Source: Lachnospiraceae bacterium (GTDB lineage Bacteria; Bacillota; Clostridia; Lachnospirales; Lachnospiraceae). Taken from it: 64,000 nt of DNA. The notes beneath the pieces were generated by a model, which had not been told where the DNA came from, ran no database searches, and saw only the letters and a list, made by a program, of their open reading frames with translations. The stretch is taken from positions 8,392 to 72,391 of the forward strand of contig JBNMLP010000008.1 of NCBI GenBank assembly GCA_050874905.1. The letters are read 5' to 3'. The position numbers and the translations under genes were made by a program. Positions 1 to 64,000 of the stretch are shown here, one piece after another; the stretch's first letter is position 1, and every line of letters begins with the position of its first letter.

Positions 1-588
1 TGTTTTAGAATCCAGATTTCCCGTCGGCTCATCAGCAAACACAATTTTGGGATTCAACACCAGTGCACGAGCCATGCCCACACGTTGCTGCTGACCGCCA
101 GACATCTGATTCGGTTTGTGACGACTATATGATCGCAGCCCTACCAGATCAATCATTTTTTTAGCTTTTTTTAACCGCACGTCTTTTGGAACACCGCGGA
201 AAACCAGTGGCAGTGCCACATTTTCTACAGCGTTCATGGTATTGATCAGATTAAACGACTGGAAAATAAATCCTATTTTTTCTCTCCGAAAACGAACCAG
301 TTCATTTTCTTTGTAATGCTCGATCTCTTCTCCTGCCACCACGATCTGCCCTTTCGTTGGCTTCTCCAGTCCTGCCAACATGTTTAAAAGCGTAGATTTT
401 CCGGAACCGGAAGCACCTACGATCGCGCAAAATTCTCCTTCGTATACCTCAAAACTGACACCGTCTAATGCCCGCACTTTGTTGCTGCCGACACGATAGA
501 TCTTATAGAGATCTTTCACACGGATCACACTTTTTTTCTTGCAAGAGTCTTCTGCTTTTTCCTTTTTTTTAGAAACTGTCTGCTCCAA
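1..588 (-). CDS. ABC transporter ATP-binding subunit, LolD/MacB family (runs off the window start, partial)
   Basis: Not in the ORF track; translated by hand from TTG at 588 behind SD GAGGAAAGG: ...VIRVKDLYKIYRVGSNKVRALDGVSFEVYEGEFCAIVGASGSGKSTLLNMLAGLEKP (Walker A). Confidence 0.9.
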   Translation of the reverse strand, partial: MEQTVSKKKEKAEDSCKKKSVIRVKDLYKIYRVGSNKVRALDGVSFEVYEGEFCAIVGASGSGKSTLLNMLAGLEKPTKGQIVVAGEEIEHYKENELVRFRREKIGFIFQSFNLINTMNAVENVALPLVFRGVPKDVRLKKAKKMIDLVGLRSYSRHKPNQMSGGQQQRVGMARALVLNPKIVFADEPTGNLDSKT

Positions 589-624
589 ACGCCTTTCCTC
601 CTCTCTGTCTAATAAAACTATACA

Positions 625-648
625 GGACAAATCTTAAAAGATTTGTCC
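625..648. terminator. Stem-loop downstream of nfo
   Basis: Perfect inverted repeat GGACAAATCT-taaa-AGATTTGTCC between nfo stop and ABC gene start; no clear U tract. Confidence 0.45.
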
Positions 649-679
649 CGAATTCTTAAGATTTATGGAAGATTGCCGC

Positions 680-1549
680 CTACTCTTCTTTCAGCCACGC
701 AATCTCCTCCTTGTAAGGAGGAATTGTCTTTTTCGTGGAACCTTCCTCACACTTCCATGGAGTTTCTAAAATTTTAGGAATGTGTTCAAATCTCGGATCA
801 TGCACAACACGATGCAGGGGGACATATCCAATCGTTCCTTCTCCAATATTGGCATGACGGTCTTTTCCTGCTCCCAACGGATTTAAACTGTCATTGATAT
901 GAAAAACAGCAATCTGATCCAAGCCGAGTATTTCATCAAATTCTGCAAACACCTCATCATAATGATGTACCAGATCATATCCGGCGTCATTGACATGGCA
1001 GGTATCAAAGCACACGCGCAGGCGTTCTCTTTTCTCCACACCATCATAGATCTGCTTCAACTGGGAAAAAGTTCGACCCAGTTCACTTCCTTTTCCTGCC
1101 ATTGTCTCCAGTGCGATCAGAACATCATCATCATTTTGGGACAGCACTTCATTTAAGCCTTTGATGATCTGAGCGATTCCTGCCTCTTCTCCGGCATTGA
1201 CATGAGAACCCGGATGCAGCACCAGGATCTTACTTTTCATCGCCGCCGTACGGGTAAGCTCTGTTTCCAGAAAAGAAACCGCAAGCTCATACGTTTCTTT
1301 TTTTATTGTATTGGCAAGGTTGATAATATAAGGGGCATGTACCACGATCTCCTCGATCCCGTGCGCTTTTGCATACTCCCAACCCGCTTCAATATTAAGC
1401 TCCTCCACCGCTTTTCTGCGGGTGTTTTGCGGAGCTCCTGTGTAAAGCATAAAAACGTTTGCTCCGTAAGAAGCCGCCTCTTTCGCCGAGGCTAAAAACA
1501 TATCCTTACCTGCCATGCCCACATGACATCCTATTTTGAGTTCTGCCAT
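680..1549 (-). CDS. nfo: Endonuclease IV (deoxyribonuclease IV)
   Basis: [41 protein letters not shown] zinc-ligand motifs. Confidence 0.95.
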
Positions 1550-1564
1550 CTTATTCCACCCTTT

Positions 1565-1999
1565 CTAATTTTTCCCGGTACTTCCATGTCCTCCACGATT
1601 CTCATGTTCCAGTTCCGTTACCGGTTTAAAGACAAGCTCCGGCTGATGCTCCATAATACGGAACTGACAGATGCGGTCATTCACATGAATCTTCGTATCT
1701 CTGAGCGCATATGCCGGGAAAAACCACTGATCGTTGTCCCCACAATAACTCTCATCAATGACTCCCATACTGTTTGTCTGAATGACGCCAAAATTCTTAT
1801 AAGTGCTGCTTCGCGGTACGACGTGTGCTTCATATCCCTCAGGCAGTTCCATTGCTACACCAAGCGGGATCAGCTTAAATTCTCCCTTTTTTAACGTTAC
1901 GTCGGCAGCCGCCCGAAGATCGATCCAGTCGGACTTTCCTTCAATATAAGTCAATGGTTCGATCTGGTCAGTAAAATACTTAATCTTAATCTCTTTCAT
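1565..1999 (-). CDS. dut: dUTP diphosphatase (trimeric dUTPase)
   Basis: [31 protein letters not shown] motifs. Confidence 0.95.
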
Positions 2000-2495
2000 A
2001 GTCTTCTCCTTCTTTTATGATCACATTTCCTGTTTCTTTGCTCTTTTTTACATCGATCACCCGCTGATTCGCACTGCCCTTCCAGTGCAGCTTCGGATCA
2101 AATAACGCTTTTACAAATGGACCATCTACTAACACATCTACATAATCCATCACCAGAAGATCGCATACTTCTTCCCACAAATATCCGGTATAAAGCCAGA
2201 TGGTTTTGTCCGGAAACTGCTCCTTACACTCTTTCGCAAGCTCTGTCACCTCACCGATATGATCCGGATAAAGCGGGTCTCCCCCACTAAAAGTCAGGCC
2301 ACTGATGTATGGCTTTGCCAATGCCTCCGTGATCTCGGCTCTTGCTTCCTGATCAAAGGCAAGTCCCCCTTTCGCATCCCACGTAACAGGATTATGACAG
2401 CCCTCACAGCGGTGGGAGCAGCCTGCCGTCCACAGAACGACCCGCAATCCATCCCCATTTAACATATCATCTACGGTTATATTATGATAGTTCAA
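1986..2495 (-). CDS. nrdG: Anaerobic ribonucleotide reductase activating enzyme (radical SAM)
   Basis: [12 protein letters not shown] CxxxCxxC motif, [16 protein letters not shown]; directly downstream of nrdD. Confidence 0.95.
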
Positions 2496-2513
2496 AATGC
2501 TCCTCCTTCTTTA

Positions 2514-4643
2514 TTACATGGATCTTCTTTCCTTAATCTCTGCCATCTTCGCACGGTTGAGTCTTGTATCTCCTTTTACACGGGAATAGGACAAATAGCC
2601 GTTCATCCGCTCAATCTTGGTAAGGTTGCGGCTGCCACACTTTGGACAGACATCCATTTCCAACTGCTGGTATCCGCAATCATCACAGTAAGCCAACGAA
2701 AGATTAACGCCCTCATAAAAGCCCATTTTCATGGCACGCTTTACTAGAGATCGGATCGCATCCAGATTATAATCGATCGGATATTTCACATACTGGATCT
2801 TTCCACCATTCGAATATTCCCAGAAACGATATTCCAGATCCTGCTTTTCAATCGGCGTAATATCCTCCGTTACATGACAGTGGAAGCCGTTGCTGACATA
2901 TTCCCGGTCGGAAACCTGCTTGATGATACCGTACTTTTTCCGAAACTGCTCGACCTGAAGGCCACACAGATTTTCCGCCGGAGTAGCGTAAATAGCATAC
3001 AGACGGTGATCCTCTTTCTTAAACTGCTCGACAACTTCATTGATATGAATGAGTGTAGCAAGCGCGAAGGAACCATCCTCCACCAGGGATTTCTGGTGAT
3101 GCAGCTGTTCCAGCTCATTGAGTGCGGTAAATCCAAACGACGCCGTCGCACTGTCAAGCAGCGGTCTGATCTTATCATGAATTCCCAAATGGCCGCCTAA
3201 AAAACCACCCTCACAGTATGCCAGAGGGTTAGCGGAGGCTTTCATTTCCCCTAAATAATTGTAAGTGCGAAGATGGATCTGACGGATCATATTCAGATAA
3301 TGATCCAGCACTTCGTAAAACGGCTTTCCCTCTTCCTTCGCTTTCTGGTAGATCATCGGCAGATGCAGACTCACCACACCGATATTAAATCGTCCGACAT
3401 AAACCGGCATATCTGCCTCATCCTCCGGCATAATACCGCCTCGCTCATACCACGGAGATAAAAAAGCACGACACCCCATCGGACTGATGATCTTATGATA
3501 TTTTTTATAAATGCCCGCAATATAACCTTCTCCGGTCAAACTGAGCCAGTCCGGATACATCGTCTTTGCCGAACACCGGATTCCTTCCTCAAATACATCC
3601 TCCAACGGACCGCCTGTCCCATGAAGAGCTTCATCGTATAAAAAGACAAGCTTCGGGAAAAGAACCGGTTTCTTGTTTTCCTTTTTGCCCTGACCGCCCC
3701 GTCTGACCCGGAGAGCTGTAATGGATGCCATTTTGGCAAAAGCACCCGTTCCGGTTCCAAACGTGATCGTAATGAACGGATAATCACCACGACTTGATGA
3801 AACGGAATTAAACTTGTATTCCCAGCCCTGAAAGCCCTGGCTCATCTCGGTCTCCACTGCACGCATTGCTTCTTCCCGTGCAAGATCCTCCTTTACTCCG
3901 AGCCGGGCATAACGCGCAAGATAGATCTGAAAAGACTTCTCAGCATACGGCTCTAACAAAAGATCCACACTTGGTACAGTAAAACCGCCATACTGCTGAC
4001 TTGCCGCGCTAAGTACAATGTCACCGATAACATCAAATGCAGTATCCAGCGTTTTCGGTTCATTGTACCAGATATTTCCCATTTCAAAGCCGCCCTCTAA
4101 CACTGATTTCACATCGAACAGACAACAGTTCATCGTGTCCCTTCGCGCTGACATATCATGGATATAAATATAGCCCTCATTGTTGGCATCAATTTCCTCC
4201 TGTGTCAGGAAAAACTTTTTATAAAGCTCTTTGTTCAGATGATTCAGCAAAAGACTGCGTTTCGTAGATACCAGTGCGCTGTCGGTGTTGGAGTTTTCCT
4301 TATCTCCAATATAAAGGATCGACTGGCTCTTGCGGTACACCTCATCCAGCATGGTCACAAAATCCTGCTTGTAATTACGATAATCACGATAGCTCTTTGC
4401 CACCTTCGGATTCACACGATCCAACGCCCCCTCTACCACGTTATGCATCTGTGCGATCGTGACTTCCGGTGACTGCAGCTGTTCCACCGCATCTTCCACA
4501 TACTGGCAGATAAATGCAAGATCTTCCTTTGTAAACGTCACCATCACACGGTACGCCGACTGCTTTACTGCCGTCACAACCTTCTCAACATTAAAATCCA
4601 CTTTGGTGTTATCTTTTTTCACAACCATTACACGATGCTTCAT
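2514..4643 (-). CDS. nrdD: Anaerobic (class III) ribonucleoside-triphosphate reductase
   Basis: N-terminal ATP cone, YIHD, NCCL, C-terminal CxxC...CxxC and RMNGYL glycyl-radical loop. Confidence 0.97.
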   Translation of the reverse strand: MKHRVMVVKKDNTKVDFNVEKVVTAVKQSAYRVMVTFTKEDLAFICQYVEDAVEQLQSPEVTIAQMHNVVEGALDRVNPKVAKSYRDYRNYKQDFVTMLDEVYRKSQSILYIGDKENSNTDSALVSTKRSLLLNHLNKELYKKFFLTQEEIDANNEGYIYIHDMSARRDTMNCCLFDVKSVLEGGFEMGNIWYNEPKTLDTAFDVIGDIVLSAASQQYGGFTVPSVDLLLEPYAEKSFQIYLARYARLGVKEDLAREEAMRAVETEMSQGFQGWEYKFNSVSSSRGDYPFITITFGTGTGAFAKMASITALRVRRGGQGKKENKKPVLFPKLVFLYDEALHGTGGPLEDVFEEGIRCSAKTMYPDWLSLTGEGYIAGIYKKYHKIISPMGCRAFLSPWYERGGIMPEDEADMPVYVGRFNIGVVSLHLPMIYQKAKEEGKPFYEVLDHYLNMIRQIHLRTYNYLGEMKASANPLAYCEGGFLGGHLGIHDKIRPLLDSATASFGFTALNELEQLHHQKSLVEDGSFALATLIHINEVVEQFKKEDHRLYAIYATPAENLCGLQVEQFRKKYGIIKQVSDREYVSNGFHCHVTEDITPIEKQDLEYRFWEYSNGGKIQYVKYPIDYNLDAIRSLVKRAMKMGFYEGVNLSLAYCDDCGYQQLEMDVCPKCGSRNLTKIERMNGYLSYSRVKGDTRLNRAKMAEIKERRSM

Positions 4644-4663
4644 GCCATTCCTCCTTTGCTGCT

Positions 4664-4710
4664 ACACAATAAAATGTATGTTTAGTATCTTAGTATACCA
4701 TATCATGGGC
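4664..4710. promoter_or_regulatory. Tandem NrdR boxes upstream of nrdD
   Basis: ACACAATAAAATGTAT (4664) and ATACCATATCATGGGC (4695) resemble acaCwAtATaTwGtg and start 31 bp apart, the characteristic NrdR spacing. Confidence 0.6.
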
Positions 4711-4858
4711 AGTTACACCACTATATCTTCCTTTTTCTGCACGCTTTCCGGCACCATTTTCTTTTCCTGCCCCAAAATTGCAAGACTTTTTTAATATTTT
4801 TTACAGCTTTTCTGTGATAAAATGGAATCTAAAGCATTAACTTATTGAGGAGAAGAAA

Positions 4859-5446
4859 ATGGAATCAACCAAAGCTTATATCAAAGAGGATCGTTCCATC
4901 TATATAGACGAAAGCATTTTTTCTGATATTGCGGCCGGAGACCGTGACGCCTTTGCTGCGCTCTATGAAACCTGTTCTCGTGCCGTGTACGCCTTTTTGC
5001 TTACCTATGTAAAAAATACAGAAGATGCCAGCGATCTCATGCAGGATACCTTTTTGAAGATCCGCTCGGCAGCCGGACTTTATAAGCCCTATGGCAAACC
5101 AATGGCATGGATCTATACGATCGCCCGTAATTTTGCACTGATGAAACTTCGCAAAGATACGGCGCATCCTCAGGATGAATTAACAGAAACCAGCGCAGTT
5201 ACCACCAGCGTCGAGAAACAGATCGAGCAGAAGCTTTTGATCCGGGATGCTTTAGCAATCCTTTCCGAAGAGGATGTAAAGATCGTAGTGCTGCATGCAG
5301 TCAATGGCATGAAGCACCGGGAGATCGCAGAGCTTATGGGACTTTCCTTAACTGCCACCCTGAACCGCTACCACCGCGCTTTAAAGAAATTGAAAAAACA
5401 GATAGGAGGTGAGTCTTATGAATCGTGTGGAACGCCAACTGAATGA
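4859..5446 (+). CDS. ECF-type RNA polymerase sigma-70 factor
   Basis: Region 2 (DASDLMQDTFLKI, WIYTIARN) and region 4 (LHAVNGMKHREIAELMGLSLTATLNRYHRALKKL); overlaps the anti-sigma gene. Confidence 0.9.
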   Translation: MESTKAYIKEDRSIYIDESIFSDIAAGDRDAFAALYETCSRAVYAFLLTYVKNTEDASDLMQDTFLKIRSAAGLYKPYGKPMAWIYTIARNFALMKLRKDTAHPQDELTETSAVTTSVEKQIEQKLLIRDALAILSEEDVKIVVLHAVNGMKHREIAELMGLSLTATLNRYHRALKKLKKQIGGESYESCGTPTE

Positions 5447-6545
5447 ATCTTTTGACCAGATCTGTCCGGATTTTGACCACATATTGGAAACGATAGAACA
5501 AACTCCGGTTACCCCCATGCAGATACCCGATTCCATTGTCAGGCAGAATGTCCCTGTCACCCACCATCCACTTTCTTTCCTGAAAGAAAAAACATCCGGC
5601 ATGTTCTCCTCCCTGCGAGGCAGATCCGCACTCGCATATGCCTTGAGTTTTCTTTTGATCGTAAGCCTTACGAGCGGAATTTTTATCAACCGTTCTTATG
5701 TGAAAGCAGAAAGTCTGATCGCCATTGACGTAAACCCAAGTCTGGAGCTTGTCACAAACAAGAAAAACAAGGTAACAAAAGTGATTGGAAAAAATGAAGA
5801 TGCCGCCGCGATCATCGATGACATGAATCTGAAAAATGTAGATTTAAACATTGCAGTGAATGCACTGATCGGTTCGATGTTAAAGCATGGCTACCTGCAG
5901 GACGACGAAAACATTGTCTTAGTTTCCGTATCCAGCCGTGATCAGAAAAAAGCAAAGCAGATCCAGAACGACATTGAAGAAGATTTCACAAGCTCGCTTG
6001 CCGTCATTGACAAGGAAGCAACCGTGATCAAGCAGGACATCGTAAAAGATTCCTCGTTAAGCAAACAATCCAGCGAATATGGTATCTCGGAAGGAAAGAT
6101 GCAGTTTATCAATGAATTGCTCGCCTTAGATCCAAGTCTCAACAGCAATGTATTAGCTGCTATGAGCATCAACGAGTTGGCAAGCTTAGCCAAACAATAT
6201 CACATGATCCCGGAAACAGATACTTCTCCGTCCCCATCCATTACCGGAACAACCACGGAAGAAAAGAGGGAAGACAAGAAAAAGCCTGCCTCAGCAGATT
6301 CCGATCCGGAGGATTCCAAAAAGGAGGAAAATGCAGACAATGTAACTTCTGACGAAGAAACGGATGATACAGAGGACAGTGATGACGAGGATTTCCCAGA
6401 CGAAGAAGACGACGATTCTTCCTCTGGCAAGATAGACCAGAAATCAGATACCACAGAAGCCCCTTCTTCCCCGAATACGATCAACGAAGACGAGGAACCC
6501 GACACAAACAATGACCAGACGAATCGTCCCATTACTCTGGATTAA
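5418..6545 (+). CDS. RsgI-like transmembrane anti-sigma factor with acidic disordered C-terminal tail
   Basis: ATG at 5418 behind GGAGGTGAG; one TM helix followed by IAIDVNPSLEL RsgI extracytoplasmic-domain motif; Asp/Glu-rich tail. Confidence 0.75.
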   Translation: MNRVERQLNESFDQICPDFDHILETIEQTPVTPMQIPDSIVRQNVPVTHHPLSFLKEKTSGMFSSLRGRSALAYALSFLLIVSLTSGIFINRSYVKAESLIAIDVNPSLELVTNKKNKVTKVIGKNEDAAAIIDDMNLKNVDLNIAVNALIGSMLKHGYLQDDENIVLVSVSSRDQKKAKQIQNDIEEDFTSSLAVIDKEATVIKQDIVKDSSLSKQSSEYGISEGKMQFINELLALDPSLNSNVLAAMSINELASLAKQYHMIPETDTSPSPSITGTTTEEKREDKKKPASADSDPEDSKKEENADNVTSDEETDDTEDSDDEDFPDEEDDDSSSGKIDQKSDTTEAPSSPNTINEDEEPDTNNDQTNRPITLD

Positions 6546-6559
6546 ATATTCATAACCAA

Positions 6560-6594
6560 AAAGGATGCACCAGTCAGTGAGGTGCATCCTTTTC
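6560..6594. terminator. Bidirectional rho-independent terminator
   Basis: AAAAGGATGCACC...GGTGCATCCTTTT between convergent anti-sigma and kinase genes. Confidence 0.85.
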
Positions 6595-6597
6595 CTT

Positions 6598-8277
6598 TTA
6601 GAAGAAAAATCCCTTTTTCTTTTTTTCTTTTTTCTCTGCAATATCAGACAAATGTGTTTTCTGCGCCATGCGAAGCCGCATCTGCGTACCTACATCCTTC
6701 GTCAGATTATCTGATCCATTAGAAACAAAGACGTTGTCCTGTGCTGTCTTTAAAGAAAGTTTCACATGCTCCGGCTCTTTCTTGCTCTCCCGTTCTTCAC
6801 GCAACTCCTCTGAAACAGAGATTGGCTTTTTGGGGATCTGCATTGTGGTATGTTGGTGTTCCGCCGGTATATATTCCTTCGCATGCTTATCTCGCAGTGC
6901 AATAAAAAGCTTCAGCTTTTCTTCATTGGCGATCCGCCCGTTTTCCATTAAATGCTGCATTTCCATCTCATTATAAAAAGAACGGATTCCTTTGTAGTTC
7001 AGACAGTAATAGCCCTTTGCCAGAGAATGGCTGACATAGTAATAATTGTCATTGGCATTTAAATGCTCCAAAAGATCAAGTACCGGATAATTTTTTAAAC
7101 TGCCGCCGACCGGCTGAATATAGTTCTGATATACGATCAGATTATTCACCGCATATTTGGCAGACTTGATATCCTGAAGAAGCTGCTCCGGTTCTATATC
7201 GATCACCTTGTTATTATTCGTATCATACAAACGATAACCCATGATCTTACCATCCCGTTCCTGAAACGTTGCGATCATATGAAGATCCTTCACCCTGTTC
7301 TGCTCTGTGGTAAGTGCAAGCCGCAGATCTCTCACACTCTGAAAACGGTCACTTCCCCGTACACGTAAGCCCTTTTCGATCGCCTCACACTGCGCTTTTG
7401 TAATATCTAAATGGAAATCCTGAAGCGGGATATGCTCATCGTCCACCAGACGATCCATCGCCTCCGGCAGAATATGATCCGTCATCATCTTATACATCGT
7501 TGCACAAAGGGCATACACATCCGTCCACGGTCCCTGTTTTCCCTTGGTACGGTACTGCTCCTCCGGTGCATATCCACGTTTTAAAATGATCGTCAGGCTT
7601 TTGCCGCTCTCATCATTCGTCAGACGTGCAGCTCCAAAATCGATCAGCTTAAATGCCCCATCCACCCGGATCATAATATTATCCGGACTGATATCACGAT
7701 GGATCACACCTTTTTCATGAATTTTCTCTAACGCTAACAGCACCGGCATCATCAGCTCGATCGTTTCTGTCGGACTTAAGGTACCATTCGTCTGAAGATA
7801 TTCCTTTAATGTGATTCCTTCCACATACTCCATTACAATGTAGGCAGTATTGTTCTCATGGAAAAAGTCACGGATGGAAACAATTCCTTCCAGATCTCCA
7901 AACTGCTGCAACACCTGTGCCTCATGGGTATATTTGTCAAATCCGTTTTTATAAAGATTCTCATCCTTTTTGTTGTAAAAATATACATAGGTCGAACCGC
8001 CATGGGTACAGTCACGACTCGCCACATTGATTGGAAAATACTCTTTGATCGCAACCGGAGTTTCATTCAGTTTATCCCAGCCAATATAAGTAATACCGAA
8101 GCCGCCCTCTCCGATCACCTTGCCTACAACATAACGGTTGTGCAGCAGAGTTTTGAGCGGAAGACTGCGTGGATTTGGTTCATATGCTTCCTCTGCAAAT
8201 CCACAGTATGGACATACTTCAATATCCTTTGGCACCATTGCCATACATGAATAGCATAAACGTTTTTCTCCGTTCAT
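6598..8277 (-). CDS. Hanks-type Ser/Thr protein kinase with N-terminal double CxxC zinc ribbon and unknown C-terminal domain
   Basis: CYSC/CPYC, IGEGGFGITY, VAIKEY, HRDISPDN, DFG, YAPEEQ; no TM or PASTA seen; ATG 8277 preferred over TTG 8298. Confidence 0.92.
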   Translation of the reverse strand: MNGEKRLCYSCMAMVPKDIEVCPYCGFAEEAYEPNPRSLPLKTLLHNRYVVGKVIGEGGFGITYIGWDKLNETPVAIKEYFPINVASRDCTHGGSTYVYFYNKKDENLYKNGFDKYTHEAQVLQQFGDLEGIVSIRDFFHENNTAYIVMEYVEGITLKEYLQTNGTLSPTETIELMMPVLLALEKIHEKGVIHRDISPDNIMIRVDGAFKLIDFGAARLTNDESGKSLTIILKRGYAPEEQYRTKGKQGPWTDVYALCATMYKMMTDHILPEAMDRLVDDEHIPLQDFHLDITKAQCEAIEKGLRVRGSDRFQSVRDLRLALTTEQNRVKDLHMIATFQERDGKIMGYRLYDTNNNKVIDIEPEQLLQDIKSAKYAVNNLIVYQNYIQPVGGSLKNYPVLDLLEHLNANDNYYYVSHSLAKGYYCLNYKGIRSFYNEMEMQHLMENGRIANEEKLKLFIALRDKHAKEYIPAEHQHTTMQIPKKPISVSEELREERESKKEPEHVKLSLKTAQDNVFVSNGSDNLTKDVGTQMRLRMAQKTHLSDIAEKKEKKKKGFFF

Positions 8278-8447
8278 CCGAAAATCCCCCGATTCCAATC
8301 ATAAAATGCAAAATTATCTAATTTAATAATAACTGGTATAGAGGGAAAATGCAATCACATTTTCTTTGAAACGCAAGAATAGGTATGCTACAATAAACCC
8401 ACAGAAATAAGTATTTTTTAGTTCTTTCCAAAGAAAAGGAGCATGCT

Positions 8448-9659
8448 ATGTCAAAATACCATAAACTAAGCGAAGAAACACAAGCACGCATTTTATCCGA
8501 CCGCAGGGAGCATATCACAAATCCCAGCCGCACACCAGATGAAGCGATCATAAGGAAGAATCCGGATCGGGACAAAGCAAGCCTTTGGCGACCTGCCTTT
8601 GCCCGTGACATTGATAAGATCATGAATCTTCCCTATTACAATCGTTATGCCGATAAAACACAGGTATTTTCTTTCTATAAAAATGATGACATCTGCCGCC
8701 GTTTCTTACACGTGCAGCTTGTTTCCCGCCATGCCAGAAGCATCGGCCGCCTGCTGGGACTAAACGAAGATCTGATCGAAGCCATCGCACTGGGACACGA
8801 TATTGGACACACGCCGTTCGGACATGCCGGAGAACGCCTGTTAAGCCAGAAATTGCAAGAGCATACCGGAAGGTATTTTCATCACAATGTCCACAGCGTA
8901 CGGGTGCTTGAAACGCTTGCCCCGTGGAACATCAGTTTACAGACTCTGGACGGAGTATTATGTCACAACGGAGAACTGGAATTGCAGGAATACCGCCCGG
9001 TTTCAGAGCGAGATTTTGCCACACTTGATAAGATGGTAGAGCAATCCTATACCGATGATGCTGTCATCAAGCAGTTTGTTCCCATGACACTGGAAGGCTG
9101 TGTGGTTCGTGTCTGCGACATTATCGCCTATCTCGGAAAAGATCGCCAAGATGCCTTGCGCCTCGGTATGCTTTCCGATGAATCTCCGTTTTATAATGAT
9201 ACCATCGGACATACCAATCCAGAGATCATCAACAATATGATCGTGAATATCATTGAAAACAGTTACGGAAAACCATATCTGAAAATGGATGATGCCTATT
9301 TTGAAGCATTTAAAAATGCAAAAAAAGAAAATTACAGCATTATTTATCGTCAGGACAGCATGAATGACGTATTTCAGACACAGGTTACCCCTATGTTTGA
9401 TGCTGTTTATGAAGCCCTGTTAAAACAGGCCAAGAGTGGGCAGATCTCCTCTTTGTTCTACAAGCATCACATCGCCTTTTTACAGCAGTGCAATGCCTAT
9501 GTACCGGATTTTTCGCTGGAAGCCTATTTAGAAACAGAGCCAAACCAGCAGGTCGTAGATTATATTGCAAGTATGACCGACGATTACTTTGTAGATCTTT
9601 ATCACACACTCTTTCCAAAAGGAAATTATCACATTCCTTACCGTGGTTATTTCTCTTAA
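8448..9659 (+). CDS. dgt: HD-domain dNTP triphosphohydrolase (dGTPase-like)
   Basis: FARDIDKI, RYADKTQVF, LGHDIGHTPFGHAGE, CHNG, CDIIAY, DYIASMTD motifs. Confidence 0.85.
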   Translation: MSKYHKLSEETQARILSDRREHITNPSRTPDEAIIRKNPDRDKASLWRPAFARDIDKIMNLPYYNRYADKTQVFSFYKNDDICRRFLHVQLVSRHARSIGRLLGLNEDLIEAIALGHDIGHTPFGHAGERLLSQKLQEHTGRYFHHNVHSVRVLETLAPWNISLQTLDGVLCHNGELELQEYRPVSERDFATLDKMVEQSYTDDAVIKQFVPMTLEGCVVRVCDIIAYLGKDRQDALRLGMLSDESPFYNDTIGHTNPEIINNMIVNIIENSYGKPYLKMDDAYFEAFKNAKKENYSIIYRQDSMNDVFQTQVTPMFDAVYEALLKQAKSGQISSLFYKHHIAFLQQCNAYVPDFSLEAYLETEPNQQVVDYIASMTDDYFVDLYHTLFPKGNYHIPYRGYFS

Positions 9660-9694
9660 ACGAAACCGTCTTTATCCGGCTGGTTCAAAAACGC

Positions 9695-9729
9695 AAAAAA
9701 ACAACTCCCGTTATGGAAGTTGTTTTTTT
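9695..9729. terminator. Bidirectional rho-independent terminator
   Basis: AAAAAAACAACTCCC-gtta-TGGAAGTTGTTTTTTT between convergent genes. Confidence 0.75.
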
Positions 9730-9736
9730 ACGTTTA

Positions 9737-10906
9737 TTACATCCAGTCTGCCTTATCGCACTGTAATGCTAAAAATACAAATTCCTCATCTGCCAGAACA
9801 ATGACATCATTGTGTTTCATCGGCATCGGGCCAAATAACAGCTCATCATTGATATAGATCAGATCTCTTGTTTCATCCGGCTGCAGGAAGCATTTTTTGG
9901 AACGTGGATCATAGGTAATGATCGCATGACGATCTCTGCTGATCTTGCTGTTTCCGGATAAACAAATATCCATCGCAGTGGAACGTCCAATGAAATTACG
10001 TCCTTGTTTTACTTCGTAGCTTCTTCCTTTATGTGCACCCTTAATAGCAACCAGCCATCCGATCACCGGATTGGAATTCAGTTCTTCCGGTGTAATGTCA
10101 TCCGGAATACGGCTTGATACGGCACTTGCAACCGTGTCCTTTAACGTCGTCTTCTCTTCTTCCTCCTGTGGCGTTTCTTGTGCCTCAAATGGCTGCGGTT
10201 TTGTTTCGTCTTCCTCTTTGCTCTCTGGCTCTGGTTCCGGTTCTGTTACCGCTTCTGGTTCTTCTGAAACAACCGGCTCCTCTGCTACTGCTGCCGCTGC
10301 CACTGCTTCCGGCTCCTCAGCAGCCACCGGTTCTTCTGTCTTTGCTTCATCCAAAGGAATCTCCGGTTCTGCCGGAGCACTTTCTTCCTCCCCGGAAGAC
10401 TCCGGTTCTTCGATTTCCACAGTATCTTCTTCCAATTCCGGCTCTATGTTCTCCTCTGTCCGCTCCGGCTCTGTATTGACCGCAGATGCAGGAACTTCTT
10501 CCGGCTCGATCACGATCTCCTGCTCTTCCTCGCGTTTTTCCTCATGAGGAACAAATTCTTCTTCCACCTGTAGCTGCTCCACTTTCTCAGCCGCTACGGC
10601 TGCCTCCTGCTCATTTAAACGGATGGTCACCATTTCATCCAGATCTTCTTCCTCGTTCGCTGCCGCCGCTGGTTCCGGTGTTTCCTGCACCGGCTGGCTG
10701 GAAGAAAACATCATACGATCCTCTACTTCCACCTTCTTCTGTGGTTCCGGTTCTTTCACCGGTGCAACCGGCTCCTCTTTTTTGGCATCCGGATCTTCAT
10801 ATGCTACAGTTTCACTCGGTGCCACCTGCATCCCTGTACAGTGTGGACAAGAGGTAAACTTATCCTTATCATAAAAATGCCCTCTCTCACATCTGGCTAA
10901 TCTCAT
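9737..10906 (-). CDS. FHA-domain protein: N-terminal Cys/His zinc knuckle, long Glu/Pro-rich linker, C-terminal FHA
   Basis: RCERGHFY...SCPHC at N-terminus; about 250 aa acidic linker; GWLVAIKG...FIGRS...KISRDRHA FHA core. Confidence 0.85.
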   Translation of the reverse strand: MRLARCERGHFYDKDKFTSCPHCTGMQVAPSETVAYEDPDAKKEEPVAPVKEPEPQKKVEVEDRMMFSSSQPVQETPEPAAAANEEEDLDEMVTIRLNEQEAAVAAEKVEQLQVEEEFVPHEEKREEEQEIVIEPEEVPASAVNTEPERTEENIEPELEEDTVEIEEPESSGEEESAPAEPEIPLDEAKTEEPVAAEEPEAVAAAAVAEEPVVSEEPEAVTEPEPEPESKEEDETKPQPFEAQETPQEEEEKTTLKDTVASAVSSRIPDDITPEELNSNPVIGWLVAIKGAHKGRSYEVKQGRNFIGRSTAMDICLSGNSKISRDRHAIITYDPRSKKCFLQPDETRDLIYINDELLFGPMPMKHNDVIVLADEEFVFLALQCDKADWM

Positions 10907-10927
10907 GTTACATCCTCCTTTATGTTT

Positions 10928-11710
10928 TTATTCTTCTTCCTGATAATAAATGACAACGACCGAAGTATTGTCCTGACTGGTAAGAGAAGACAATACTGCT
11001 GTTTCTGTCAAGGTATCTGCTGCCGTCTGCGCATCCGGGAAATGAGACACACAGATCTCATGAATCTTTTTCTCCGGCAGCGTCCGATAGAGTCCATCAC
11101 TGCACAACAGAACGACATCCTTTGGCTGTAACAGAAACGGCTCTAAGTTAATATCCATCAGCGAAACATTTCCAATTCCTAAAAAACTGATCAATGCTTC
11201 CGCCTTGCTTTCCTCCTGCTCATACACTTCCTTTGTGATCTCGCCGCTTTGCAGTGCCTGATCCAGGCGCATCCGGTAATTATGATCCCGGTTGACTGCC
11301 ATGATCTCTTTTCCACGAAGAATGTAGATCCGGCTGTCCCCCACGGAAAGCCAATAAAGTGCATTCTGCTCAATGATCGCAGCCACTACCGTTGTTCCTG
11401 CACCGAGCAGCTTTCGTTCCTCATCTGCCAGCTCATGCACCACCGTATCCATCTCGATCGCCTCCTGGCGCATGAAATAGGGAATCTTCATGGTGCGATC
11501 CCGTTTCTCGTAATCTTCTGCAAATGTCTGCAATGCGGTCTGGCTCGCAAGTGCGCCGCCATTTAATCCACCCATTCCATCGCAAAGCACTGCCATCGCA
11601 GAATCTTTATGAACTTCTCCATAGACACTGTCCTGTTGATCCGGTCTTGTTCCGATCAGACTGGATACCCCCAGTGACAATCGCCTTGGTTTCTTATTCG
11701 TATCACACAT
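10928..11710 (-). CDS. PP2C-family Ser/Thr phosphatase
   Basis: GTRPDQQD, LCDGMGG, VGDSR, LCSDGL, QDNTS motifs. Confidence 0.92.
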   Translation of the reverse strand: MCDTNKKPRRLSLGVSSLIGTRPDQQDSVYGEVHKDSAMAVLCDGMGGLNGGALASQTALQTFAEDYEKRDRTMKIPYFMRQEAIEMDTVVHELADEERKLLGAGTTVVAAIIEQNALYWLSVGDSRIYILRGKEIMAVNRDHNYRMRLDQALQSGEITKEVYEQEESKAEALISFLGIGNVSLMDINLEPFLLQPKDVVLLCSDGLYRTLPEKKIHEICVSHFPDAQTAADTLTETAVLSSLTSQDNTSVVVIYYQEEE

Positions 11711-12923
11711 GCATGACTCCTACTTTCATAACTGTATTTCTGTCTCCAATGGAAAATGTCTGTCCCGGCAGTAGTTCATGCAGTGTTCCCTGTGCAAGAC
11801 GAACTCCGTTTACATACGTGCCATTCGTGGAATAATCTTCCAGATAAAAACGGTCCTTTTCTGAATCATAGTATATCTCGCAGTGATGTTTGCTCACGTA
11901 AAGATTCTTTGGAATTGCAATATCTGACTGTTTGGAACGTCCTACCGTAATGATCGTATCTTTTAAAATATTAAAGCGGCGTCCGGCATGTTCTCCTTTG
12001 ATCGACTCCACATAAGGAGAGATCACTACCTTATCATCATAGAGCGTGGTATCCAGTCCCAGCTCCACCATAAACTGCTTCATATCCTGCGTTCGCTCCC
12101 GGTAATCAAGCATCAGCGCATGATCTACCGCCCGCGATAATTCCGGAGTCAATTCCGGGAAAATAACACGAAGTGGAATATAGGACTCCCCGCTCAGCCG
12201 CTCCGGAGCAGTCGGGATCATCATTCCGGTCATACAGTAATACATCGTCCCCGCTAAGGAATATACATCGGTAAAGCTGCCCTGCACGCCCCGCTGTGAA
12301 TACTGTTCCGGCGGAGCAAAACCCGGCTTTAACGCAATGGACGCTGTTTCATTGCGCACACTCAGATTGTTTTTGGCATTTCCAAAATCAATCACCCTGA
12401 CTTCATTGTTTGTTGTGATAAAAATGTTATCCGGGCTGACATCCCGATGAAAAATTCCTTTTAATTCATGTACTTTGTTTAAGGCATATGCGACATTTCC
12501 TATGATCGCCAGTGTCTCACCGCTTCCGAGCCGTCCGTTCTTTTCCTTCAGATGTTCCTTGAGCGTCTTTCCCTCCAGATACTGCATAATAAAATACGAA
12601 GTATTGTTCTGGTTGAAGCAGTCCATAACCGGAACGATACCCGGAATGGAATCCAGACGCCTGAGTACATCGGCTTCCTCTAAGAATTTCTTTCGTCCAT
12701 GTTCCAAAGAGGTCACGGAATCTGCTGATTTTGGTTCGATATGATAACCATCCTCTGCACGCCGGCACAGAGAATTTGGGGCATACTCTTTCATTGCATA
12801 CACCTTGTCGGTATAGACATCCAGTACCTTATAGGTGATGCCAAACCCTCCGATGCCTATCACATCCATGATCTTATAACGATTTTTGATCGTCTGGTGT
12901 ATCGGTAATGTGAACTGTCCCAT
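11703..12923 (-). CDS. Ser/Thr protein kinase with C-terminal FHA domain
   Basis: IGIGGFGITY, AMKEY, HRDVSPDN, DFGNA, FAPPEQ; C-terminal VGRS...VSKHH...STNGTYVNG. Confidence 0.92.
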   Translation of the reverse strand: MGQFTLPIHQTIKNRYKIMDVIGIGGFGITYKVLDVYTDKVYAMKEYAPNSLCRRAEDGYHIEPKSADSVTSLEHGRKKFLEEADVLRRLDSIPGIVPVMDCFNQNNTSYFIMQYLEGKTLKEHLKEKNGRLGSGETLAIIGNVAYALNKVHELKGIFHRDVSPDNIFITTNNEVRVIDFGNAKNNLSVRNETASIALKPGFAPPEQYSQRGVQGSFTDVYSLAGTMYYCMTGMMIPTAPERLSGESYIPLRVIFPELTPELSRAVDHALMLDYRERTQDMKQFMVELGLDTTLYDDKVVISPYVESIKGEHAGRRFNILKDTIITVGRSKQSDIAIPKNLYVSKHHCEIYYDSEKDRFYLEDYSTNGTYVNGVRLAQGTLHELLPGQTFSIGDRNTVMKVGVMHV

Positions 12924-12948
12924 TTGTTACGTCCCCGCCTTTCCAACG

Positions 12949-13317
12949 TTAATCCAGCCGGAAATTATTTCCTGACTGTCCAATAATGATAAATGTTCCT
13001 TTTGGAACAATACGGCTTTTTCCTTTCTCAATGCGCTCTCTTCCAATGAATGTTCCATTGGTGGAGTGATCTGTCACAATGTACGTGTGATCCTGTGGAT
13101 CAAATGTAATCGTACAGTGCATCCGGCTCACGTTATTGTCATCAATGATCAGCTCCGAACATGCCGGGTCACGACCAATGACCACACTGCCGTCAAACTC
13201 GATCTTGCTGCCCTCATACTGCCCTTTGGTTGCCGTAAGTGTTGTGATCGTGCTTAACTGTTCTTCTTCCTGATCTTCCTGCCGTTCACTGGCCTGAAAA
13301 AATCTTAATAATCCCAT
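12949..13317 (-). CDS. Stand-alone FHA domain protein
   Basis: VIGRD...VSRMHC...STNGTF. Confidence 0.9.
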   Translation of the reverse strand: MGLLRFFQASERQEDQEEEQLSTITTLTATKGQYEGSKIEFDGSVVIGRDPACSELIIDDNNVSRMHCTITFDPQDHTYIVTDHSTNGTFIGRERIEKGKSRIVPKGTFIIIGQSGNNFRLD

Positions 13318-13347
13318 GCTGCTACCTCCTGAATCTGTTCCCTGTTT

Positions 13348-14094
13348 CTATTGTTCTGCTTTCTCCTGCGTAACCCATACGACCACCGCAGAATAATTGT
13401 CCATATTCTGCCCATGTCCCTGCATTTTCACATGTGCCGCCATCTCAGAAAGCCATTGTTCCACGCTGTCTGCTTCGTTTAAAAGCTGCTGCATCTTCGC
13501 TTCCACAATGTGCTCCCAGAAACCATCGGAGCATAATAAAAATGCCTGTTCCTCTTTTACGGAAATCGGTTCGGATAAGGTAAACTCGTCTTTTTCCCAC
13601 GGCCTGCCCATCGCCTTCAATAACCGGTTCCGATCCGGATGATGCCTGATCTCGTCTTCTGTAATTTCACCCGCATATACTAAAATCTGTGGGACACTGT
13701 GGTCAAGCGTGTGCGTAACCAGCGTACCATTCTCAAAATAATATAATCTGGAATCTCCCACATGTGCCCATTGAATGGCAGAACCAATCGATAAGAGCAC
13801 CATCGTTGTCATCATATCACCATATGCGTTTTTCTGTTTGGTATCACATAACTCCTGTTGTGCGCTGCGGAACGTCTCCTCCAAAAAGTCCGGTGCCAAG
13901 CGTTTCTCCGGCTGCAAAAAACAAGACTCTACTGCCTCACACACTGTCCTGGAAGCAACTTCTCCAAAACCATGTCCGCCGAGTCCGTCCGCAACAGCAA
14001 ACATGTACTGCCCTTCTGTCCCTAAAGTCAGTACCGCGTCCTCATTATAACTACGATCACCAACCATAGAAATACTGGCATACTGCACCTTCAT
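13348..14094 (-). CDS. PP2C-family Ser/Thr phosphatase
   Basis: GDRSYNED, VADGLGG, VGDSR, LCSDGFW, MDNYS; start placed at MKVQY (14094), ORF track extends 55 codons further upstream. Confidence 0.9.
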   Translation of the reverse strand: MKVQYASISMVGDRSYNEDAVLTLGTEGQYMFAVADGLGGHGFGEVASRTVCEAVESCFLQPEKRLAPDFLEETFRSAQQELCDTKQKNAYGDMMTTMVLLSIGSAIQWAHVGDSRLYYFENGTLVTHTLDHSVPQILVYAGEITEDEIRHHPDRNRLLKAMGRPWEKDEFTLSEPISVKEEQAFLLCSDGFWEHIVEAKMQQLLNEADSVEQWLSEMAAHVKMQGHGQNMDNYSAVVVWVTQEKAEQ

Positions 14095-14262
14095 TCTTTT
14101 GCCTGTTTCACTTTTTGTCATCTGTCCTAAGCTCCTGCATTTATACTGCCACACATCTACTCTCTCTAGTATACAACAAAACTGCCCATTAGAAAATAGG
14201 CAGTTGTTAGTTTTGTATAAAATTTTTCTGATTCTCATTTGATTCAAGTTAAATTGCACAAA

Positions 14263-15699
14263 TCATAGAACGTCCCACAAAGGCTCTAAATGATATATAC
14301 CATTATAGAATGCACCACATATAGAGTCGTAATCCTCCCACGCATACGAGGTAAGGGAAAGCCAGAAAATCGTATGGATGAAGCGTAGCGTCATACGATC
14401 CACCTCGTCCCCCAGCAGTTCCAGATAAAACTCCTCCATATCTTCCCAGTGATTAGAACCGGTCTGCACCTCGACCTCATTTTCATGGATCGACAGTGAA
14501 AAGTTCTTGTTATTAAACTGATCGAAATTACCTGCCACCGAATAGTAAAGCTTTGCCCAGTCATATTTGGCATCCCCGTAAAGCTCTGTAAATCCAAAAT
14601 AACCACGCGGATCAATCAGGATCGGTTCTCTCCCCTCGTCCGTTTCCCGAAACATAATATTGGAAAACGTACAATCTCCATGAATGACGGTGAATTCCTC
14701 TGTCGCAAGTTTTTCTGTCAGTTGTTCAAATGCTTCCTTATGAAATAAAATGTTGCGGCAGCGGCGTTTGTTGACCACGATTTCCTTCTGGTCGGCAAAT
14801 GGGATCACATCCCGCACCTGATTCAAACGATCAAACGTCTTGTCCGCATAAGCATTCTTCAAACTTGCTTTCTCTGCCGGAATTTTTCCAAGTGCGTGCA
14901 GCTTCTTCAGCATGTCCACGGTATCCGTAAGCATGGCTGCCTTTTCCTCGTAAGTCAGATGCTCATAGGCATACATATTTTTTCCCGTGATACGTTCCAT
15001 AATAAATGGTTCATAACTGTAGATACGCGGCAATTGTTCAAATCCCATCTGTTGTACTGACTGATACCATGAGATCTCGCGTGCCGCAAGCTGCTGCCCC
15101 TGTGCATCGCGCCCCTCTTTTAATATGAACTCTTCTGACCATTCCATCTGATTAAACGGGCGGCAATGCCGGTCCACCACCTGTTTCACTTTTTCTATGG
15201 AATCATAACAAATGCTGCCTTTTAAATCCCATACTTCTGTCTGCGCAGGGTTCACAGTATCTGTAAAAAACTGTTCTACCAGTGCTTTCGTATTCTTTTC
15301 CTCTCCATTCCGGTACAAAAGGGCAGCATTTTTTCCATCAATCCGTCCGAGAAACGTATCATTTTCTTCCGGGAATGCACAATCCTTCGCCAGGATCACA
15401 TTTCCCTTGATCAACAATGCCTGCCCGGCAGACTGCCATTTTTCCTTTATCGTGTCAGTAAGCTGTTCCCTTTTTATGATCGTCATATCTCCTTTAAAAA
15501 AAGAAGAAACATAACGCTTTAATACATCAAATTGATAATCGCCTACTACGATATAATGTGCTTTGGGAAATCGTCGTAACAAATGGAACAGGATTGGACA
15601 GTTATCCACCGGCACCAATGCATTGGGCTTATTTTGGGTATAATATGCCAATGCCTCACCACGTTCCTCCGCCTGAACCAGAATATATTGTAACTGCAT
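14263..15699 (-). CDS. Fusion of degenerate nucleotidyltransferase-like domain and APH/choline-kinase-like phosphotransferase
   Basis: N-terminal VQAEERGEAL...TQNKPNALVPV; C-terminal IHGDCTFSNIMF and LIDPRGYFG; ATG 15699 behind AAGGAG. Confidence 0.7.
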   Translation of the reverse strand: MQLQYILVQAEERGEALAYYTQNKPNALVPVDNCPILFHLLRRFPKAHYIVVGDYQFDVLKRYVSSFFKGDMTIIKREQLTDTIKEKWQSAGQALLIKGNVILAKDCAFPEENDTFLGRIDGKNAALLYRNGEEKNTKALVEQFFTDTVNPAQTEVWDLKGSICYDSIEKVKQVVDRHCRPFNQMEWSEEFILKEGRDAQGQQLAAREISWYQSVQQMGFEQLPRIYSYEPFIMERITGKNMYAYEHLTYEEKAAMLTDTVDMLKKLHALGKIPAEKASLKNAYADKTFDRLNQVRDVIPFADQKEIVVNKRRCRNILFHKEAFEQLTEKLATEEFTVIHGDCTFSNIMFRETDEGREPILIDPRGYFGFTELYGDAKYDWAKLYYSVAGNFDQFNNKNFSLSIHENEVEVQTGSNHWEDMEEFYLELLGDEVDRMTLRFIHTIFWLSLTSYAWEDYDSICGAFYNGIYHLEPLWDVL

Positions 15700-15795
15700 A
15701 CTGCAACTCCTTATGTCAGTTTGTTTTTTCATACTTATCCACTATTTTACTAATAATCACAAGGATTTGCAAGAGGGCATAAACCATCTCACTTT

Positions 15796-16251
15796 TTATA
15801 CGTCCCTTTTCTGCACCATCCGAATCAGTTTTTCCAATGAGGCAGCAAAACGTGCATCATCCTCTGCCGTCCTCTTTTTCGGTCCCTTCACATGATTCTT
15901 ATGGGAATCCTTCCTTGCCTTTTTATTCAAGTGACGTTCCATCAGCATCTGATCGATATTTTCATTCGTATACCATTTGCCCGACTGGTGGATCGCAAAT
16001 GCTCCTTTTCCAAGTGCCATGGCAGCCACCCCGTAATCCTGTGATACCACAATGTCCCCCCGGTGACAAATGCTGATCAGCTTATAATCTACCGCATCTG
16101 CTCCGGCTCCTACCACAACTACCTCGCTGTAATCTGAGGTAAGCACATGATTGGTATCACAAAGAAGTGTGACCGGAATATCATATTTTTGAGCGATCTG
16201 TTCGCTAATGCGGACAACCGGACAGGCATCCGCGTCAATCAATAGGTGCAT
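15796..16251 (-). CDS. YaiI/YqxD (UPF0178) family protein
   Basis: IDADACPV, GADAVD, DIVVSQDYGVAAMAL. Confidence 0.9.
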   Translation of the reverse strand: MHLLIDADACPVVRISEQIAQKYDIPVTLLCDTNHVLTSDYSEVVVVGAGADAVDYKLISICHRGDIVVSQDYGVAAMALGKGAFAIHQSGKWYTNENIDQMLMERHLNKKARKDSHKNHVKGPKKRTAEDDARFAASLEKLIRMVQKRDV

Positions 16252-16275
16252 GGTTTTCCTCCTATATGCGTTCTA

Positions 16276-16656
16276 TTACAATTCTTTTTTGGCTCTTTCT
16301 ATCTCCTGTGTGATCCACGTCATGATCACATCCACCAGATATGCCTGCTGCTTTTCTCCAAGCTGCATCCCGGACGGTATTTTATGCCACTTGCGGATAC
16401 ATTCCCGGCAGCAAGTAGCCGTCGCATGCTGTGCAACAAAGACCGGATGTCCTCTCATGGGTGTCTGCTTTCCATCGTTTGGAATCACCGCAGGAGCCTG
16501 CCTTTTGGCAATAAAATCCGCTGCATGCTGCCGGATCACATCCAATCCCTTTTGATCAATATAGTCAAGATCCTTTTGACTTAAATGGAAACGACTGCGG
16601 AATTTGGAATTGCCCAGTCTGATAAAAAGTTGTTCATACCATTCTTCTTTGGTCAT
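16276..16656 (-). CDS. DUF4186 family protein
   Basis: SKFRSRFHL, NDGKQTPMRGHPVFVAQHATATCCRECIRKWH; ATG 16656 behind GAGG. Confidence 0.85.
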   Translation of the reverse strand: MTKEEWYEQLFIRLGNSKFRSRFHLSQKDLDYIDQKGLDVIRQHAADFIAKRQAPAVIPNDGKQTPMRGHPVFVAQHATATCCRECIRKWHKIPSGMQLGEKQQAYLVDVIMTWITQEIERAKKEL

Positions 16657-16742
16657 ATCATGCCTCATCTCTACTTTCCATGAAAGATTCCCTGTAGGAT
16701 CACTCACGCTATCAACATTATACCATTTCTTTTCCGACTAAA

Positions 16743-16774
16743 AAAGTGGCATACCAAAACTGATATGCCACTTT
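16743..16774. terminator. Rho-independent terminator downstream of the GGGtGRT gene
   Basis: AAAGTGGCATA...TATGCCACTTT with a T run on the minus strand. Confidence 0.7.
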
Positions 16775-16800
16775 CTTTATTCACATTTGTATAACCAAGT

Positions 16801-16837
16801 GTGTGCAACGGGTGAGCAACGGGTGTGCAACGGGTGC
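16801..16837. repeat. Tandem 11-bp repeat GTG(T/A)GCAACGG x3.4
   Basis: GTGTGCAACGG GTGAGCAACGG GTGTGCAACGG GTGC read directly from the sequence. Confidence 0.9.
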
Positions 16838-16886
16838 TTATTTACCGTTATCCACAATTGTTTAAAGCCTTATTTTATGCGGCTTT

Positions 16887-17897
16887 TTAGAACTTACCAG
16901 CGTCTGCAGCTTCCTGAACAGCTACGGCTACAGCTACCGTCATACCAACCATTGGGTTGTTTCCTGCACCGATCAGACCCATCATCTCTACGTGAGCTGG
17001 TACAGAAGATGATCCTGCGAACTGTGCATCAGAGTGCATACGTCCTAAAGTATCTGTCATACCATAAGAAGCAGGACCTGCTGCCATGTTATCTGGATGT
17101 AAGGTACGTCCTGTACCACCACCGGATGCTACAGAGAAGTATTTCTTACCCTGCTCTAAACACTCTTTCTTGTATGTTCCTGCTACTGGATGCTGGAAAC
17201 GTGTAGGGTTGGTTGAGTTACCAGTGATAGATACATCAACACCCTCTTTGTGCATGATCGCAACACCCTCTGGTACAGAGTTCGCACCATAGCAGTTAAC
17301 CTTTGCACGAAGTCCGTCAGAATATGACTTACGGAATACTTCTTTTACTTCGTTTGTATATGGATCATACTCTGTCTCAACAAAAGTAAATCCGTTGATA
17401 CGGGAAATGATCTGAGCTGCATCTTTTCCTAAACCATTTAAGATAACACGTAAAGGCTCTTTACGAACTTTGTTTGCTTTCTCTGCGATACCGATTGCTC
17501 CCTCAGCAGCAGCGAATGACTCATGTCCTGCTAAGAATGCGAAACATTTGGTATCTTCTTCCAGTAACATCTTACCTAAGTTACCATGTCCTAAACCTAC
17601 TTTACGAGTATCTGCAACAGAACCCGGAATACAGAAAGACTGAAGTCCTTCTCCGATTGCTGCTGCTGCGTCTGCTGCTCTTCTGCATCCCTTCTTGATT
17701 GCGATAGCAGCACCTACTGTATATGCCCAGCAAGCGTTCTCAAAACAGATTGGCTGGATAGCCTTGATCTGATCGTAAACATTAAGACCAGCATCTTTGG
17801 TGATCTTCTCTGCTTCTTCGATAGAGGAGATACCGTAGCTTGCTAATACTTCATTGATCTGTTTAATTCTTCTTTCATATGATTCAAATAATGCCAT
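16887..17897 (-). CDS. GGGtGRT family protein
   Basis: Eponymous SGGGTGRTLHPDN motif; MALFESYERR N-terminus; strongly biased high-expression-type codon usage. Confidence 0.9.
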   Translation of the reverse strand: MALFESYERRIKQINEVLASYGISSIEEAEKITKDAGLNVYDQIKAIQPICFENACWAYTVGAAIAIKKGCRRAADAAAAIGEGLQSFCIPGSVADTRKVGLGHGNLGKMLLEEDTKCFAFLAGHESFAAAEGAIGIAEKANKVRKEPLRVILNGLGKDAAQIISRINGFTFVETEYDPYTNEVKEVFRKSYSDGLRAKVNCYGANSVPEGVAIMHKEGVDVSITGNSTNPTRFQHPVAGTYKKECLEQGKKYFSVASGGGTGRTLHPDNMAAGPASYGMTDTLGRMHSDAQFAGSSSVPAHVEMMGLIGAGNNPMVGMTVAVAVAVQEAADAGKF

Positions 17898-17916
17898 TAT
17901 ATCGTTCCTCCTTCTC

Positions 17917-18621
17917 TTATTTCACTTCTTCGTCAGTACGTGGGTCAATGAGCTTAACAGCGTCAGCTACACGACCATACTGGCCACATGATTTCTCATA
18001 TGCTGTGTTAGGGTCATCACCTTTTTTGATGAAGTCAGTCATCTTACCAAGGTTTACGAATTTGTAACCGATGATCAAGTCATCTGCATCTAATGCGATA
18101 GCAGTAACATAACCCTCAGCCATCTCTAAGTAACGAGGACCCTTCTTTAAGGTACCATACATTGTACCAACCTGAGAACGAAGGCCTTTACCTAAATCTT
18201 CCAGACCAGCACCGATTGCAAGTCCATCCTCAGAGAATGCACTCTGTGAACGACCGTATACGATCTGTAAGAACAGCTCTCTCATAGCTGTGTTGATAGC
18301 ATCACAAACTAAGTCTGTGTTCAGTGCTTCCATTACAGTTAAACCAGGAAGGATCTCAGATGCCATAGCAGCAGAGTGGGTCATACCAGAACAACCGATG
18401 GTCTCTACCAATGCCTCCTGAATGATTCCTTCTTTTACATTCAGAGTCAGCTTACATGCACCCTGCTGTGGCGCACACCAGCCTACACCATGTGTAAATC
18501 CGGAAATATCCTTAACTTCTTTTGCCTGTACCCATTTTGCTTCCTCAGGAATTGGTGCACATCCATGATGTACGCCCTGAGCTACTGGACACATGTTTTC
18601 TACTTCTTGTGAATAAATCAT
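17917..18621 (-). CDS. NifU/IscU-like Fe-S scaffold-domain protein paired with GGGtGRT
   Basis: GWCAPQQGAC, ETIGCSGMTHS, DLVCDAIN Cys pattern. Confidence 0.75.
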   Translation of the reverse strand: MIYSQEVENMCPVAQGVHHGCAPIPEEAKWVQAKEVKDISGFTHGVGWCAPQQGACKLTLNVKEGIIQEALVETIGCSGMTHSAAMASEILPGLTVMEALNTDLVCDAINTAMRELFLQIVYGRSQSAFSEDGLAIGAGLEDLGKGLRSQVGTMYGTLKKGPRYLEMAEGYVTAIALDADDLIIGYKFVNLGKMTDFIKKGDDPNTAYEKSCGQYGRVADAVKLIDPRTDEEVK

Positions 18622-18758
18622 GTTGAAACTCCTTTCAATTGTGAATATTTAAGGGTCCGGAAGCTGCTTCCAACCGAATCCCACTATGTCCTATTTTCGC
18701 ATAAACCACGCAATTAGTCTATACCATTTCTTTATTTTTTTCGACTTTTTCCCTACAT

Positions 18759-19625
18759 TTAATTTAAACATTGCAAAAATGCATCGACCTTCTGCGCCTC
18801 TGTCTCATACCATTTTACCTCGGAACCGTTTTTCGTGATTGAAAAACACTTGGTATAAACTTCCATCACAAAGGTGTCCCCGTCGCACCGGAAAATATAC
18901 TCCCGTTTGGAAGATCCTTCCACATCTGACGGTTTGCTCTCACTCTCTGTCCCCTTATTCTCCTGAAAAGAAAGTGCAAGCGTCCTTATTTCTTTTTCTT
19001 CTAAAAAGCGATCCTGCTCATATGCCATCTGACTTTCATATAACTGGGTTTCAAAAGAACGGCTCGGAAGCTTTGCGCTCTGCTCTGTTCCAAACGTCCC
19101 CAGTCCAAGACGCAAAGCCCCTGGCACATAATAAACCGTATCCGGGATCTCATCAAAAACCACATAGTCATCCTCATAGACCGAACACTGGCTGACAGTA
19201 TTGTCTTCATTATAGAGTGTATAGGTAAACAGGCTCGTCTGTTCCGAAAGGAACTCTTCCATACGGAACTGCGTCGCGATCGCATTGGAAAATGCTTTTT
19301 TCGCCCACTTGATCAGTGTGCGGTTATCGGAAATCTCATAGCGGCCATCCTGTGCTTTCGCAACTCTTACACGGACAAAATCACTGCGCTTGATGCGTTT
19401 TAAGCAGGCATCTCCCGATACATCCGTTTCCTGTTTTTCCGGCACAGATGCCTTCATTTTTTCATATTTTCTTTCCTGCTCTTTATACTTTGTTTCAAGA
19501 TTTTGATAGGTACCGGTAGCTTTCACCTCTTCTGCGGTAAGCTCCTTTTTCCCACATCCATTTGCAAATAAAAGCAATACGATCAGACATCCTGTGATTC
19601 CCGTGAGAATATTTTGTTTTTTCAT
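18759..19625 (-). CDS. Hypothetical lipoprotein
   Basis: MKKQ + hydrophobic stretch + FANGC lipobox; ATG 19625 behind GAGGTG. Confidence 0.6.
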   Translation of the reverse strand: MKKQNILTGITGCLIVLLLFANGCGKKELTAEEVKATGTYQNLETKYKEQERKYEKMKASVPEKQETDVSGDACLKRIKRSDFVRVRVAKAQDGRYEISDNRTLIKWAKKAFSNAIATQFRMEEFLSEQTSLFTYTLYNEDNTVSQCSVYEDDYVVFDEIPDTVYYVPGALRLGLGTFGTEQSAKLPSRSFETQLYESQMAYEQDRFLEEKEIRTLALSFQENKGTESESKPSDVEGSSKREYIFRCDGDTFVMEVYTKCFSITKNGSEVKWYETEAQKVDAFLQCLN

Positions 19626-19647
19626 AAAAACACCTCTTATTTCAGAA

Positions 19648-20319
19648 CTAACGCTCCTCTTTCGATACGATGGCATCCGCCCGTTTGAAAATGCTGTGTG
19701 CCGGCACAACTCCGCGCACGCAGGATACCGGATGAATGTTTGTGTGACAGCCGATCACTGTACCCGGATTCAGTACACTGTTGCAGCCAACCTCTACATA
19801 ATCTCCAAGCATCGCACCGAATTTTTTCAGACCGGTTGCGATCTGCTCCTCTTTTTCCTTTACTACGACCAGTGTTTTATCTGACTTCACATTGGAAGTG
19901 ATGGAGCCGGCTCCCATATGGGAATGAAATCCCAGAATCGAGTCGCCAACATAATTATAATGCGGCACCTGAACAACGTTGAATAAAATTACATTTTTCA
20001 ATTCGGTAGAATTACCTACCACGCAGTTTTCTCCTACCAGTGCATTTCCACGGATAAATGCGCACTGGCGCACTTCACTGTTCTTGCCGATGATACATGG
20101 ACCATTGATATAGGCAGAATCAAATACCGTTGCCGTTTTATGGATCCAGATGTTTTCTCCGTGCTGCTCATATTCCTCCTCTGGCAGCTTCTTTCCAAGC
20201 TCTACGATAAAATCGCCGATATGAGGAAGTACCTCCCATGGATACTCGTACTGTTCCATCAGCTCTTTTGCCATTGTCTCATTCAGATCATACATATTTT
20301 TAATCTTACATACTTCCAT
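19648..20319 (-). CDS. Left-handed beta-helix (hexapeptide repeat) protein, GlmU C-terminal-like acyltransferase
   Basis: IGKNSEVRQCAFIRGNALVGENCVVGNSTELKN, HYNYVGDSILG, KFGAMLGD. Confidence 0.8.
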   Translation of the reverse strand: MEVCKIKNMYDLNETMAKELMEQYEYPWEVLPHIGDFIVELGKKLPEEEYEQHGENIWIHKTATVFDSAYINGPCIIGKNSEVRQCAFIRGNALVGENCVVGNSTELKNVILFNVVQVPHYNYVGDSILGFHSHMGAGSITSNVKSDKTLVVVKEKEEQIATGLKKFGAMLGDYVEVGCNSVLNPGTVIGCHTNIHPVSCVRGVVPAHSIFKRADAIVSKEER

Positions 20320-20331
20320 TGTTTCATCCTC

Positions 20332-22353
20332 CTATTTCTTTTTGGTTGTTTTCTTTTTATAAAATGGAGCGCACTGGTCAAATACCGTCTTTAAGGAATA
20401 GCGGTTATTTAACTGCTTGACGCGTACCGTCCGGTCGGAAATGTAACGATCCAGTTTTGTCATATATTCGTCTGTTGTTACCGTTCCTTCTGCCACCATG
20501 CCAAGTCCTTTCTCCCAGCTTGCGGTAAGTTCCGGGTTCAGCATGGAGGAAATGGAATGATCCACCACCTCGTAGATCAGCTCTCCAAGCTGTGTCGGTG
20601 ACACGACCTGCGACTTGCGGTTTAATGCAATATACCGTTTTGTTGTCAGTTTTTTTATGATCTCTGCCCGCGTCGCACTTGTGCCAATTCCACAGCCTTT
20701 GATCTGTGACCGAAGCTCCTCATCCTCGATCAGCTTTCCCGCATTTTCCATGGCAAGGATCAGGGAACCGGAGGTATACGGTTTTGGCGGTGACGTTTCT
20801 CCCTCTTTCACAAAGAGCTTTGCAAGATCTACACTGCTTCCCTTTTTCAGCTTTGCTACCGCCTCTAAAAGCTGCCGCTGTGCTGCGACAGTATCCTCGC
20901 TTTCTTCGCCCGTCTTTTTTCTTCCATAGCTGTGTTCTGCGATTTTCAAATATCCTTCTTTGTCGAGCACACGGAAATTCGCAAAAAAGTGTTCCTGTTT
21001 CCGTTCTAATTCTACTGCTACTTTTTTGTATTCTGCCGCCGGATAAAAGATGCTCACAAAACGTCTGGCAATGATCTCGTATACCTTCTTTGCAACATCA
21101 CTGACAGAGTTTAATGCTCCGAGTCCCTGTCCGGTCGGGATGATCGCATAATGATCGGTAATCTGTTTATCATTGACATACTTGGACTTGACAAGTCCAT
21201 GATAGGCATTCTTTTCCAGAATATAGGATGCAAATGCAGCAACCGGAGCATACTGGCTCAATCCCCTTAAGTTCTTATGTATCTCCTTTGCCACGGCAGT
21301 AGAAAGAACACGCGCATCCGTTCTGGGATACGTCACAAGCTTTTTCTCATAAAGTTCCTGCACGATCGTAAGCGTCTGGTCAGGACTGATCTTAAACAAT
21401 TTTGAACAGTCATTTTGCAGCTCTGCCAGATTGTAAAGCATCGGAGGTGCTTTCTTTTCCGTCTTTTTTTCCACCTTCAAAACATTTGCCGTAAGTGGTG
21501 GTTCCTGCGACAAAAAGTCAATCAGCTCTCTGGCTGTTTCCTTTTTGACAAATCCATTTCCTTTCTCGCCATATAGCAGAGGCGTCTGATAATAGCGGCT
21601 GCCTTCCACGGCGCGCCACTCTGCCTCAAAGGTCTGCTCCAGGAAGGAAACATTGGCAAGGACACGATAAAATGGTGTCTTTTGGAATGATCGGATCTCT
21701 CTCTGCCGCCGTACGATCATTCCCAACACGCAGGTCATCACACGCCCGACAGCGATCACCACATTCCGGTCAGACTGCAGATAATCCTTTAGGGCATATC
21801 CATATTTTAATGTCAGCAGACGGGAAAAATTAATTCCCATCAGATAATCCTCTTTCGCACGCAGGTATGCAGAATCGGAAATGGAATCGTACTCCCTGAT
21901 CGGTTTTGCCTCACGGATTCCACGCAAAATTTCTTCCTCTGTCTGGGAATCGATCCACACTCTGCGCTTATCCTTCGTATCCGGAACCTCTGCCATCTGA
22001 TCCACCAGACGATAGATGTATTCTCCCTCGCGTCCGGAGTCCGTACAAACATAAATGCGGTCTACATCCTCTCTTGTCAAAACCCCTTTTACGATACGAA
22101 ACTGTTTTGCCACATCCGGAAGTACCTCATATTTCCACTCGGTCGGCAAAAAAGGCAGAGTATCCAAGCTCCACCTTTTTAATGCCGGGTCATACGCCTC
22201 CGGATAGCTCATCGTCACCAGATGCCCTACGCACCAGGTCACAATGGAATGTTCCGACTCTAAATACCCATCTTTTCGATTCATATTCTCATGCAGTGCT
22301 TTCGCAAATTCCTGTGCCACACTCGGCTTCTCTGCAATGTAAACTGATTTCAA
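20332..22353 (-). CDS. topB: DNA topoisomerase III (type IA)
   Basis: IAEKPSVA Toprim, TDSGREGE, GRVMT, TYPRTD active-site Tyr, DHYAIIPT, GIGTSATR. Confidence 0.9.
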   Translation of the reverse strand: MKSVYIAEKPSVAQEFAKALHENMNRKDGYLESEHSIVTWCVGHLVTMSYPEAYDPALKRWSLDTLPFLPTEWKYEVLPDVAKQFRIVKGVLTREDVDRIYVCTDSGREGEYIYRLVDQMAEVPDTKDKRRVWIDSQTEEEILRGIREAKPIREYDSISDSAYLRAKEDYLMGINFSRLLTLKYGYALKDYLQSDRNVVIAVGRVMTCVLGMIVRRQREIRSFQKTPFYRVLANVSFLEQTFEAEWRAVEGSRYYQTPLLYGEKGNGFVKKETARELIDFLSQEPPLTANVLKVEKKTEKKAPPMLYNLAELQNDCSKLFKISPDQTLTIVQELYEKKLVTYPRTDARVLSTAVAKEIHKNLRGLSQYAPVAAFASYILEKNAYHGLVKSKYVNDKQITDHYAIIPTGQGLGALNSVSDVAKKVYEIIARRFVSIFYPAAEYKKVAVELERKQEHFFANFRVLDKEGYLKIAEHSYGRKKTGEESEDTVAAQRQLLEAVAKLKKGSSVDLAKLFVKEGETSPPKPYTSGSLILAMENAGKLIEDEELRSQIKGCGIGTSATRAEIIKKLTTKRYIALNRKSQVVSPTQLGELIYEVVDHSISSMLNPELTASWEKGLGMVAEGTVTTDEYMTKLDRYISDRTVRVKQLNNRYSLKTVFDQCAPFYKKKTTKKK

Positions 22354-22369
22354 AAAATACCTCTTTCTT

Positions 22370-23227
22370 TTATGCTTCTTCTATCAGGGAACAGGCAACT
22401 GCCATAGAACCAAATCCAATATGGCATGCCACACTAAGGGAAAGCGGATTGGCAATAATGTCGTAACCCGGGAAGTTGGTCATAAGCTCCTCTTTCCAGA
22501 TAGCGGCATCTTCCTCGGAACAGGTATATGCCATCTCAAGCGCCATGTTCTTTCCTGCAAAACGTTCCGTCAGATCTTTGCGCATCGCTTCGATCATCGT
22601 CTTCTTTGCCTGTTTGAATCCACGTACCTTCGCATAGGAATCTAACTTTTCGCCCTGAATCTGCAGCACGGGTTTGATATTTAATACACTTCCGATCGCT
22701 GCGGCAGCCGGAGTCACACGACCACCCTTTTTCAGGTATTTTAAGGTATCTACAGTAATGTAAATGCTGGATTCCAGCTTGTCCTTCTCTAAGCGTTCTT
22801 TGATCTGTGCTGCGCTCTGGCCTGCCTGTGCCAATGTCATGGCATCCAGCACGGACTGCCGCTGCGTAACAGAGATCCGCTGGTTATTTACTACCTGCAC
22901 CTTTCCATCATAGTCCTCTGCCAGCATGACTGCTGTCTGGCAGGAACCACTCAAGCCGCTGGACATTGGAATATATACAATGGAATCATACTCCTTTAAT
23001 ACATTCTCCCAAAGCTCTGTCACATCCCCCGGGGATGGCTGTGAGGTACTGATATCACAATCATTCATCAGCCGTTCAAAGAATTGTTCTCTTGTCAATG
23101 TAATATCTTCCAGATAAAGCTCACCATCAATAAAGAATGGCATTGGCACAACATATACACCAAGCTCTTTCGCTTCTTTCTGTGTGATTCCACTGTTACT
23201 ATCCGTCATTACTGCAACTTTTTCCAT
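22370..23227 (-). CDS. DegV family fatty-acid-binding protein
   Basis: VMTDSNSG, STSQPSPG, MSSGLSGS, YLKKGGR. Confidence 0.92.
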   Translation of the reverse strand: MEKVAVMTDSNSGITQKEAKELGVYVVPMPFFIDGELYLEDITLTREQFFERLMNDCDISTSQPSPGDVTELWENVLKEYDSIVYIPMSSGLSGSCQTAVMLAEDYDGKVQVVNNQRISVTQRQSVLDAMTLAQAGQSAAQIKERLEKDKLESSIYITVDTLKYLKKGGRVTPAAAAIGSVLNIKPVLQIQGEKLDSYAKVRGFKQAKKTMIEAMRKDLTERFAGKNMALEMAYTCSEEDAAIWKEELMTNFPGYDIIANPLSLSVACHIGFGSMAVACSLIEEA

Positions 23228-23265
23228 TGTCTCTACACCCTATCTTTTTCTTTTTTATTTTACGA

Positions 23266-24507
23266 TTAATACTCACGGTAAAGCGGATATTTATCAGTCA
23301 AAGTCTTTACTAACACTTTCGCCTTGTCATTATCATGGTCGATCACTGCCGCTTTGATCGCATCTGCGATGACTTCCATATCCTCTTCCACCATACCTCT
23401 GGAGGTAATTGCCGGTGTACCGATACGAACACCACTTGTTACAAATGGACTCTTTGGATCATTCGGTACTGTATTTTTATTGGCTGTGATATTCACAGAA
23501 TCCAACAGCTTCTCTACTTCTTTACCGGTCAGTCCCATACGTTTGAGATCAACCAGCATCAGATGGTTATCTGTACCACCGGATACAATATCAAAACCAC
23601 GGTCGATCAGTGCCTTGCAGAGCACCTGTGCATTTTTCGCAAGCTGCTTCTGGTACTCTTTAAATTCATCAGAGAGTGCCTCTTTAAAGCAGACTGCTTT
23701 CGCAGCGATCACATGCATCAGAGGACCACCCTGAATACCAGGGAAGATCGCCTTATTAAAGTTATATTTTTCATTTACCTCATTGCTGCAAAGGATCATT
23801 CCACCACGTGGTCCACGAAGTGTTTTATGTGTGGTCGTCGTTGTCACATGTGCATATGGGATCGGACTTGGATGAAGACCTGCTGCCACCAATCCGGCGA
23901 TATGCGCCATATCCACCATAAGAACTGCGCCTACTTCATCTGCAATCTCACGGAAACGCTTATAGTCGATCGTTCTTGCATAGGCACTGGCACCTGCTAC
24001 GATCATCTTCGGTTTGCACTCCTTCGCAATGCGGAGTACCTCATCATAATCAATAAATCCTTCATCATTTACACCGTAAGGAACACAGTGATAATTCTTA
24101 CCTGACATATTAACAGGAGAACCATGTGTCAGATGTCCACCATGGTCTAAGTTCATTCCCATAAAGGTATCTCCAGGCTCAAGCACTGCAAAGAATACTG
24201 CCATATTGGCCTGTGCACCAGAATGTGGCTGTACGTTTACATACTCCGCTCCAAACAGCTTTTTGGCACGTTCTCTTGCCAGATCCTCTACGACATCCAC
24301 ATATTCACATCCGCCGTAATAACGCTTACCCGGATATCCTTCCGCATACTTATTCGTAAGTGGGCTGCCCATAGCCGCCATCACTGCTTTGCTTACCACA
24401 TTCTCTGATGCGATCAGCTCAATATGTGTATTCTGACGTTCTACCTCGTCACTGATCGCTCCTGCGATCTCCGGATCTACTGCTTTAATTTCATCGAAAC
24501 TATACAT
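23266..24507 (-). CDS. glyA: Serine hydroxymethyltransferase
   Basis: [35 protein letters not shown]. Confidence 0.98.
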
Positions 24508-24611
24508 TCTTCTGCCTCCTTCTTACTCTGCCTGTTCCGACCTCTTATGTGTCAGGACTTCTAATTATTATACCATACCCTTTCAGGGGACACAACTTGA
24601 ATTTTCTGCCT

Positions 24612-25883
24612 TTACTTTCCGCCAAGCACTGCATCAAGCATTTCAGAAAGAGGAATCATGGCATTTTTGATCTCCTCCACGGTATTGGTCTGTGCACCCG
24701 CCTCCACAAGCAGACTCCGGTCTTTGTGATGCAGATTGTAACGATAGCTGCGGACAAAGATTTTTCTTACAAAATCATCATAGCGGTCTTCTGCTGCCAT
24801 CTGAAGCTGTAAGGAAAATGCCAGATTTCCGCTCCGGTGTGGATTTGCAAGGTAGGAGATCTCCCCCTTCCCCTTGATCCGGCTCATTCCATTAAACAGC
24901 ATGATCTTTGCCGTTGGCTTTCCATCGATCATCGTGACAAAGCGGGTACCGTCTGCCACACCGTCACGATGCAGATCGATCACCACCTCAATGGAAGGAT
25001 TCTGCTGTAATATTCTGGTAATGCCCTTTTCCGCTTCATTATACGCAAGCGAACGATCCAGCTTGCCATTGATCACATCATATACTGTTTCATCATGATA
25101 AACACCATACCCTGCCGCTTCCAGCTGTTTGGCAAGCACGCGTCCCGCACCTACTACCGTATCTTCTTTTTTCCCTTTCCGGCTGTTGGCAAATGCTTCA
25201 CTGGTATGGGTATGATAGATCAAAATCTGCGGCTGCTCCTTGTTTTTTTCTATGGACAGATCTCTTTTGAGCAAAGTTTTGGCACGAATATCCTTTGCCT
25301 TTACCGGAGTCATCGAATCAATGGAATATATATGGGAAGTCAAAAAGGAAAAACTGTTAAGCTGCCGGTCTGTATATTTTTTGCTGTATGTATGATATTT
25401 TTTTGTGGTCTGCTTCTTTTGTTTTTCTTTTCTTTCTTCCTGCGTCGTTTCTGTAGCAGCCGCCATCTCCTCTGTGCTGTCCGCCGTAAGCCCCGCTCCC
25501 GTGTCATAATAGCTTTCGGGAATCTCCTGCGTCATGGCCATCGTTTCCTCTGCATTTTTATATTCTTTTTCAAAGCTTTTTCTTGTATAAACAACCCGAT
25601 CTACCGTTTCCAGCAAAATACGCTGCCAGCCGCACGCTCCAGCCGTCTTCGTAAATACCCCCGGTTGAAAAAGGGTAAGGACATGCCGGGAGACTCCTGT
25701 CATCACCTGTTCCATACGGGATTTTACCATATAGCGCCCGGAGCGATAATCGCCGTCTCTTAAAAGTTCCGCCAGACAGACTACCGCTGCCAGCAGGGCG
25801 AGGCAGAGCAACAGCCGGGAAAGCCGGCTGCCTGATATTTCTTTTTTTTCATCCCGCACATATTCGATGTCCATTTTTTTCAC
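24612..25883 (-). CDS. spoIIP: Stage II sporulation protein P
   Basis: LIYHTHTSEAF, IDLHRDG, YNLH, LLVEAGAQTN; downstream of gpr as in other endospore formers. Confidence 0.9.
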   Translation of the reverse strand: MKKMDIEYVRDEKKEISGSRLSRLLLCLALLAAVVCLAELLRDGDYRSGRYMVKSRMEQVMTGVSRHVLTLFQPGVFTKTAGACGWQRILLETVDRVVYTRKSFEKEYKNAEETMAMTQEIPESYYDTGAGLTADSTEEMAAATETTQEERKEKQKKQTTKKYHTYSKKYTDRQLNSFSFLTSHIYSIDSMTPVKAKDIRAKTLLKRDLSIEKNKEQPQILIYHTHTSEAFANSRKGKKEDTVVGAGRVLAKQLEAAGYGVYHDETVYDVINGKLDRSLAYNEAEKGITRILQQNPSIEVVIDLHRDGVADGTRFVTMIDGKPTAKIMLFNGMSRIKGKGEISYLANPHRSGNLAFSLQLQMAAEDRYDDFVRKIFVRSYRYNLHHKDRSLLVEAGAQTNTVEEIKNAMIPLSEMLDAVLGGK

Positions 25884-25894
25884 CTCATCCTATC

Positions 25895-26836
25895 TTATGC
25901 CAGCCCACCCCCGGTATATGCATTGATTCCGCGTGCAATGCAGCTGCTCATCTGCTCGATCTCCTCGTCAATGTTTTTCGGTGTGACAAACAGATCCGTA
26001 AAATAAGGCTCCATCAGATTTCTGGCAAGCGCAAACTGCTCCTCCCATGTCAGATCTTTAAGTTCTTCTTTGTCCGCATGTTCCCGCTGCTTTCGATATT
26101 CCGCCAGCGCATCACAAAGGATCGTCGGCACCGCGATCACCGTCGGCACCCCGATGGCGATCACCTTTACCCCAAGCGTCTGTTCATTCATCTCCTGGCG
26201 GTTATTTCCCACTCCGGCGCCGGGACTGATCCCGGTATCGCAAAGCTGGATCGTCCGGTTCAAACGCTCACAGCTTCTGGCGGCAAGAGCGTCGATCACC
26301 AGGATCAGATCCGGTTTCAATTCCTCTGCCACCCCCTTTACGATTTCTAACGTTTCCATTCCAGTCTGTGCCATTACACCCGGACAGATCGCACTCACCT
26401 TTTTCTGGTGAGGATTTTTAGAATACCCATACTGGATCAAATGTCTGGTTACAGCAAGCTTATCAAGCACCTGTGGGCCGAGGGCATCCGGTGTTACCTG
26501 ATGATTACCGAGGCCTACCACAAGCAGATTGTCCGCCTCTTTTCCGTACCGTGCCAACACATCCGCTATGATCTGAGCCAGCTTGTTCTCCACCGTCTTT
26601 TTCCGTCCGTGCTTCATTTCCAGCGTCACATAGTGTCCCACCGGTTTTCCGATCAGATCAGCACCTTCTTCATTTTTGATCTCAATATGCGTCTCCTCAA
26701 TGCCGTGGTAGCGGTAGCTTCTGGTCAAAACATCCACACCTGTAAGCTCCTGCCGTTTTTCCAATTCTTCTTTTAACTCTACTGCCAGATCTGTATGGCA
26801 GGAAAAGGCATATTCTTTTTCACTCTGATGTTTCAT
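25895..26836 (-). CDS. gpr: Germination protease GPR
   Basis: HTDLAVE, GLGN...TPDALGP, PGVMAQTGMET, IDALAAR, GVPTV. Confidence 0.93.
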   Translation of the reverse strand: MKHQSEKEYAFSCHTDLAVELKEELEKRQELTGVDVLTRSYRYHGIEETHIEIKNEEGADLIGKPVGHYVTLEMKHGRKKTVENKLAQIIADVLARYGKEADNLLVVGLGNHQVTPDALGPQVLDKLAVTRHLIQYGYSKNPHQKKVSAICPGVMAQTGMETLEIVKGVAEELKPDLILVIDALAARSCERLNRTIQLCDTGISPGAGVGNNRQEMNEQTLGVKVIAIGVPTVIAVPTILCDALAEYRKQREHADKEELKDLTWEEQFALARNLMEPYFTDLFVTPKNIDEEIEQMSSCIARGINAYTGGGLA

Positions 26837-26910
26837 TTTTCCCGCTCCCTTTTCTCTTTTTTTCTATCGTTTCCATTCGGAAAAAAAATATGCTTTTTTC
26901 AAAAAAATGA

Positions 26911-26939
26911 TTGACAGATTGACATTCATCTCCTATTAT
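26911..26939 (+). promoter_or_regulatory. SigA promoter of rpsT
   Basis: TTGACA-17 bp-TATTAT. Confidence 0.7.
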
Positions 26940-27049
26940 ATAAAGGTATGTTTTCGCTATATTGTCCGTGTCCAACTATAGACGAAAACAGAGTATCTAA
27001 ATTTAAGTAATATTTCAGAAAAAGAAGATTTCATTTGGAGGTGTACATC

Positions 27050-27310
27050 TTGGCTAATATCAAATCTGCTAAGAAAAGAATCTTAGTAATCGAGACTAAG
27101 ACATTACGAAACAAAACAATCAAAACAAAGATCAAAACTTTAATCAAAAAAGTGGAGACTGCTGTTGCAGAAGGAAATAAAGAACTGGCTCAGGAGAGAT
27201 TAACCGTGGCTATCTCCGAGATCGGTAAAGCTGCTTCAAAAGGTATCTACCATAAGAACAATGCAGCTCGCAAGGTTTCCAGATTAACCAGATTAGTAAA
27301 CGCTATGTAA
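27050..27310 (+). CDS. rpsT: 30S ribosomal protein S20
   Basis: ANIKSAKKR...HKNNAARKVSRL; TTG start at 27050 behind GGAGGTG. Confidence 0.98.
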   Translation: MANIKSAKKRILVIETKTLRNKTIKTKIKTLIKKVETAVAEGNKELAQERLTVAISEIGKAASKGIYHKNNAARKVSRLTRLVNAM

Positions 27311-27317
27311 TGAAAAT

Positions 27318-27348
27318 AAAGAGCCTGTGCTTTTGCACAGGCTTTTTT
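27318..27348. terminator. Bidirectional terminator rpsT/holA
   Basis: AGCCTGTGC-tttt-GCACAGGCT flanked by A and T runs. Confidence 0.85.
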
Positions 27349-27384
27349 ATTTTGCCCAACAAACCGCCAGTCACAGATTCCTTG

Positions 27385-28407
27385 TTACGGATTGGCGCAT
27401 TTACTGATCATAATATCTACTGCCATACGGTCGGTGATCCGTCCGCTTTTAAAATCCTCTTCTAACTGTACACCAAGAGCAAACAATTCTTTTAATTGTG
27501 GATATGTCAAAAGCCGGCTCATCGCTGCAATCTTTCCTACAATACCACTATAAAGCCCCATCGCTTTGGCGGTCTGCGCCGTTGTGTGCTTCAAACGCAG
27601 ATGATCCTTTACCTGCAAAGTCAGATTGATCTGACGATTGAGCATAGCAAGCACATACGCTGGTGCCATTTTGAGTGCCAGAAGATCATGATACAGCGAC
27701 AGTGCCCGGTCTGCATCCGCCTTCACCGCAGCATCTACCATATCAAAGATACGATCCTCCACCGTTCTGGTACTGATCTGCTTCACATCATCGGCCGTGA
27801 TCATAACCAGCTCCTCCTCCGGCATATCCGGTTCTCTTACATAGTCCCGCAGCTTTTCCAGTTCCTTTTCCACCAGCCCGAGATTATTGGATACCCGTCC
27901 AATAAAATAGTGAATGGTATCCCGCTCCATCTGACAGTGATTTGCAGCAAGCCAGTCCGCCACAAACCGGATCACAAATGCTTCCTTCTGCTCATTCAGA
28001 TCTGCCACATAACCATACTTGGCGCATGTCTTTTTTAATGCGCTCCTGCCATCGACCTTTTTTTCTACTAAGATCACGATCGTCGTCGGAGTAATCTCTT
28101 CTAAATATTCTTTCCACTCTTTTGGAAATTTGGCATTGATCACACAGTTTTCCACGATCACCACACGATGCTCTGCTAAAAAAGGCAGGGTCTTCGCAAA
28201 ATCGATCACTTCTTTTGCGGTGACATCCTTTCCTTCATAATAGGCATAGTTGATGGAATTGCCCTCTCCCACCAATGCATGCTTCAATTCATTTTTTAAT
28301 GTCCGGCGCAGATAATCCTCTTCTCCATGCAGCAGATATAGCTGATGAAACTGCCCGGTTTTAATATCCTTACGAATCTGTTCCATAATGTTTACTCCAT
28401 TTTCCAC
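27385..28407 (-). CDS. holA: DNA polymerase III delta subunit
   Basis: YLLHGEEDYL, TLPFLAEHRVVIVE, EDFKSGR; comEC-holA-rpsT synteny. Confidence 0.92.
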   Translation of the reverse strand: MENGVNIMEQIRKDIKTGQFHQLYLLHGEEDYLRRTLKNELKHALVGEGNSINYAYYEGKDVTAKEVIDFAKTLPFLAEHRVVIVENCVINAKFPKEWKEYLEEITPTTIVILVEKKVDGRSALKKTCAKYGYVADLNEQKEAFVIRFVADWLAANHCQMERDTIHYFIGRVSNNLGLVEKELEKLRDYVREPDMPEEELVMITADDVKQISTRTVEDRIFDMVDAAVKADADRALSLYHDLLALKMAPAYVLAMLNRQINLTLQVKDHLRLKHTTAQTAKAMGLYSGIVGKIAAMSRLLTYPQLKELFALGVQLEEDFKSGRITDRMAVDIMISKCANP

Positions 28408-28415
28408 TTCTTGTC

Positions 28416-30743
28416 CTATTTTATCATAGCCTCTTTGGAAATGGAAGCATCCTTCCGATACCCGGATAACTGATACCTCCCCTTTTTGTTCACCTGTATA
28501 GAAATGGCACCCTGCTCCACCGTTGTAAAATAGGGAACGTTAGCAGCCTGCAACCGCTTTAGCGTTTCCTTATGTGGATGTCCATAACGATTTCGTTTTC
28601 CACAGGAAATAAGTGCAATATCCGGAGCCACCTGCGCCAACAATGCCTCTGAGGTAGAAGTTTTGCTTCCGTGATGTCCACATTTTAAAATAGTATATGT
28701 TCCTTTTTTCATTTTTTGCATGTAAGCTACCAGCTCGTCCTCCGCCTGCCCACCAATATCTCCTGTAAACAGCATAGAAAATCCGGCATAAGAAAGAGAA
28801 AGAACCTCTGACGCTTCATTCACATCCTCATAGGTATGGGCGGAATCAGGATGAAGCACCTCAAGCTTTGCCCCCTTCCACTCCATCACATCCCCCCGCT
28901 TTACATACCTGATACGACACCCCTGCCTGATAGCTTCTGTTTTTAACGTCGAAAATGATTCGACAAAAGCCCCCACCTGTGGCAAATACATTGTGCCAAC
29001 CGGCATATTTTCAAGCACCTCTTTGACTGCACTGATATGATCCTCATCACTGTGGCTCAAAAAGACCGCATCAATCGCCGTGATTCCTTGTGACTTCAGA
29101 TAAGGAGCATACGTATACTCATATAACTTTTTTTCACTAGTACTTCCACCATCCACCAACAAGACATGCGCGCCCTTTTTCAATACCAGACCATCGCCCT
29201 GCCCTACATCTAACATCGTGATCGTAAGACGAGACTGCAGTGCCGGTAATATCGCGAGAGATAGCAAAAGCAGAAACGATACAGCTGCCTTGATAAACCG
29301 TCTCTTTTTTAACAGATACAATAACGCTGCCAAACCAGCATAATAGATCACGATCTGCAACAGCGACGGTTTTCCTGTTACAAAATGCGAAAACGGCAGA
29401 CGATTGCTCCAGTAGCTTAGCGTCTGCTGCAGTACTAAAATTGCACGCACCAAAAGCATCAGAATCTGTCCTGCCTGAAAGGACAAAAGTGATACCCCTA
29501 CTGCCATCACAGATAGAGGAAGTAATAACGACATACTTGGAATCACGATAAGATTTAACAATACACTATAAAGTGGCAGTTGAAAATAGAAGAAACAGAG
29601 TATGGGATTCGTCGCAAGCTGAATCGCGGCTGTGGTAACAAACGATGAAAGCAGTCCCTTCCCCTTTCCCAAAAGTTCTCTGCCGACCGGAGCTGCCACC
29701 GCAATTCCAAAAACAGCTCCAAAGGATAATAAAAAGCCGGCATCACATAATTGAAATGGAGACTGATATAGCAGCAACAATGCCGCACAGCTAAGCGCAG
29801 AAAGCATATCATAGGCACGCCCGATCACCTGCGCCAGAAAAGAAAGCAATAACATCAATAACGCACGGCTTAAAGAGGCAGAAAATCCCGCCATCATACC
29901 GTAAAGAATGATCACACTTCCACTAAATATGGCACTGAAAAGGTAAGACCGCTTTCCTTTCCGGGCAAGCGCAAACAGTCCTGCTCCAAAAAAACCGATA
30001 TGCAGTCCGGAAATGGCGATCACATGTGCAATCCCTGCCTCCTGATATTCCTTTTTCAGATCACTGTCCAAGTCTGCCTTTTCTCCTAATAAAATTGCCT
30101 CCAAAAAGCCCGCCTGTTCTTTGGGAAGCAACAACCTGATCTGCGCAGCAAGGCTGCATCTAAGCCCCCATAAGCACTGACGCAGCCATTGATAAGAAGA
30201 GTCTGTCACCTGCACCTGTTCTGCCTGCAGCAACACATCTACATTTTTTGCCCGGCAGTATTGATACATAGAAAAACCACCCGGATTCTTCGCATGCTCC
30301 GGGCTGCTTGCCACACCACTGACCGTAATGGTCTGTCCCCATAAGCAGCCTGCCTGCTCCACTTTCACACGCACCCTTTTCCCGCTGGAAAACGACGGCT
30401 GTTCCGGATAGTGTACCTGTCCTAAATAGTAATAATAACTTCCATCCTTCGCCGTTTCGATCACGCACACTTTCCCGGATACGGTAAGCTCCCTCTGCTC
30501 CCCGCCATAATATCGATCCAGAATATTATCTGCATCTGCCATTTGAAAACGCGCAAATCCAAGCAATATACAGCAAAAAAACAGCAGCAGGACAATTTGC
30601 AGGCCATTTGTTTTGACATACCAAATAACCAGCAGGAGCGTACCTGCTGCCAGAAACAACATCCATCCCATCATCTGCTTCATGGCAGCGACTTCCCCAA
30701 GCACAAAGCACACAAGCATCATCAGCAATGGTCTTTTATTCAA
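28416..30743 (-). CDS. comEC: DNA internalization competence protein ComEC/Rec2
   Basis: HVIAISGLHIG, RALLM, DVGQGD, SHSDEDH, GHHGS, RYGHPH. Confidence 0.95.
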   Translation of the reverse strand: MNKRPLLMMLVCFVLGEVAAMKQMMGWMLFLAAGTLLLVIWYVKTNGLQIVLLLFFCCILLGFARFQMADADNILDRYYGGEQRELTVSGKVCVIETAKDGSYYYYLGQVHYPEQPSFSSGKRVRVKVEQAGCLWGQTITVSGVASSPEHAKNPGGFSMYQYCRAKNVDVLLQAEQVQVTDSSYQWLRQCLWGLRCSLAAQIRLLLPKEQAGFLEAILLGEKADLDSDLKKEYQEAGIAHVIAISGLHIGFFGAGLFALARKGKRSYLFSAIFSGSVIILYGMMAGFSASLSRALLMLLLSFLAQVIGRAYDMLSALSCAALLLLYQSPFQLCDAGFLLSFGAVFGIAVAAPVGRELLGKGKGLLSSFVTTAAIQLATNPILCFFYFQLPLYSVLLNLIVIPSMSLLLPLSVMAVGVSLLSFQAGQILMLLVRAILVLQQTLSYWSNRLPFSHFVTGKPSLLQIVIYYAGLAALLYLLKKRRFIKAAVSFLLLLSLAILPALQSRLTITMLDVGQGDGLVLKKGAHVLLVDGGSTSEKKLYEYTYAPYLKSQGITAIDAVFLSHSDEDHISAVKEVLENMPVGTMYLPQVGAFVESFSTLKTEAIRQGCRIRYVKRGDVMEWKGAKLEVLHPDSAHTYEDVNEASEVLSLSYAGFSMLFTGDIGGQAEDELVAYMQKMKKGTYTILKCGHHGSKTSTSEALLAQVAPDIALISCGKRNRYGHPHKETLKRLQAANVPYFTTVEQGAISIQVNKKGRYQLSGYRKDASISKEAMIK

Positions 30744-30758
30744 TTTTATTCTCCTGTC

Positions 30759-31691
30759 TTACTCAGTATCCACCAGATCCAGATTGCGTTCAAACAACTG
30801 ATCAAACGGGACATTTCCATTGTACAATTTCTTTGTTTCTCCCTCAATCGTAAATGCCACCTTGCTCACGGTAGACAATTCACATAAGGAATTTACGATC
30901 GAATAGATCACAACCTGATCCTTGACCGATTTTGGAACCTTCAAAAAGGCTTCATTTAAATCCACATAACAGATTCCATCCTGTGTCGATACAGAAAATA
31001 ACTTTGTTCCTTTCGGCATCGTATTATAATATCCTTTTTCATCCGTTCCCTTGATCAGTTCCCGAATAACCAATTCCTCTGCCGATGCGTTGGTTCCCAA
31101 ATTCACCGGAATCTGCAATGGTTCCAGCTTTTCGCCGGTAACATCCGTAAAGTAGATCGTCAGATCCTGCACCATATTACTGTCATCCTTCGTATCACTA
31201 TCCACAAAGGCATCCGGTGTCAATGCTCCGACTAACGAGTTGCCGTCTACCATCGGCTGGGTGTCTACCGTAAACTCTACAGCATCCACCCCCGGAATCT
31301 GTGCCAGACTTTTAACAAATGCTGCCCTGCAAAGCACCTGTGACGATACCGCAGTCTCATAATAAGTCGCACTAAAATCCAGCGTGATCACATGATTATC
31401 CCCCAGTGTATATTTCTGCAAAATAACATAATCCGGCAATACGGTACGATAATCTGTTTCATTGCGCAGCTCTGTAAGCTTCGTCAGCATGGTTTTGATC
31501 TGTTCTTCCGTACTTTTCTTTTTGTCAAAGTGCGCCGTCTTGGGAACAAGACTCGTAAAATCACTTGACAAATAATATAAAATATATTCATTTTTGGCTG
31601 CTTTTACAACCTCTTCCTTTTTTTCTCCACAACCGCTCAAAGTAGAAAAAAGCAACAGGAGAAGCACCAAACAAGCTACGATTCGTTTCAT
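30759..31691 (-). CDS. GerMN-domain lipoprotein
   Basis: LSGC lipobox; two repeats with LDFS...AFVKSLAQIPGVDAVEFTVD and VDLN...SIVNSLCELSTVSKVAFTIEG. Confidence 0.8.
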   Translation of the reverse strand: MKRIVACLVLLLLLFSTLSGCGEKKEEVVKAAKNEYILYYLSSDFTSLVPKTAHFDKKKSTEEQIKTMLTKLTELRNETDYRTVLPDYVILQKYTLGDNHVITLDFSATYYETAVSSQVLCRAAFVKSLAQIPGVDAVEFTVDTQPMVDGNSLVGALTPDAFVDSDTKDDSNMVQDLTIYFTDVTGEKLEPLQIPVNLGTNASAEELVIRELIKGTDEKGYYNTMPKGTKLFSVSTQDGICYVDLNEAFLKVPKSVKDQVVIYSIVNSLCELSTVSKVAFTIEGETKKLYNGNVPFDQLFERNLDLVDTE

Positions 31692-33544
31692 TCGGTCTGC
31701 TCTCCTTTCTCCTCTACGGATTCCTCGGTCTTTACTAACACTTCCGGATTGTCCATCTCTTCCGTGTGCAGCACTACCATATCCGGTTCTGCATTTTCCA
31801 ATGGAGCAGGCTCCGTCACAATAGGTGCACTCACCGTTTCTTCCGAAGCAGGCTGCTCTTTGTTTTCCTCTTTCTTCTTCAGGTTTTCATCCACAACACT
31901 TAAGACTTCACCCAAATTTCCTTGTACCTCTGAAACATTGGTAAGTGCCACGGTCTGTGTGGAAACAACAGTCTCTTCTTTTCTCTTTTTATGGAAAACA
32001 AAATGCTTCTTCTCTGCTTTTTCCGCACGTTTAGAACTAACATTCATAGATACAGAATAGGTCAGTGGAATACGAACAGTAAAGGTCGTTCCCTTTCCCG
32101 GCTCACTGTGCAGCTTGATCGTACCATGATGCATCGAGATCGCACTGTGCGTAATAGCAAGTCCCAGACCAGTTCCACCAGTTTCTCTGGAGCGCGCTTT
32201 ATCCACACGATAAAAACGTTCAAAGACAAATTCCTGACAATCTTCCGGAATCCCCACACCGGAATCTGCAATTTTTACATAAAAATACTTGTGATCGGCA
32301 TTTAACGTAATACGGATCCAGCCATCATCTACATTATATTTGATCGCATTTTCTACCAGATTAGAAAGAGCGAGTGTCAGCTTCACCTCATCAATCTCAG
32401 CGTTCACCGAGCGAAAACTCTCGTATACGATCTCAATGTTTCGCACTGCTGCCAGTGGACGAAGCCTTTTTAACAAAAGATCCAGAAGTTCGTTGATATT
32501 GACGGTAGTAACATTTAATACATTCGCAGATTTCCGATCCATCTTTACAAGGGATAACAGATCATTGATGATCTTATTCTCACGGTCAATCTCCGATACA
32601 ATGTCTTCCATAAATTCACGATAAATCTCCGCCGGCACGTCATCCTGTGATATCAAAGAATCCGCCAGCACTTTCATCGAAGTGATCGGTGTCTTTAACT
32701 CATGCGACACATTTGATACAAATTCCTGTCGCGATTCCTCCAGCTTATCCAGCCTTGCCACCGCCGCATTAAAACTCTCCGCCAGATCCTTAAGCTCGGT
32801 AAATCCGGTAACTGTAAGCGTCTCCCCAGTCTGTCCTTCTGCAACCTCATCCACACCATGGATCAATTCCCGGAAATGCCCACTTAAGATCACGACAAAG
32901 ATCACTGCGATCACAAGAACACAAAACGTAAATAATACAATTAGCGGGACAGTCTGCTTGTTCACTGCGTTTAGCAGAGTATAGGTGTCTTTGACAGAGG
33001 CGTACACCACCATCAGACCAACCTGTTCTTCCTTTTCTTTCTGTCCTAATTTTGCTTCCTCTGTATTAAGTGCATTGGATTCTGTCACGATCCCTGCTTT
33101 TCCTACCGGAATATAACACTCAATGTATCCATCCCGGATAAACAAATGCTCGGACTCCTCCATCTTTCCCGTCATTGCTTTGATCACATTTTCAGAAACA
33201 AGGTAATTGCCCCGGTTTAATTGATAAGTATCGGAAATAATCTGATAATTGGAATCTACCACCATGATACGACCATCCAATAATGTGGCTAACTGGTCAA
33301 TCTGGTTCTCCAGATTCAGCGTATCATTTCCATTGAAAAAACCGGATTTCACAAGCTGATTTAATAAAATGGTACACTGGTTCACCGTATAGTTCTTTTT
33401 TTGTTCCAATGCCTCATTTTCATAGGTTTTATGAATGATAAAAGAAAATAATAGAAAAAACGCAACGGTCAGTACAAAAAAGCAGACAAACCACATAAAG
33501 CGAAGGCTTTTGAACAGACCGTTTCGTATACTGATCTTATTAAT
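31688..33544 (-). CDS. Sensor histidine kinase (2 TM, HAMP, HisKA, HATPase) with acidic C-terminal tail
   Basis: FVSNVSHELKTP, NLVENAIKY, DSGVGIP, GGTGLGL; start placed at ATT 33544 behind GAGAGGAG (see findings). Confidence 0.9.
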   Translation of the reverse strand: MNKISIRNGLFKSLRFMWFVCFFVLTVAFFLLFSFIIHKTYENEALEQKKNYTVNQCTILLNQLVKSGFFNGNDTLNLENQIDQLATLLDGRIMVVDSNYQIISDTYQLNRGNYLVSENVIKAMTGKMEESEHLFIRDGYIECYIPVGKAGIVTESNALNTEEAKLGQKEKEEQVGLMVVYASVKDTYTLLNAVNKQTVPLIVLFTFCVLVIAVIFVVILSGHFRELIHGVDEVAEGQTGETLTVTGFTELKDLAESFNAAVARLDKLEESRQEFVSNVSHELKTPITSMKVLADSLISQDDVPAEIYREFMEDIVSEIDRENKIINDLLSLVKMDRKSANVLNVTTVNINELLDLLLKRLRPLAAVRNIEIVYESFRSVNAEIDEVKLTLALSNLVENAIKYNVDDGWIRITLNADHKYFYVKIADSGVGIPEDCQEFVFERFYRVDKARSRETGGTGLGLAITHSAISMHHGTIKLHSEPGKGTTFTVRIPLTYSVSMNVSSKRAEKAEKKHFVFHKKRKEETVVSTQTVALTNVSEVQGNLGEVLSVVDENLKKKEENKEQPASEETVSAPIVTEPAPLENAEPDMVVLHTEEMDNPEVLVKTEESVEEKGEQTE

Positions 33545-33560
33545 GGTAAAAACTCCTCTC

Positions 33561-34250
33561 TTAATTGGCGAAGAAATAACCAACGCCCCACTTAGTATGG
33601 ATATACTTTGGTTCTCCAGGATGCTCCTCAATCTTTTCACGCAGTCGTCTGATATGCACATCTACCGTACGTCCGTCCCCTGGGTAATCAGTTCCCCATA
33701 CCAGTGCCAGAAGTTTATCTCTTCCATACACCTTGTTCGCATGCATCGCCAGAATCTCGAGCAGATCAAATTCCTTTGCAGTTAAGTTGACTTCCTTATC
33801 TCCTACAAAGACTCTGCGGCTTTCCACATCGATCTTCATACCTTGTGCTTCGATCACGGTCGGCTTTTCTTCTTCCACACTACGTTTTGTATTTCTTCTT
33901 AAGATGGCTTTGATACGTGCCTTTACCTCTAAAATATTGAATGGTTTGGTAATGTAATCATCTGCACCGTACTCCAGGCCCAGGATCTTATCCATATCGT
34001 CTCCCTTCGCAGTAAGCATGATGATCGGAACATCAGAAAACTCCCGGATCTGCTGACACACCTCAAATCCGTCCAGCTTGGGAAGCATGATATCAAGCAG
34101 GATCATGTCATATTGATTCTCCTTTGCCTTCTCCAACGCTTCTTCTCCATCATAGGCACAGTCCACTTCCATACTGTCCTGCATCAGACTGAACTTGATT
34201 CCCTTTACAATTGACTTCTCATCGTCCACTACCAAAACTTTCTTTGCCAT
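33561..34250 (-). CDS. OmpR/PhoB-family response regulator
   Basis: LVVDDE, LLDIMLP, MLTAKG, GADDYITKPF, RTVDVHIRRLREKIE. Confidence 0.95.
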   Translation of the reverse strand: MAKKVLVVDDEKSIVKGIKFSLMQDSMEVDCAYDGEEALEKAKENQYDMILLDIMLPKLDGFEVCQQIREFSDVPIIMLTAKGDDMDKILGLEYGADDYITKPFNILEVKARIKAILRRNTKRSVEEEKPTVIEAQGMKIDVESRRVFVGDKEVNLTAKEFDLLEILAMHANKVYGRDKLLALVWGTDYPGDGRTVDVHIRRLREKIEEHPGEPKYIHTKWGVGYFFAN

Positions 34251-34256
34251 ATATTG

Positions 34257-34880
34257 TTACCCCACTGTTATGCTGTCTTTAATTTTATCAAATATACCGT
34301 CTTTGATCCCATTGATCTGTTTCAGTTCTTCGATCGACTGAAACCCACCATGTTCCTCGCGGTATGCCAGAATATCTTCCGCCTTTGACGGTCCGATTCC
34401 GGCAAGTGTCATCAATTGTTCTTTTGTCGCATGATTGATATCAATCTTATCTTCTGTCACTTTCTGTGGAACGGAATTACCCTTTTGCATTTCTTCTAAC
34501 GTCGGTACATAGAGTTTCTGCCCATCCTCCAAACGTTCTGCCTGATTCAGACTGGTGGTGTCTGCTTCCTCATCAAATCCTCCAGCTACTGTGATCGCAT
34601 CCACGATCCTGCTGCCCTGTTCCAAATGATATACCCCCGGTACCTGTACTGCACCACAAACGTATACCGCCAGATCACCCACCTGCTCTGTCGTCCCACC
34701 GGATCCTTCTGCATCTACAGCCTCCTGTTTCATACTCTCTGTTCCTGCAGTTGGCATACCTGTTTCGGCGAAACCACATCCAGTCAATATAGCAAGAAAA
34801 GAACATACAAGAGCGGAGGCAACCATGCCCTTCAACCGGCTCTTATATCTTCTTTGTTTCTTACGTCCCTGTTCTTTCAT
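34257..34880 (-). CDS. comEA: Competence protein ComEA (SLBB + helix-hairpin-helix)
   Basis: VYVCGAVQVPGVY, LNQA...DGQKLYVP, DINHATKEQLMTLAGIGPSKA. Confidence 0.92.
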   Translation of the reverse strand: MKEQGRKKQRRYKSRLKGMVASALVCSFLAILTGCGFAETGMPTAGTESMKQEAVDAEGSGGTTEQVGDLAVYVCGAVQVPGVYHLEQGSRIVDAITVAGGFDEEADTTSLNQAERLEDGQKLYVPTLEEMQKGNSVPQKVTEDKIDINHATKEQLMTLAGIGPSKAEDILAYREEHGGFQSIEELKQINGIKDGIFDKIKDSITVG

Positions 34881-35006
34881 TTTTCTTCCTCCTTCTGAAT
34901 AAGGAGAAAAGATGATTCACAAGTCCCACATATTTCTATTGTAACGAAATCACCCTCTAATTACAATAGGTAATTTCTTAATAATATTTGAAGTTTTCCT
35001 ATTTGC

Positions 35007-35903
35007 TTAGTGGAATAGCGGTTCCTTTAAAATAGCAGTTCCAATTCCTTTGGTCGTAAACAGCTCTAACAGCAGGCAGTGCTCCAGACGTCCATCTAAA
35101 ATATGTACACGGGATACTCCCTTTTCAATTGCTTCAATACAATTATTAAGTTTTGGAAGCATACCTCCGCCGACCACACCATTTTCAATGTATGATTTTG
35201 CCTGTGGCAGATCCATCTCTGAGATCAGTGTTTTCTTGTTTGCAGGATCCATAAAGACACCTTCAATATCCGTTAAGAATACGAGTTTTTCTGCTCCGAT
35301 TGCTGTAGCGATCGCACAGGCAGCATCGTCCGCATTGATATTGTAACTGTCAAAATCTGCGCCAATTCCGATTGGGGCGATCACCGGTACATAATCATTG
35401 TCCAGCAATACATCGATCAGATTGCTGTCAACAGCCGTCACCTCACCGACATGTCCCAGATCCTGTCCATCAGCAAATTTCTTTTTCGCCTTCATCAATC
35501 CGCCGTCTTTTCCACAAATACCGACTGCCTTGACACCATTTTCTTCCATCAGGGCAACCAGTCCTTTATTGACCTTGTTGAGTACCATCTCTGCAATCTC
35601 CATTGTCTCATCATCGGTCACACGAAGACCATTGATAAACATTGGCTCCTTGCCTTTTAAACGCACCCATTTACTGATCTCTTTTCCGCCACCGTGTACA
35701 ATGATCGGTTTTAATCCGATCAGCTTCAACAGTGCCACATCACGGATCACACTGATCTTTAACTGGTCATCTACCATGGCACTTCCGCCATATTTTACAA
35801 CTACTTTTTTTCCGTTAAATTCCCGGATAAACGGTAAGGCTTCCGTCAAAACCGCCGCTTTTTTCATTTCTTCCTGCATATTATCATTGATTTCCTGCAT
35901 CAT
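35007..35903 (-). CDS. argB: Acetylglutamate kinase
   Basis: [31 protein letters not shown]. Confidence 0.97.
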
Positions 35904-35930
35904 TTAGCCTCCGATCTTCTTTCTCTTTTA

Positions 35931-36977
35931 CTAGAAACACATTGGAAGTTGTGTCAAGCCTTCTGTTTCCGGAAGACCAAACATCAGATTCATATTCTGT
36001 ACCGCCTGCCCTGCAGCTCCCTTTACAACATTGTCCAATGCGCCCATCGCTACAATACGATTGGTACGTGTATCAATTTTAAAATTGACATCCACATAAT
36101 TGCTTCCCTGCACATATCTGGTTTCCGGCGGAACATCCTTTTTCAATACCCGGACAAACTTCTCCTGTGCATAATACTTATCGTATGCAGCACGCACCTG
36201 CTCATAGGTTACTTCTTCTTTTAAATTTGCATAAGCAGTAACCAATATACCACGGTTCATTGGAACAAGATGAGGCGTAAAGATGATCTTGATCTCCTCC
36301 CCGGCAGCATATCCTAACTGTTCTTCAATCTCCGGTGTGTGGCGGTGTGTCAATACTCCGTAGGCTTTCATATTCTCATTAACCTCACAGAACAGATTGG
36401 CAACCTTTGCCCCACGTCCTGCACCAGTTGTACCGGATTTGGCATCCACAATGATCGACTGTGGATCAATCAGATGCTCCTTTACCAGCGGATAAAGTGT
36501 CAAAATACTGCATGTTGTATAGCACCCCGGATTAGCAATCAATCTGGCATGTTTTACCTGCTCCCGGTTGATCTCGCAAAGACCATATACTGCCTCGTCA
36601 ATAAACTGCGGAGATTTATGCTCGATCTTATACCACTGCTCATAAGTCGCAACATCCTTGATACGAAAATCTGCGCTTAGATCGATCACCTTTGTATTTT
36701 TTAATACCTCTTCTGTTAAAATGCCTGCGCAGTACCCCTGTGGAGTAGCGGTAAAGACAACATCTACCTTCTGGCAAAGCTCCTCTATATTATCATCAAA
36801 ACAGGTATCTTCCACTACCTCAAACAGATTACGGAAAATATCTGCGTACTTCTGGTCTACATAACTTCTGGAACCATACCAGCAAATCTCAACCTCTTTG
36901 TGCTGTAACAATATTCTTACAATTTCTTCTCCGGCATAACCGGTTGCACCAATGATACCTGCTTTTATCATGGTCAT
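35931..36977 (-). CDS. argC: N-acetyl-gamma-glutamyl-phosphate reductase
   Basis: GATGYAG, IDLSADFR, ANPGCY, KSGTTGAG, DNVVKGAAGQA. Confidence 0.97.
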   Translation of the reverse strand: MTMIKAGIIGATGYAGEEIVRILLQHKEVEICWYGSRSYVDQKYADIFRNLFEVVEDTCFDDNIEELCQKVDVVFTATPQGYCAGILTEEVLKNTKVIDLSADFRIKDVATYEQWYKIEHKSPQFIDEAVYGLCEINREQVKHARLIANPGCYTTCSILTLYPLVKEHLIDPQSIIVDAKSGTTGAGRGAKVANLFCEVNENMKAYGVLTHRHTPEIEEQLGYAAGEEIKIIFTPHLVPMNRGILVTAYANLKEEVTYEQVRAAYDKYYAQEKFVRVLKKDVPPETRYVQGSNYVDVNFKIDTRTNRIVAMGALDNVVKGAAGQAVQNMNLMFGLPETEGLTQLPMCF

Positions 36978-37095
36978 TTCCTCCTATAAAATATGTAACG
37001 ATTCATTAACGCTCATAATTATACAACCGTTTTTTTGATTATGCAATCCTATTTTCCTATTTTTCTTATTTTTTATATCAATCTCCCTCATTGCA

Positions 37096-37134
37096 CCTGA
37101 ATATTTATAAAACCAGCATGAATATTTATTCACA
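37096..37134. promoter_or_regulatory. Tandem ARG boxes (ArgR operator) upstream of argC
   Basis: CCTGAATATTTATAAAAC-cag-CATGAATATTTATTCACA: two 18-bp TGAATwwwwATTCA-type boxes with a 3-bp spacer. Confidence 0.8.
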
Positions 37135-37190
37135 ATATGTTTAAACATACAAAAAAATCCACCCCGATACGGAATGGATTTTACTGTTTT

Positions 37191-37424
37191 TTAATTACAA
37201 CTTTCGTCTACATCAAACGGAGTTCCCTTTGCAAACGGACTGCCCACATCACAACGTCCATAGTGATATTGCCGTTTCATCTGTCCCTCTTCCACATCAT
37301 TGCCGGTACGCACCTTTAATCTTCCTTCGTTAGAAGCACCGAATTCTTCTAACATCTGCAATACCTTTTCTACATCCTCCTCACTTACATCCTGTGTTCC
37401 ATTATTCATCTGGTTATCATCCAT
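37191..37424 (-). CDS. Small acidic hypothetical protein
   Basis: ATG 37424 behind AAGGAG; followed by hairpin at about 37152-37181; no family recognised. Confidence 0.6.
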   Translation of the reverse strand: MDDNQMNNGTQDVSEEDVEKVLQMLEEFGASNEGRLKVRTGNDVEEGQMKRQYHYGRCDVGSPFAKGTPFDVDESCN

Positions 37425-37508
37425 AGTCTGCACTCCTTTCCTGCGTCATATCCACATCTTCTCATAAATAAGCCGCTTTCGCAAGGGGGTAGTACTGAAA
37501 TATTTTTC

Positions 37509-37718
37509 TTATTCTTCTGTACTTCTATTTCTTTTTTGCATTTCAAGCATGGTCAGATAATACTTACGCACGGACTCATCCTGTATCTCATTAATTTTTG
37601 CCCGCAATTCCTCATCGCTCAATCCCGGTCGATGTTCGTCACGATACAATTTTATCCAGCCCCAGATATACAGCAAGAAAAATGCAATTCCAAACATCAC
37701 GGATAGTATCATTACCAT
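37509..37718 (-). CDS. Small membrane protein
   Basis: N-terminal hydrophobic helix; GGGG SD; overlaps the upstream HTH gene. Confidence 0.55.
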   Translation of the reverse strand: MVMILSVMFGIAFFLLYIWGWIKLYRDEHRPGLSDEELRAKINEIQDESVRKYYLTMLEMQKRNRSTEE

Positions 37719-37924
37719 ACCCCTTTATCCCCTTTCGTTTCTTCCCAGAATTGTTCTGGTTTTACATGCAGATAAGAACAAAGCCGTAGCAATTCCTCTG
37801 CGTTTAATGGTTCTTCGGGCGGATAAGAAAGCTTTCTTTCTGGAATTCCGGTTTGTTTCGCAAGCCAGCCAGCATCCATCCGCCTTTCTCTTAAGTACGC
37901 ACTTAGCAATCCCGTCATCTTCAT
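37712..37924 (-). CDS. Small Cro-like HTH protein
   Basis: WLAKQTGIPERKLS...LNAEELLRLCSYLHVKPEQF XRE-like pattern; divergent from the XRE repressor. Confidence 0.65.
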   Translation of the reverse strand: MKMTGLLSAYLRERRMDAGWLAKQTGIPERKLSYPPEEPLNAEELLRLCSYLHVKPEQFWEETKGDKGVW

Positions 37925-38028
37925 AATTGTACCACTTTTCTAGTTTCGATAGATAATTATATGTTTTATTCTATTTTATCCTCGTTTCACTAGAAAGTCA
38001 AATTATTTTTCTTTCATTTCACTATTTT

Positions 38029-38063
38029 TCCAATTGACATAACAATTTGGATTAAGATAGAAT
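38029..38063 (+). promoter_or_regulatory. Promoter of the XRE gene overlapped by an imperfect palindrome
   Basis: TTGACA(38034)-18 bp-TAGAAT(38058); TCCAATTG-acataa-CAATTTGGA covers the -35. Confidence 0.5.
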
Positions 38064-38082
38064 TGACATTGAGGTGAACAAA

Positions 38083-38436
38083 ATGAAAGAAAACAATTTT
38101 GCACAGCGACTACGCTTTTATCGCAAGAAGTGCGGCATGTCTGTTGAAGATGTTGCCGAAGCACTGAAAAAGACAGATCGTAGCTTTTCGCAGAAAAGTA
38201 TTTACAGTTGGGAAACCGGAACTACCTGCCCGACAGCCGATACTTTGATGTGCTTATGTGAAATATACCAGATTGATGATGTATTAGAATCATTCGGATA
38301 TGAAAACCGCAGTACAGAAAATAATCTGCGGCAGACACTTACCAAACAAGATCTTGAACTGATCCGTGCCTATCGAGCGCATGAGGAATTACAACCTGCC
38401 ATCAACAAATTGCTTGATCTGCCGGCTGAAAAATAA
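38083..38436 (+). CDS. XRE-family HTH transcriptional regulator
   Basis: FAQRLRFYRKKCGMSVEDVA...SIYSWETGTTCPTADTLMCLCEIY; ATG 38083 behind GAGGTG. Confidence 0.88.
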   Translation: MKENNFAQRLRFYRKKCGMSVEDVAEALKKTDRSFSQKSIYSWETGTTCPTADTLMCLCEIYQIDDVLESFGYENRSTENNLRQTLTKQDLELIRAYRAHEELQPAINKLLDLPAEK

Positions 38437-38465
38437 AAATGACCTGCGTAAAACGCAGGTCATTT
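38437..38465. terminator. Bidirectional terminator
   Basis: AAATGACCTGCGT-aaa-ACGCAGGTCATTT. Confidence 0.8.
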
Positions 38466-38472
38466 GTCATTT

Positions 38473-39246
38473 TTAATATCCAAAATATTGATCAATTCCA
38501 TCCACCATTCCCATGGCAAGTTTTTTCTGATATTCCTTTTTATGAAGAAGTGCATCCTCCTTGGGGTTTGTCATGAACCCTACTTCGATCAACGTAGTCG
38601 GCATCTTTGCCCAATTGGTTCCTGTCAGATCATCCCGCTTTGTAAGCCCACGATTTTTCGTCTTGGCCTTACTACACATTGCATCCAGCAGACACTTGGA
38701 CAGTTTTTTACTCTTTGTACTGTTTTTCCCCACATAGGGATTCGAAGAAGATGGATATAATGCAGAAGCACCATATACCGAGGACGAACTGGTGCCATCC
38801 GCATGGATGCGGATAAAGATATCCGCTTTCTTCTCATTCGCAATCTGTGCTCTTTTGGCACAGCTAACTGCAGTCTTGTTATCCTTTCTTGTCATCACTA
38901 CCTGATAACCGCGGGATTCCAACTCTTTCTTCATCATCTTGGCAAGAGATAATGTCAGTTTATATTCGGGATACCTGGTAGAGACACCCTGCGTTCCCGT
39001 AGAATCTTTTGCTTTTTTCGTCTTCGCTCCGGGGCCGATCGATTCCACACCACCATTCATCTTACCGGAATGTCCGGGATCTAACGCCACAATCTTCTGA
39101 GACCGATCCTGATCATTGCAATTCTTTTTTTCCTCTGTTATTGTAGTGTCATCTTTCTTTTTTCCTTCCACATAAAAAGAACTATTTCCCATCATACACA
39201 ACACTACGAAAATCAGAAAAAACATTCTGCATCGTTTGCTCTTCAT
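38473..39246 (-). CDS. N-acetylmuramoyl-L-alanine amidase (Amidase_3), exported
   Basis: Signal-like N-terminus; ALDPGH, EYKLTL, IRIHAD, LIEVGFMTN. Confidence 0.9.
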   Translation of the reverse strand: MKSKRCRMFFLIFVVLCMMGNSSFYVEGKKKDDTTITEEKKNCNDQDRSQKIVALDPGHSGKMNGGVESIGPGAKTKKAKDSTGTQGVSTRYPEYKLTLSLAKMMKKELESRGYQVVMTRKDNKTAVSCAKRAQIANEKKADIFIRIHADGTSSSSVYGASALYPSSSNPYVGKNSTKSKKLSKCLLDAMCSKAKTKNRGLTKRDDLTGTNWAKMPTTLIEVGFMTNPKEDALLHKKEYQKKLAMGMVDGIDQYFGY

Positions 39247-39259
39247 TGCTGTTCCCTCT

Positions 39260-39517
39260 CTATAAATACTCCTCAAATACATGCTCCACTGCAGCAATCG
39301 CTTCCTTTTCGTCCTTACCCTCTGCACAAACTGTCACTTCTGCACCACACTGAATACACATAGACATGATTGCCAGCAGATTCTTTGCATCTACCTCTTT
39401 GTCATCCATCTTAATGGTAATCGCCGAATCATATTGATTCGCCTCTTTCGTGATCATCCCCGCAGGTCTTGCATGAACACCTGCTTCCACTTTTATAGTA
39501 TAAGTAAACGAAACCAT
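39260..39517 (-). CDS. ptsH: Phosphocarrier protein HPr
   Basis: GVHARPA (His15), AEGKDEKEAI; Ser46 position reads Asn (DAKNLL). Confidence 0.85.
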   Translation of the reverse strand: MVSFTYTIKVEAGVHARPAGMITKEANQYDSAITIKMDDKEVDAKNLLAIMSMCIQCGAEVTVCAEGKDEKEAIAAVEHVFEEYL

Positions 39518-39589
39518 AACAACCTCCTAAAAGTTTAACAAATCTCCCAGTTTCTTTTTTGGTTAGCATACTCGTTCTTCTGTTGTTCG

Positions 39590-40804
39590 TCAAGACTTTT
39601 TCTCAAGAATCTTAACGCTCCGTGCCAGAATCCCCTTCATCTTTGCAATGAGCAGTCCATAATTGGTAAAGGCAACCCCTTGTCCTTTCGCCCGTTCTTC
39701 TCGGCTTTTCATTTCCTGCTCATTCAGCATACACCCGCCACAATGGATCACCAGCACATAGGGGGACAGATCTGTTGGAAATTCCCTGCCAGAGCAAGTA
39801 TCGATCTGAAGTTTCACACCAGTATAAGAGTGCAGCCAGTTTGGTATTTTTACCGTGCCAATATCTTCACACTGTCGATGATGCGTACAACCTTCGGCGA
39901 TCAAAACACGATCCCCCTCTTTCAATTGATCGATCTTAGAAGCTCCGGAAAGTGCTGTTTGCAAAAAGCCTTTGTAACGAGCCATCAAAATGGAAAAGGA
40001 TGTAAGCAGAATAGATTCCGGAACAATCTTTGCAACCGCTTCAAAAGCCTGACTGTCTGTAATCACAAGCTTGATCCGTTCCCCATACTGCTGTACCACC
40101 TCAGAAAGTTCGCTGTCTTTTACCACCAGAGTATGCGCCCCCGCCTCCAGCAGATCACGGATCACCTGCTGCTGTGGAAGGATCAGTCGTCCTTTTGGAG
40201 CCGAAGCATCGATCGGCACAACAAGCACGACCAGATCATGCTGCTTTACAAAATCCGCTGCCAGCCGGTTGTGGTGTTCCTGATTCGGAAGCAGACTGCC
40301 AAGGTGTTCCTTCAGCTCCTCTATGCCACTCTTTGTTTTGGCACTCACAAACAAATGCGGAAGCTCCTCTTCATCAAAAAACGCATTCCAAAATGCCTCA
40401 TCAAAGGCGTTATCATCCTTTTTATTCACCACACAAAGCATTGGGAGCTGCTTCTTTTTGAGACGTTTGAGCCAGTCTCTTTCCAATTCGGAGATCCTAC
40501 TTGTTCCATCCAGTACAAACACTGCCAGGTCGGTGCGTGTCACCGCCTCCTTTGTTTTAGCAACGCGCAGTACTCCAAGCTCTCCCTCGTCATCAAAGCC
40601 CGGTGTATCAAGGATTACGACCGGCCCTAACGGAAGCAGTTCCATCGCCTTTCCCACAAGATCCGTCGTGGTGCCGCGTACTTCTGATACCACGCTCAGC
40701 CGTTGTGCTGTGACCGCATTGACCAGACTGGATTTTCCGGCATTACGTTTTCCAAGAAAAGTTATATGGACTCGCTCTCCCATCGGTGTGCCATTTCCAC
40801 TCAT
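39590..40804 (-). CDS. hydF: [FeFe]-hydrogenase H-cluster maturation GTPase
   Basis: GKRNAGKSS, GTTTD, DTPG, NKKD, APKGRLILPQQQ, EGCTHH, IHCGGCM. Confidence 0.95.
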   Translation of the reverse strand: MSGNGTPMGERVHITFLGKRNAGKSSLVNAVTAQRLSVVSEVRGTTTDLVGKAMELLPLGPVVILDTPGFDDEGELGVLRVAKTKEAVTRTDLAVFVLDGTSRISELERDWLKRLKKKQLPMLCVVNKKDDNAFDEAFWNAFFDEEELPHLFVSAKTKSGIEELKEHLGSLLPNQEHHNRLAADFVKQHDLVVLVVPIDASAPKGRLILPQQQVIRDLLEAGAHTLVVKDSELSEVVQQYGERIKLVITDSQAFEAVAKIVPESILLTSFSILMARYKGFLQTALSGASKIDQLKEGDRVLIAEGCTHHRQCEDIGTVKIPNWLHSYTGVKLQIDTCSGREFPTDLSPYVLVIHCGGCMLNEQEMKSREERAKGQGVAFTNYGLLIAKMKGILARSVKILEKKS

Positions 40805-40833
40805 TTTGTCGTTCCCTTCTATTCTTTCCGTTT

Positions 40834-41793
40834 TTACTCTGCTAATTCATACGTCTGTTCAAATACATCTGACTTAATAATGTATAGATCAGTTTGATCA
40901 TCGGGACGCACTGCCAGATAATCTCCTGCTTTTCCCAAAAAATATGCACTTTCTTCTCCGACAGGAAATACCTTAGTACGTTTTTCAAGCTGTTTTACTA
41001 AAATTCCGCTTCCCTGTACCGGATAACAGATCCTTGCCAGCTCATCCAGACTGATATACGTGTGTTCTGGAAGAATTTCCACTGCCGGAATATAATCCAG
41101 CATCTGCTCAAATACATCCAACGGCTCTTCTGTTGCCTCATAAGTTCGTTCAAATTTTTCCCGGCTGATGTCATAGACTTCCCCACGACAGCCAATCATA
41201 ATATAGACATCTTTGCCTGTTTTAATGCGCGCCCCGGATTCATTTTCAAACGTTTTTAGCAACACTTCCGTTCCCTCCGGCGCAAGCGCAAGAGATTTCA
41301 CATACGACCAGCCAGAATGTCGTTTTACATAATGCGCATAGGAAGCAATCTCCTCCTCGTGCGTTCCTGCAAAATCTTTTGCCCAGATCACATCACAGGA
41401 ATCAAAATATGCCATAATGCGAGACATGATATAAGAAAGCTCATCCGCCATTTCATTGGCAGAAACTGCTACATGGAGCATGACACTGGATATGATCCCG
41501 GTTGCTTCTCTCTTTGTTTTGCCCTCCTTTACCAGAGCAGCATCTGTTAATATATATTTTAAAAACTCCAGTGCCCGTACCTGATAATTGTCGCTTTGAA
41601 AGAAAAACTCCCAATCCTCTTTTCCCTTTTTCACAAAAAGCACATACTGCCATGAAATAGAAAGTTCTGCCGGGAATTCAATATTTTCACATTCCACCAG
41701 CAAAAGATTTTGTTCCGGATATTGATACGCCTGCCCGCCTGTCACAAAAGGAAAGGCCGCTTCTACCTTTTCAAATCGTTCTTCATATCCCAT
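40834..41793 (-). CDS. Hypothetical protein: putative degenerate DHHA1-like N-terminus plus two repeated GD/G-Y...F..TYE modules
   Basis: Internal repeats YIMIGCRGEVYDISREKFERTYE and GDYLAVRPDDQTDLYIIKSDVFEQTYE; last gene of the five-gene operon. Confidence 0.55.
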   Translation of the reverse strand: MGYEERFEKVEAAFPFVTGGQAYQYPEQNLLLVECENIEFPAELSISWQYVLFVKKGKEDWEFFFQSDNYQVRALEFLKYILTDAALVKEGKTKREATGIISSVMLHVAVSANEMADELSYIMSRIMAYFDSCDVIWAKDFAGTHEEEIASYAHYVKRHSGWSYVKSLALAPEGTEVLLKTFENESGARIKTGKDVYIMIGCRGEVYDISREKFERTYEATEEPLDVFEQMLDYIPAVEILPEHTYISLDELARICYPVQGSGILVKQLEKRTKVFPVGEESAYFLGKAGDYLAVRPDDQTDLYIIKSDVFEQTYELAE

Positions 41794-41794
41794 A

Positions 41795-43300
41795 TTATTC
41801 CCCTTTCGTTTCCATCATTTTCTTGGCAAAGGATTGAAATACCTTGTTGACATGAGTGAAACAAAGTGTCACTTCATCCCCCTCCATTTTCGTGATCTTC
41901 GCATAAACATTGGCAAATAAAGCTCTTCCACCACGCTTGGCGGCAAAGATCTCCACATCTAAAAATTCTTCCAGATGCACATCACCAGCATCCTCCAGCA
42001 TGACTTTCGCTGTTTTTCTGGAAAAGTAGATCAAGGTAGCACTAGCTGCCTGATCGGATATCATTTTGCCTTCTACCGGATAGAGGTTAAAGATGACGCG
42101 GTCTTTGACCTCCACCATTTTCTCCTCTGCCCGCTTGTGAAGCTCGCAGGCATAACTTCCGGTCAGTCCCGTCACCTCACAGATCGGGATGGGCATTTTA
42201 GCCCCCTTTACGCTGATCTCAATCAGATTGTGAAGCTTTGCCTGACAGGCAAGCTGGTCGATCAAATGCTGCGATACAAGAACCTGTCCTCCCACACTAT
42301 AACTTTCGATACGGGAACAGAGATTTACCACCTGTCCCATCACATTATACCGCATCATACGGTTGGAGCCCACATTTCCAACAAACACTTCTCCACAATG
42401 CAGTCCGATTCCCATTTCCAACACCGGATAGCCATACTGTGTGCAATACGCATTGACCGTCTCCATCCGGTTCTGCATTCCGATCGCTGCTGCAATCGCC
42501 TGTTCATGTTGATCCTCCATCCAAAGCGGCGCACCAAACACTGCTAAAATAGCATCTCCAAGATATTCAATCACAGTACCATGATACCGGTTGATCACAT
42601 CGAGCATCTCTTCAAAAAAATGGTTTAAGATGTCTGTCACAGCTTCCGGTTCCAGTGTTTCTGACATCGAAGTAAAACCTCTCAGATCCGCCATCATGAT
42701 CGTTGCCTCACATTTCTTTCCACCGATCACTGCCCCCTCCGGATTATGGATGATCTGTTCTACCACCTGGTCAGAAAAATAGCGGCCAAAAATCTGGTAA
42801 AGCAACTCATTGCGCTGTTTTAATTTCTCATTCAGGCGCGCGATCTCCTTCGCCACCCGCAGATCACTCGCCTGTTTCTGCAGCAGGATTTCATAATTCT
42901 TTGTCACCTGATACTGCCATGCAGCATGTGCAATACGATGCTGTTCTCCCTGCGAAAACGGTTTGTGAAGCACGACGGTTGCTCCTTTGCTATAGCATAG
43001 CTCATCCATCGCAACACTCCGGTCATGCATCATAAAAAAGAGTGGCACACCTGCCAGACTCTGTTCCTGTTTCAACATGCTGATCGCCTGTTCTGACTCT
43101 TCTACTGCATTCTCGTAATCAACCAGAATAAGAGATGGGGCATTTTTCAGCACCCCCATCTCATCCTTTTGCATCAGCGCACGCTTTAATGCTTCTAACG
43201 ACAGAATGCAGACGGCACGCATACTGCCATCTGCATTGAGTTGTCGTTGTGCCTCGATCATTTCCTGTTTGACTGTATTGAATACCCAGATATGTTTCAT
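41795..43300 (-). CDS. Atypical receiver domain + coiled coil + class III nucleotidyl cyclase + C-terminal beta-rich (PilZ-like) domain
   Basis: LILVDY...HKPF receiver remnants; ADLRGFT, VIEYLGDAI, GLHCGEVFVGNVGS, RYNVMGQVVNLCSRIES cyclase motifs. Confidence 0.88.
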   Translation of the reverse strand: MKHIWVFNTVKQEMIEAQRQLNADGSMRAVCILSLEALKRALMQKDEMGVLKNAPSLILVDYENAVEESEQAISMLKQEQSLAGVPLFFMMHDRSVAMDELCYSKGATVVLHKPFSQGEQHRIAHAAWQYQVTKNYEILLQKQASDLRVAKEIARLNEKLKQRNELLYQIFGRYFSDQVVEQIIHNPEGAVIGGKKCEATIMMADLRGFTSMSETLEPEAVTDILNHFFEEMLDVINRYHGTVIEYLGDAILAVFGAPLWMEDQHEQAIAAAIGMQNRMETVNAYCTQYGYPVLEMGIGLHCGEVFVGNVGSNRMMRYNVMGQVVNLCSRIESYSVGGQVLVSQHLIDQLACQAKLHNLIEISVKGAKMPIPICEVTGLTGSYACELHKRAEEKMVEVKDRVIFNLYPVEGKMISDQAASATLIYFSRKTAKVMLEDAGDVHLEEFLDVEIFAAKRGGRALFANVYAKITKMEGDEVTLCFTHVNKVFQSFAKKMMETKGE

Positions 43301-43323
43301 TGCGTCACCTCATAACGATCCAC

Positions 43324-44190
43324 TCAGGATCTTCTCTTTGTAGAGGAATACCAGTTCCCCTTCTTTTTCGTGATTGGCTCCGGAGGCTGCTTACATTTTT
43401 CACATAATGTTCCGGTGCGGATTGGCGCACCACATTTGGTACAGGATAACCGCTCTTTGGCATATTTGGGAATCTCTAAAAATTCTTCCCGCAAAAAATA
43501 TTCTACAGAATCACGCGGCACACCTGTCTCCCGTGCGATCACGACCGCCGAGCGCGCCCCATTCTGTTCCAGATAATTGCGCACCGTCCGCAGATAATCA
43601 TAGGTTTCCTTTCCACAGACCACACACTCATACACACCTACCGCAGTCTCCACAAGTTCTCCTCCGCAATACTGGCATACTGCAGGCTTTGGATTCTTGG
43701 TAAAGACATCGGATTTACGCTTGTAAGGAGAAACATTCCGTAATGGATTTTTGCGAACCACCACCGGCTCTTCCTCCCGTCTTTCCAGATCAAGAAGGGT
43801 GCATAAACGATCTGATAATGTCTTTAACCCTCTCTTCTGATCCTCATAAAACGGAATCGTCTGTACATTGTTAAGATAAAAAGTGAACAGATCATTCATC
43901 GGTACCGAATCTATTTTCACTGGTACGATCTGTTTACGGCAATTGATCGCACTGTCAATTTCCTTTTCCACCCAAATAGAATCCTGTGAATTTTTGGAAA
44001 GTACCAGCAAAAAAACACCACATTCCTTGATAGCACGCGGAATCTCCCGTGCATAATTGGAACCAACAGGAATGGTCTCCGGAGCTTTAAAATAAGTGAT
44101 ATTCAATTCTTTCAAACAAGCTGCAAGTTCCTGTACAAACTGTCCATCTTTCGAGCTATAACTGATAAACACTGTCTTTTCCGTTGCCAT
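43324..44190 (-). CDS. TIR domain fused to zinc-ribbon/HTH/zinc-ribbon (YvyF-like) module
   Basis: VFISYSSKD, IPVGSNY, LVLSKNSQDSIWVEKEI; four CxxC pairs flanking SAVVIARETGVPRDSVEYFLRE; ATG 44190 behind GAGG. Confidence 0.85.
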   Translation of the reverse strand: MATEKTVFISYSSKDGQFVQELAACLKELNITYFKAPETIPVGSNYAREIPRAIKECGVFLLVLSKNSQDSIWVEKEIDSAINCRKQIVPVKIDSVPMNDLFTFYLNNVQTIPFYEDQKRGLKTLSDRLCTLLDLERREEEPVVVRKNPLRNVSPYKRKSDVFTKNPKPAVCQYCGGELVETAVGVYECVVCGKETYDYLRTVRNYLEQNGARSAVVIARETGVPRDSVEYFLREEFLEIPKYAKERLSCTKCGAPIRTGTLCEKCKQPPEPITKKKGNWYSSTKRRS

Positions 44191-44204
44191 ATGAGCCTCA
44201 CTTT

Positions 44205-45206
44205 CTAGGCACAAACTACTTGATTCCGCCCATTTTCCTTTGCTTTATATAAACAGACGTCTGCCTGCTTCACATTCTCATCTGCCGTTTTTGCGAGATT
44301 GACCGGACTGATTCCAAACGACATCGTTACCTTGATTCGGGTATTGTCGTAAATACAGACAGAAGCCTGTACCTGCTGCCTCACCTCTTCTGCAAACTGT
44401 TTTGCTTCTTCCATAGTTCGGTTTGCCAGCAAAAAGACAAATTCTTCTCCGCCCCACCGGATCACCTCATCGCCATCCATCAGATTCTTTCGGAAGATAT
44501 CTGCGATATGAACCAGCACTGCATCTCCTGCATTATGCCCATAGGTGTCATTTACTTTTTTAAAGAAATCAATATCACACATCACAAGTGCCGTCGGACA
44601 AAGTGCATTATTTTTTTTGACCTGGCGGTTGTAAACATCAAAGAAACCGCGGCGGTTCTTTAAACCCGTCAGAGAATCCTCCAGCACCTCTTCTAACAAA
44701 AGATGGGATTCCAATGTCTTATTACAATAAGCTGCTACCATAGCCAGCCGCTTCACATCCGTTTCATCAAAGCCTTTGCCATCCTCATCAATCTTATTGA
44801 TCGCCTGAAAAGCTCCAATAACATCTCCTTTTTCGTTGGTCACCGGAATACAAAGAATGGACTTCGTCACATATCCGGTTTTTTGATCCACTGCGGAATT
44901 GAACCGCTGATCCTCATACGGATTATTAATGATGATCGTTTCTTTGTTTGCCATAGTCACACCGATTACACCCGTACCTTCCGGTACAATGATCTTTCCA
45001 CTGTTAGACGCGGCAAGCGTCCAGTATCTCTTTTTCTTTTTATCCCAATACCAAAACGATGCACGGTCTGAATTCGTCAACGTACGCCCCAGATCTGTGA
45101 TCAGTAAAATCGTTTTGGAAAATCGCCGCTCATTCACCAGACGATTCATATAACTAAAAATCTCTTCTAATAATTCTTCCGCCGAACGTGCCTTTTTTTC
45201 TCCCAT
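44205..45206 (-). CDS. GAF-GGDEF diguanylate cyclase
   Basis: GAF with YEDQRFNSAVDQKTGYVTKSILCIP and AINK...FDETD; DSLTGLKNRR, DIDFFKKVNDTYGHNAGD, RWGGEEF; ATG 45206 preferred over GTG 45218. Confidence 0.93.
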   Translation of the reverse strand: MGEKKARSAEELLEEIFSYMNRLVNERRFSKTILLITDLGRTLTNSDRASFWYWDKKKKRYWTLAASNSGKIIVPEGTGVIGVTMANKETIIINNPYEDQRFNSAVDQKTGYVTKSILCIPVTNEKGDVIGAFQAINKIDEDGKGFDETDVKRLAMVAAYCNKTLESHLLLEEVLEDSLTGLKNRRGFFDVYNRQVKKNNALCPTALVMCDIDFFKKVNDTYGHNAGDAVLVHIADIFRKNLMDGDEVIRWGGEEFVFLLANRTMEEAKQFAEEVRQQVQASVCIYDNTRIKVTMSFGISPVNLAKTADENVKQADVCLYKAKENGRNQVVCA

Positions 45207-45214
45207 ATGCTGCC

Positions 45215-46009
45215 TCACTTTCTTAGTTCTTTGGCTAATGTTTTCATTTCCTGTTCGATATATTTCAGCGAAGCAATCTGATCCTTTGGATCATTTGTTT
45301 CAATCAATACACTGCAGTCCAAAAAATAATTTTTATAATAGGTATCAAATTCCTGCCAGTCAATCTTCCCATTTCCCAGTGCAAGATGCAGATCATGCTG
45401 CAGATCATTGTCGTTGATGTGAATATGTTTCACGTATGGCTGTACGCGCGTGACAAAGTCATGATAGTCTGCTCCATATATTCTTGCATGAGCGTAGTCC
45501 AGACATACCCCGTAATTAGGAAAGGCACCTAGTTCCTTTGAAATCGCTTCTATAATATCAGGAGTACGGTCAAACATGTTCTCCAGATAAATAAACACAT
45601 CAGGATATTCCACAAGCAACTCCTTTAAGCTGCGCACCGTCCCCGAAACAACCTGCGCATCATAGTCCTTTCCATAAAGCATCGGCATCGCATTTGTATG
45701 AAATACAACCCCCCGGCTGCCAAGCTTTCTTCCAATGTCCATACTTTGCCGCATCCGTTCTTTAGAAACAGCAGCAATCCGTTCATCGGAACTAAATGCC
45801 ACAATATCAAAAAAAGCACCATGCATCGTGCTGCCCTGCGGCATTCCCAACTGTTTGTATTTTGAAATAAGCTGTGCTGTTTTATCCGCATCATCTAATA
45901 CAGATGGGATAAAAAAATCATTCGGTTCAAATCCTACATGATATTCCTCTGCAATTGCTTTATACTGTGCGATCGCATCCAGTTTACTAACGATCAGAAC
46001 CCTGCCCAT
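45215..46009 (-). CDS. AP_endonuc_2 / xylose-isomerase-like TIM barrel metalloenzyme
   Basis: MHGAF, VFHT, LENM, LDYAH, HIHIND, HDLH, LIE motifs parallel to EndoIV. Confidence 0.85.
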   Translation of the reverse strand: MGRVLIVSKLDAIAQYKAIAEEYHVGFEPNDFFIPSVLDDADKTAQLISKYKQLGMPQGSTMHGAFFDIVAFSSDERIAAVSKERMRQSMDIGRKLGSRGVVFHTNAMPMLYGKDYDAQVVSGTVRSLKELLVEYPDVFIYLENMFDRTPDIIEAISKELGAFPNYGVCLDYAHARIYGADYHDFVTRVQPYVKHIHINDNDLQHDLHLALGNGKIDWQEFDTYYKNYFLDCSVLIETNDPKDQIASLKYIEQEMKTLAKELRK

Positions 46010-46054
46010 AACACACCTCTTTTCCCATATTCTCCATCATGAGCACCTATTTTA

Positions 46055-46083
46055 AGTATAGCATACCGCCCGTTTTCATACAA
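46055..46083 (-). promoter_or_regulatory. SigA promoter of the five-gene signalling operon
   Basis: Minus strand TTGTAT-17 bp-TATACT with extended TG upstream of the -10. Confidence 0.65.
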
Positions 46084-46122
46084 TTATATTATTGCGTCAT
46101 TTCTTAGGCAGATTGCACGAAA

Positions 46123-46146
46123 AAGGGACATCCTGAGATGTCCCTT
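46123..46146 (-). terminator. Terminator of the MFS gene
   Basis: AAGGGACATC-ctga-GATGTCCCTT with a T run on the minus strand. Confidence 0.75.
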
Positions 46147-46163
46147 CGTTCTTTTATCACTCT

Positions 46164-47333
46164 TTACTCTCTGCCCAGCCGCATAAATCCGAACAGGAAA
46201 AACAATGCGGATACCAGAGCAAAAATTCCCCCGGCATATCCGATCATTCCGATGGATGCCTTTGTACACACCAGACCCCCGGCAAACGTACCACAGCCAA
46301 TTCCAAAATTGAAAATGCCGGAATAAATCGACATGGCAATGGAGGATGCTTCCTCGCTGGAATTACGGATGGTTTCTGACTGAAAAGTCACATTAAATGC
46401 CATCACCACAATTCCCCAAAGAATACAGATCCCTATTATGAAAATGCTATTTTGAGCCGCGGCCGCCAGCACACCTAACAGCACGACCAAAGAAATCATA
46501 ACCGTTCCTATAAACCGCATTCTGTTTTTATCATACAATTTGGAGAACAAAAAGCTTCCAAGCAGCCCTGCCGCACCAAATAATAACAGCGTGATCGTAA
46601 CCAGTTGATCTGAAAGATTGGCCACCTGCTTCAAAAACGGTTCAATATAGCTATAAGAGGTATAATAAGCAAGCACAAACAAAAAGGTCTGGATGTAAAC
46701 CCCGATCAGCCCCGGACGCTTCAAAAGTTCCGGCAGTTGCTTTACTTCAAACGGGGTTCCGCTTTCCATTTTTGGAAACAACACAATAATATATAAAACT
46801 AAAACCATTGCGATTACACCGACAAATAAAAAGGTGACGCGCCAGCTTAAATAAAGTCCTATGATACGTCCAAGCGGCAGTCCTGCGATCGTAGCCAGTG
46901 AAGTTCCCGTCACGATCATACTAAGGGCAAAGGAACGGTGTTCCTCTCTTACCAGTTTCACCGCAATTGGAGAAGCAATCGACCAGAACACGGCATGTGC
47001 ACACGCAACTCCGATTCTTGACACCATCAACATTCCGTAACTCATCGCTGCTGTGGAAAGAAACTGAAAACCTCCAAACAATGCCATCGTTCCCAGCAAC
47101 AATGTTTTATATGGAATCTTGCAAACCAGCAGCATCAGCGGCAGAGAAAGCAACATGACCACCCAGGAATAAACTGTGATCAACTGGCCGGCATGCGCCT
47201 CTGTAATATGATAATTCTGCGCAATATCAGACAAAAGACCGATCGGCATAAATTCTGATGTATTAAAGATAAATGCTGCCACTGTCATCCCGATCAAAGG
47301 CAGCCACTCTCTCGCTGTCATTTTTTCTTTCAT
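46164..47333 (-). CDS. MFS transporter, SotB/YdeA (DHA1 sugar-efflux) type
   Basis: FNTSEFMPIGLL, AGQLITVYSW, SRIGVACAHAVFWS, GLPLGR; about 12 hydrophobic segments. Confidence 0.88.
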   Translation of the reverse strand: MKEKMTAREWLPLIGMTVAAFIFNTSEFMPIGLLSDIAQNYHITEAHAGQLITVYSWVVMLLSLPLMLLVCKIPYKTLLLGTMALFGGFQFLSTAAMSYGMLMVSRIGVACAHAVFWSIASPIAVKLVREEHRSFALSMIVTGTSLATIAGLPLGRIIGLYLSWRVTFLFVGVIAMVLVLYIIVLFPKMESGTPFEVKQLPELLKRPGLIGVYIQTFLFVLAYYTSYSYIEPFLKQVANLSDQLVTITLLLFGAAGLLGSFLFSKLYDKNRMRFIGTVMISLVVLLGVLAAAAQNSIFIIGICILWGIVVMAFNVTFQSETIRNSSEEASSIAMSIYSGIFNFGIGCGTFAGGLVCTKASIGMIGYAGGIFALVSALFFLFGFMRLGRE

Positions 47334-47396
47334 TGTTTTCCCTCTTTCTTTTTCCTATGTAAGATGCTGTTGCATTTTGATATAATTGGTATAAAA

Positions 47397-47424
47397 ATAA
47401 GGAAACCATAAATGGTTTCCTTAT
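47397..47424 (-). terminator. Hairpin immediately 3' of tRNA-Leu
   Basis: ATAAGGAAACCA-taaa-TGGTTTCCTTAT. Confidence 0.75.
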
Positions 47425-47429
47425 CATCA

Positions 47430-47513
47430 TGCGGAAGATGGGACTTGAACCCACACGACATTGCTGCCACAAGATCCTTAGTCTTGCTCGTCTGCCAGTT
47501 CCGACACTTCCGC
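47430..47513 (-). tRNA. tRNA-Leu with anticodon AAG (class II, long variable arm; CCA not encoded)
   Basis: GCGGAAG acceptor stem, GGAACTGGCAGAC D arm, CAAGA-CT AAG GA-TCTTG anticodon arm, GTGGG-TTCAAGT-CCCAT T arm. Confidence 0.92.
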
Positions 47514-47644
47514 ATATCGTCAAACAACCGACTAAAATAGAATATCATTTTAGCCCCTGTTTGTCAACAATATTTTATTGTTTTTTTCATTTTTTTGCAA
47601 AACGCTCCTGCATAACAGGAAGCGTCCTACAAAATGATGAAATA

Positions 47645-48001
47645 CTATGCTAATTTGCTCTTAGCAAGCTCAACTAAAGAAGTGAATCCTTCTGCATCAG
47701 AGATAGCCATCTCAGATAACATCTTACGATTTACTTCTACACCAGCTAACTTTAAGCCGTACATAAACTTAGAGTAAGAAAGTCCATTCATACGTGCTGC
47801 AGCGTTGATACGTGCGATCCATAACTGTCTGAACTGTCTTTTTCTCTGCTTTCTTCCTGCATATGAGCTGGTTAATGCTCTCATTACAGACTGCTTTGCA
47901 ACTCTGTACTGCTTAGAACGAGCTCCTCTATAACCTTTTGCTAACTTTAATACGCGATTATGTCTTTTCTTCGCGCCCTGACCGCCTTTAATTCTTGCCA
48001 T
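47645..48001 (-). CDS. rplT: 50S ribosomal protein L20
   Basis: MARIKGG...LAKGYRG...[13 protein letters not shown]. Confidence 0.99.
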
Positions 48002-48036
48002 TCTAGTATCCTCCGTTTCTTTCTAAAATTAAAATC

Positions 48037-48234
48037 CTACAAATAAGGTAATACTTTCTTCATGTTCTTTACGTTGGTAGCGTCTGTCATAACACCCTTT
48101 CTTAACGTTCTCTTCTTCTTTGTAGACTTCTTTGTTAAGATGTGCTGCTTGTACGCTTTCTGTCTCTTTAACTGACCAGTTCCGGTCTTCTTAAAACGCT
48201 TCGCTGCTGCTCTGTTTGTCTTCATTTTTGGCAT
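48037..48234 (-). CDS. rpmI: 50S ribosomal protein L35
   Basis: [20 protein letters not shown]. Confidence 0.99.
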
Positions 48235-48302
48235 AACTTTTGTCCTCCTTAAAATATCTCTCTATCGTAATAAAACAATGCACTGCATCATATTATCCGC
48301 AT

Positions 48303-48806
48303 TTATTTCCCGGATAGAATCATGACCATACTACGTCCTTCAAACTTTGCCGGTTTATCAATATTGGCACAGTCCTCTAACGCTTGTGCAAATTCATCGA
48401 GAATATGCTTGCTGGAATCTACATGCGCCAGCTCACGGCCGCGGAAACGTAAATTCACTTTTACTTTATCTCCCTTGGAAAGGAACTTTCTTGCCTGATT
48501 GATCTTGGTATTCAGGTCATTCGTATCAATGTTTGGAGAAAAACGGATCTCTTTTACATCAACTGTCTTCTGTTTCTTTCTTGCTTCTTTTTCTTTTCTT
48601 GCCAGTTCGTATTTGTACTTGCTGTAATCAATAATCTTACAAACCGGTGGTTTTGCATTCGGAGCAATCTTTACAAGATCAAGCTCTGCATCCTCTGCCA
48701 ACTTCAACGCGTCGCGGGATGACATCACTCCGAGCTGCTCTCCTTCTGCACTGATCACACGCACTTCCTTATCTCGAATCTGCTCGTTAATCATACACTC
48801 TGCTAT
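48303..48806 (-). CDS. infC: Translation initiation factor IF-3 (probable ATA start)
   Basis: INEQIRDKEVRVI, PVCKIIDYSKYKYE, FRGRE; GGAGGTG SD sits 7 nt before in-frame ATA at 48806. Confidence 0.97.
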   Translation of the reverse strand: MAECMINEQIRDKEVRVISAEGEQLGVMSSRDALKLAEDAELDLVKIAPNAKPPVCKIIDYSKYKYELARKEKEARKKQKTVDVKEIRFSPNIDTNDLNTKINQARKFLSKGDKVKVNLRFRGRELAHVDSSKHILDEFAQALEDCANIDKPAKFEGRSMVMILSGK

Positions 48807-48832
48807 GGTTCTGCACCTCCATCATCATAGAA

Positions 48833-48996
48833 TAAAAAATAGTGGATAACAGACGTTATCCACTACATAATCTATACTATCCAGATAGCAAAACATATCT
48901 TGATCCTGTCAGAATTATGAACCCGAGACGCCTCTATGCGCTAAGGTGAGAGTGGAAACTCTGCTTTCTTTCTCTTATGAGCATCTGCTCACAACG
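48833..48996 (-). ncRNA. Ribosomal protein L20 leader (attenuator) upstream of infC-rpmI-rplT
   Basis: Minus strand AAAGCAGAGTTTCCACTCTCACCTT resembles the Firmicute L20-leader core; terminator AGTGGATAAC-gtct-GTTATCCACT-T7; promoter TTGACA-17-TATGCT at 49031-49003. Confidence 0.75.
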
Positions 48997-49054
48997 CATA
49001 AAAGCATACCACACCTCCAACACTTTGTCAAGCATCAATTCCTAAATCAAATTC

Positions 49055-51019
49055 TTATGCTTTTTCCTCTGTTACCTGTTCCTCCCGGATGGCCTTTGTA
49101 CGGATTTCCTCACAGATCTCATCAATAAATGTCTGAAGCGGTTTCTGACCTTCATCTCCGGCAAAACGGCTGCGTACAGAAACCAGTCCATCTGCTTCTT
49201 CCTTTTCTCCAACAACTAACATATAAGGAACGCGGTCCAGTCTTGTCTCACGGATCTTCTTGCCAATCTTCTCAGAACGGTTATCCACTGTGAAATCAAT
49301 ACCATTTTTCTTAAGTTCAGCAGCCACCTTTGCAGCATAATCCTGATACTTCTCTGAAATAGGAAGTACACGAACCTGCTCCGGGCATAACCATGTCGGG
49401 AACTTGCCGGCATAATGCTCGATCAGCCATGCAAGTGTTCTCTCATAGCATCCCATAGAAGTTCTGTGAATGATCCATGGCAGCTTCTTCTCTCCATTTT
49501 CATCTACATAATACATACCAAAATTCTCAGCAGAAGCACAGTCAAGCTGAATCGTAACCATAGTATCTTCTTTTCCGTATACATTTTTTGCCTGAATGTC
49601 AATCTTCGGACCGTAAAATGCTGCTTCTCCATCTGCCTCCGTAAAGGTGATATTATTGTCGATCATTACCTTACGAAGATAATCCTGTGTAGAATTCCAA
49701 TAATTTTCATCTCCCAGATATTTATCGGTATTCTTTGGATCCCATTTGGAAAGACGGTAGGTCACATCTCCATCAATACCAAGTGTCTTCATAACATAAT
49801 TACATAACTCTACACATCGTGTCAGCTCCTCTTCTGCCTGCTCCGGTGTCAGAATGATATGTGCTTCCGTAATTGTAAACTGACGCACACGGGTCAGTCC
49901 ATGCATCTCTCCGGAATCTTCGTTACGGAACAACGTAGAGGTCTCTGCCATACGATAAGGGAGATCACGATAAGAATGCTGATCACTCATATAAACATAA
50001 TACTGGAATGGACAGGTCATCGGGCGAAGTGCCATCGTCTCTTTGTCCTCGCTGTCCTGGTTCAGGATAAACATACCATCCATATAATGATCCCAGTGAC
50101 CGGAAATCTTATAAAGATCGGCCTTTGCCATAAGTGGTGTACGGGTACGTACATATCCCCACTCATTATCCTCCAGATCCTCGATCCAGCGCTGCAGCTT
50201 CTGGATCATCTTTGTTCCTTTTGGTTTAAACAGTGGAAGCCCCTGTCCGATCACATCTACCGTAGTAAAGAGTCCCATCTCACGGCCAAGCTTATTGTGA
50301 TCGCGTTTCTTGATATCCTCTAAATGCTCTAAATATGCTGTAAGATCTGCTTTCTTTGTATAGGAAATACCATATACACGGGTCAGCATTTTCTTATGCT
50401 CATCGCCTCTCCAGTACGCACCGGAAGAAGAGATCAGCTTAAAGGCTTTGATCGGTTTGGTACTCATCAGATGCGGGCCGGCACAAAGATCCACAAAATC
50501 GCCCTGGGAATAGAAGGAAATCTCCTCTCCCTCCGGAAGATCCTCGATCAACTCTACCTTGTACGGCTCATTGCGGTCTTTCATAAACTGGATTGCTTCT
50601 TCCCGTGGCAGTGTATAACGCTCCAGAGCAGCACCCTTTTTAATGATCTTTTTCATTTCCTTTTCGATCTCATCTAACGCTGCGCGGTCAAATGGAGCGC
50701 AGTCGAAATCATAATAGAATCCCTCATCGATCGCAGGTCCGATCGTTATCTTCGCATCCGGATATAAATTTTTTACCGCCTCTGCCAATACATGGGAAGT
50801 AGTATGCCAGTATGCTTTTTTACCTTCCGGATCATCAAACGTTAAAATATTCAAATTACAATCTTCGTTTACAACGGTACGAAGATCTACTACTTTTCCG
50901 TTAATTTCTCCGGCACATGCTACTCTTGCCAGACCTTCACTAATGTCTCTTGCAATGTCAATGACAGACATGCCTGCTTCGTATTCCTTACTGGAACCAT
51001 CCTTTAATGTTACTATCAT
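49055..51019 (-). CDS. thrS: Threonine--tRNA ligase
   Basis: TGS domain, WHTTSHVLA, DLCAGPH, RDHNKLG, LRPMTCP, RVRQF, IHRT. Confidence 0.98.
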   Translation of the reverse strand: MIVTLKDGSSKEYEAGMSVIDIARDISEGLARVACAGEINGKVVDLRTVVNEDCNLNILTFDDPEGKKAYWHTTSHVLAEAVKNLYPDAKITIGPAIDEGFYYDFDCAPFDRAALDEIEKEMKKIIKKGAALERYTLPREEAIQFMKDRNEPYKVELIEDLPEGEEISFYSQGDFVDLCAGPHLMSTKPIKAFKLISSSGAYWRGDEHKKMLTRVYGISYTKKADLTAYLEHLEDIKKRDHNKLGREMGLFTTVDVIGQGLPLFKPKGTKMIQKLQRWIEDLEDNEWGYVRTRTPLMAKADLYKISGHWDHYMDGMFILNQDSEDKETMALRPMTCPFQYYVYMSDQHSYRDLPYRMAETSTLFRNEDSGEMHGLTRVRQFTITEAHIILTPEQAEEELTRCVELCNYVMKTLGIDGDVTYRLSKWDPKNTDKYLGDENYWNSTQDYLRKVMIDNNITFTEADGEAAFYGPKIDIQAKNVYGKEDTMVTIQLDCASAENFGMYYVDENGEKKLPWIIHRTSMGCYERTLAWLIEHYAGKFPTWLCPEQVRVLPISEKYQDYAAKVAAELKKNGIDFTVDNRSEKIGKKIRETRLDRVPYMLVVGEKEEADGLVSVRSRFAGDEGQKPLQTFIDEICEEIRTKAIREEQVTEEKA

Positions 51020-51044
51020 GTTCTATTCCTCCATTCTTTTTGTC

Positions 51045-51312
51045 AGAGATAAAAAAAGTCCCTGACATATTACTATGCCAGGGACGAGATCACTCGCGGT
51101 TCCACCCTGTTTCGCAGGAAAAGAATCCAAAATAAAATGTTTCTTTCTCTACGCCACTCAATTCAAGATGATAACGGTATCTGACCGGACCGGATTAAGG
51201 TCACTCCGAGATGGTCTTCCATTTTATCCGCATGAAACCTTTTCAGCTTCCGGCTTCTCTCTGTTACGCTTTCCTAAAATGTACTCTTCTCTTCTTCGTT
51301 TTTTCTTTTTAT
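51045..51312 (-). promoter_or_regulatory. T-box riboswitch, Thr specifier (ACC)
   Basis: AGAGA and GCTGAA stem-I motifs, GAAG-ACC specifier at 51215-51213, T-box AAACAGGGTGGAACCGCG at 51112-51095, terminator GTCCCTG...CAGGGAC-T6; promoter TTGACA-17-TAAGAT at 51348-51320. Confidence 0.92.
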
Positions 51313-51355
51313 GGTACTTATCTTATGCCGTTTATTTTCAAATGTCAAGCACAAA

Positions 51356-52342
51356 TCAAAACAAATCTTCACTCACCGGAATCTGCATCATTTCTGTCAG
51401 ATCCCCTTCTTTGTTGATCAGCAGCCAGAGCTTTACGTACATAGCAACCGGAGAAGCCGGAGGCAGGAAATGCAGATCCGTATCCAGTGCCTTCACACTT
51501 TCATACTGCGTCTCTCCTGTTGCGCCCACAACAAACACCGGAATTCCTGCACGGTTCAGCTGCTTCATAAACTTCTCAAAATGAGGAGTCTTGTTGCACA
51601 AAGTTCCGGAATGGTAGGTATTCATTAAAACTGCTTTTGCATCTGAGAACACAGACGGAAGCTGCATGCCAGGATAAGAAAAAATACGCTGCACGGAACG
51701 ATCTTCGCTCAACATTTTCACACCGAGACCCTCTTCCGTACTTTCGCCTTTTTTATATGCTGCATTTTCCTGATAAACGCCATTTTCATAGTAACCAAGA
51801 TACTGGTCAAAAATGCTGTAAATCTCATCACTCAGCGGAAGATGCGGCAGCACTCTTGTCGCCCGGTGAATATATACCTTTTTGTCATGATTCTGGTAGG
51901 CAATATAACATCCCGGTCTTCCCTGATCCAGAATAAAGTCCGCAGCCGCTTCAAAGTTTGCCACACCATTGGCTCTTTCATCCTCCAACACATAATTGCT
52001 GGACGCAAATAAAATCGGGATCTTCGTGTCCGCAAACATGTAATCCATCGCTGCCGCCATATACTGCACAGTATCTGTCCCATGCAGTACAATGATCCCT
52101 TTATAGTCTCTTGACATGTTTTCCCGGATACACGATGCTAAACAGTTGATCGTAGCCGCTGTCACATTTTCACTTAAAATGTAGTACGGATTTACCGTAT
52201 CAAAAAATACATTTTTAAAATCTTCTCTGGAATTCACGATCTGCTCCAGAAGCTGATGTTTTTTTGCTTCATCCACAGCTACATATTCTCCTGATACAGA
52301 ACTTCCAATCGTTCCACCTGTATAGATTACTAAGATCTTCAA
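51356..52342 (-). CDS. ansA: L-asparaginase, type I
   Basis: YTGGTI and HGTDT catalytic Thr motifs; no signal peptide. Confidence 0.85.
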   Translation of the reverse strand: MKILVIYTGGTIGSSVSGEYVAVDEAKKHQLLEQIVNSREDFKNVFFDTVNPYYILSENVTAATINCLASCIRENMSRDYKGIIVLHGTDTVQYMAAAMDYMFADTKIPILFASSNYVLEDERANGVANFEAAADFILDQGRPGCYIAYQNHDKKVYIHRATRVLPHLPLSDEIYSIFDQYLGYYENGVYQENAAYKKGESTEEGLGVKMLSEDRSVQRIFSYPGMQLPSVFSDAKAVLMNTYHSGTLCNKTPHFEKFMKQLNRAGIPVFVVGATGETQYESVKALDTDLHFLPPASPVAMYVKLWLLINKEGDLTEMMQIPVSEDLF

Positions 52343-54483
52343 TCTGATTCCTCCTTTTTGAGTACCGGAGCAATGATCGGTTCAAACACTCTGCGATCCT
52401 GTATTTTTTTATCCGGTACATTTTGTTTTGCCTGCTCGCAGAAATAATCCTGTGAGTTGATACTTTCTTTTCCTCTGCGATCCGGTTTGACGTAACTGCC
52501 GTCCGGATTCAGAATATGGGCTTTCACATTATCCGAAAGTTCTACTTCCAGAATATGTACGACCTCTTCCTTGAGCACTTCATCCTCGACTGGAAAGAGT
52601 ATTTCCACACGGCGGTTTAAATTACGCGGCATCCAGTCCGCACTGGACATATACACTTCATCCCAGCCGTCATTGTAAAAATAATAAATGCGGCTGTGCT
52701 CCAAAAAGTTACCAACAATAGAACGCACTGTAATATTTTCGCTGATACCAGGTATACCTACCTTTAAGCAGCAAATTCCACGTACGATCAGATCAATCTT
52801 TACTCCAGCTGCCGAAGCCTCATAAAGAGCTGCAATGATGCCATGATCGCAAAGGGAATTCATCTTTGCTACAATTCTGGCTTCCTTGCCTTCCTCTGCA
52901 TGCTTTTGCTCCCGTCTGATCAATTCTAAGAAACGATCCCGAAGCCAGATCGGGGCACAGGCAAGCTTGTTCCAGACCGGTGGCTCTGAATAACCGGAAA
53001 GCATATTAAAGACTGCGGTTGCATCCTCACCAATCAGTTCTGAAGCGGTGAACATACCAAGATCTGTATATAATTTTGCAGTACTGTCATTGTAGTTACC
53101 CGTTCCCAGATGTACATAGCGGCGGATACCATCTTCTTCCCGGCGTACCACCAATGTGATCTTACTGTGCGTCTTTAAGCCCACCAGGCCATAAATAACA
53201 TGGCAGCCTGCCTGTTCCAGCTTCTTCGCCCAGATAATATTATTTTCCTCGTCAAAACGTGCTTTTAATTCTACTAAAACCGTGACCTGCTTTCCGTTTT
53301 CTGCTGCCTGCGCAAGTGCTGCAATGATCGGGGAATGTCCCGATACGCGGTATAACGTCTGCTTAATCGCCAGCACAGAAGGATCTTTTGCCGCAAGCTT
53401 TACAAAGTCCACGACCGGATCAAACGTTTCATACGGATGGTGCAGTAAAATGTCACGCTTTCGGATCTGCTCAAACAGATTCTGATCCGGCACCAGCATC
53501 TTTGCCGGCTGTGGCACCCACTTTTTGTAACGCAGGTGTTCAAATTCCGGCATACCGCTGATCTTCATAAGAAAAGTCAGATCCAACGGTCCCTGAATGG
53601 AAAAAACATCCTCGTCATTAACGGACAGCTGTTTTTTCAATTCTTTCAGCAGTTTTTTGTCTGCATGCGCCTCGATCTCCAACTTGATCACCTCGCCCCA
53701 TTGACGACGTTTTAACTGTTTTTCAATCTCCTGCAGCAGATCTTCTGCCTCTTCCTCATCGATGCTTAGATCTGCATTTCTCATAATACGATAAGGATGT
53801 GCACAAATGACACGATTATTCAAAAAGAGCTTTTGCAAGTTCTTTTCTATGATCTCCTCTAAGAGGATCACCTTTTTTCCTTCCCCTTCTTCTGCTGGAA
53901 GTGGCACGATCCTCGGAAGCACTGACGGCACCTGTACAGTGGCAAGATCATACTCTCCACCATGATCCCGGTTCGAGATCAACGCAGCAATGTTCAGTGT
54001 CTTATTTCTGACCAGAGGAAATGGTCTTGAGGAATCTACCGCCATCGGTGTCAGTACCGGATAAACATTTTTCTCAAAGTAGTCATCCACATAGACAGCC
54101 TGTTTTTCATTCAACTGTTCATAATGCTCGATCAAATGGAAACCTTCTTTTTTCATGGCAGGAAGCAGCATCCGGTTTAAAGTATGATACTGATCCTCCA
54201 TCAACTGATGGGTTTTTTCATTGATCGCAGCAAGCTGTTCTTTTGCCGTCATACCGGCAATATCTTTTTTGGTATATCCGGCATGCTCCTGATCCTTTAA
54301 CGATGCCACACGCACCATAAAAAATTCATCCAGATTCGATGCCGTAATACTAAGAAATTTGATCCGTTCAAACAGTGGTATGCTCTTATCCTGCGCCTCA
54401 TGCAGCACCCGGTAATTGAAATCAATCCACGACAGTTCCCGGTTAGAGTAATATTCCGGTCTGGTATACTTCTTATCTGCCAT
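52339..54483 (-). CDS. ppk1: Polyphosphate kinase 1
   Basis: NRELSW, NLDEFFMVRVA, LHHPYE, ELKARFDE, KTHSK, GNFLEHSR, SADWMPRNL. Confidence 0.97.
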   Translation of the reverse strand: MADKKYTRPEYYSNRELSWIDFNYRVLHEAQDKSIPLFERIKFLSITASNLDEFFMVRVASLKDQEHAGYTKKDIAGMTAKEQLAAINEKTHQLMEDQYHTLNRMLLPAMKKEGFHLIEHYEQLNEKQAVYVDDYFEKNVYPVLTPMAVDSSRPFPLVRNKTLNIAALISNRDHGGEYDLATVQVPSVLPRIVPLPAEEGEGKKVILLEEIIEKNLQKLFLNNRVICAHPYRIMRNADLSIDEEEAEDLLQEIEKQLKRRQWGEVIKLEIEAHADKKLLKELKKQLSVNDEDVFSIQGPLDLTFLMKISGMPEFEHLRYKKWVPQPAKMLVPDQNLFEQIRKRDILLHHPYETFDPVVDFVKLAAKDPSVLAIKQTLYRVSGHSPIIAALAQAAENGKQVTVLVELKARFDEENNIIWAKKLEQAGCHVIYGLVGLKTHSKITLVVRREEDGIRRYVHLGTGNYNDSTAKLYTDLGMFTASELIGEDATAVFNMLSGYSEPPVWNKLACAPIWLRDRFLELIRREQKHAEEGKEARIVAKMNSLCDHGIIAALYEASAAGVKIDLIVRGICCLKVGIPGISENITVRSIVGNFLEHSRIYYFYNDGWDEVYMSSADWMPRNLNRRVEILFPVEDEVLKEEVVHILEVELSDNVKAHILNPDGSYVKPDRRGKESINSQDYFCEQAKQNVPDKKIQDRRVFEPIIAPVLKKEESD

Positions 54484-56027
54484 TAAAACGACCTCCTTTG
54501 CTTGATCATCGGACGGATTCCATAAACTTCTTCAAAGAAATCTGCCTTACTTTTAAACAGTGCCTTTTCTAAAGAAATGTCTTCGATCGCATCAGTAGAA
54601 AGGATCAATTTGTTCTCATGAAGTGCCACCTTGATCTTGGTGATCTTTTGCTTGTGGCTGCGGTCTAAGGCATTGGCAACACGTAAGATTGCCGTCAGCT
54701 TGCTGATCAATATGTATTCTTCCCTGCTAAGTTCCCCTTCTATCCGGTCATAAGACGGAAGCCAGACCGTATTATACTTCACCAAATTGGCAACCAGCTG
54801 TCTTTCCTTATGAGAAAGGCCAATGATCTCTGTCCCCATGATGATATTGTAGCCATCCGCTCCACCAGAATTCATATTTACATACTTGCCACAGTCATGC
54901 AGGATCACCGCAAGCTGCAACAGCAGGCGGGAACGCTTATTTAACCCGTGGATCTTCTTCATCCGGTCAAAAATCTCCAATGCGATCACCATAACATCAT
55001 TGATATGTGTTTTATTACAATGGTACCGTTTTGCCAGATTTTTGGAAATGGAAAGAATATCCTCCTCAAAATTGTGATTCAGCACCACCTTCTTCTTCTG
55101 GTCTGCATAATCTGCTGCGATCGCATCACACAGATCGATCCCCGGCGTCCAGATAAGCTCTGCTTTGGAACGATCCAAAAACATTTTATAAACGATTGCA
55201 GCCGGAAGTAAAAGATTCGCTACCTCCACCGGAATTCCGTATTTCATGCTCATATGCTGCGGCTTGATATGCTGTACCCGTTCGTAGATCAGGTTGATCT
55301 GCTCCTGAGTAACGGATTTTTTAATGGAAAGTTCCGGCACGAGCTTCACCAGTGCAGAAATCTCATCCCCTACCGCAATGATATTTTTTATAGTATGGTC
55401 TTTCATATAAAAGTTCTCAAAAGTAGACAACTCATTGCCAATATACTCTTTGATCATGTCCTGAAAACCACTGACACGTTCCTGTTCGTTCTCCAGCAAT
55501 CCCTGCACCCGCATCGCTCCAATGCGCAGTTTCTGCGATACTGCAAGTGCCTGTTTATCAAATATGGAAATCTGTACACTTCCCGCCCCCATATCCAGTA
55601 TCGCTGTATCCTTCTGGATCACCGCATTAAAATCGGATGTATGGCTGGCAATTCCCTTATACATCAGGTAATGTCGCTCAGAGTTACTTACAATGCGGAC
55701 AGAAAGTCCGGTACGAAGTGCGATCTGATCCAAGATTACTTCGCGGTTTGCCGCTTCACGGATCGCCGTCGAACCATAGGCAAGATACTCCGTTACCTTG
55801 TATTCTTTCATTTTCTCTTTAAACCGCAGCAATACCTGACAAAGTTCCTCTACCAGTTCATAAGAGATTTTCCCGATCCGGAATGTATCTCTTCCAAGTG
55901 CCAGGTATTGACTGACATAATCCAATGTTTTGATCCCTTTCGACGCACTGATCTGATAGATCTTCATCGAAACATCATTTGACCCCACATCAATCGCTGC
56001 AAACAATGTATATGCCATAATCATCAC
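54483..56027 (-). CDS. ppx: Ppx/GppA-family exopolyphosphatase with C-terminal HD domain
   Basis: AIDVGSN, STAIREAAN, DMGAGSVQ, LHDCGK; upstream of ppk1. Confidence 0.85.
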   Translation of the reverse strand: MMIMAYTLFAAIDVGSNDVSMKIYQISASKGIKTLDYVSQYLALGRDTFRIGKISYELVEELCQVLLRFKEKMKEYKVTEYLAYGSTAIREAANREVILDQIALRTGLSVRIVSNSERHYLMYKGIASHTSDFNAVIQKDTAILDMGAGSVQISIFDKQALAVSQKLRIGAMRVQGLLENEQERVSGFQDMIKEYIGNELSTFENFYMKDHTIKNIIAVGDEISALVKLVPELSIKKSVTQEQINLIYERVQHIKPQHMSMKYGIPVEVANLLLPAAIVYKMFLDRSKAELIWTPGIDLCDAIAADYADQKKKVVLNHNFEEDILSISKNLAKRYHCNKTHINDVMVIALEIFDRMKKIHGLNKRSRLLLQLAVILHDCGKYVNMNSGGADGYNIIMGTEIIGLSHKERQLVANLVKYNTVWLPSYDRIEGELSREEYILISKLTAILRVANALDRSHKQKITKIKVALHENKLILSTDAIEDISLEKALFKSKADFFEEVYGIRPMIKQRRSF

Positions 56028-56094
56028 CTCTTCTCTTCATTTTACTAAAAACAGGAGAAAAAAACCACTCTTTCTTGTTTCTTTTTTATCTGAA

Positions 56095-56123
56095 AAAGGA
56101 TCACCCCTCACGGATGATCCTTT
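56095..56123 (-). terminator. Terminator of the cold-shock gene
   Basis: AAAGGATCA...TGATCCTTT with a T run on the minus strand. Confidence 0.7.
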
Positions 56124-56174
56124 GAATCAATGTCTCTTTAAAATGTATTTCTATCAAAAAATAGTACGCTTCAA

Positions 56175-56378
56175 TTAGGCAATGACACTTACTTCTGTAG
56201 CCTGTGGTCCCTTCTCACCATCTACTACTTCAAACTGAACTTTCTGGCCATCTTCCAATGACTTGTATCCATCTGCAACGATTCCAGAGAAGTGTACGAA
56301 TACATCGTTACCCTCTTCATCAGAGATAAAGCCAAATCCTTTTTTTGCGTTGAACCATTTTACAGTACCTTGTTTCAT
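56175..56378 (-). CDS. cspA: Cold-shock protein (CspA family)
   Basis: [18 protein letters not shown] (RNP1), DVFVHFS (RNP2); ATG 56378 behind GGAGG. Confidence 0.95.
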
Positions 56379-56497
56379 GTTTCCTGTTCCTCCATAAACT
56401 AAAAATGTATACCCGGTCATCTCTTGCACCGAGCAGGTATATTATACCACAGAAAAACAGACTCCGTCAAACGATTTCCTGCGTAAAATCTACTTTT

Positions 56498-57403
56498 TCA
56501 AAGCATCAGGATACGTGCTTTTTCGGCATCATAATAATAAATATTTTCGGATAACACATCCCCCTTGGAGACGGTTGTTTCGTTAGCTTCCTTCACCATA
56601 TTTTTAAAATACGAAACACTCTGCCCCTCCTGTTGTGGAACGAGCAGCATTTCATGAATACTGCTCGGAAACAGATAAAAGCTGCCGTGTAATCTTTGGG
56701 ATACCTGTGAAAGCACCCCATGATAAAGCACCACACCGGCTCCATTGACCCGCTGCTCATTCGTCAGGACATACATTTTGCAGTTCAGCTCCTCCAGTTC
56801 CTGTGCAGGCGGCGCGCCATCCATTTTCTCAAGCAAAGCAACCATATCATGACATTCCCATGGAAAAAGCCGCTCTGTATTGTCACGTGCCACCTCATAA
56901 AGCTCCGGCACCGTGATATTCCAAAGCTGGCATTCCCGATTCGTGATCAGTGCCGAAGCAATTCCCACCTCATCCTGATGTGCCAGCCAGCGGAATGTGA
57001 TCGCGAGGTCATGCCACATAATATATGGTGCATCCGCTAAAAGTTCCCTGTTTTTCTCATAATTTAAAAGCCGCAGAACAATATGTTCTTTCATCCTGGA
57101 ATAGTCGGAGATCTGTTCTACATCCACCATCATACTACCGCAATGCATCCGGTAAAAACGTGCCATATCAGAAAGCAGATCTGTAAATGATTCCCCTTCC
57201 TCATAGCGTCGGTAATAGTGATCTAAATAAATCGATGGGGAACAATTTTTCCCTTCCGGTAAGATCTGTAATGCCCACAGCCTGATCCCATTATTTTTAG
57301 TTACTTCATGCACATAAATCCGGGCATTTTCACACTCAGGTAGCACCGTTAAGATCTGCTCCTGCACCATTTCCCGGAATCGTGTAAACGATTGTTTTTC
57401 CAT
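56498..57403 (-). CDS. DUF5688 family protein
   Basis: VTKNNG...SPSIYL, LLNYEKNRELL, DLAI, MYVLTNEQRVNGA, PSSIHE. Confidence 0.75.
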   Translation of the reverse strand: MEKQSFTRFREMVQEQILTVLPECENARIYVHEVTKNNGIRLWALQILPEGKNCSPSIYLDHYYRRYEEGESFTDLLSDMARFYRMHCGSMMVDVEQISDYSRMKEHIVLRLLNYEKNRELLADAPYIMWHDLAITFRWLAHQDEVGIASALITNRECQLWNITVPELYEVARDNTERLFPWECHDMVALLEKMDGAPPAQELEELNCKMYVLTNEQRVNGAGVVLYHGVLSQVSQRLHGSFYLFPSSIHEMLLVPQQEGQSVSYFKNMVKEANETTVSKGDVLSENIYYYDAEKARILML

Positions 57404-57525
57404 AATCCTCCTCGTTCATCTGCCTTCGTCAAGGCGCATTTTGCGTGCATGCATCACATAATTTTATTATAGGATCTAACGGCACCTCTGTCCAAAACTT
57501 TGTGGTTGTCAGGCAAAGTCGAAAA

Positions 57526-57560
57526 AACACGAAGCATTGGAAGAATCCATTGCTTCGTGT
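57526..57560 (-). terminator. Terminator downstream of hisC
   Basis: ACACGAAGCA...TGCTTCGTGT followed by a T run on the minus strand. Confidence 0.75.
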
Positions 57561-57612
57561 CGAATATTACAGAATGATTGAAAGAAAAGTCGAAATCACT
57601 TCGACATATCTT

Positions 57613-58662
57613 CTAGTTCAAATATGCTTTTAAAAAGTCTAAAAAGGCGTGCATTTCTTCATCGGTTCCGATCGTGATACGCAGATAATTGTCGATGCGC
57701 GGCTTGTCAAAGTAGCGCACATAAATATGCTCTTTTCTTGCCGCCTCAAAAATATCCTTTGCCTTCGCCGTTTTATGGGTGACAAATAAAAAGTTGGAGC
57801 TGCTGTCTTCAAATACAAATCCCAGCTTTCTCATCTCTTCACTGAACCATTTGCGTGTATCCATGATCTTTTGTACATGCTCTTTAAAATAAGGCTCATC
57901 CTCTAAGGATGCCACGCCGAGTGTGATGGCAGCCTGATTCATCGTATAGGAATTATAAGACTGTTTCACATCATTCAATGCCTGTATCAGATCTTTGCTT
58001 CCCATACAGTAACCGATCCGCATTCCGGCTAAAGAACGGGATTTAGAATAAGTGCGTACCACCAAAAGATTGTCATACCGGGAAAGAAGCGGCAGTGCGC
58101 TTTCTCCACCAAAATCAATGTAGGCTTCATCTACGATTACAACACTGTCTGGATTGTTCTTTACAATTTCTTCCACAAAAGATACCGGTTCTAATATTCC
58201 GGTCGGTGCATTGGGATTTGGAAATACAATACCACCATTTGGAATTAGATAATCATCTAACTTCAAATGAAACTGCTCATCCAGCGGCTGTTTCGTATAC
58301 GGAATGCGGAACAAATCTGCCCACACATCATAAAAAGAATAGGTGATATCCGGAAACAGGATTGGTTTGCCTGAATTAAAAAAGGTCAGAAAACTCATCG
58401 CGAGAACATCATCCGATCCTACTCCAACAAATACCTGTTCGTCTTGAAGTCCATGATACTCTGCCAATGCATGCACCAGTTTGGATACCGTAGGATCCGG
58501 ATACAGTCGTAACCGGTCAATACAAGCACACATTGCTTCTACCTTTGGTGATGGCGGGTATGGATTTTCATTGGTATTTAATTTGATCACATCATTTTCT
58601 TTTGGCTGTTCTCCCGGAACATAAGGAGTTACTTTCCGGATATTATCTTTCCATTTTTGCAT
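57613..58662 (-). CDS. hisC: Histidinol-phosphate aminotransferase
   Basis: PYVPGEQ, KLNTNENPY, NPNAPTG, DEAY, RTYSKSRSLAGMRIG. Confidence 0.93.
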   Translation of the reverse strand: MQKWKDNIRKVTPYVPGEQPKENDVIKLNTNENPYPPSPKVEAMCACIDRLRLYPDPTVSKLVHALAEYHGLQDEQVFVGVGSDDVLAMSFLTFFNSGKPILFPDITYSFYDVWADLFRIPYTKQPLDEQFHLKLDDYLIPNGGIVFPNPNAPTGILEPVSFVEEIVKNNPDSVVIVDEAYIDFGGESALPLLSRYDNLLVVRTYSKSRSLAGMRIGYCMGSKDLIQALNDVKQSYNSYTMNQAAITLGVASLEDEPYFKEHVQKIMDTRKWFSEEMRKLGFVFEDSSSNFLFVTHKTAKAKDIFEAARKEHIYVRYFDKPRIDNYLRITIGTDEEMHAFLDFLKAYLN

Positions 58663-58703
58663 TTGTCTACCTCCACACATTAGATAAATATCTAATATCT
58701 ATT

Positions 58704-59897
58704 CTAACCTCTGTATTCTTTCATCAGTTTTTCAAACAATGGGAGTGCACGCTCTACTCTTTCCGTCGGTACACAGTAAGACAAACGGAAATGTCCCTTG
58801 CAGGAGAAGCTGTCGCTTGGAACCAGCAGCAGGTCATACGCCTGTGCGCGCTTACAAAACGCTCCGGCGTCCTCTTCCAAACATTTCGGGAAAATGTAAA
58901 ATGTACCATCCGGTTTCACTACAGAGTAACCCATATCGGTTAAGCTGTCATATAAAATGTTTCGGTTCTTTTCATAAATCGAAATATCAGAAACTTCATT
59001 GACACAGTCACGCACTACCATCTGGAACAGAGATGGTACCCCGACGTAGCCAAGCTCTCTTGCCGCTGCTCCGATCGTACCAAACATCAGGTCTGCATCG
59101 GCAATCTCATCTGTAAATGCAATGTATCCCACACGTTCTCCCGGAAGAGACAAGGATTTACTATAAGAATAGCATACCAGTGTATTCTTGTAATACTTTG
59201 GTACATAAGGCACTGTCTTTTTGTCAAATATGATCTCACGATATGGCTCATCAGAAATGATATAGATCGGACGGCCATATTTATTGCTTGCTTCCTCTAA
59301 AACAGCAGCCAGTTTCTGAATCGTTTCTTCTGAATAAACAACACCGGTTGGGTTGTTCGGGCTGTTGATGATGACTGCTCTTGTATGTTCATTGATACTC
59401 TGCTCTAATGCCGTAAAATTAATCTGGAAATCAGAAGGATCTGCACTCACCTCTGTCACCTTTACACCTGCCCCTTCAATAAAGCATTTATACTCCGGGA
59501 AATATGGTGCACAGACAATGATCTCATCCCCACATCCGGCATCGGCTAACACACGGAAGCAAAGAGAGATCGCTCCTGCTGCACCGATCGTCATAAAAAT
59601 GTTATTTTTATGATAGTTCATACCATAGCGGGCATTTAAGTTATCTGCGATCGCCTGTCTGGTATCGTCATATCCTACGGCACTTGGGTATCCATGGACA
59701 AAACAAGGGTCCTCCGTGTTCAACAGACGGATCGCTGTTTCATTGACAGCAGCAGGTGCCGGAACGCTTGGATTTCCGATACTGAAATCAAATACATTTT
59801 CTGCTCCGACAACTGCGGCACGCTGTTTTCCATATTCAAAGATCTCACGGATGACAGAGCTTTGTCCTGCCACCTTTGCATATTTTTGTGCTAACAT
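58704..59897 (-). CDS. Class I PLP-dependent aminotransferase (aspartate aminotransferase-like)
   Basis: FSIGNP, NSPNNPTG, SDEPY, YSYSKSLSLPGERVG. Confidence 0.9.
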   Translation of the reverse strand: MLAQKYAKVAGQSSVIREIFEYGKQRAAVVGAENVFDFSIGNPSVPAPAAVNETAIRLLNTEDPCFVHGYPSAVGYDDTRQAIADNLNARYGMNYHKNNIFMTIGAAGAISLCFRVLADAGCGDEIIVCAPYFPEYKCFIEGAGVKVTEVSADPSDFQINFTALEQSINEHTRAVIINSPNNPTGVVYSEETIQKLAAVLEEASNKYGRPIYIISDEPYREIIFDKKTVPYVPKYYKNTLVCYSYSKSLSLPGERVGYIAFTDEIADADLMFGTIGAAARELGYVGVPSLFQMVVRDCVNEVSDISIYEKNRNILYDSLTDMGYSVVKPDGTFYIFPKCLEEDAGAFCKRAQAYDLLLVPSDSFSCKGHFRLSYCVPTERVERALPLFEKLMKEYRG

Positions 59898-59924
59898 AAT
59901 CTTCCTCCTTGGCTTTCCTGTTCT

Positions 59925-60425
59925 TTACTGTACCATCACTTTTTTGATCTCTGCAATATAATAGCGGTGATAATCCTTGTTTGGATAATTGATCGCATCA
60001 TTTTCCTTTTCTAAGAAGGTATCCGGATCAATGTCTCCCTCACAGAGTTTTTTGCAGACCAGCACCATCTGTGCTTCCTTGACATAAGGTACACCGTCTT
60101 CAAAGGCTTTCGTAATACCTGCTGCCTCAAATTTATCTGCTACGTCTCTTCCGGATTTGGCACCACAGTATTTTAATGCCTCACGGAACTCTTCCGGCAA
60201 TACACTGATGGAAAAGCAGTCACAGGCATCGATAAATTCCTTTGTATAACGCTGTGGACGAATGTAGATCGTAGCGGTTGGTTTGTTCCAGAAAATACCA
60301 AAGCCACCCCAGCTTACGGTCATGGTGTTGCATTTTTCTTCCGTTCCGGCAGAAACCAGTGCCCATTTGTCTTTTAATACATCAAATAAATTGTCCTTGA
60401 TCTCACTTACTGTAATTTCTTTCAT
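59925..60425 (-). CDS. Flavin reductase-like (split barrel) protein
   Basis: NTMTVSWGG, YIRPQRYT, CGAKSGRD. Confidence 0.85.
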   Translation of the reverse strand: MKEITVSEIKDNLFDVLKDKWALVSAGTEEKCNTMTVSWGGFGIFWNKPTATIYIRPQRYTKEFIDACDCFSISVLPEEFREALKYCGAKSGRDVADKFEAAGITKAFEDGVPYVKEAQMVLVCKKLCEGDIDPDTFLEKENDAINYPNKDYHRYYIAEIKKVMVQ

Positions 60426-60519
60426 GGTAAGATTCCTCCTTTATTTCCTTCCTAGATAAGGAAAGCCTTTAAACTACTTTATGCAAATAGTCTAAAAGCT
60501 TACCTGATTACTTATATGA

Positions 60520-62256
60520 TTAGTCACGCACTTTTATGTGAACCTCCCGAAGCTGCATCTCAGATACTTCGTTTGGTGCGCCACACATGAGATCCTGTGC
60601 ATTACCATTCATTGGGAATGGAATGATCTCACGAATGTTCTCTTCATTGCGTAAAAGCATGATCATACGATCGACACCAGGAGCCATACCTGCATGTGGT
60701 GGTGCTCCAAATTGGAACGCATGATACAGTGCTCCGAATTTGTTCTTTAAATCTTCCTCGGTATATCCGGCAATCTCAAATGCCTTGACCATAATATCAA
60801 GGTTATGGTTTCTGACAGCACCGGAAGAAAGCTCGATACCATTACATACGATATCATACTGATAGGCTAAAATATCCTCTGGATCTTTTTCTGTTAATGC
60901 AGCAAGACCGCCCTGTGGCATAGAGAATGGGTTATGGGTAAAGATATACTTCTTCTCTTCCTTGTCGTACTCATACATTGGGAAGTCATTGATATAGCAG
61001 AACCGGTAAGAGTTCTTATCGATGAGATCCAGACGCTCGCCAAGTTCGGTACGGATCTGTCCGGCATAAAGGGATGCCAGCTTTTCATTATCTGCGATAA
61101 AGAAGATCGTATCTCCTGCCTGAAGTCCGGCAAGATTCTTCATTTCTTCCTTCATGTCATCCGGAATAAATTTATCGATCGGTCCTTTGTAAGAAAGATC
61201 TTCCAACACTTCCAGATAACCTAAACCACCCATACCAATGCTCTGTGCATATTTTAACAACTTCTCATGCTGTCCTTTGGAAAGTTTGGCATGTACGTTG
61301 ATCGCACGAACTGTCTTTTTATGGAATGGTTTAAAGGTACATCTCTGGAAAAACTCCGTTACATCTAAAATACGAAGTGGATTTCTAAGATCCGGCTTAT
61401 CTGTACCAAATTCTAACATCGCCTGTTTGTAGCTGATGATCGGATAAGGTGCTTTCGTTACTTCATACCCCTCTGGGGCAAACTTCTCAAACGTTGCAGT
61501 CAATACTTCCTCACCAATCTTGAACACATCTTCCTGAGTAGCGAAGCTCATCTCAAAATCCAACTGATAAAATTCTCCCGGTGAACGGTCTGCTCTGGCA
61601 TCCTCATCACGGAAGCACGGTGCGATCTGGAAATACTTATCTACACCGGACACCATCAAAAGCTGCTTATACTGCTGCGGTGCCTGTGGCAGCGCATAAA
61701 ATTTCCCTTTGTATTTACGGGATGGTACAATATAATCTCTGGCACCCTCCGGGGAAGATGCACAAAGGATCGGTGTCTGCATCTCCAAAAATCCCATGCT
61801 GGTCATCTTCTCACGCAGGAAGCTGATCACCTTGGAACGAAATACCATATTATCCATGACCTTTTTATTTCTAAGATCCAGATAACGATACTTCAAACGC
61901 AGATCTTCTCTCGTTTCCTTTGAGGTCATCACTTCAAATGGAAGCTGCTGGTATACCTTGCCAAGCACCTCTACTTTCTGTGCCTCTAACTCGATCGTAC
62001 CGGTCGGAATCTTTGGATTAAAGGTCTCCTCATCACGGTGCTCCATCTTACCTGTCACACTGATACAATCTTCCTTATTCAATCCATCTAACAATGTTGT
62101 ATCCCGCATTACTACCTGTAATACACCATACATATCTCTTAAGTCGATGAACGAAACTCCACCATGGTCACGAATGTTCTCGATCCATCCGGCTACCTGA
62201 ATCTCTGATCCCACATCGCTCTCGCTGATCTGGTTCAATAATCTGTCACGATACAT
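60520..62256 (-). CDS. aspS: Aspartate--tRNA ligase
   Basis: RDHGGV, RYLDLR, PEGARDY, LPQAPQQYKQ, CFRDED, PPHAGMAPGVDR; ATG 62256. Confidence 0.97.
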   Translation of the reverse strand: MYRDRLLNQISESDVGSEIQVAGWIENIRDHGGVSFIDLRDMYGVLQVVMRDTTLLDGLNKEDCISVTGKMEHRDEETFNPKIPTGTIELEAQKVEVLGKVYQQLPFEVMTSKETREDLRLKYRYLDLRNKKVMDNMVFRSKVISFLREKMTSMGFLEMQTPILCASSPEGARDYIVPSRKYKGKFYALPQAPQQYKQLLMVSGVDKYFQIAPCFRDEDARADRSPGEFYQLDFEMSFATQEDVFKIGEEVLTATFEKFAPEGYEVTKAPYPIISYKQAMLEFGTDKPDLRNPLRILDVTEFFQRCTFKPFHKKTVRAINVHAKLSKGQHEKLLKYAQSIGMGGLGYLEVLEDLSYKGPIDKFIPDDMKEEMKNLAGLQAGDTIFFIADNEKLASLYAGQIRTELGERLDLIDKNSYRFCYINDFPMYEYDKEEKKYIFTHNPFSMPQGGLAALTEKDPEDILAYQYDIVCNGIELSSGAVRNHNLDIMVKAFEIAGYTEEDLKNKFGALYHAFQFGAPPHAGMAPGVDRMIMLLRNEENIREIIPFPMNGNAQDLMCGAPNEVSEMQLREVHIKVRD

Positions 62257-62352
62257 AGTTGTTTCTCTCCTTTGTTTTATGGTGCAAAGCACCCAATTTT
62301 CCACAATTGGATTTATTATATCGTTTTTTCATCAAATAGTCAACGGGTGGCA

Positions 62353-63843
62353 TTATTGATGATAGTAAGAGAAAAATTCTTTCAATTTTCCCATTGCTTC
62401 CTCTAATACTTCGATTCTTGGAAGGAATACAATCCGAAAATGATCCGGTGCCCCCCAGTTAAAACCGCCACCGTGCACGATCAGCACTTTCTTTTCCTTT
62501 AACAGATCCAGTGCAAAACGCTCGTCATCATGAATATTGAACTTTTTCGTATCGATCTTAGGGAAAATATAAAATCCTGCTTTTGGCTTCACTGCAGAAA
62601 TACCCGGTATATCATTTAATGCCTTGGTAATAAATTCTCTCTGTTCATAAATGCGTCCGCCCGGCACGATATAATTCTGTACGCTCTGATAACCGCCCAA
62701 TGAAGTCTGCACAATCGACTGTGCCGGAACATTGGAGCAAAGACGCATGTTGCTTAACATATTGATTCCTTCAATATAATCCTTTGCCACTGCTTTGTTG
62801 CCGCTTAAGATCATCCAACCTACACGGAATCCGGCGATCATATGTGACTTGGAAAGTCCGCTGAAAGTCACGCAGAACAGATCCGGTGCCAATGAGGCAA
62901 TAGAAAGATGTTCTTCCCCATCCATTACCAGGCGGTCATAGATCTCATCAGAAAAGATCATAAGCTGATGTTCTCTTGCAATATCCACGATCTGCTGCAA
63001 TACTTCCTTTGGATAAAGGGCTCCGGTCGGATTATTCGGATTGATGATAACGATTGCCTTTGTACGATCCGTAATTTTCTTTTTGATGTCATCCATATCC
63101 GGATACCAGTCCGCATTTTCATCACACACATAATGTACAACTTTTCCCCCTGCAAGTGTTGCACAGGCAGTCCAAAGCGGGTAATCCGGAGCAGGGATCA
63201 AAATCTCATCTCCATTTTCCAAAAGAGCCGACATACTCAGATTAATCAGCTCACTCACCCCATTGCCAGTGTAAATATCATCAATTGATACATTTGGAAT
63301 ATTTTTAAGCTGAGCATACTGCATGATCGCTTTTCTTGCAGAAAACAGTCCTTTTGAGGCAGAATACCCCTCACAATCTGTCAACTGGTGGCTCATATCA
63401 TAGATCACCTCATCCGGTGCCCGGAATCCAAACGGAGCAGGATTACCAATGTTCAATTTTAGCACCTGAATTCCAGACTGCTCCATACGTGCTGCCTCAT
63501 CTACAACTGGTCCTCTCACATCATATAATACATGATCTAACTTTGATGACTTTTTAAACTCTCTCATACCCGATTCTCCTTTTTTTCTATCTTTTTCATT
63601 CTCTTCATATACTATGGCCGGTTCTTCCTCTGCTTTCAGCCACGCTTCGTCTACCTTTAATGTCTCTGCCAGAAAATGAAGCAGTTCCGCTCGTGGTACC
63701 GTTTTTCCACTCACATACTGGCTGATATGGCTTTTGCCAAGCTTTAAGCCTTTCTTTTCCGCCGCCCGGATCAAATCTACCTGTTTGATTCCCTGCTGCA
63801 ACATCGCCTGTTTCAAACGCATTGAAAATGTTTCTTTTTCCAT
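62353..63843 (-). CDS. alaA: XRE-HTH domain fused to AlaA/AlaT-type class I aminotransferase
   Basis: Residues 1-70 HTH (KSHISQYVSGK); from Met93 FKKSSKL...YDVRGP, LNIGNP, NPNNPTG, DEIY, GLSK...GFRVGW; single uninterrupted frame. Confidence 0.85.
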   Translation of the reverse strand: MEKETFSMRLKQAMLQQGIKQVDLIRAAEKKGLKLGKSHISQYVSGKTVPRAELLHFLAETLKVDEAWLKAEEEPAIVYEENEKDRKKGESGMREFKKSSKLDHVLYDVRGPVVDEAARMEQSGIQVLKLNIGNPAPFGFRAPDEVIYDMSHQLTDCEGYSASKGLFSARKAIMQYAQLKNIPNVSIDDIYTGNGVSELINLSMSALLENGDEILIPAPDYPLWTACATLAGGKVVHYVCDENADWYPDMDDIKKKITDRTKAIVIINPNNPTGALYPKEVLQQIVDIAREHQLMIFSDEIYDRLVMDGEEHLSIASLAPDLFCVTFSGLSKSHMIAGFRVGWMILSGNKAVAKDYIEGINMLSNMRLCSNVPAQSIVQTSLGGYQSVQNYIVPGGRIYEQREFITKALNDIPGISAVKPKAGFYIFPKIDTKKFNIHDDERFALDLLKEKKVLIVHGGGFNWGAPDHFRIVFLPRIEVLEEAMGKLKEFFSYYHQ

Positions 63844-63886
63844 TTTTGCGCTCCTTTCCGTTTCCTGTTTCTGATTGTAACACTTT

Positions 63887-63976
63887 GTTCAAAATAGTTC
63901 AATGTTTTTCTCTTACCAGTTCAATTATTTGCTTCAGAAAGTTCAACATAAGGAGTTGTGCCAACAAAAAGTTCAA
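63887..63976. repeat. Five direct GTTCAA repeats upstream of the HTH-alaA fusion
   Basis: GTTCAA starts at 63887, 63897, 63919, 63941, 63971 (four preceded by A). Confidence 0.8.
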
Positions 63977-64000
63977 TTTATTTTTCTTTTTATCCAACAT

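Follow-up and report, generated by a model that had tools for sequence, protein, structure and literature searches.

Does a group of kinase, phosphatase and FHA genes in a gut Lachnospiraceae genome constitute a signalling cascade of its own, and if so, for what purpose? The genes lie on a 64-kb stretch of DNA (64,000 nucleotides, in the following the window), and an earlier note on this sequence had proposed a self-contained cytoplasmic cascade, possibly a stress or defence module of an undescribed type. Gene content, transcription units, relatives and likeness to known systems are considered here with regard to this question.

Gene content and transcription units

The five contiguous minus-strand genes and the second kinase gene beyond the dGTPase-like gene, as described previously, were recovered with Pfam, and every domain was in place (Table 1). 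From 9737 to 14094 on the minus strand the gene order is PP2C_a, FHAs, KinFHA, PP2C_b and ZnFHA, with a spacing of 30, 25, -8 and 21 nt between successive genes, the start of PP2C_b overlapping the stop of KinFHA by 8 nt. Because of this short or overlapping spacing and the strong hairpin terminators on both flanks, the five genes are regarded as one operon. The bidirectional terminator closes both the operon and the convergent HD gene, and the terminator on the other side sets the APH-like gene apart. Metatranscriptome contigs, of low depth and possibly including DNA, cross the FHAs/KinFHA and KinFHA/PP2C_b junctions; coverage of the HD gene was zero in the same run. K1 and the HD gene are transcription units separate from the five-gene operon.

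Table 1. Features of the locus, with coordinates in the window.
Feature	Position	Strand	Description
PP2C_a	13348..14094	-	PP2C Ser/Thr phosphatase, gene 1 in five-gene operon; Pfam PP2C_2 1.6e-13
FHAs	12949..13317	-	122-aa stand-alone canonical FHA protein; Pfam FHA 1.9e-15
KinFHA	11703..12923	-	PpkA-like Hanks kinase with C-terminal canonical FHA; Pfam Pkinase 2.4e-31, FHA 2.1e-18
PP2C_b	10928..11710	-	Divergent second PP2C phosphatase; Pfam PP2C_2 6.2e-10
ZnFHA	9737..10906	-	Zn knuckle, acidic disordered linker and divergent C-terminal FHA; Pfam FHA 1.8e-06, 28.8 bits
K1	6598..8277 (ORF to 8298)	-	Zn-ribbon kinase, PpkA-like, monocistronic; Pfam Pkinase 9.9e-36
dGTPase-like HD phosphohydrolase	8448..9659	+	Neighbour gene; Pfam HD, HD_assoc
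Bidirectional intrinsic terminator	9690..9734	.	Hairpin -25.6 kcal/mol, z -9.2; A-run before, U-run after
Terminator of upstream APH-like gene	14174..14209	-	Hairpin -16.2 kcal/mol, z -4.9, then U-rich tract
Terminator 3' of K1	6557-6594		Hairpin terminator

In K1, TTG 8298 gives way to ATG 8277 as the probable start codon in view of the GGGGGA ribosome-binding site of the latter. For PP2C_a, the orthologues of which measure 247-251 aa, either 14094 or the alternative ATG at 14121 is the start, and GTG 14259 was set aside. K1 adjoins the operon in three of the four genomes of the clade to which the window belongs, and the operon neighbourhood of the fourth (L084) is without it. The HD protein remained under all dGTPase equivalog cut-offs (196 vs 393), and in one genome (L081) its gene is followed by nrdD-nrdG-dut on the same strand. 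The HD gene travels with nrdDG-dut, i.e., with dNTP metabolism, and is probably a mere neighbour outside the signalling module.

Kinases, phosphatases and FHA proteins

Motif alignments bore out the earlier statement that the catalytic motifs of both kinases and both phosphatases are intact. Gly-loop, catalytic Lys, HRD, DFG and APE are all kept in KinFHA and K1, and K45, HRD159 and DFG179 of KinFHA are invariant. More than 1000 homologues of KinFHA were found, mainly in Clostridia. The metal-binding motifs NED, DGLGG, GDSR, SDG and DN of PP2C_a all align to tPphA (2j82), and PP2C_b, aligned to the same protein, keeps all five metal-binding Asp motifs. PP2C_a scored 162 bits with the NCBIfam Stp1/IreP model, under the cut-off of 230; in 23 of 24 loci the gene that comes immediately after KinFHA encodes a PP2C. 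The top solved relative of KinFHA is PpkA (5hnv, 145 bits; PknB, 62 bits), and K1 gave 147 bits with the same structure versus 84 bits with StkP/PknB, so that by these scores the kinase domains of both are PpkA-like, the type known from T6SS, unlike PknB/PrkC. K1 additionally possesses an N-terminal Zn ribbon (CxxC...CxxC) and a beta-rich orphan domain towards the C-terminus (aa ~330-480; AF2 pLDDT 83.6), followed by a Lys/Glu-rich tail. This domain has ten relatives in 1.8e9 representatives, and a fold search gave no match.

Of the three FHA domains counted initially, all were detected by Pfam and two, in KinFHA and FHAs, are canonical, whereas that of ZnFHA is divergent. FHAs displays conserved GR, SRxH and NG motifs; its N-terminus (MGLLRFF) is likewise conserved, and its tail is acidic. 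Its nearest match outside the clade is the FHA domain of proteins with three to four transmembrane segments (3-4TM-FHA; 50-58 bits, 44% identity), the genes of which come after Zn-FHA in distant clusters. In ZnFHA the knuckle residues C6, H10, C20 and C23 are, together with Thr33, invariant in nine sequences, which are related and hence non-independent; like the FHA subfamily, both knuckle and Thr33 persist throughout the family. Thr33 is part of a T-V-A-Y motif (T-x-x-Y/F) just past the knuckle and, judged by its conservation, a candidate phosphorylation or docking site. The adjoining linker of about 240 aa is acidic and disordered (30% Glu, 12% Pro), and past the knuckle T-x-x-[LIMFYV] occurs more often than in shuffles (29/52 vs 12.6±2.9). 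The FHA subfamily of ZnFHA is conserved in distant clusters at about 100 bits. The G-R and R..H-A motifs are retained in the FHA domain of ZnFHA; since another residue stands in place of the canonical NG asparagine and Ser323, the serine contacting phospho-threonine, differs within the clade, this domain perhaps does not bind phospho-threonine.

Transmembrane segments were absent from all seven proteins of the locus, the maximum of a 19-residue hydropathy window being at most 1.4 compared with 2.1-2.2 in two membrane proteins of the 64-kb window used as controls. PASTA domains were not detected in these proteins with Pfam or NCBIfam, and a profile derived from 22 vWA-FHA sequences found no vWA in the 64 kb, which moreover hold no kinase, PP2C or FHA genes beyond those of the locus. 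The cluster is therefore predicted to be wholly cytoplasmic and self-contained, as had been claimed, and this trait distinguishes the clade from distant KinFHA clusters (membrane proteins in 0/4 and 20/20 clusters, respectively).

Relatives and alternative readings of the module

The clade comprises four genomes with 60-100% identity, and where clade genomes share 60-75% identity, the order of the five genes is unchanged. In the 20 distant clusters, kinase-FHA and PP2C are found alongside vWA-TM-FHA (15/20), 3-4TM-FHA proteins and TM kinases; the vWA is extracytoplasmic, membrane-anchored and located on a separate FHA protein. The typical clostridial order is PP2C, Zn-FHA, vWA-TM-FHA, kinase-FHA, PP2C, Zn-FHA, 3-4TM-FHA and TM kinases. 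A recurrent flanking gene family was not seen, the commonest occurring in at most five of 88 loci, and associations with defence, T7SS or phage genes did not turn up repeatedly in the vicinity. Homologous clusters within a T7SS or another characterised locus, named beforehand as what would speak against a separate module, were not found. The locus is a reduced derivative of this widespread, uncharacterised clostridial signalling cluster (vWA-FHA, TM-FHA, Zn-FHA, kinase-FHA, PP2C), and with kinases of PpkA type its domain set is therefore that of known threonine-phosphorylation pathways; the designation as an undescribed type was thus not upheld.

On balance it is probable that the locus represents a resident chromosomal, purely cytoplasmic module of phospho-threonine writers, readers and erasers, which descended from the clostridial cluster by losing all membrane parts. 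KinFHA and K1 would write the marks, K1 presumably as a sensor with its orphan domain as the only candidate input domain. Marks would be placed on the kinases themselves (activation-loop Thr) and on the FHA proteins of the cluster, for which the invariant Thr33 of ZnFHA is the best candidate target, although the pairing of kinase and substrate is conjectural. The canonical FHA domains of KinFHA and FHAs would read the marks and thereby assemble a complex of kinase and scaffold, and PP2C_a and PP2C_b, both divergent, would erase them and reset the switch. An enzyme effector or DNA-binding domain is not encoded in the module, and the output may consist of phospho-dependent protein binding via ZnFHA, with its knuckle and acidic linker, and FHAs.

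It could be assumed instead that the module is one cytoplasmic limb of envelope signalling, acting together with membrane partners (vWA-TM-FHA, TM-FHA, TM PpkA-like kinases) whose genes lie at other sites in the genome, which is conceivable because the survey covered 64 kb. Membrane proteins accompany KinFHA, PP2C and ZnFHA in all 20 distant clusters, some of which also have FHA-ABC transporters, and clade genomes contain additional short kinases a few kb away. However, the window is devoid of further candidate genes, the four clade loci share one membrane-free gene set despite differing flanks, and FHAs resembles a TM-FHA protein minus its membrane region, which indicates a real shift to the cytoplasm; this arrangement is considered rather unlikely.

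Distinctly less probable is an anti-phage or abortive-infection module, in which the kinases would be effectors as in Stk2 or PD-T4-6, restrained by the PP2Cs and FHA scaffolds and possibly joined by the adjacent dGTPase-like enzyme. In PADLOC both kinases match the kinase models PD-T4-6 and mad6 (1e-40 to 1e-50), KinFHA matches Stk2 as well, PP2C_a matches the candidate model PDC-M21C (2.4e-15) and the HD protein the dGTPase model (2.9e-42); moreover, TerY-P-like triads of kinase, PP2C and vWA are validated defence systems (PMC10542128). However, the kinase matches are confined to the generic kinase domain, with 118-128 bits against a cut-off of 460 for NCBIfam MAD6, that of PP2C_a is weak, and the HD protein, whose gene belongs with nrdDG-dut, reached 83 versus 400 with the NCBIfam anti-phage dGTPase model. 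ZnFHA, FHAs and the vWA-FHA proteins of relatives had no PADLOC match, a vWA is missing, both kinases lack a C-terminal Zn ribbon, and an OB fold was detected in neither. Amid its housekeeping neighbours the locus is stable, with synteny (topoisomerase, cluster, nrdDG-dut) held across about 67% protein identity; it is kept in two other strains, the contigs of which differ by about 3-4% and <0.1% over the locus, and neither an integrase or mobile element nor clear phage-borne relatives were found. The proposed role in defence was hence not corroborated.

That the locus is a decaying, functionless remnant, as the loss of vWA-FHA, one Zn-FHA, the TM part of TM-FHA and the TM kinases relative to distant clusters and the variable Ser323 might suggest, is most improbable in view of five intact ORFs, catalytic and binding motifs that persist in orthologues with as little as 60% identity, gene order and overlaps preserved in the clade, and the transcript fragments in low-depth metatranscriptome contigs.

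Comparison with known systems

The preferred reading of a cytoplasmic phospho-threonine module shares its parts list (Hanks kinase, PP2C, FHA) and its logic, in which a kinase writes, FHA reads and PP2C resets, with the T6SS threonine-phosphorylation pathway (PpkA, PppA, Fha1/TagH), to whose kinase both kinases of the window are closer than to PknB/StkP (145-147 vs 62-84 bits). PpkA of P. aeruginosa carries a vWA (PMC1262709), which is absent from the window and located on a separate FHA protein in its relatives. Further differences are the Firmicute host, the fusion of FHA to the kinase and the lack of T6SS genes; FHA matches of the window to the TagH model reach 44-49 bits (cut-off 120), and PppA is not the best match of the PP2Cs.

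Firmicute PrkC/PrpC (Stk1/Stp1) likewise pair a Hanks kinase with an Stp1-like PP2C (150-162 bits to NF033484), but the scores are below the equivalog cut-offs (230 for PP2C; 115-146 vs 450 for the kinase), and the window has no TM or PASTA, PpkA-type kinases and additional FHA partners. Clustering of two FHA proteins, PP2C and two Hanks kinases is shared with actinobacterial fhaA-fhaB-pstP-rodA-pbpA-pknA-pknB, and FHAs matches the FhaB/FipA model at 56 bits, under the 125-bit cut-off; rodA, pbpA, TM and PASTA are missing, however, and the kinases are PpkA-type. The TerY-P triad is made up of a TerY-like vWA, PP2C and a Ser/Thr kinase with C-terminal Zn ribbon or OB fold (PMC10542128). Kinase and PP2C are co-encoded here, too, K1 has a Zn ribbon and relatives have a vWA protein, whereas in the window vWA is lacking, the ribbon of K1 is N-terminal and KinFHA ends in FHA, a domain outside the definition of the triad; the tested vWA-FHA and Zn-FHA proteins had no PADLOC matches, the PP2Cs only PDC-M21C or none.

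In the archaellum regulation of Sulfolobus, ArnA (Zn-finger and FHA) and ArnB (vWA) form a phosphorylation-dependent complex in a system with the kinases ArnC/ArnD and the phosphatase PP2A (PMC12852372). ZnFHA shares the ArnA architecture of an N-terminal Zn-binding knuckle and C-terminal FHA, and distant clostridial clusters also pair Zn-FHA with a vWA protein and Hanks kinases. Sequence similarity was not detected past the generic FHA fold, though, ZnFHA has a long acidic linker, the phosphatase is PP2C, and the vWA is missing in the clade and extracytoplasmic and membrane-anchored in relatives. The operon DRA0331-DRA0334 of Deinococcus radiodurans encodes vWA, STPK, FHA and FHA-PP2C, and phosphorylation of the kinase is under push-pull control mediated by FHA (bioRxiv 10.64898/2026.01.23.701218). 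Compared by domain make-up, it shares a Hanks kinase, an FHA protein and PP2C with the window and differs in the FHA fused to PP2C, the presence of a vWA gene and the absence of Zn-FHA. By analogy, ArnA/ArnB and DRA0331-0334 may serve as functional precedents for push-pull modules of FHA, kinase and PP2C.

Gene content, catalytic state and transcription of the cluster

The ORF listing and Pfam matched the gene list that an earlier note had drawn up by eye, comprising a five-gene operon for a PP2C phosphatase (PP2C_a), a small FHA protein (FHAs), a kinase-FHA fusion (KinFHA), a second PP2C (PP2C_b) and a Zn-knuckle-FHA protein (ZnFHA), as well as a second kinase (K1) beyond a dGTPase-like neighbour (HD gene). 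The intact catalytic motifs claimed there were likewise found, with Gly-loop, catalytic Lys, HRD, DFG and APE kept in K1 and KinFHA and all metal-binding aspartate motifs kept in PP2C_a and PP2C_b when aligned to tPphA. The two phosphatases are only distant kin of each other, and the position of each is conserved across the family. Of the three FHA domains, those of FHAs and KinFHA are canonical (GR, SRxH, NG), and that of ZnFHA belongs to a divergent subfamily: it reached 28.8 bits in Pfam, the best PDB match of its profile had an E-value of 0.003, the asparagine of NG is replaced and the pThr-contact Ser varies among close relatives, where N or Q stands in its place. Elsewhere within the 64 kb, no other gene for a kinase, a PP2C or an FHA protein was found.

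Absence of TM, PASTA and vWA domains was also confirmed. The highest hydropathy window across the proteins was 1.4, compared to 2.1-2.2 in two membrane proteins encoded in the 64 kb; no PASTA domain was matched by Pfam in the cluster proteins, and a profile of 22 vWA-FHA proteins retrieved none in the whole 64 kb. Judged from their sequences, K1, KinFHA, PP2C_a and PP2C_b are active-looking, and all cluster proteins are predicted to be soluble, five of them being encoded in one operon. The true start of K1 is likely the ATG at 8277, with a GGGGGA ribosome-binding site, and that of PP2C_a likely the ATG at 14094 or 14121.

Coordinates of the cluster genes and neighbouring terminators (window numbering)
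Feature	Position	Strand	Description
PP2C_a	13348-14094	minus	PP2C phosphatase
FHAs	12949-13317	minus	122-aa FHA protein
KinFHA	11703-12923	minus	Hanks kinase with C-terminal FHA
PP2C_b	10928-11710	minus	second PP2C
ZnFHA	9737-10906	minus	Zn knuckle C6-H10-C20-C23, ~240-aa acidic linker (30% Glu, 12% Pro), C-terminal FHA
HD gene	8448-9659	plus	dGTPase-like
K1	6598-8298	minus	second kinase: N-terminal CxxC...CxxC Zn ribbon, kinase domain, C-terminal region without Pfam match
Terminator hairpin of upstream APH-like gene	14174-14209		-16.2 kcal/mol, z -4.9
Bidirectional terminator common to ZnFHA operon and convergent HD gene	9690-9734		-25.6 kcal/mol, z -9.2
Terminator of K1	6557-6594		

The five operon genes are spaced by 30, 25, -8 and 21 nt. 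The bidirectional terminator is a near-perfect 20-bp hairpin between an A-run and a U-run and was overlooked by a simple terminator scan. A promoter consensus scan gave no enrichment over shuffles, and a promoter is not claimed. K1 and the operon were covered by low-depth metatranscriptome contigs, some of which span the FHAs/KinFHA and KinFHA/PP2C_b junctions, and the HD gene was uncovered in the same run; these low-depth contigs are weak evidence that the operon is expressed and co-transcribed.

Two neighbours were considered as members of the module and rejected. The HD gene forms a separate convergent/divergent transcription unit and heads nrdD-nrdG-dut in L081, a locus of a relative; since these genes directly follow it there, it belongs with dNTP metabolism. 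The APH-like gene directly upstream of the operon (14263-15732) is separated by its terminator and missing from the flanks of all other clade loci; it encodes a 489-aa protein with a ~190-aa unassigned N-terminal region and an APH-type small-molecule kinase domain.

The window's clade within a clostridial family

The window stems from an uncultured gut Lachnospiraceae that is present in pig and other gut metagenomes, and the rest of it is ordinary chromosome (nrdDG, dut, endonuclease IV, topoisomerase, SHMT, SpoIIP, ComEC, ThrRS, AspRS, Ppk/Ppx, HydF). Further genes for signalling and phosphate metabolism were recorded there with no evident tie to the cluster, namely a class III adenylate/guanylate cyclase gene (41795-43300) and the polyphosphate kinase/exopolyphosphatase pair Ppk-Ppx (52339-56027).

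Wherever KinFHA is 60-75% identical (L081/L095, L084, L087), the same five genes occur in the same order and without vWA. The contexts of this clade were obtained from exact-protein look-ups, as no member was among the matches listed in a GTDB scan, and L095 was the sole clade locus added by a metagenome scan with FHAs. Upstream, topoisomerase-side genes are common to the window, L081 and L095; downstream, nrdDG is common to the window, L081 and L087, and dut only to L081 and the window. The divergent K1/HD pair adjoins the operon in three of four clade genomes; in the window (6598-9659) the orientation of the whole pair is reversed relative to L081 (13075-16132) and L087 (13377-16451). An ECF sigma/RsgI-like anti-sigma pair (4859-6545) occupies the K1-nrdD gap in the window and the HD-nrdD gap in L087; L081 lacks it. 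In the window, the RsgI-like anti-sigma factor of this pair (5409-6545) ends in an extremely acidic, Asp/Glu/Ser-rich low-complexity tail of ~110 residues.

The arrangement is kept in two other strains, the contigs of which differ at ~3-4% and <0.1% of positions over the locus. Operon indels in these strains are all in-frame and all in the ZnFHA linker, where one run lacks 6 nt and another has an insertion of 15 nt (window 10233, 10299). Among orthologues the linker ranges from ~60 to ~320 residues; its length evolves freely, while Zn knuckle, T33 and FHA stay fixed.

KinFHA has more than 1000 homologues, mostly in Lachnospiraceae and other Clostridia; the clostridial family is common in gut Lachnospiraceae and Oscillospiraceae, and most KinFHA homologues carry no annotation beyond 'FHA domain-containing serine/threonine-protein kinase'. 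Neither a paper on the clostridial cluster nor a characterised member was found in searches of a library of open-access and bioRxiv papers. With profiles of the window proteins 88 loci were mapped, representatives of which were checked in Pfam. A PP2C directly follows the kinase in 23 of 24 non-redundant KinFHA loci. In the distant loci (n = 20, KinFHA identity 31-45%) the usual order is PP2C, Zn-FHA, [vWA...TM...FHA], KinFHA, PP2C, Zn-FHA, [3-4 TM + FHA] and large Zn-ribbon kinases with TM. Within some distant clusters FHA-ABC exporters with two N-terminal FHA domains were observed (L001 13694-16072, L006, L027, L030, L052), which we take to resemble mycobacterial Rv1747; L001 also has LytTR response regulators. 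These observations hint at an ancestral cluster that controls a function of the envelope or of export.

A vWA-TM-FHA protein is present in 15/20 distant clusters. It represents a conserved type of signal/TM, vWA, ~200 aa, TM and cytoplasmic FHA (L001 6918-8750, L003 8249-9943, L085 8263-10008 and 19 others), in which an N-terminal signal or TM is usual. Because a TM helix separates vWA from FHA (21 of 21 proteins), the vWA is probably extracytoplasmic, and the protein looks like a receptor coupling it to phospho-threonine signalling. Among the kinases without FHA fusion in the 88 mapped loci, 109 of 140 have a TM segment. Overall, membrane proteins were present in all 20 distant clusters but in none of the four clusters of the window's clade.

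The soluble proteins of the clade can be related to this wider set. For ZnFHA, the Zn-FHA following KinFHA-PP2C is clearly the orthologue: the FHA scores ~100 bits, the knuckle is conserved and the linker has expanded. Outside the clade, the best matches of FHAs are the FHA domains of TM-FHA proteins that come after Zn-FHA and not those of vWA-FHA; descent as the leftover C-terminus of a missing vWA-FHA was therefore rejected.

Embedding in a type VII secretion locus, which by the earlier note would have refuted its reading, was not found: EssC/WXG100-type genes did not surround the cluster in the 88 loci or in clade and near-clade Pfam contexts. Beyond kinase, FHA, PP2C and vWA genes no flanking family recurred in more than 5/88 loci, hence there is no link to T7SS, T6SS or another known machine.

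Proposed signalling route and the question of defence

By sequence, the claim of a cytoplasmic, self-contained cascade was supported, and the membrane-free state is supported as what distinguishes the window's clade from the distant clusters. The 'undescribed type' and 'defence' parts of the same claim were not supported. The locus represents, in reduced form, a large clostridial family whose parts are known ones, and it occupies a stable housekeeping position.

In such a cascade K1 and KinFHA would phosphorylate themselves as well as the FHA proteins of the cluster; binding of these marks by the canonical FHA domains would form a kinase-scaffold complex, and PP2C_a and PP2C_b might each erase different marks. 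A concrete candidate mark would be Thr33 of ZnFHA, which is invariant in nine orthologues amid varying surrounding residues and lies within a T-x-x-(Y/F/M/I/L) motif, the kind that FHA domains prefer. Of 52 Zn-FHA tails, 29 contain the T-x-x-hydrophobic motif, versus 12.6 ± 2.9 in shuffles; among the 16 that follow KinFHA-PP2C, 14 do. Since no effector or DNA-binding domain is encoded in the cluster, output must run via protein binding by ZnFHA and FHAs.

The only candidate for an input domain would be the orphan beta-rich C-terminal domain of K1 (window 6799-7311, residues ~330-500), for which AF2 gave a confident model (pLDDT 83.6). Foldseek gave no significant fold match for the model in the PDB (best E 0.25, TM <0.2), and an exhaustive search of 1.8 billion representative proteins yielded 10 relatives at E<=1e-3. 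The faint ones lie N-terminally in BspA-type LRR proteins and in a DUF2201 protein.

A defence or dormancy role is of low probability. PADLOC returned generic kinase-domain matches and a weak PP2C match to a candidate family only, and the Zn-FHA and small FHA proteins were left without a match, as were those of the vWA-FHA type (three tested: L001, L003, L085). Stk2, PD-T4-6, MADS MAD6 and BREX PglW matched kinase-domain stretches and no whole protein, with NCBIfam scores of 118-128 versus a cut-off of 460 for MAD6 and 41-45 versus 990 for PglW. No methyltransferase or other anti-phage partner genes lie near the cluster. Clear viral relatives of KinFHA were not found among 2.9 million viral contigs; of six weak ones, five match the kinase domain only, and the sixth (L091) has 27% identity across residues 15-377 and so reaches beyond the kinase domain. 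Should the cluster nevertheless serve in defence or dormancy, the bacterial immune mechanisms would gain a kinase system regulated by scaffolds.

In a further reading, which is quite improbable as a whole, a clostridial signalling complex linked to the envelope was turned, in the window's clade, into a free cytoplasmic sensor. The orphan domain of K1 would respond to a signal from inside the cell, for instance phage infection or nucleotide stress, and the kinases would act as effectors of growth arrest, dormancy or abortive infection. The two PP2Cs and the three FHA scaffolds would restrain them, and the neighbouring dGTPase/nrd/dut genes might take part. If true, immunity or a stress checkpoint based on kinases in this way would be of a new kind.

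As a soluble signalling cluster of the clostridial family, the window's clade offers a minimal six-protein version that should be easy to reconstitute in vitro, and makes questions on the family testable: which protein phosphorylates which, whether Thr33 is a docking mark, and why there are two PP2Cs. Its main value is that of a tractable soluble model of a widespread gut-bacterial signalling system.

Comparison with known systems

Modules of Hanks kinase, PP2C and FHA are familiar from a few models, namely cell division in mycobacteria, the activation of T6SS and the Arn network of archaea. Curated models for PrkC/PrpC, FhaA/FhaB-PstP, GarA/OdhI, MAD6, PglW and anti-phage dGTPase all remained far under their cut-offs. 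In the PDB both window kinases matched T6SS PpkA best (5hnv), with 145-147 bits versus 62-84 for PknB/StkP (E-values 9e-42 and 3e-41 versus about 1e-22 and 1e-16). The T6SS threonine-phosphorylation pathway (PpkA with vWA, PppA, Fha1) has the same domain set, which appears here reshuffled and without T6SS: no T6SS structural genes were found in the window, where the large ORFs sampled were all housekeeping, and no Fha1/TagH-type substrate, the TagH model TIGR03354 giving 44-49 bits versus a cut-off of 120.

Unlike PrkC/PrpC (Stk1/Stp1), the window kinases have neither PASTA (Pfam) nor TM, and NF033483 gave 115-146 bits versus a cut-off of 450. With regard to the actinobacterial FhaA/FhaB-PstP-RodA-PbpA-PknA/B cluster, no rodA or pbpA flanks the window cluster, and FHAs, without a TM segment, reached 56 bits versus a cut-off of 125 for FhaB/FipA. 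In the small FHA proteins GarA/OdhI, the FHA binds the protein's own N-terminal phospho-acceptor of ETTS type. FHAs as a switch of this type was rejected, as the OdhI model gave 32.6 bits versus a cut-off of 200 and the ETTS motif is absent; on our reading of the alignment, its Thr-rich stretch aligns with the first FHA beta-strand and not with a tail.

TerY-P triads consist of vWA, PP2C and a kinase whose C-terminus carries a Zn ribbon or, in the defence variant, an OB fold (PMC10542128). The window has PP2C, two with intact metal-binding motifs, but TerY-like vWA is absent there and in L081, L084, L087 and L095; the Zn ribbon of K1 is N-terminal (C15/C18, C29/C32) with an orphan beta-rich C-terminus, and KinFHA ends in FHA. 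It is on the vWA and the kinase architecture that membership in TerY-P fails.

The pairing of Zn-knuckle-FHA and vWA in the distant clusters mirrors the archaeal ArnA/ArnB pair (PMC12852372). ZnFHA has the Zn-binding and FHA architecture of ArnA (invariant C6-H10-C20-C23, C-terminal FHA). However, ArnA (5a8i/8s05) was not retrieved from the PDB by the ZnFHA protein or profile, no sequence similarity was detected beyond the FHA fold, and the likeness may be analogy rather than homology. A vWA partner such as ArnB is absent in the window and its clade; 15/20 distant clusters have one as vWA-TM-FHA. The nearest experimentally studied bacterial analogue is a Deinococcus operon of vWA, STPK, FHA and FHA-PP2C, which displays push-pull behaviour (bioRxiv 10.64898/2026.01.23.701218). 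The architectural likeness to ArnA/ArnB and to the T6SS PpkA pathway suggests a recurrent design across domains of life, in which a PpkA-like kinase and a phosphatase would be combined with a Zn-binding FHA adaptor and a vWA protein.

Follow-up and report, generated by a model that had tools for sequence, protein, structure and literature searches.

The window, the whole 64,000-nucleotide stretch of Lachnospiraceae DNA that we analyzed, carries on its reverse strand a gene whose protein product, which we call TIR-YvyF, has three parts: an N-terminal TIR domain, a disordered linker, and a C-terminal module composed of a zinc ribbon, a helix-turn-helix (HTH) and a second zinc ribbon (Table 1). 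Its start codon is ATG 44190, preceded by GTGAGG; a TTG start listed at 44214, eight codons upstream of this ATG, finds no support among the homologues. A metagenome contig carries the identical protein with the same gene neighbors. AlphaFold2 (AF2) modeled the protein with a mean pLDDT of 80.5 as a TIR fold, disorder at residues 138–160, a three-stranded ribbon, three helices and the second ribbon. The linker varies from 27 to 101 residues across orthologues, with a median of 60.

The gene lies in a compact cassette: gaps measure 14 and 23 nt, the genes for a cyclase and a 319-aa protein abut directly, and the stop of the TIM-barrel gene overlaps the start of the GGDEF gene by 4 nt. About 110 nt of intergenic DNA separate the TIM start codon from the terminator hairpin of the upstream MFS gene. 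Elsewhere in the window are genes for NrdD, a topoisomerase, SHMT, SpoIIP, ComEC, Asd, HydF, rplT, ThrRS, PPK1 and AspRS. There is no GC anomaly at the locus. The sequencing runs that hold the locus are of DNA or are untyped metagenomes.

Table 1. Coordinates of the cassette genes, protein domains and boundary features in the window.
Feature	Coordinates	Strand	Basis or remark
Xylose-isomerase-like TIM barrel (AP_endonuc_2), frequent first cassette gene	45215..46009	(-)	Pfam, E = 2e-22
GAF-GGDEF diguanylate cyclase, frequent upstream partner	44205..45218	(-)	Pfam
TIR-YvyF-like fusion gene	43324..44190	(-)	288 aa; stop codon in coordinates; ORF list
TIR domain, aa 7–123	43822..44172	(-)	Pfam TIR_2, PDB sequence matches, Foldseek
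Codon of E77, predicted catalytic glutamate (second E of WVEKE)	43960..43962	(-)	AbTIR alignment
Disordered low-complexity linker, ~aa 133–165	43696..43794	(-)	pLDDT <50 at aa 138–160
YvyF-like module	43387..43680	(-)	TIGR03826, alignments, BLASTP; secondary structure from AF2
Basic C-terminal tail with conserved aromatic residue (KKKGNWYSSTKRRS)	43327..43386	(-)	Ortholog alignment
Cyclase, 501 aa: receiver-like domain, coiled coil, class III cyclase, ~115-aa C-terminal domain	41795..43300	(-)	Pfam
319-aa protein: N-terminal beta domain, DHHA1-like alpha/beta, two tandem PGDYG-like beta domains	40834..41793	(-)	
Terminator hairpin of upstream MFS gene (upstream cassette boundary)	46123..46146	(-)	10-bp stem, T run

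The two modules of the fusion protein

The first-pass annotation had named a TIR domain with its catalytic glutamate in the context WVEKEI, followed by four cysteine-pair motifs. All of these motifs are present (WVEKEI at residues 73–78, CQYC at 172–175, CVVC at 189–192, CTKC at 250–253 and CEKC at 263–266), and the TIR call was borne out by Pfam TIR_2 (PF13676), which scored above its gathering threshold (E = 1.5e-21, 77.6 bits against a cut-off of 28) over profile positions 1–119 of 122. The predicted fold agrees in Foldseek with the TIRs of SPARTA (TIR-APAZ, 3e-7), SARM1 and BtpA, and PDB sequence matches were found to Cat1 (3.6e-8) and AbTIR (8.7e-6). E77 aligns in HMMER with the glutamate of the AbTIR W-x3-E motif. 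Residues W73, E75, K76 and E77 are unchanged in 86/86 orthologues, and the FISYSS motif, SxxSxxSxW-x3-E and the APEMIPxGSNYAREIP loop are absolutely conserved. Judged from its sequence, the NADase-type active site is intact. PADLOC gave generic TIR models (Aga_TIR, ThsB, PDC-S66) and cyclase models, with no system-specific match. The invariant catalytic Glu and the proximity to defense-type NADases (SPARTA, Cat1, AbTIR, ThsB) both speak for an anti-phage role, and the latter counts against the signaling role that we favor below.

Four cysteines form each ribbon of the C-terminal module (C172, C175, C189 and C192; C250, C253, C263 and C266), and between the ribbons lie a three-helix HTH (aa 199–234) and then a LEIP motif. 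All eight cysteines are invariant in the 86 orthologues. An initial proposal was that this pattern matches the flagellar-operon protein YvyF (TIGR03826). As homology, the proposal stands: residues 171–268 align with profile positions 5–102 of 137 (E = 3.1e-14, 53.1 bits), the module aligns end to end with stand-alone YvyF-like proteins, and a YvyF encoded between comFC and flgM matches it directly (pairwise E = 2e-14). Equivalog membership does not. TIGR03826 is a hypothetical equivalog with a curated whole-protein cut-off of 124.15 bits, and because 53 bits is under the cut-off of 124, we regard the C-terminus as a YvyF homologue and not as a member of the equivalog; stand-alone clostridial YvyF relatives also score below it, at 56–116 bits. 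Both the TIR domain matches and the TIGR03826 match are far beyond chance.

In all, 725 representative clusters match the module, most of them stand-alone proteins of 130–160 aa that themselves match TIGR03826. Foldseek with the full-length model returned TIR matches only, and a PDB sequence-profile search with the module gave nothing significant (best E ~0.02, to Z-alpha, TFE winged helices and eL43-type ribbons). The C-terminal tail can be matched to the KKKG-x-F/M-basic tail of stand-alone YvyF; of the 86 orthologues, 60 have W at position 280 within it, 14 have Y, and 11 have a gap there.

TIR domains are assembly scaffolds in animal signaling, and the protein could be a plain transcription factor in which a non-catalytic TIR serves as an oligomerization or ligand-sensing scaffold for a DNA-binding YvyF-like module. 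The HTH module is net basic and is followed by the basic tail, and the flexible linker would suit a two-module regulator. We nevertheless consider this very unlikely, since a scaffold has no need of the catalytic Glu and NADase-type motifs that are absolutely conserved here. The upstream DNA argues in the same direction. What 56 upstream regions share is a sigma-A-type extended -10 promoter (TGGTAAAAT, with TTGGAA upstream) and the start-codon context, and a search of them for k-mer and inverted-repeat enrichment detected no conserved palindrome. Autoregulatory DNA binding is unsupported because the upstream regions lack a conserved palindromic operator. The recognition-helix residues of the HTH also differ among orthologues. 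We count both this variation and the missing operator against the signaling reading.

The flagellar-locus YvyF of Acetoanaerobium, whose gene stands in the order comFC-yvyF-flgM-flgN-flgK and onward to flgL-fliW-csrA, matches the module in BLASTP at E = 2e-14. This homology is end to end, basic tail included, and suggests a flagellar or motility regulator, with TIR-YvyF as a YvyF paralogue that acts on the YvyF target near FlgM/sigma-28 and places motility under the control of NAD+, c-di-GMP and cGMP. Synthesis of c-di-GMP is encoded in the same operon, and three genera that carry the gene, Roseburia, Lachnospira and Butyrivibrio, are flagellated. Among the 10 upstream ORFs that we examined in loci without the TIM-GGDEF pair, one is fliD and one is an MCP gene, each directly upstream of the cassette. 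A 2026 preprint reports a consistent association of yvyF with flagellar loci.

Against such a role, flagellar operons enclose none of the loci that we examined, and the flanks of the 86 loci show no recurring flagellar gene family. The TIR-YvyF gene here neighbors the GGDEF, cyclase, TIM-barrel and HydF genes, with no flagellar region and no adjoining flgM, and the window ORFs that we scanned include no flagellar gene. We found no stand-alone YvyF in the 86 fetched loci or the window, and the closest stand-alone Lachnospiraceae paralogues, two proteins encoded on long contigs, are outside flagellar loci; three other stand-alone relatives are encoded on contigs too short to show a gene neighborhood. 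YvyF is itself functionally uncharacterized. The link to nucleic-acid binding or the flagellar regulon that the first-pass annotation had proposed is only weakly hinted at, and a dedicated flagellar function is improbable in our estimation.

Operon partners and upstream inputs

Partnerships were counted in 86 loci across 80 species genomes with differing flanks. The class III cyclase gene is directly downstream of the TIR gene in every one (86/86). Pfam Guanylate_cyc matches its product at E = 2.3e-28, and the best PDB match is Cya2 (2w01, E ~1e-44 to 1e-45). No variation occurs at D205, D249, N326, R330, E245 or D61, and 81 of 83 sequences have N319. The purine-specificity position is E245, a Glu as in Cya2, where adenylate cyclases have Lys; the product is probably cGMP on this residue pattern. 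In the receiver-like domain, D61 is found in 85/85 sequences, K113 in 78/85 and P114 in 82/85. We considered a PilZ identity for the cyclase's C-terminal domain and rejected it, as the domain has no Pfam match and no conserved RxxxR motif.

The gene for the 319-aa protein is present in 83 of the 86 loci; of the three exceptions, at least two are truncated where the contig stops. Only 141 homologue clusters exist, and the protein is confined to the TIR-YvyF cassette. It has no Pfam match and no PDB sequence match; PF14083 is weakly matched by 16 of 36 family members. Its AF2 model (pLDDT 90.3) gave weak, partial Foldseek matches of a DHHA1-like kind to RecJ, NrnA and the C-Ala domain of AlaRS, and hhalign detected an internal repeat (E = 3.7e-5). 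Structural relatives also include uncharacterized phage proteins, which count for a defense role and against the signaling reading. The first-pass annotation had missed the main feature of the locus, namely that the cyclase and the 319-aa protein are invariable operon partners and that the GGDEF and histidine-kinase inputs are swappable.

Those inputs lie upstream. The diguanylate cyclase gene (GGDEF, E = 1.4e-41; GAF, E = 5.5e-13) is present in 65 of the 86 loci, and the TIM-barrel gene, in 62, is nearly always alongside it. The GGEEF motif is invariant and the RxxD I-site is missing. The GGDEF protein carries an Asp that we take, from a manual alignment, to be the equivalent of PleD D344. 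We set aside identification as a Hypr-GGDEF (cGAMP synthase) in favor of an ordinary diguanylate cyclase. In seven loci, a 7TM hybrid histidine kinase (HisKA_7TM-HisKA-HATPase-REC-Hpt) replaces the TIM-GGDEF pair directly upstream, and it is nearby in seven more. Because the GGDEF gene is missing from about one-quarter of loci, c-di-GMP cannot be an obligatory activator. Inputs and nucleotide cyclases sit within one conserved predicted unit, the arrangement of a putative two-component or second-messenger signaling operon. No receptor for any of these nucleotides was identified by sequence, and this counts against the signaling reading.

Distribution, inheritance and the case for defense

Our starting annotation had called the architecture unusual. 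It proved instead to be common inside a single family: clustering at 90% identity leaves 632 groups of homologues, with full-length proteins making up nearly all of the top 120, and the carriers span at least 133 species, all of them Lachnospiraceae. In the literature on YvyF, TIGR03826, PGDYG, and TIR with GGDEF, cyclase, Lachnospiraceae or Roseburia, we did not find the TIR-YvyF architecture described.

The cassette is vertically inherited in the core chromosome. Its flanks are housekeeping genes that vary by lineage; in related species its position is syntenic, and cassette distances correlate with those of the flanking AsnRS (r ~0.85). The cassette proteins also co-evolve with one another, with pairwise-identity correlations of r = 0.76–0.89. 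They are only about 55–63% identical where the flanking AsnRS is 93% identical, a faster divergence that is typical of conflict genes. No full-length TIR-YvyF was found among 50,697 phage or 72,556 plasmid records.

Because the cassette evolves so fast, a defense role stays a live rival. It would be an abortive infection system of a Pycsar-like or Thoeris-like kind, in which infection raises a cyclic nucleotide, the TIR is activated directly or via the 319-aa protein, and NAD+ depletion or a toxic signal follows; the YvyF-like module would sense a phage nucleic acid or protein. Besides the divergence rate and the TIR relationships given above, this reading draws on the adjoining class III cyclase gene, which reproduces the Pycsar layout and whose product matches the PycC models of PADLOC at E = 8.4e-24. 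A YvyF-like module occurs on four fecal phage contigs, and an Mrr nuclease and a DinG-like helicase adjoin seven loci. However, a cyclic-nucleotide-binding domain is missing from the TIR protein, and the neighbors in the window and in annotated loci include no ThsA-type partner (SIR2, Macro, SLOG, TM). The cyclase, which has a receiver-like domain, resembles Cya2-type enzymes (E ~1e-45) more closely than the PycC models, and GAF, GGDEF and 7TM histidine-kinase sensors supply the inputs. Restriction to one family, stable syntenic positions among housekeeping genes and absence from the phage and plasmid collections searched also weigh against defense, which we judge to be unlikely.

A signaling reading and comparison with known systems

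The interpretation that we favor, tentatively and at a little under an even chance, is that TIR-YvyF provides the output of a second-messenger operon that is specific to the Lachnospiraceae lineage and inherited vertically. Counting for it are the domain identities, the conserved active site, the compact gene order, the constant partners and their co-evolution, the signaling-type inputs, the cyclase residues and the core-chromosomal position, as well as the lack of full-length copies in the phage and plasmid collections and of a system-specific PADLOC match. Environmental or metabolic inputs would enter through a GAF ligand, or pass from the kinase via Hpt to Asp61, the conserved residue in the receiver of the cyclase, and would determine how much cyclic mononucleotide (probably cGMP) and c-di-GMP the cell contains. 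Both nucleotides may be sensed by the cyclase C-terminal domain, the 319-aa protein or both, and could control oligomerization of the TIR and hence its NAD+-cleaving or signal-producing activity. The YvyF-like module would localize that activity to DNA or to the binding partner of YvyF. The predicted outcome is an altered cell state, whether in gene expression, possibly in motility versus sessility, or in growth arrest, and not dedicated phage defense.

Bacterial TIR domains are currently understood as phage-defense or virulence enzymes. Conservation of a TIR enzyme at stable chromosomal positions in over 130 species of Lachnospiraceae would suggest that bacteria also put TIR/NAD+ chemistry to endogenous regulatory use. 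The constant pairing of the gene with a receiver-regulated, guanylate-cyclase-like enzyme, and its usual pairing with a diguanylate cyclase, add weight to this view. In its boldest form, which we hold to be rather unlikely, the operon would be the first housekeeping, non-immune bacterial TIR pathway, an NAD+-processing TIR wired into two-component, cGMP and c-di-GMP signaling, targeted by a YvyF-type module, and controlling gene expression or a motile/sessile switch in gut butyrate producers. The cassette offers a testable entry point to two uncharacterized families, YvyF and the PGDYG/DHHA1-like 319-aa protein. The association of YvyF with flagellar loci is decades old, and the signaling pathway, if true, would give this protein a first functional handle. 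A defense function would instead make the cassette a new Pycsar-like type, with an effector out of the ordinary and control by a sensor kinase. In both cases the carriers are dominant commensals of the gut; Roseburia and Lachnospira are abundant butyrate producers of the human gut.

Compared with YvyF itself (in B. subtilis, yvyF lies upstream of flgM), the C-terminal 120 residues have the same CxxC-CxxC ribbon, DDFGKV-like helix, TGV turn, RLEIP, second CxxC-CxxC ribbon and basic tail. The fusion differs in its N-terminal TIR and linker, a shorter spacer before the tail and a non-flagellar locus. With Pycsar, the cassette shares a class III-type cyclase gene adjoining a gene for a TIR with a catalytic Glu, and a cyclase that matches PycC HMMs; cyclases of the PycC clade make cCMP or cUMP. 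Unlike the Pycsar effector, TIR-YvyF has no cyclic-nucleotide-binding domain by Pfam, NCBIfam or PADLOC, and its C-terminus is YvyF-like; the cyclase begins with a receiver-like domain and carries guanylate-cyclase residues of the Cya2 kind. A third obligatory gene, the GGDEF or histidine-kinase inputs, and vertical inheritance in one family outside the mobile-element collections are further departures from Pycsar.

The TIR fold and W-x3-E are those of Thoeris ThsB, AbTIR, Cat1 and SPARTA TIR-APAZ, but in place of a ThsA, CARF or Argonaute partner there is a fused YvyF module. The cyclase domain is by eye about 45–50% identical to Cya2 of Synechocystis (2w01), keeping all the catalytic residues and the Glu at the Lys/Glu position. 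In contrast to Cya2 and to receiver-regulated class III cyclases, its second specificity residue is Asn and not Gly, Cys, Asp or Thr, and the protein has an extra conserved C-terminal domain of about 115 residues and an obligatory TIR pairing. Bacterial TIR-STING is a TIR effector activated by c-di-GMP, in which a TIR enzyme is fused to a non-catalytic module and a c-di-GMP-producing enzyme is encoded adjacent. TIR-YvyF resembles it in this concept, but has no STING domain and is found without the GGDEF gene in about one-quarter of loci.

The TIR domain and its open reading frame

The first-pass annotation had described a TIR domain, with the sequence WVEKEI around its presumed catalytic glutamate, followed by a C-terminus resembling the flagellar-region protein YvyF. 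We confirmed this observation, and all of the listed motifs were found in the product: WVEKEI at residues 73–78, CQYC at 172–175, CVVC at 189–192, CTKC at 250–253 and CEKC at 263–266. A Shine-Dalgarno-like GTGAGG lies 6 nt ahead of the ATG at 44190. The TTG at 44214, the start in the ORF-finder listing, is unsupported by homologs, whose N-terminus is of the MA..K type, like MATEK. An AlphaFold2 model built from 38 homologs (mean pLDDT 80.5) placed, in order, a TIR alpha/beta fold, disorder at residues 138–160, a three-stranded ribbon, three helices (199–210, 215–222 and 226–234) and a second ribbon.

Residues 7–123 match Pfam TIR_2 at E = 1.5e-21 and score 77.6 bits where the threshold is 28, which bears out the domain call. 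When the family profile was compared with solved structures, it matched Cat1 at 3.6e-8 and AbTIR, an NADase, at 8.7e-6, and the Glu of the AbTIR W-x3-E motif lines up with E77, as expected if WVEKEI is the catalytic context. Foldseek neighbors of the fold were SPARTA TIR-APAZ, SARM1 and BtpA. Because F8, S10, S44, Y46, E49, S71, W73, E75, K76, E77, D79 and the FYLNNVQ segment are invariant in 86 orthologs, the conservation level fits an enzyme rather than a mere scaffold. The invariant catalytic motif speaks against a non-catalytic scaffold, which seems improbable.

The YvyF-like module

The suggested resemblance to YvyF reflects real homology, since three sets of alignments agree. NCBIfam TIGR03826 aligns its positions 5–102 of 137 with residues 171–268 (E = 3.1e-14), at 53 bits, below the curated cut-off of 124 for equivalog membership. 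Residues 163–275, used as a query against 1.84 billion representative proteins, returned 725 clusters, of which roughly 30–35 are TIR fusions (about 250–355 aa); most are stand-alone proteins of 130–160 aa, alignable along the entire module with 33–41% identity. The stand-alone proteins match TIGR03826 full length (56–84 bits), and all eight Cys are in register with them, as are a DDFGKV-like helix, TGV turn, RLEIP motif and second ribbon (alignments A3 and A4). Finally, a 141-aa Acetoanaerobium noterae protein, reached via a tblastn match and scoring 116 bits to TIGR03826, aligns with the C-terminus of the window protein at E = 2e-14, basic tail included (KKKGNWYSSTKRR against KKKGESFHIKQRH). 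Its gene lies in the order recD2-comFC-yvyF-flgM-flgN-flgK-flgL-fliW-csrA, which is also that of the B. subtilis yvyF region. The source record (locus L094; NZ_CP154629.1, 2396499–2406903) was deposited, almost unannotated, as a 2.6-Mb "plasmid"; it looks like a chromosome bearing this classical region. No solved structure resembling the module was found by sequence search.

Double-ribbon/HTH modules of this kind, without a TIR domain, also occur on four unannotated human-fecal phage contigs (MT835502.1, MT836418.1, MT836955.1 and MT837500.1), at 29–33% identity over residues 172–267/271. A stand-alone paralog in Pseudobutyrivibrio xylanivorans CP043028.1 (L091:7252–7980) follows an MCP gene and a gene whose 242-aa product faintly resembles FliT (E = 0.007), a weak hint of motility for the Lachnospiraceae stand-alone subfamily.

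A conserved gene cassette

The five cassette genes lie on one strand at close spacing, and the upstream MFS gene ends in an intrinsic terminator. Partner presence was scored by tblastn of the window cassette proteins against 86 loci; the TIR-YvyF, cyclase and 319-aa genes form an obligatory core.

Cassette genes in the window and their occurrence among the 86 loci
Gene	Position	Strand	Spacing or length	Loci	Place in loci
TIM barrel	45215–46009	minus	4-nt overlap with GAF-GGDEF	62/86	directly upstream of GGDEF
GAF-GGDEF	44205–45218	minus	14-nt gap to TIR gene	65/86	directly upstream of TIR gene
TIR-YvyF	43324–44190	minus	288 aa		
Cyclase	41795–43300	minus	23-nt gap from TIR gene	86/86	directly downstream of TIR gene
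319-aa protein	40834–41793	minus	abuts cyclase	83/86; at least two of the other three cut by contig end	next downstream

At seven loci without TIM-GGDEF (L041, L049, L059, L061, L063, L069 and L073; e.g., L049:5277–7973), the gene that stops at the very start of the TIR gene encodes a hybrid histidine kinase (HisKA_7TM-HisKA-HATPase-REC-Hpt, about 895 aa). Kinases of this family lie nearby in seven further loci, twice in the order kinase-TIM-GGDEF-TIR. Such swapping of sensory genes suggests that the kinase and TIM-GGDEF are interchangeable input modules for one three-gene core. In eight loci (L035, L038, L043, L050, L052, L056, L081 and L082) the TIM-barrel start codon follows a shared TTCATGGTAAAAT element by 44–64 nt, and in at least four of them a TTGGAA-like −35 stands before the element; together these fit a candidate sigma-A extended −10 promoter of the cassette. 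An operator motif search found none.

The best match to the class III domain of the cyclase is the guanylate cyclase Cya2 (2w01, E about 1e-44). Its metal-binding residues Asp205 and Asp249 are invariant in the cyclase family, as are N326 and R330. Of the two specificity residues, the first is Glu245, which is Glu in Cya2 and Lys in CyaB and the engineered adenylate-cyclase variant 6fht; the second is Asn319 (81/83). From these residues we infer an enzyme that is GTP-preferring or otherwise non-adenylate. The N-terminal 130 aa are receiver-like, with D61 invariant and K113-P114 conserved; the beta-1 acidic pair is not conserved, and homologs give a weak Response_reg match. Where an Hpt-bearing kinase lies upstream, it is a plausible candidate phosphodonor. 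The C-terminal domain (about 115 aa), moderately conserved, matched no known family. The GGDEF protein has an invariant GGEEF motif, invariant metal-binding Asp residues and no RxxD I-site; it appears to be an active, GAF-controlled diguanylate cyclase.

The 319-aa protein has only 141 homolog clusters, which gave no Pfam match and are unnamed or hypothetical save for three JGI phosphoglycolate phosphatase labels. PF14083 (PGDYG) is weakly matched by 16 of 36 family members (best E = 8e-4). The structural model is confident (pLDDT 90.3, pTM 0.82), with an internal repeat (residues 168–232 and 250–319; hhalign E = 3.7e-5). Its PDB fold matches are weak and partial (E 5e-3 or worse) and fall on the DHHA1 domains of RecJ, NrnA and AlaRS; the fold recurs in uncharacterized viral proteins (E down to 2e-8). 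Since DHHA1 domains in DHH phosphoesterases bind nucleotides, a nucleotide-binding role is a reasonable guess.

The window itself is core chromosome, carrying NrdD, Ser/Thr kinases, topoisomerase, SHMT, SpoIIP, ComEC, Asd, HydF, rplT, ThrRS, PPK1, Ppx and AspRS; it has no GC anomaly, and no flagellar, phage or defense genes were seen among the ORFs scanned. Its MFS and HydF flanks recur, among the 86 loci, only in the same or sister species. Elsewhere the flanks are housekeeping genes that differ by lineage (AsnRS, AsnA, ABC ATPases, MatE, LDH, ATP synthase), with an HD-GYP-type protein at seven loci and Mrr plus a DinG-like helicase at seven. These neighborhoods bear on whether the protein is a specific flagellar regulator, as the YvyF homology, the c-di-GMP link, the motility of carrier genera, and one fliD and one MCP neighbor might suggest. 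However, none of the loci examined lies within a flagellar operon, nor do the nearest stand-alone Lachnospiraceae paralogs, and we consider such a role distinctly unlikely.

Several neighbors were recorded in passing. Two Acetatifactor MAG loci (L040:3259–4671 and L031:15839–16780) carry a further, distinct TIR gene a few kb away from the cassette; the product of one of these is a 471-aa TIR-DUF6273 fusion. Two loci have a gene for a two-domain PPK2 polyphosphate kinase upstream of TIR-YvyF, L027:6382–7863 (directly) and L083:5763–7334, and the window has PPK1 and Ppx at 52339–56027, about 8 kb from TIR-YvyF. The window also contains a eukaryotic-type Ser/Thr kinase cluster (6598–12923: 566-aa kinase, plus-strand HD-domain protein, FHA protein, kinase-FHA fusion), a GGGtGRT-family protein (16887–17897; PF14057, 628 bits; conserved, without known function) and, remote from the cassette, a second xylose-isomerase-like TIM barrel (680–1549; AP_endonuc_2, 195 bits versus 80.6 for the cassette TIM barrel).

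Inheritance and possible function

The fusion had been thought unusual, but it is common: clustering at 90% identity gives 632 homolog clusters, the best 120 of which are nearly all full length, and when one genome per GTDB species was scanned, 133 species encoded a relative. Its database name is only "TIR domain-containing protein". All 80 genomes fetched are labeled Lachnospiraceae or related Clostridia, save two apparently mislabeled; among the named genera are Roseburia, Lachnospira, Butyrivibrio, Butyribacter, Jutongia, Kineothrix, Acetatifactor and Bovifimicola. The cassette proteins correlate strongly with one another in pairwise identity (r = 0.76–0.89), so they have co-evolved and are inherited as a unit. 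At nine syntenic loci (L025, L034, L041, L049, L059, L061, L063, L069 and L073), the cassette proteins average 55–63% identity versus 93% for the flanking AsnRS, yet their distances correlate with those of AsnRS (r about 0.85). This pattern indicates vertical inheritance with unusually fast divergence, as in conflict genes.

We tentatively read the cassette as a regulatory operon, which is quite possible. Sensory inputs would set the levels of cNMP (probably cGMP) and c-di-GMP, and these nucleotides would act on the TIR-YvyF protein by way of the C-terminal domain of the cyclase, the 319-aa protein or both. TIR enzyme activity generally needs oligomerization. The TIR domain may cleave NAD+ or make an ADPR-derived signal, and the YvyF-like module would target the protein to DNA or to a partner of YvyF. 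TIR and YvyF-type domains are both of known kinds; what appears new is their fusion and its fixed pairing with a predicted receiver-regulated, guanylate-cyclase-like enzyme and a PGDYG/DHHA1-like protein. In the literature searched, we found no paper on the fusion, the cassette or PGDYG, and no characterization of YvyF/TIGR03826 function. The fusion would be the first functional handle on YvyF, and the cassette would matter either as likely endogenous TIR signaling in dominant commensals of the gut or else as a new type of defense.

Defense of the Pycsar or Thoeris kind is somewhat unlikely. The fast divergence fits it, and the nearest relatives of the TIR domain are defense enzymes. However, sensor-kinase, GAF and receiver domains serve as inputs, the flanks are housekeeping genes, the cassette is limited to one family, and full-length TIR-YvyF is absent from the 50,697 phage and 72,556 plasmid records searched. 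The cassette differs from Thoeris in having no ThsA-like module, and from Pycsar in having no cNMP-binding module, although its cyclase is matched by PycC models.

Follow-up and report, generated by a model that had tools for sequence, protein, structure and literature searches.

We asked whether a single open frame of 496 amino acids plus stop, read from the sequence of the window (the whole stretch of 64,000 nucleotides analysed here), records a chance joining of two genes, or an enzyme that carries the means of repressing its own promoter and is perhaps made in two forms. As the initial annotation had stated, the frame is uninterrupted and fuses an XRE-type helix-turn-helix (HTH) head to AlaA, the alanine aminotransferase that connects the pyruvate, glutamate and alanine pools. 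The features are listed in Table 1. The protein's database name is that of an aminotransferase only, and its regulatory half is therefore currently invisible in annotation; no description of an XRE-AlaA fusion was found in the literature searched.

Table 1 Features of the fused alaA gene and its upstream region, in window coordinates
Feature	Position	Strand	Basis
Long isoform (HTH + linker + AlaA)	62353..63843	minus	open frame and Pfam
Cro/C1 (XRE) HTH of TP901-1 CI type, residues 1-70	63634..63843	minus	Pfam, PDB, PHROG, AlphaFold2
Charged disordered linker, residues 71-92	63568..63633	minus	AlphaFold2 pLDDT <50; orthologue comparison
AlaA-type glutamate-pyruvate aminotransferase, residues 93-496; predicted short isoform	62353..63567	minus	PDB 4cvq match
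AAG codon of PLP-binding K332, motif SGLSKSH	62848..62850	minus	sequence; aligned to AlaA Lys240
Internal in-frame start codon, M93	63565..63567	minus	aligned to Met1 of stand-alone AlaA
Internal SD AAAGGAG, 8 nt before internal ATG	63576..63582	minus	sequence and orthologues
SD AAGGAG of N-terminal start	63851..63856	minus	sequence
−10 hexamer TACAAT, TG extension	63874..63879	minus	TTGAAC-17-TACAAT
Putative operator site 5, TTGAAC, within promoter spacer	63887..63892	minus	sequence
Putative operator site 4, TTGAAC, also the −35 hexamer	63897..63902	minus	sequence
Putative operator site 3, TTGAACT	63919..63924	minus	sequence
Putative operator site 2, TTGAACTTT	63941..63946	minus	sequence
Putative operator site 1, aaaTTGAACTTTTT	63971..63976	minus	sequence

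The head had been described as a phage-repressor-like XRE domain of 70 residues, and Pfam places HTH_3 (PF01381) at residues 10-69 with 29.1 bits against a curated cut-off of 23. Only HTH_3 and HTH_19 are found at the head, and the GntR-type winged HTH (PF00392) is absent from the fused protein; the contrast drawn at the outset with MocR/GabR regulators, in which a GntR head is joined to a degenerate enzyme, thus holds for the head. AlphaFold2 predicts helices at residues 6-17, 21-30, 37-45, 52-61 and 66-70 (pLDDT 73-90). The closest structure is the N-terminal domain of TP901-1 CI (PDB 3zhm, E 4.4e-11), followed by 5a7l, 6tri and 3zhi, the whole set spanning E 4e-11 to 2e-10, and the recognition helix KSxxSQYV is common to the fused head and TP901-1 CI. 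Matches to PHROG families of transcriptional regulators and repressors include phrog_2967 ('regulator', E 1e-14) and phrog_4 ('repressor'). By these matches, the head is derived from the N-terminal domain of a TP901-1-type phage CI repressor, and the earlier suggestion of a captured repressor was right as regards its origin.

The body matches Aminotran_1_2 at residues 126-484 (E 6.5e-55), and residues 90-496 align without gaps to E. coli AlaA (PDB 4cvq, E 1.9e-175), with 61% identity over 404 residues and collinearity from Met1 to the C-terminal YHQ. M93 is aligned with AlaA Met1, in agreement with the original proposal that a normal AlaA would begin at ATG 63567, and unfused relatives begin translation at the equivalent Met. 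Residues K332, Y160, Y302, Y425, Y107 and R110 correspond to AlaA K240, Y68*, Y210, Y333, Y15 and R18, i.e. to the PLP lysine, the catalytic Tyr68*, Tyr210 and Tyr333, and the plug residues Tyr15 and Arg18 (PMC4094517); together with G111-P112, they are invariant in an alignment of 28 sequences. AlphaFold2, run on this shallow 28-sequence alignment, models the enzyme body poorly (mean pLDDT 61), and the AlaA assignment therefore rests on the sequence match to 4cvq. With every catalytic residue kept, the body is a complete AlaA, in line with the apparently intact enzyme first annotated, and apparently active. A genome search returned one match, making the fused gene the sole AlaA orthologue of its host. 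Its neighbours are housekeeping genes that differ between species. An operon with aspS was considered and rejected: aspS lies downstream in only 3/76 loci and has its own promoter, TTGACT-17-TATAAT.

The fusion is present in more than 8000 full-length protein clusters and was found at 566 genome loci. Its frame is uninterrupted in thousands of independent assemblies, complete genomes and isolates, and no stop codon occurs in the linker of 81 Lachnospiraceae loci, 3 Coriobacteriia loci and 10 Coriobacteriia proteins. In trees, the fused genes form one clade (support 99/91) nested in unfused Lachnospiraceae AlaA, and the sister of the Lachnospiraceae fused clade is the Coriobacteriia fused clade; an independent origin of the latter receives no support from the tree. 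We also considered a split version, i.e. a head gene, a stop and then alaA, and rejected it, the unfused relatives having unrelated upstream sequence without the head. A head-only search covered 1.84 billion representatives, and the 16 short matches inspected, out of 150 listed, all proved to be the fused gene in truncated or frameshifted form. Together, trees and counts show the fusion, as read from these sequences, to have arisen once, long ago, and to have been retained in thousands of sequences across two phyla. The recent read-through envisaged in the initial annotation is rejected, and the choice it had posed between a conserved fusion and a linker stop falls to the former in the relatives examined. 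Carriers are candidate species of Blautia, Mediterraneibacter, Anaerostipes, Anaerobutyricum, Eisenbergiella and Roseburia, and also Fusicatenibacter; many Lachnospiraceae abundant in the human and animal gut, as well as Coriobacteriia, have no AlaA but the fused form. Cultured carriers include Anaerosporobacter faecicola KCTC 15857, Blautia sp. MSJ-9 and Hominifimenecus sp. rT4P-3.

Upstream of the gene, five phased TTGAAC sites lie within 90 bp (63887-63976) and cover its −35 and spacer; past the window end, no additional site was found upstream of site 1. The window contains 33 TTGAAC in total, below the 48 expected by chance, and the 2.54-Mb genome has only one cluster of at least three TGAACT, that at the fused gene. 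A wider regulon was looked for and not found: there is no other cluster of the extended motif in the host genome, and four weaker [AT]TGAAC triplets lie in coding sequence or lack the flanks. TTGAACT is found upstream in 79/81 fused loci, with 251 copies in all, and a similar array in 0/19 unfused relatives, which use other leaders; in three of them alaA is under a T-box leader instead. Site spacings in the fused loci peak at 11-12, 19-21, 30-31 and 41-43 bp, and most sites are direct repeats. One site forms the −35 of a 17-nt-spacer promoter in 62-65 of the 81 orthologues, and a site lies downstream of the −10 in 58/65 loci. The half-site of TP901-1 CI has been determined experimentally as AGTTCAYR, the reverse complement of YRTGAACT (PMC8516035, PMC4941734, PMC7250872). 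The six-base core AGTTCA/TGAACT is identical here, with flanks of AT instead of YR, and a subclade in which the recognition helix has changed H to Q has mostly ATGAAC, not TTGAAC. These comparisons show an array that, as far as sequence can tell, has no second copy in the genome and accompanies the fusion. We infer that the head would bind the TTGAAC array and that this binding would repress the gene's own promoter.

Between head and body, residues 71-92 form a linker that is charged, as initially noted, and predicted to be disordered (pLDDT <50); in orthologues it is 9-61 residues long, unalignable, and rich in E, G and K. Its unalignability shows repeated turnover of neutral sequence despite the relatedness of the orthologues. 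Within it, AGGAG at 63580-63576 is followed after 8 nt by ATG at 63567-63565; the AAAGGAG and ATG originally reported are thus present, although their spacing is 8 nt and not 9. Among 81 orthologues, which are related so that counts overstate the number of independent events, the internal start codon is ATG in 75, GTG in 2, TTG in 2, GTT in 1 and AGA in 1, and the SD core is present in 74, at 7-8 nt from the internal start in 72. The SD falls in three different frames, its bases being read as more than 20 distinct peptides. Its mean binding to the anti-SD is −9.2 kcal/mol, against −2.6 at other codon positions of the same genes and −8.8 at the true N-terminal start, and 89% of internal SDs reach −7 kcal/mol or lower versus 4% of the background. 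The signal is far above chance. At the internal SD, GGA makes up 76% of glycine codons, as against 38% across the enzyme domain; folding energy over 60 nt is −4.1 kcal/mol at the internal start and −11.3 kcal/mol in the enzyme domain. The region is low in G+C and weakly folded, more so than the true first start, and the start signal is retained even in genomes with 66% G+C. Since SD and start are kept within a hypervariable linker, there is a case for selection for internal initiation, and the orthologue comparison shows, at the level of sequence conservation, selection acting on both. A short form made from an internal promoter was rejected: a consensus scan of the 81 orthologues for sigma-70-like sites between the two starts gave 6/81 scattered matches versus 20/81 in control stretches, with none conserved.

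The gene therefore likely yields two isoforms, a full-length protein and a head-less AlaA, and the earlier proposal that the long one is a DNA-binding trigger enzyme appears well supported by comparative evidence, because the internal SD and start are conserved, the enzyme is intact and the operator array lies on the gene's own promoter. We put at roughly 65% the probability that this is a trigger enzyme that represses its own gene and is made in a long and a short form. Mechanistically, AlaA being an obligate homodimer, the long product would carry two heads on flexible tethers. The heads would bind the helically phased TTGAAC(T) half-sites over the −35 and spacer of their own promoter, half-sites that in most orthologues also overlap the predicted transcript start, and their occupancy would place a housekeeping enzyme under negative autoregulation. 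From the same mRNA, the strong ribosome-binding site and ATG at the old AlaA start would allow head-less enzyme to be made as well. Inverted repeats bound by compact dimers are the usual case for XRE heads; the sites here being mostly direct repeats, a flexible-tether model is needed.

Several other readings were weighed. The full-length protein may be the sole product, with the internal SD and ATG retained for a translational pause that serves head folding or for a structural need for Met where the AlaA arm begins. We regard this as unlikely, though it deserves some weight: two loci (L072 and L076) and two database proteins (P0184 and P0201) lost the internal start yet kept the gene, so that the start is not indispensable and in L076 the long form must be the enzyme, and the internal site would be partly covered by ribosomes that had initiated upstream. 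However, a pause needs no start codon at a fixed 7-8 nt, and where ATG is replaced it is mostly by GTG or TTG, codons also able to start translation. Low G+C and weak folding are typical of initiation regions and here go beyond the true first start, while AlaA Met1 has no known structural role and the crystal structure tolerated a 26-residue tag ahead of it. Somewhat less probable is that the array is bound by another factor, that the head activates, or that the head has other targets. Recruitment of polymerase by the upstream sites, at −20 to −50 from the −35 site, is conceivable in principle, but sites on the −35 and downstream of the −10 have the layout of a repressor, and neither the restriction of the array to loci with the fused head nor its uniqueness in the genome fits another factor or other targets well. 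The identity of its core to that of the half-site established for the closest characterised homologue and the shift to ATGAAC with the changed recognition helix likewise point to the head.

The remaining readings concern the protein itself. A sensor whose aminotransferase body is no longer an enzyme and senses ligand only has a precedent in the known HTH-aminotransferase fusions MocR, GabR and PdxR (PMC5320631), but is improbable for a body that has 61% identity to E. coli AlaA with all catalytic residues invariant, that evolves more slowly than its head (mean pairwise identity 86% versus 67% among 81 orthologues), and that is the only AlaA in the genome. As to a fusion by recent read-through, or a repressor gene joined to alaA by an error of assembly or sequencing, nothing speaks for it beyond the presence of the internal SD and ATG; the same frame in independent assemblies, the single old clade and the 16 inspected short HTH matches that proved to be broken copies of the fused gene make it hardly credible.

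Returning to the autorepressing trigger enzyme made in two forms, mixed long/short dimers with one head might, speculatively, tune repression. In E. coli AlaA, the N-terminal arm places its initial ten residues in the dimer interface and is ordered only when substrate is bound. Equally speculative is that such substrate-dependent ordering links repression to alanine, pyruvate or glutamate; with the tether placed on the arm, operator occupancy would then report both enzyme level and ligand state. Combined, these ideas describe a self-measuring circuit with dimers of two, one or no heads, of which only the two-headed would hold the half-sites tightly, and in which occupancy would reflect both how much enzyme there is and the state of alanine/pyruvate/glutamate or of PLP. 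We hold this circuit to be a tentative proposal, with odds clearly against it, and the long, variable, disordered linker argues against tight allosteric coupling of enzyme and head.

If correct, the trigger-enzyme reading would provide a compact and portable example of an enzyme acting as its own repressor, and a natural case in which internal initiation in frame may decide how many subunits can bind DNA relative to those that cannot. A phage repressor head would have been domesticated for housekeeping control, for which relatives use a T-box riboswitch. The reading predicts two products, of about 55 and 45 kDa, a defined 6-bp core site and an operator of roughly 130 bp. The self-measuring circuit, if true, would be a catalytically active counterpart of the MocR regulators with a domesticated phage head.

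In-frame dual-isoform genes include those of ClpB, IF2, long and short CheA, and the Tn5 transposase and its inhibitor. The likeness is that a second in-frame ribosome-binding site and start would give an N-terminally shortened protein. In Tn5, the short form is without the DNA-binding end and inhibits the long form by entering mixed oligomers with it; for the fused AlaA, the two products are predicted, and tuning by mixed dimers would be its hypothetical equivalent. PutA, BirA and NadR are reported to be trigger enzymes with a DNA-binding domain of their own, active in metabolism and also repressing genes of their own pathway (Commichau and Stulke, 2008). Archaeal RbkR is likewise an active enzyme that represses genes of its own pathway (PMC5397151). 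These four differ from the fused AlaA in the kinds of head and enzyme and in that their ligand dependence is established. We know of no co-production of a head-less isoform from an internal start in any of them. E. coli AlaA (YfbQ) resembles the fused body in its catalytic Lys and Tyr and in its N-terminal H1-plug-H2 arm but has no DNA-binding domain, and Lrp reportedly acts in trans to control its gene (Kim, Schneider and Reitzer, 2010).

CI of the lactococcal phage TP901-1, and the repressor of staphylococcal phi13, have an HTH homologous to that of the fusion, and their half-site core AGTTCA/TGAACT is that of its putative sites. A single head of TP901-1 CI binds weakly, and two tethered heads are needed (PMC4941734, PMC8516035). 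Tethering there is by helical-hook dimerisation and hexamerisation domains, which the fused protein lacks and AlaA replaces; the half-sites there are an inverted pair with YR-TGAACT flanks, whereas here they are mostly direct repeats with AT-TGAACT-T, and CI works in a prophage switch with MOR, whereas the fused gene has neither a prophage setting nor a MOR partner. MocR, GabR and PdxR resemble the fusion in having an N-terminal DNA-binding head, a flexible linker and a dimeric body of PLP fold; direct repeats set whole helical turns apart are frequent among their operators, and autoregulation is frequent too (PMC5320631). They differ in having a GntR winged HTH where the fusion has a Cro/C1 (XRE) head, and a degenerate sensor body where the fusion has an AlaA orthologue with all catalytic residues, with an internal start for a head-less form and, as its only predicted target, its own gene.

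The gene at 62353-63843 on the minus strand is a single open frame of 496 codons, in which a Cro/C1-type (XRE) head is followed by a linker and an AlaA aminotransferase. Residues 90-496 match E. coli AlaA (PDB 4cvq) gaplessly (E 1.9e-175), with 61% identity over 404 residues, and M93 of the fused protein aligns with AlaA Met1. AlphaFold2 models the head as five helices (pLDDT 73-90) and leaves linker residues 73-91 disordered (pLDDT <50); because the alignment supplied was shallow, the enzyme body was modelled poorly. The head region also matches PHROG phage families of transcriptional regulators/repressors, and its recognition helix, KSxxSQYV, is conserved. The one 496-codon frame, the Pfam domains and the 4cvq match confirm the initial annotation of an in-frame fusion with an internal SD and ATG; the SD before the ATG at 63567 is indeed present, while its spacing, put there at 9 nt, is 8 nt.

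Features of the fused gene, of its upstream region and of unfused alaA genes in other genomes
Feature	Position	Strand	Remark
TTGAAC copy 1	63971-76	gene's strand	
TTGAAC copy 2	63941-46	gene's strand	
TTGAAC copy 3	63919-24	gene's strand	
TTGAAC copy 4	63897-902	gene's strand	-35 of TTGAAC-17-TACAAT promoter with TG extension
TTGAAC copy 5	63887-92	gene's strand	inside promoter spacer
HTH_3, Cro/C1-type helix-turn-helix	residues 10-69	(-)	Pfam
Class I/II aminotransferase domain	residues 126-484	(-)	Pfam
Internal SD AGGAG	63580-63576	(-)	8 nt before ATG
Internal ATG	63567-63565	(-)	codon M93
T-box leader	L086:958-1204		Rfam RF00230
T-box leader	L098:1243-1508		Rfam RF00230
T-box leader	L101:1247-1486		Rfam RF00230

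In E. coli AlaA, the catalytic residues are Lys240, Tyr68 of the partner subunit, Tyr210 and Tyr333, and an N-terminal 'plug' comprises Tyr15, Ile17 and Arg18, then Gly19-Pro20 (PMC4094517). Their equivalents here, at an offset of 92 residues, are K332, Y160, Y302, Y425, Y107, V109, R110 and G111-P112, and these positions are invariant throughout an alignment of 28 homologues. Judged from these residues, the enzyme half looks catalytically active. The fused gene is the sole AlaA orthologue in the 2.54-Mb genome, and among 81 fused orthologues mean pairwise identity is 86% for the enzyme part versus 67% for the head.

A recent read-through fusion of a captured repressor had been offered as one origin of the gene. 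This is rejected by an old single clade, by thousands of fused clusters and by a linker free of stop codons in the loci checked. Searched against 5.8 billion protein clusters, the fused protein gave at least 8000 scored candidates, the best 120 of which are 65-97% identical and all 485-574 aa long, at least 118 of them covering at least 98% of the query. With each species represented by a single genome, scanning yielded 566 loci; the best 80 carry mostly Lachnospiraceae labels, among them candidate species of Blautia, Mediterraneibacter, Anaerostipes, Anaerobutyricum, Eisenbergiella and Roseburia as well as Fusicatenibacter and others. No linker stop codon is present in any of these 80, which were picked by full-length similarity and are thus biased toward fused genes. 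In an even sample of 121 Lachnospiraceae genera, AlaA was found in 37 and was fused in 13 of these (12 by full query coverage and one, L084, by inspection), while only 3 of 38 AlaA-positive genomes among 300 of the class carry the fusion, the query excluded. Maximum-likelihood analysis of the enzyme domain groups all 82 fused sequences in a single clade (99/91 support) that is nested within the 19 unfused Lachnospiraceae sequences, and the unbiased sample of 121 genera shows that unfused genes lie outside this clade. A second fused set was found in Coriobacteriia (Parolsenella, Thermophilibacter). In a joint tree, this set is monophyletic (100/100) and its sister group is the fused clade of Lachnospiraceae (98/91); the pair (95/64) still falls within unfused Lachnospiraceae AlaA, and the tree lends no support to separate origins of the fusion in the two groups. 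This sister position suggests one inter-phylum transfer, and the simplest history would be a single fusion in Lachnospiraceae followed by one transfer to Coriobacteriia. These trees and counts show a widespread fusion of old rather than recent origin.

A search with the head only, against 1.84 billion representatives, gave 235 matches at E ≤1e-10. No stand-alone repressor was present among the short head matches inspected (16 of 150 listed), all of which were truncated or frameshifted fused copies. The same search returned proteins of 3-7 tandem CI-like HTH domains (P0149, 640 aa; P0261, 479 aa; P0155, 374 aa), an alternative way to offer several heads to repeated sites. The fused gene of a Fusicatenibacter MAG (L081) has a near-identical counterpart on a contig assigned to Tidjanibacter massiliensis (Bacteroidota; L011), and several MAGs labelled 'Oscillospiraceae' or 'Acutalibacteraceae' fall within the Lachnospiraceae clade; such out-of-family labels probably stem from errors in binning or labelling and not from transfers.

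The internal start is retained across the 81 orthologues, which are related by descent and so do not amount to 81 independent trials. The codon at the M93 position is ATG in 75, GTG in 2, TTG in 2, GTT in 1 and AGA in 1, and three codons upstream both TTG loci have an extra ATG with a GGAGG of its own. Pairing between the 16S rRNA tail and the 17 nt before the internal start averages -9.2 kcal/mol, compared with -8.8 for true N-terminal starts and -2.6 kcal/mol for 36,638 other codon positions of the same genes; energies of -7 kcal/mol or lower are reached by 89% of internal starts versus 4% of the background. An SD core (AGGAGG, GGAGG, AGGAG, GGGGG etc.) is present in 74/81 loci and, in 72 of these, its end is 7 or 8 nt away from the start. 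The linker encoding it is 9-61 residues long, Glu/Gly/Lys-rich and unalignable between genera. Since the SD is found in each of the three codon phases and lies in the coding sequence of more than 20 different peptides (GG, GE, GD, L-E-A, E-R-K and T-E-D among them), selection appears to act on the nucleotides and not on the protein. Over the seven codons that precede the start, glycine is encoded by GGA in 76% of cases and by GGC in 2% (38% and 34% in the enzyme domain), and mean folding energy of the 60 nt around the internal start is -4.1 kcal/mol, against -6.1 at the first start and -11.3 in the enzyme domain. In the three Coriobacteriia loci (66% G+C), GAGGGAG, AAAGGAG or GGGGGAG ends 6-8 nt before the ATG. 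Unfused relatives start at the Met corresponding to M93. On this comparative evidence, the internal start is kept by selection, and a head-less AlaA is very probably made as the predicted short form. No conserved sigma-70-like promoter was found between the two starts, and the short product would therefore share the mRNA of the long form. Four sequences (loci L072 and L076, database proteins P0184 and P0201) have lost the internal start; such start-less fused genes have GTT or AGA at the start position and no SD. L072 is also without most of the operator array, L076 retains five operator sites, and the latter should make the long form only.

The five TTGAAC copies on the gene's own promoter are spaced by 30, 22, 22 and 10 bp, with no additional copy past the window end. 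TTGAAC is not frequent in the window (33 copies versus 48 in shuffles), and the array is the genome's only site with at least three TGAACT cores in 45-bp steps and its only pair of TTGAACT within 80 bp. TTGAACT occurs in the 250 nt upstream of 79/81 orthologues (251 copies in all), most having four copies with the consensus aaaTTGAACTTtt, and copy spacings peak at 11-12, 19-21, 30-31 and 41-43 bp, i.e. at whole helical turns. One copy forms the -35 of a promoter with a 17-nt spacer in 62-65 of the 81 loci; of 65 such loci, a copy closely follows the -10 in 58, and upstream copies are present in 52. No comparable array lies upstream of unfused alaA (0/19 relatives). The Coriobacteriia loci (L103 and L104, both 1240-1503, and L105:1240-1503) have TGAAC/GTTCA copies around the promoter, distinct from their G+C-rich surroundings; sites in Parolsenella and relatives (66% G+C) are AT-rich TTGAAC/GTTCAA in both orientations. 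The half-site determined experimentally for the CI repressors of TP901-1, the closest solved homologue of the head, and of phi13 is AGTTCAYR, as exemplified by AGTTCATGAAACGTGAACT (OL operator) and AGTTCACG (OR half-site); replacing C by G in its core abolishes binding (PMC4941734; PMC7250872; PMC8516035). Its reverse complement, YRTGAACT, has a six-base core identical to that of the array. Given four independent lines (co-occurrence with the head, genome uniqueness, helical phasing and the core shared with the proven site of a homologue), the array is most likely bound by the fused head, and from the position of the sites on the promoter the effect is most likely repression. In one subclade (L015, L017, L039, L058), the helix GKSQ.SQY..GK[AS] replaces GKSH.SQY..GKT and sites are mostly ATGAAC, not TTGAAC, a suggestive change which may reflect head/operator co-variation in one evolutionary event. 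Elsewhere in the genome, an intergenic stretch (C7:18419-18440) has three direct repeats of GTTCATAA, spaced by 9 and 12 nt, with a core related to the alaA operator and different flanks. Together, conservation of the SD and start and of the operator array gives strong comparative support to the earlier proposal of two isoforms, one a DNA-binding trigger enzyme.

E. coli AlaA is a symmetric homodimer, in which the N-terminal arm takes part in the dimer interface with its first ten residues (PMC4094517). Since AlaA is homodimeric, the long product would carry two CI-type heads on flexible tethers. Binding by a lone TP901-1 CI head is weak, and joining two heads gives cooperative binding to paired half-sites (PMC4941734); the AlaA body would stand in for CI's own dimerisation domain. 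Loose tethers would permit direct repeats at one to four turns, the same argument having been made for MocR regulators (PMC5320631). With heads covering the -35, the spacer and the beginning of the transcribed region, the promoter would be switched off, so that synthesis of the enzyme would be limited by the enzyme level itself. We hypothesise that short subunits form one-headed mixed dimers and weaken repression, and that, with the arm plug ordering only with substrate, binding could respond to alanine, pyruvate or glutamate. The linker, being long, variable and disordered, makes tight coupling between enzyme and head less likely.

The comparative context supports a regulatory role. T-box leaders (121-127 bits) precede unfused alaA in three other Lachnospiraceae genera, and the specifier-loop codon after the conserved GAA, read from the alignment, is GCA (Ala) in all three, pointing to tRNA-Ala control of alaA where the head is absent; the same gene would thus be under different controls in different lineages. 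Directly downstream of the fused gene lies aspS, with its own near-consensus promoter TTGACT-17-TATAAT (62315-62343, minus strand) beginning 10 nt past the alaA stop codon, and no terminator-like hairpin was found between the two genes. Beyond the window, some 4.5 kb upstream of the fused gene, a 472-aa ORF resembling a sodium:alanine/glycine symporter is preceded by a glycine riboswitch aptamer (Rfam RF00504, 53.9 bits; L002:10796-10891, minus strand, = C8:76795-76890).

Databases name the fused protein 'aminotransferase class I/II-fold pyridoxal phosphate-dependent enzyme' or 'alanine-synthesizing transaminase', and our literature searches found no published description of an XRE-AlaA fusion. 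The predictions made here are directly testable. The overall plan is that of MocR/GabR/PdxR, in which, however, the head is of GntR type and the body non-enzymatic; in MocR/GabR the aminotransferase body is a sensor, whereas here it looks enzymatically active. TP901-1 CI represents the source type of head and site, but its C-terminal half is absent, and E. coli AlaA is the enzyme counterpart. Without the head that defines MocR and without the C-terminal half of CI, the fused protein belongs to neither family. Rather, it appears to work like a trigger enzyme, and PutA, BirA, NadR and RbkR, trigger enzymes with their own DNA-binding domain, are among the closest described systems.
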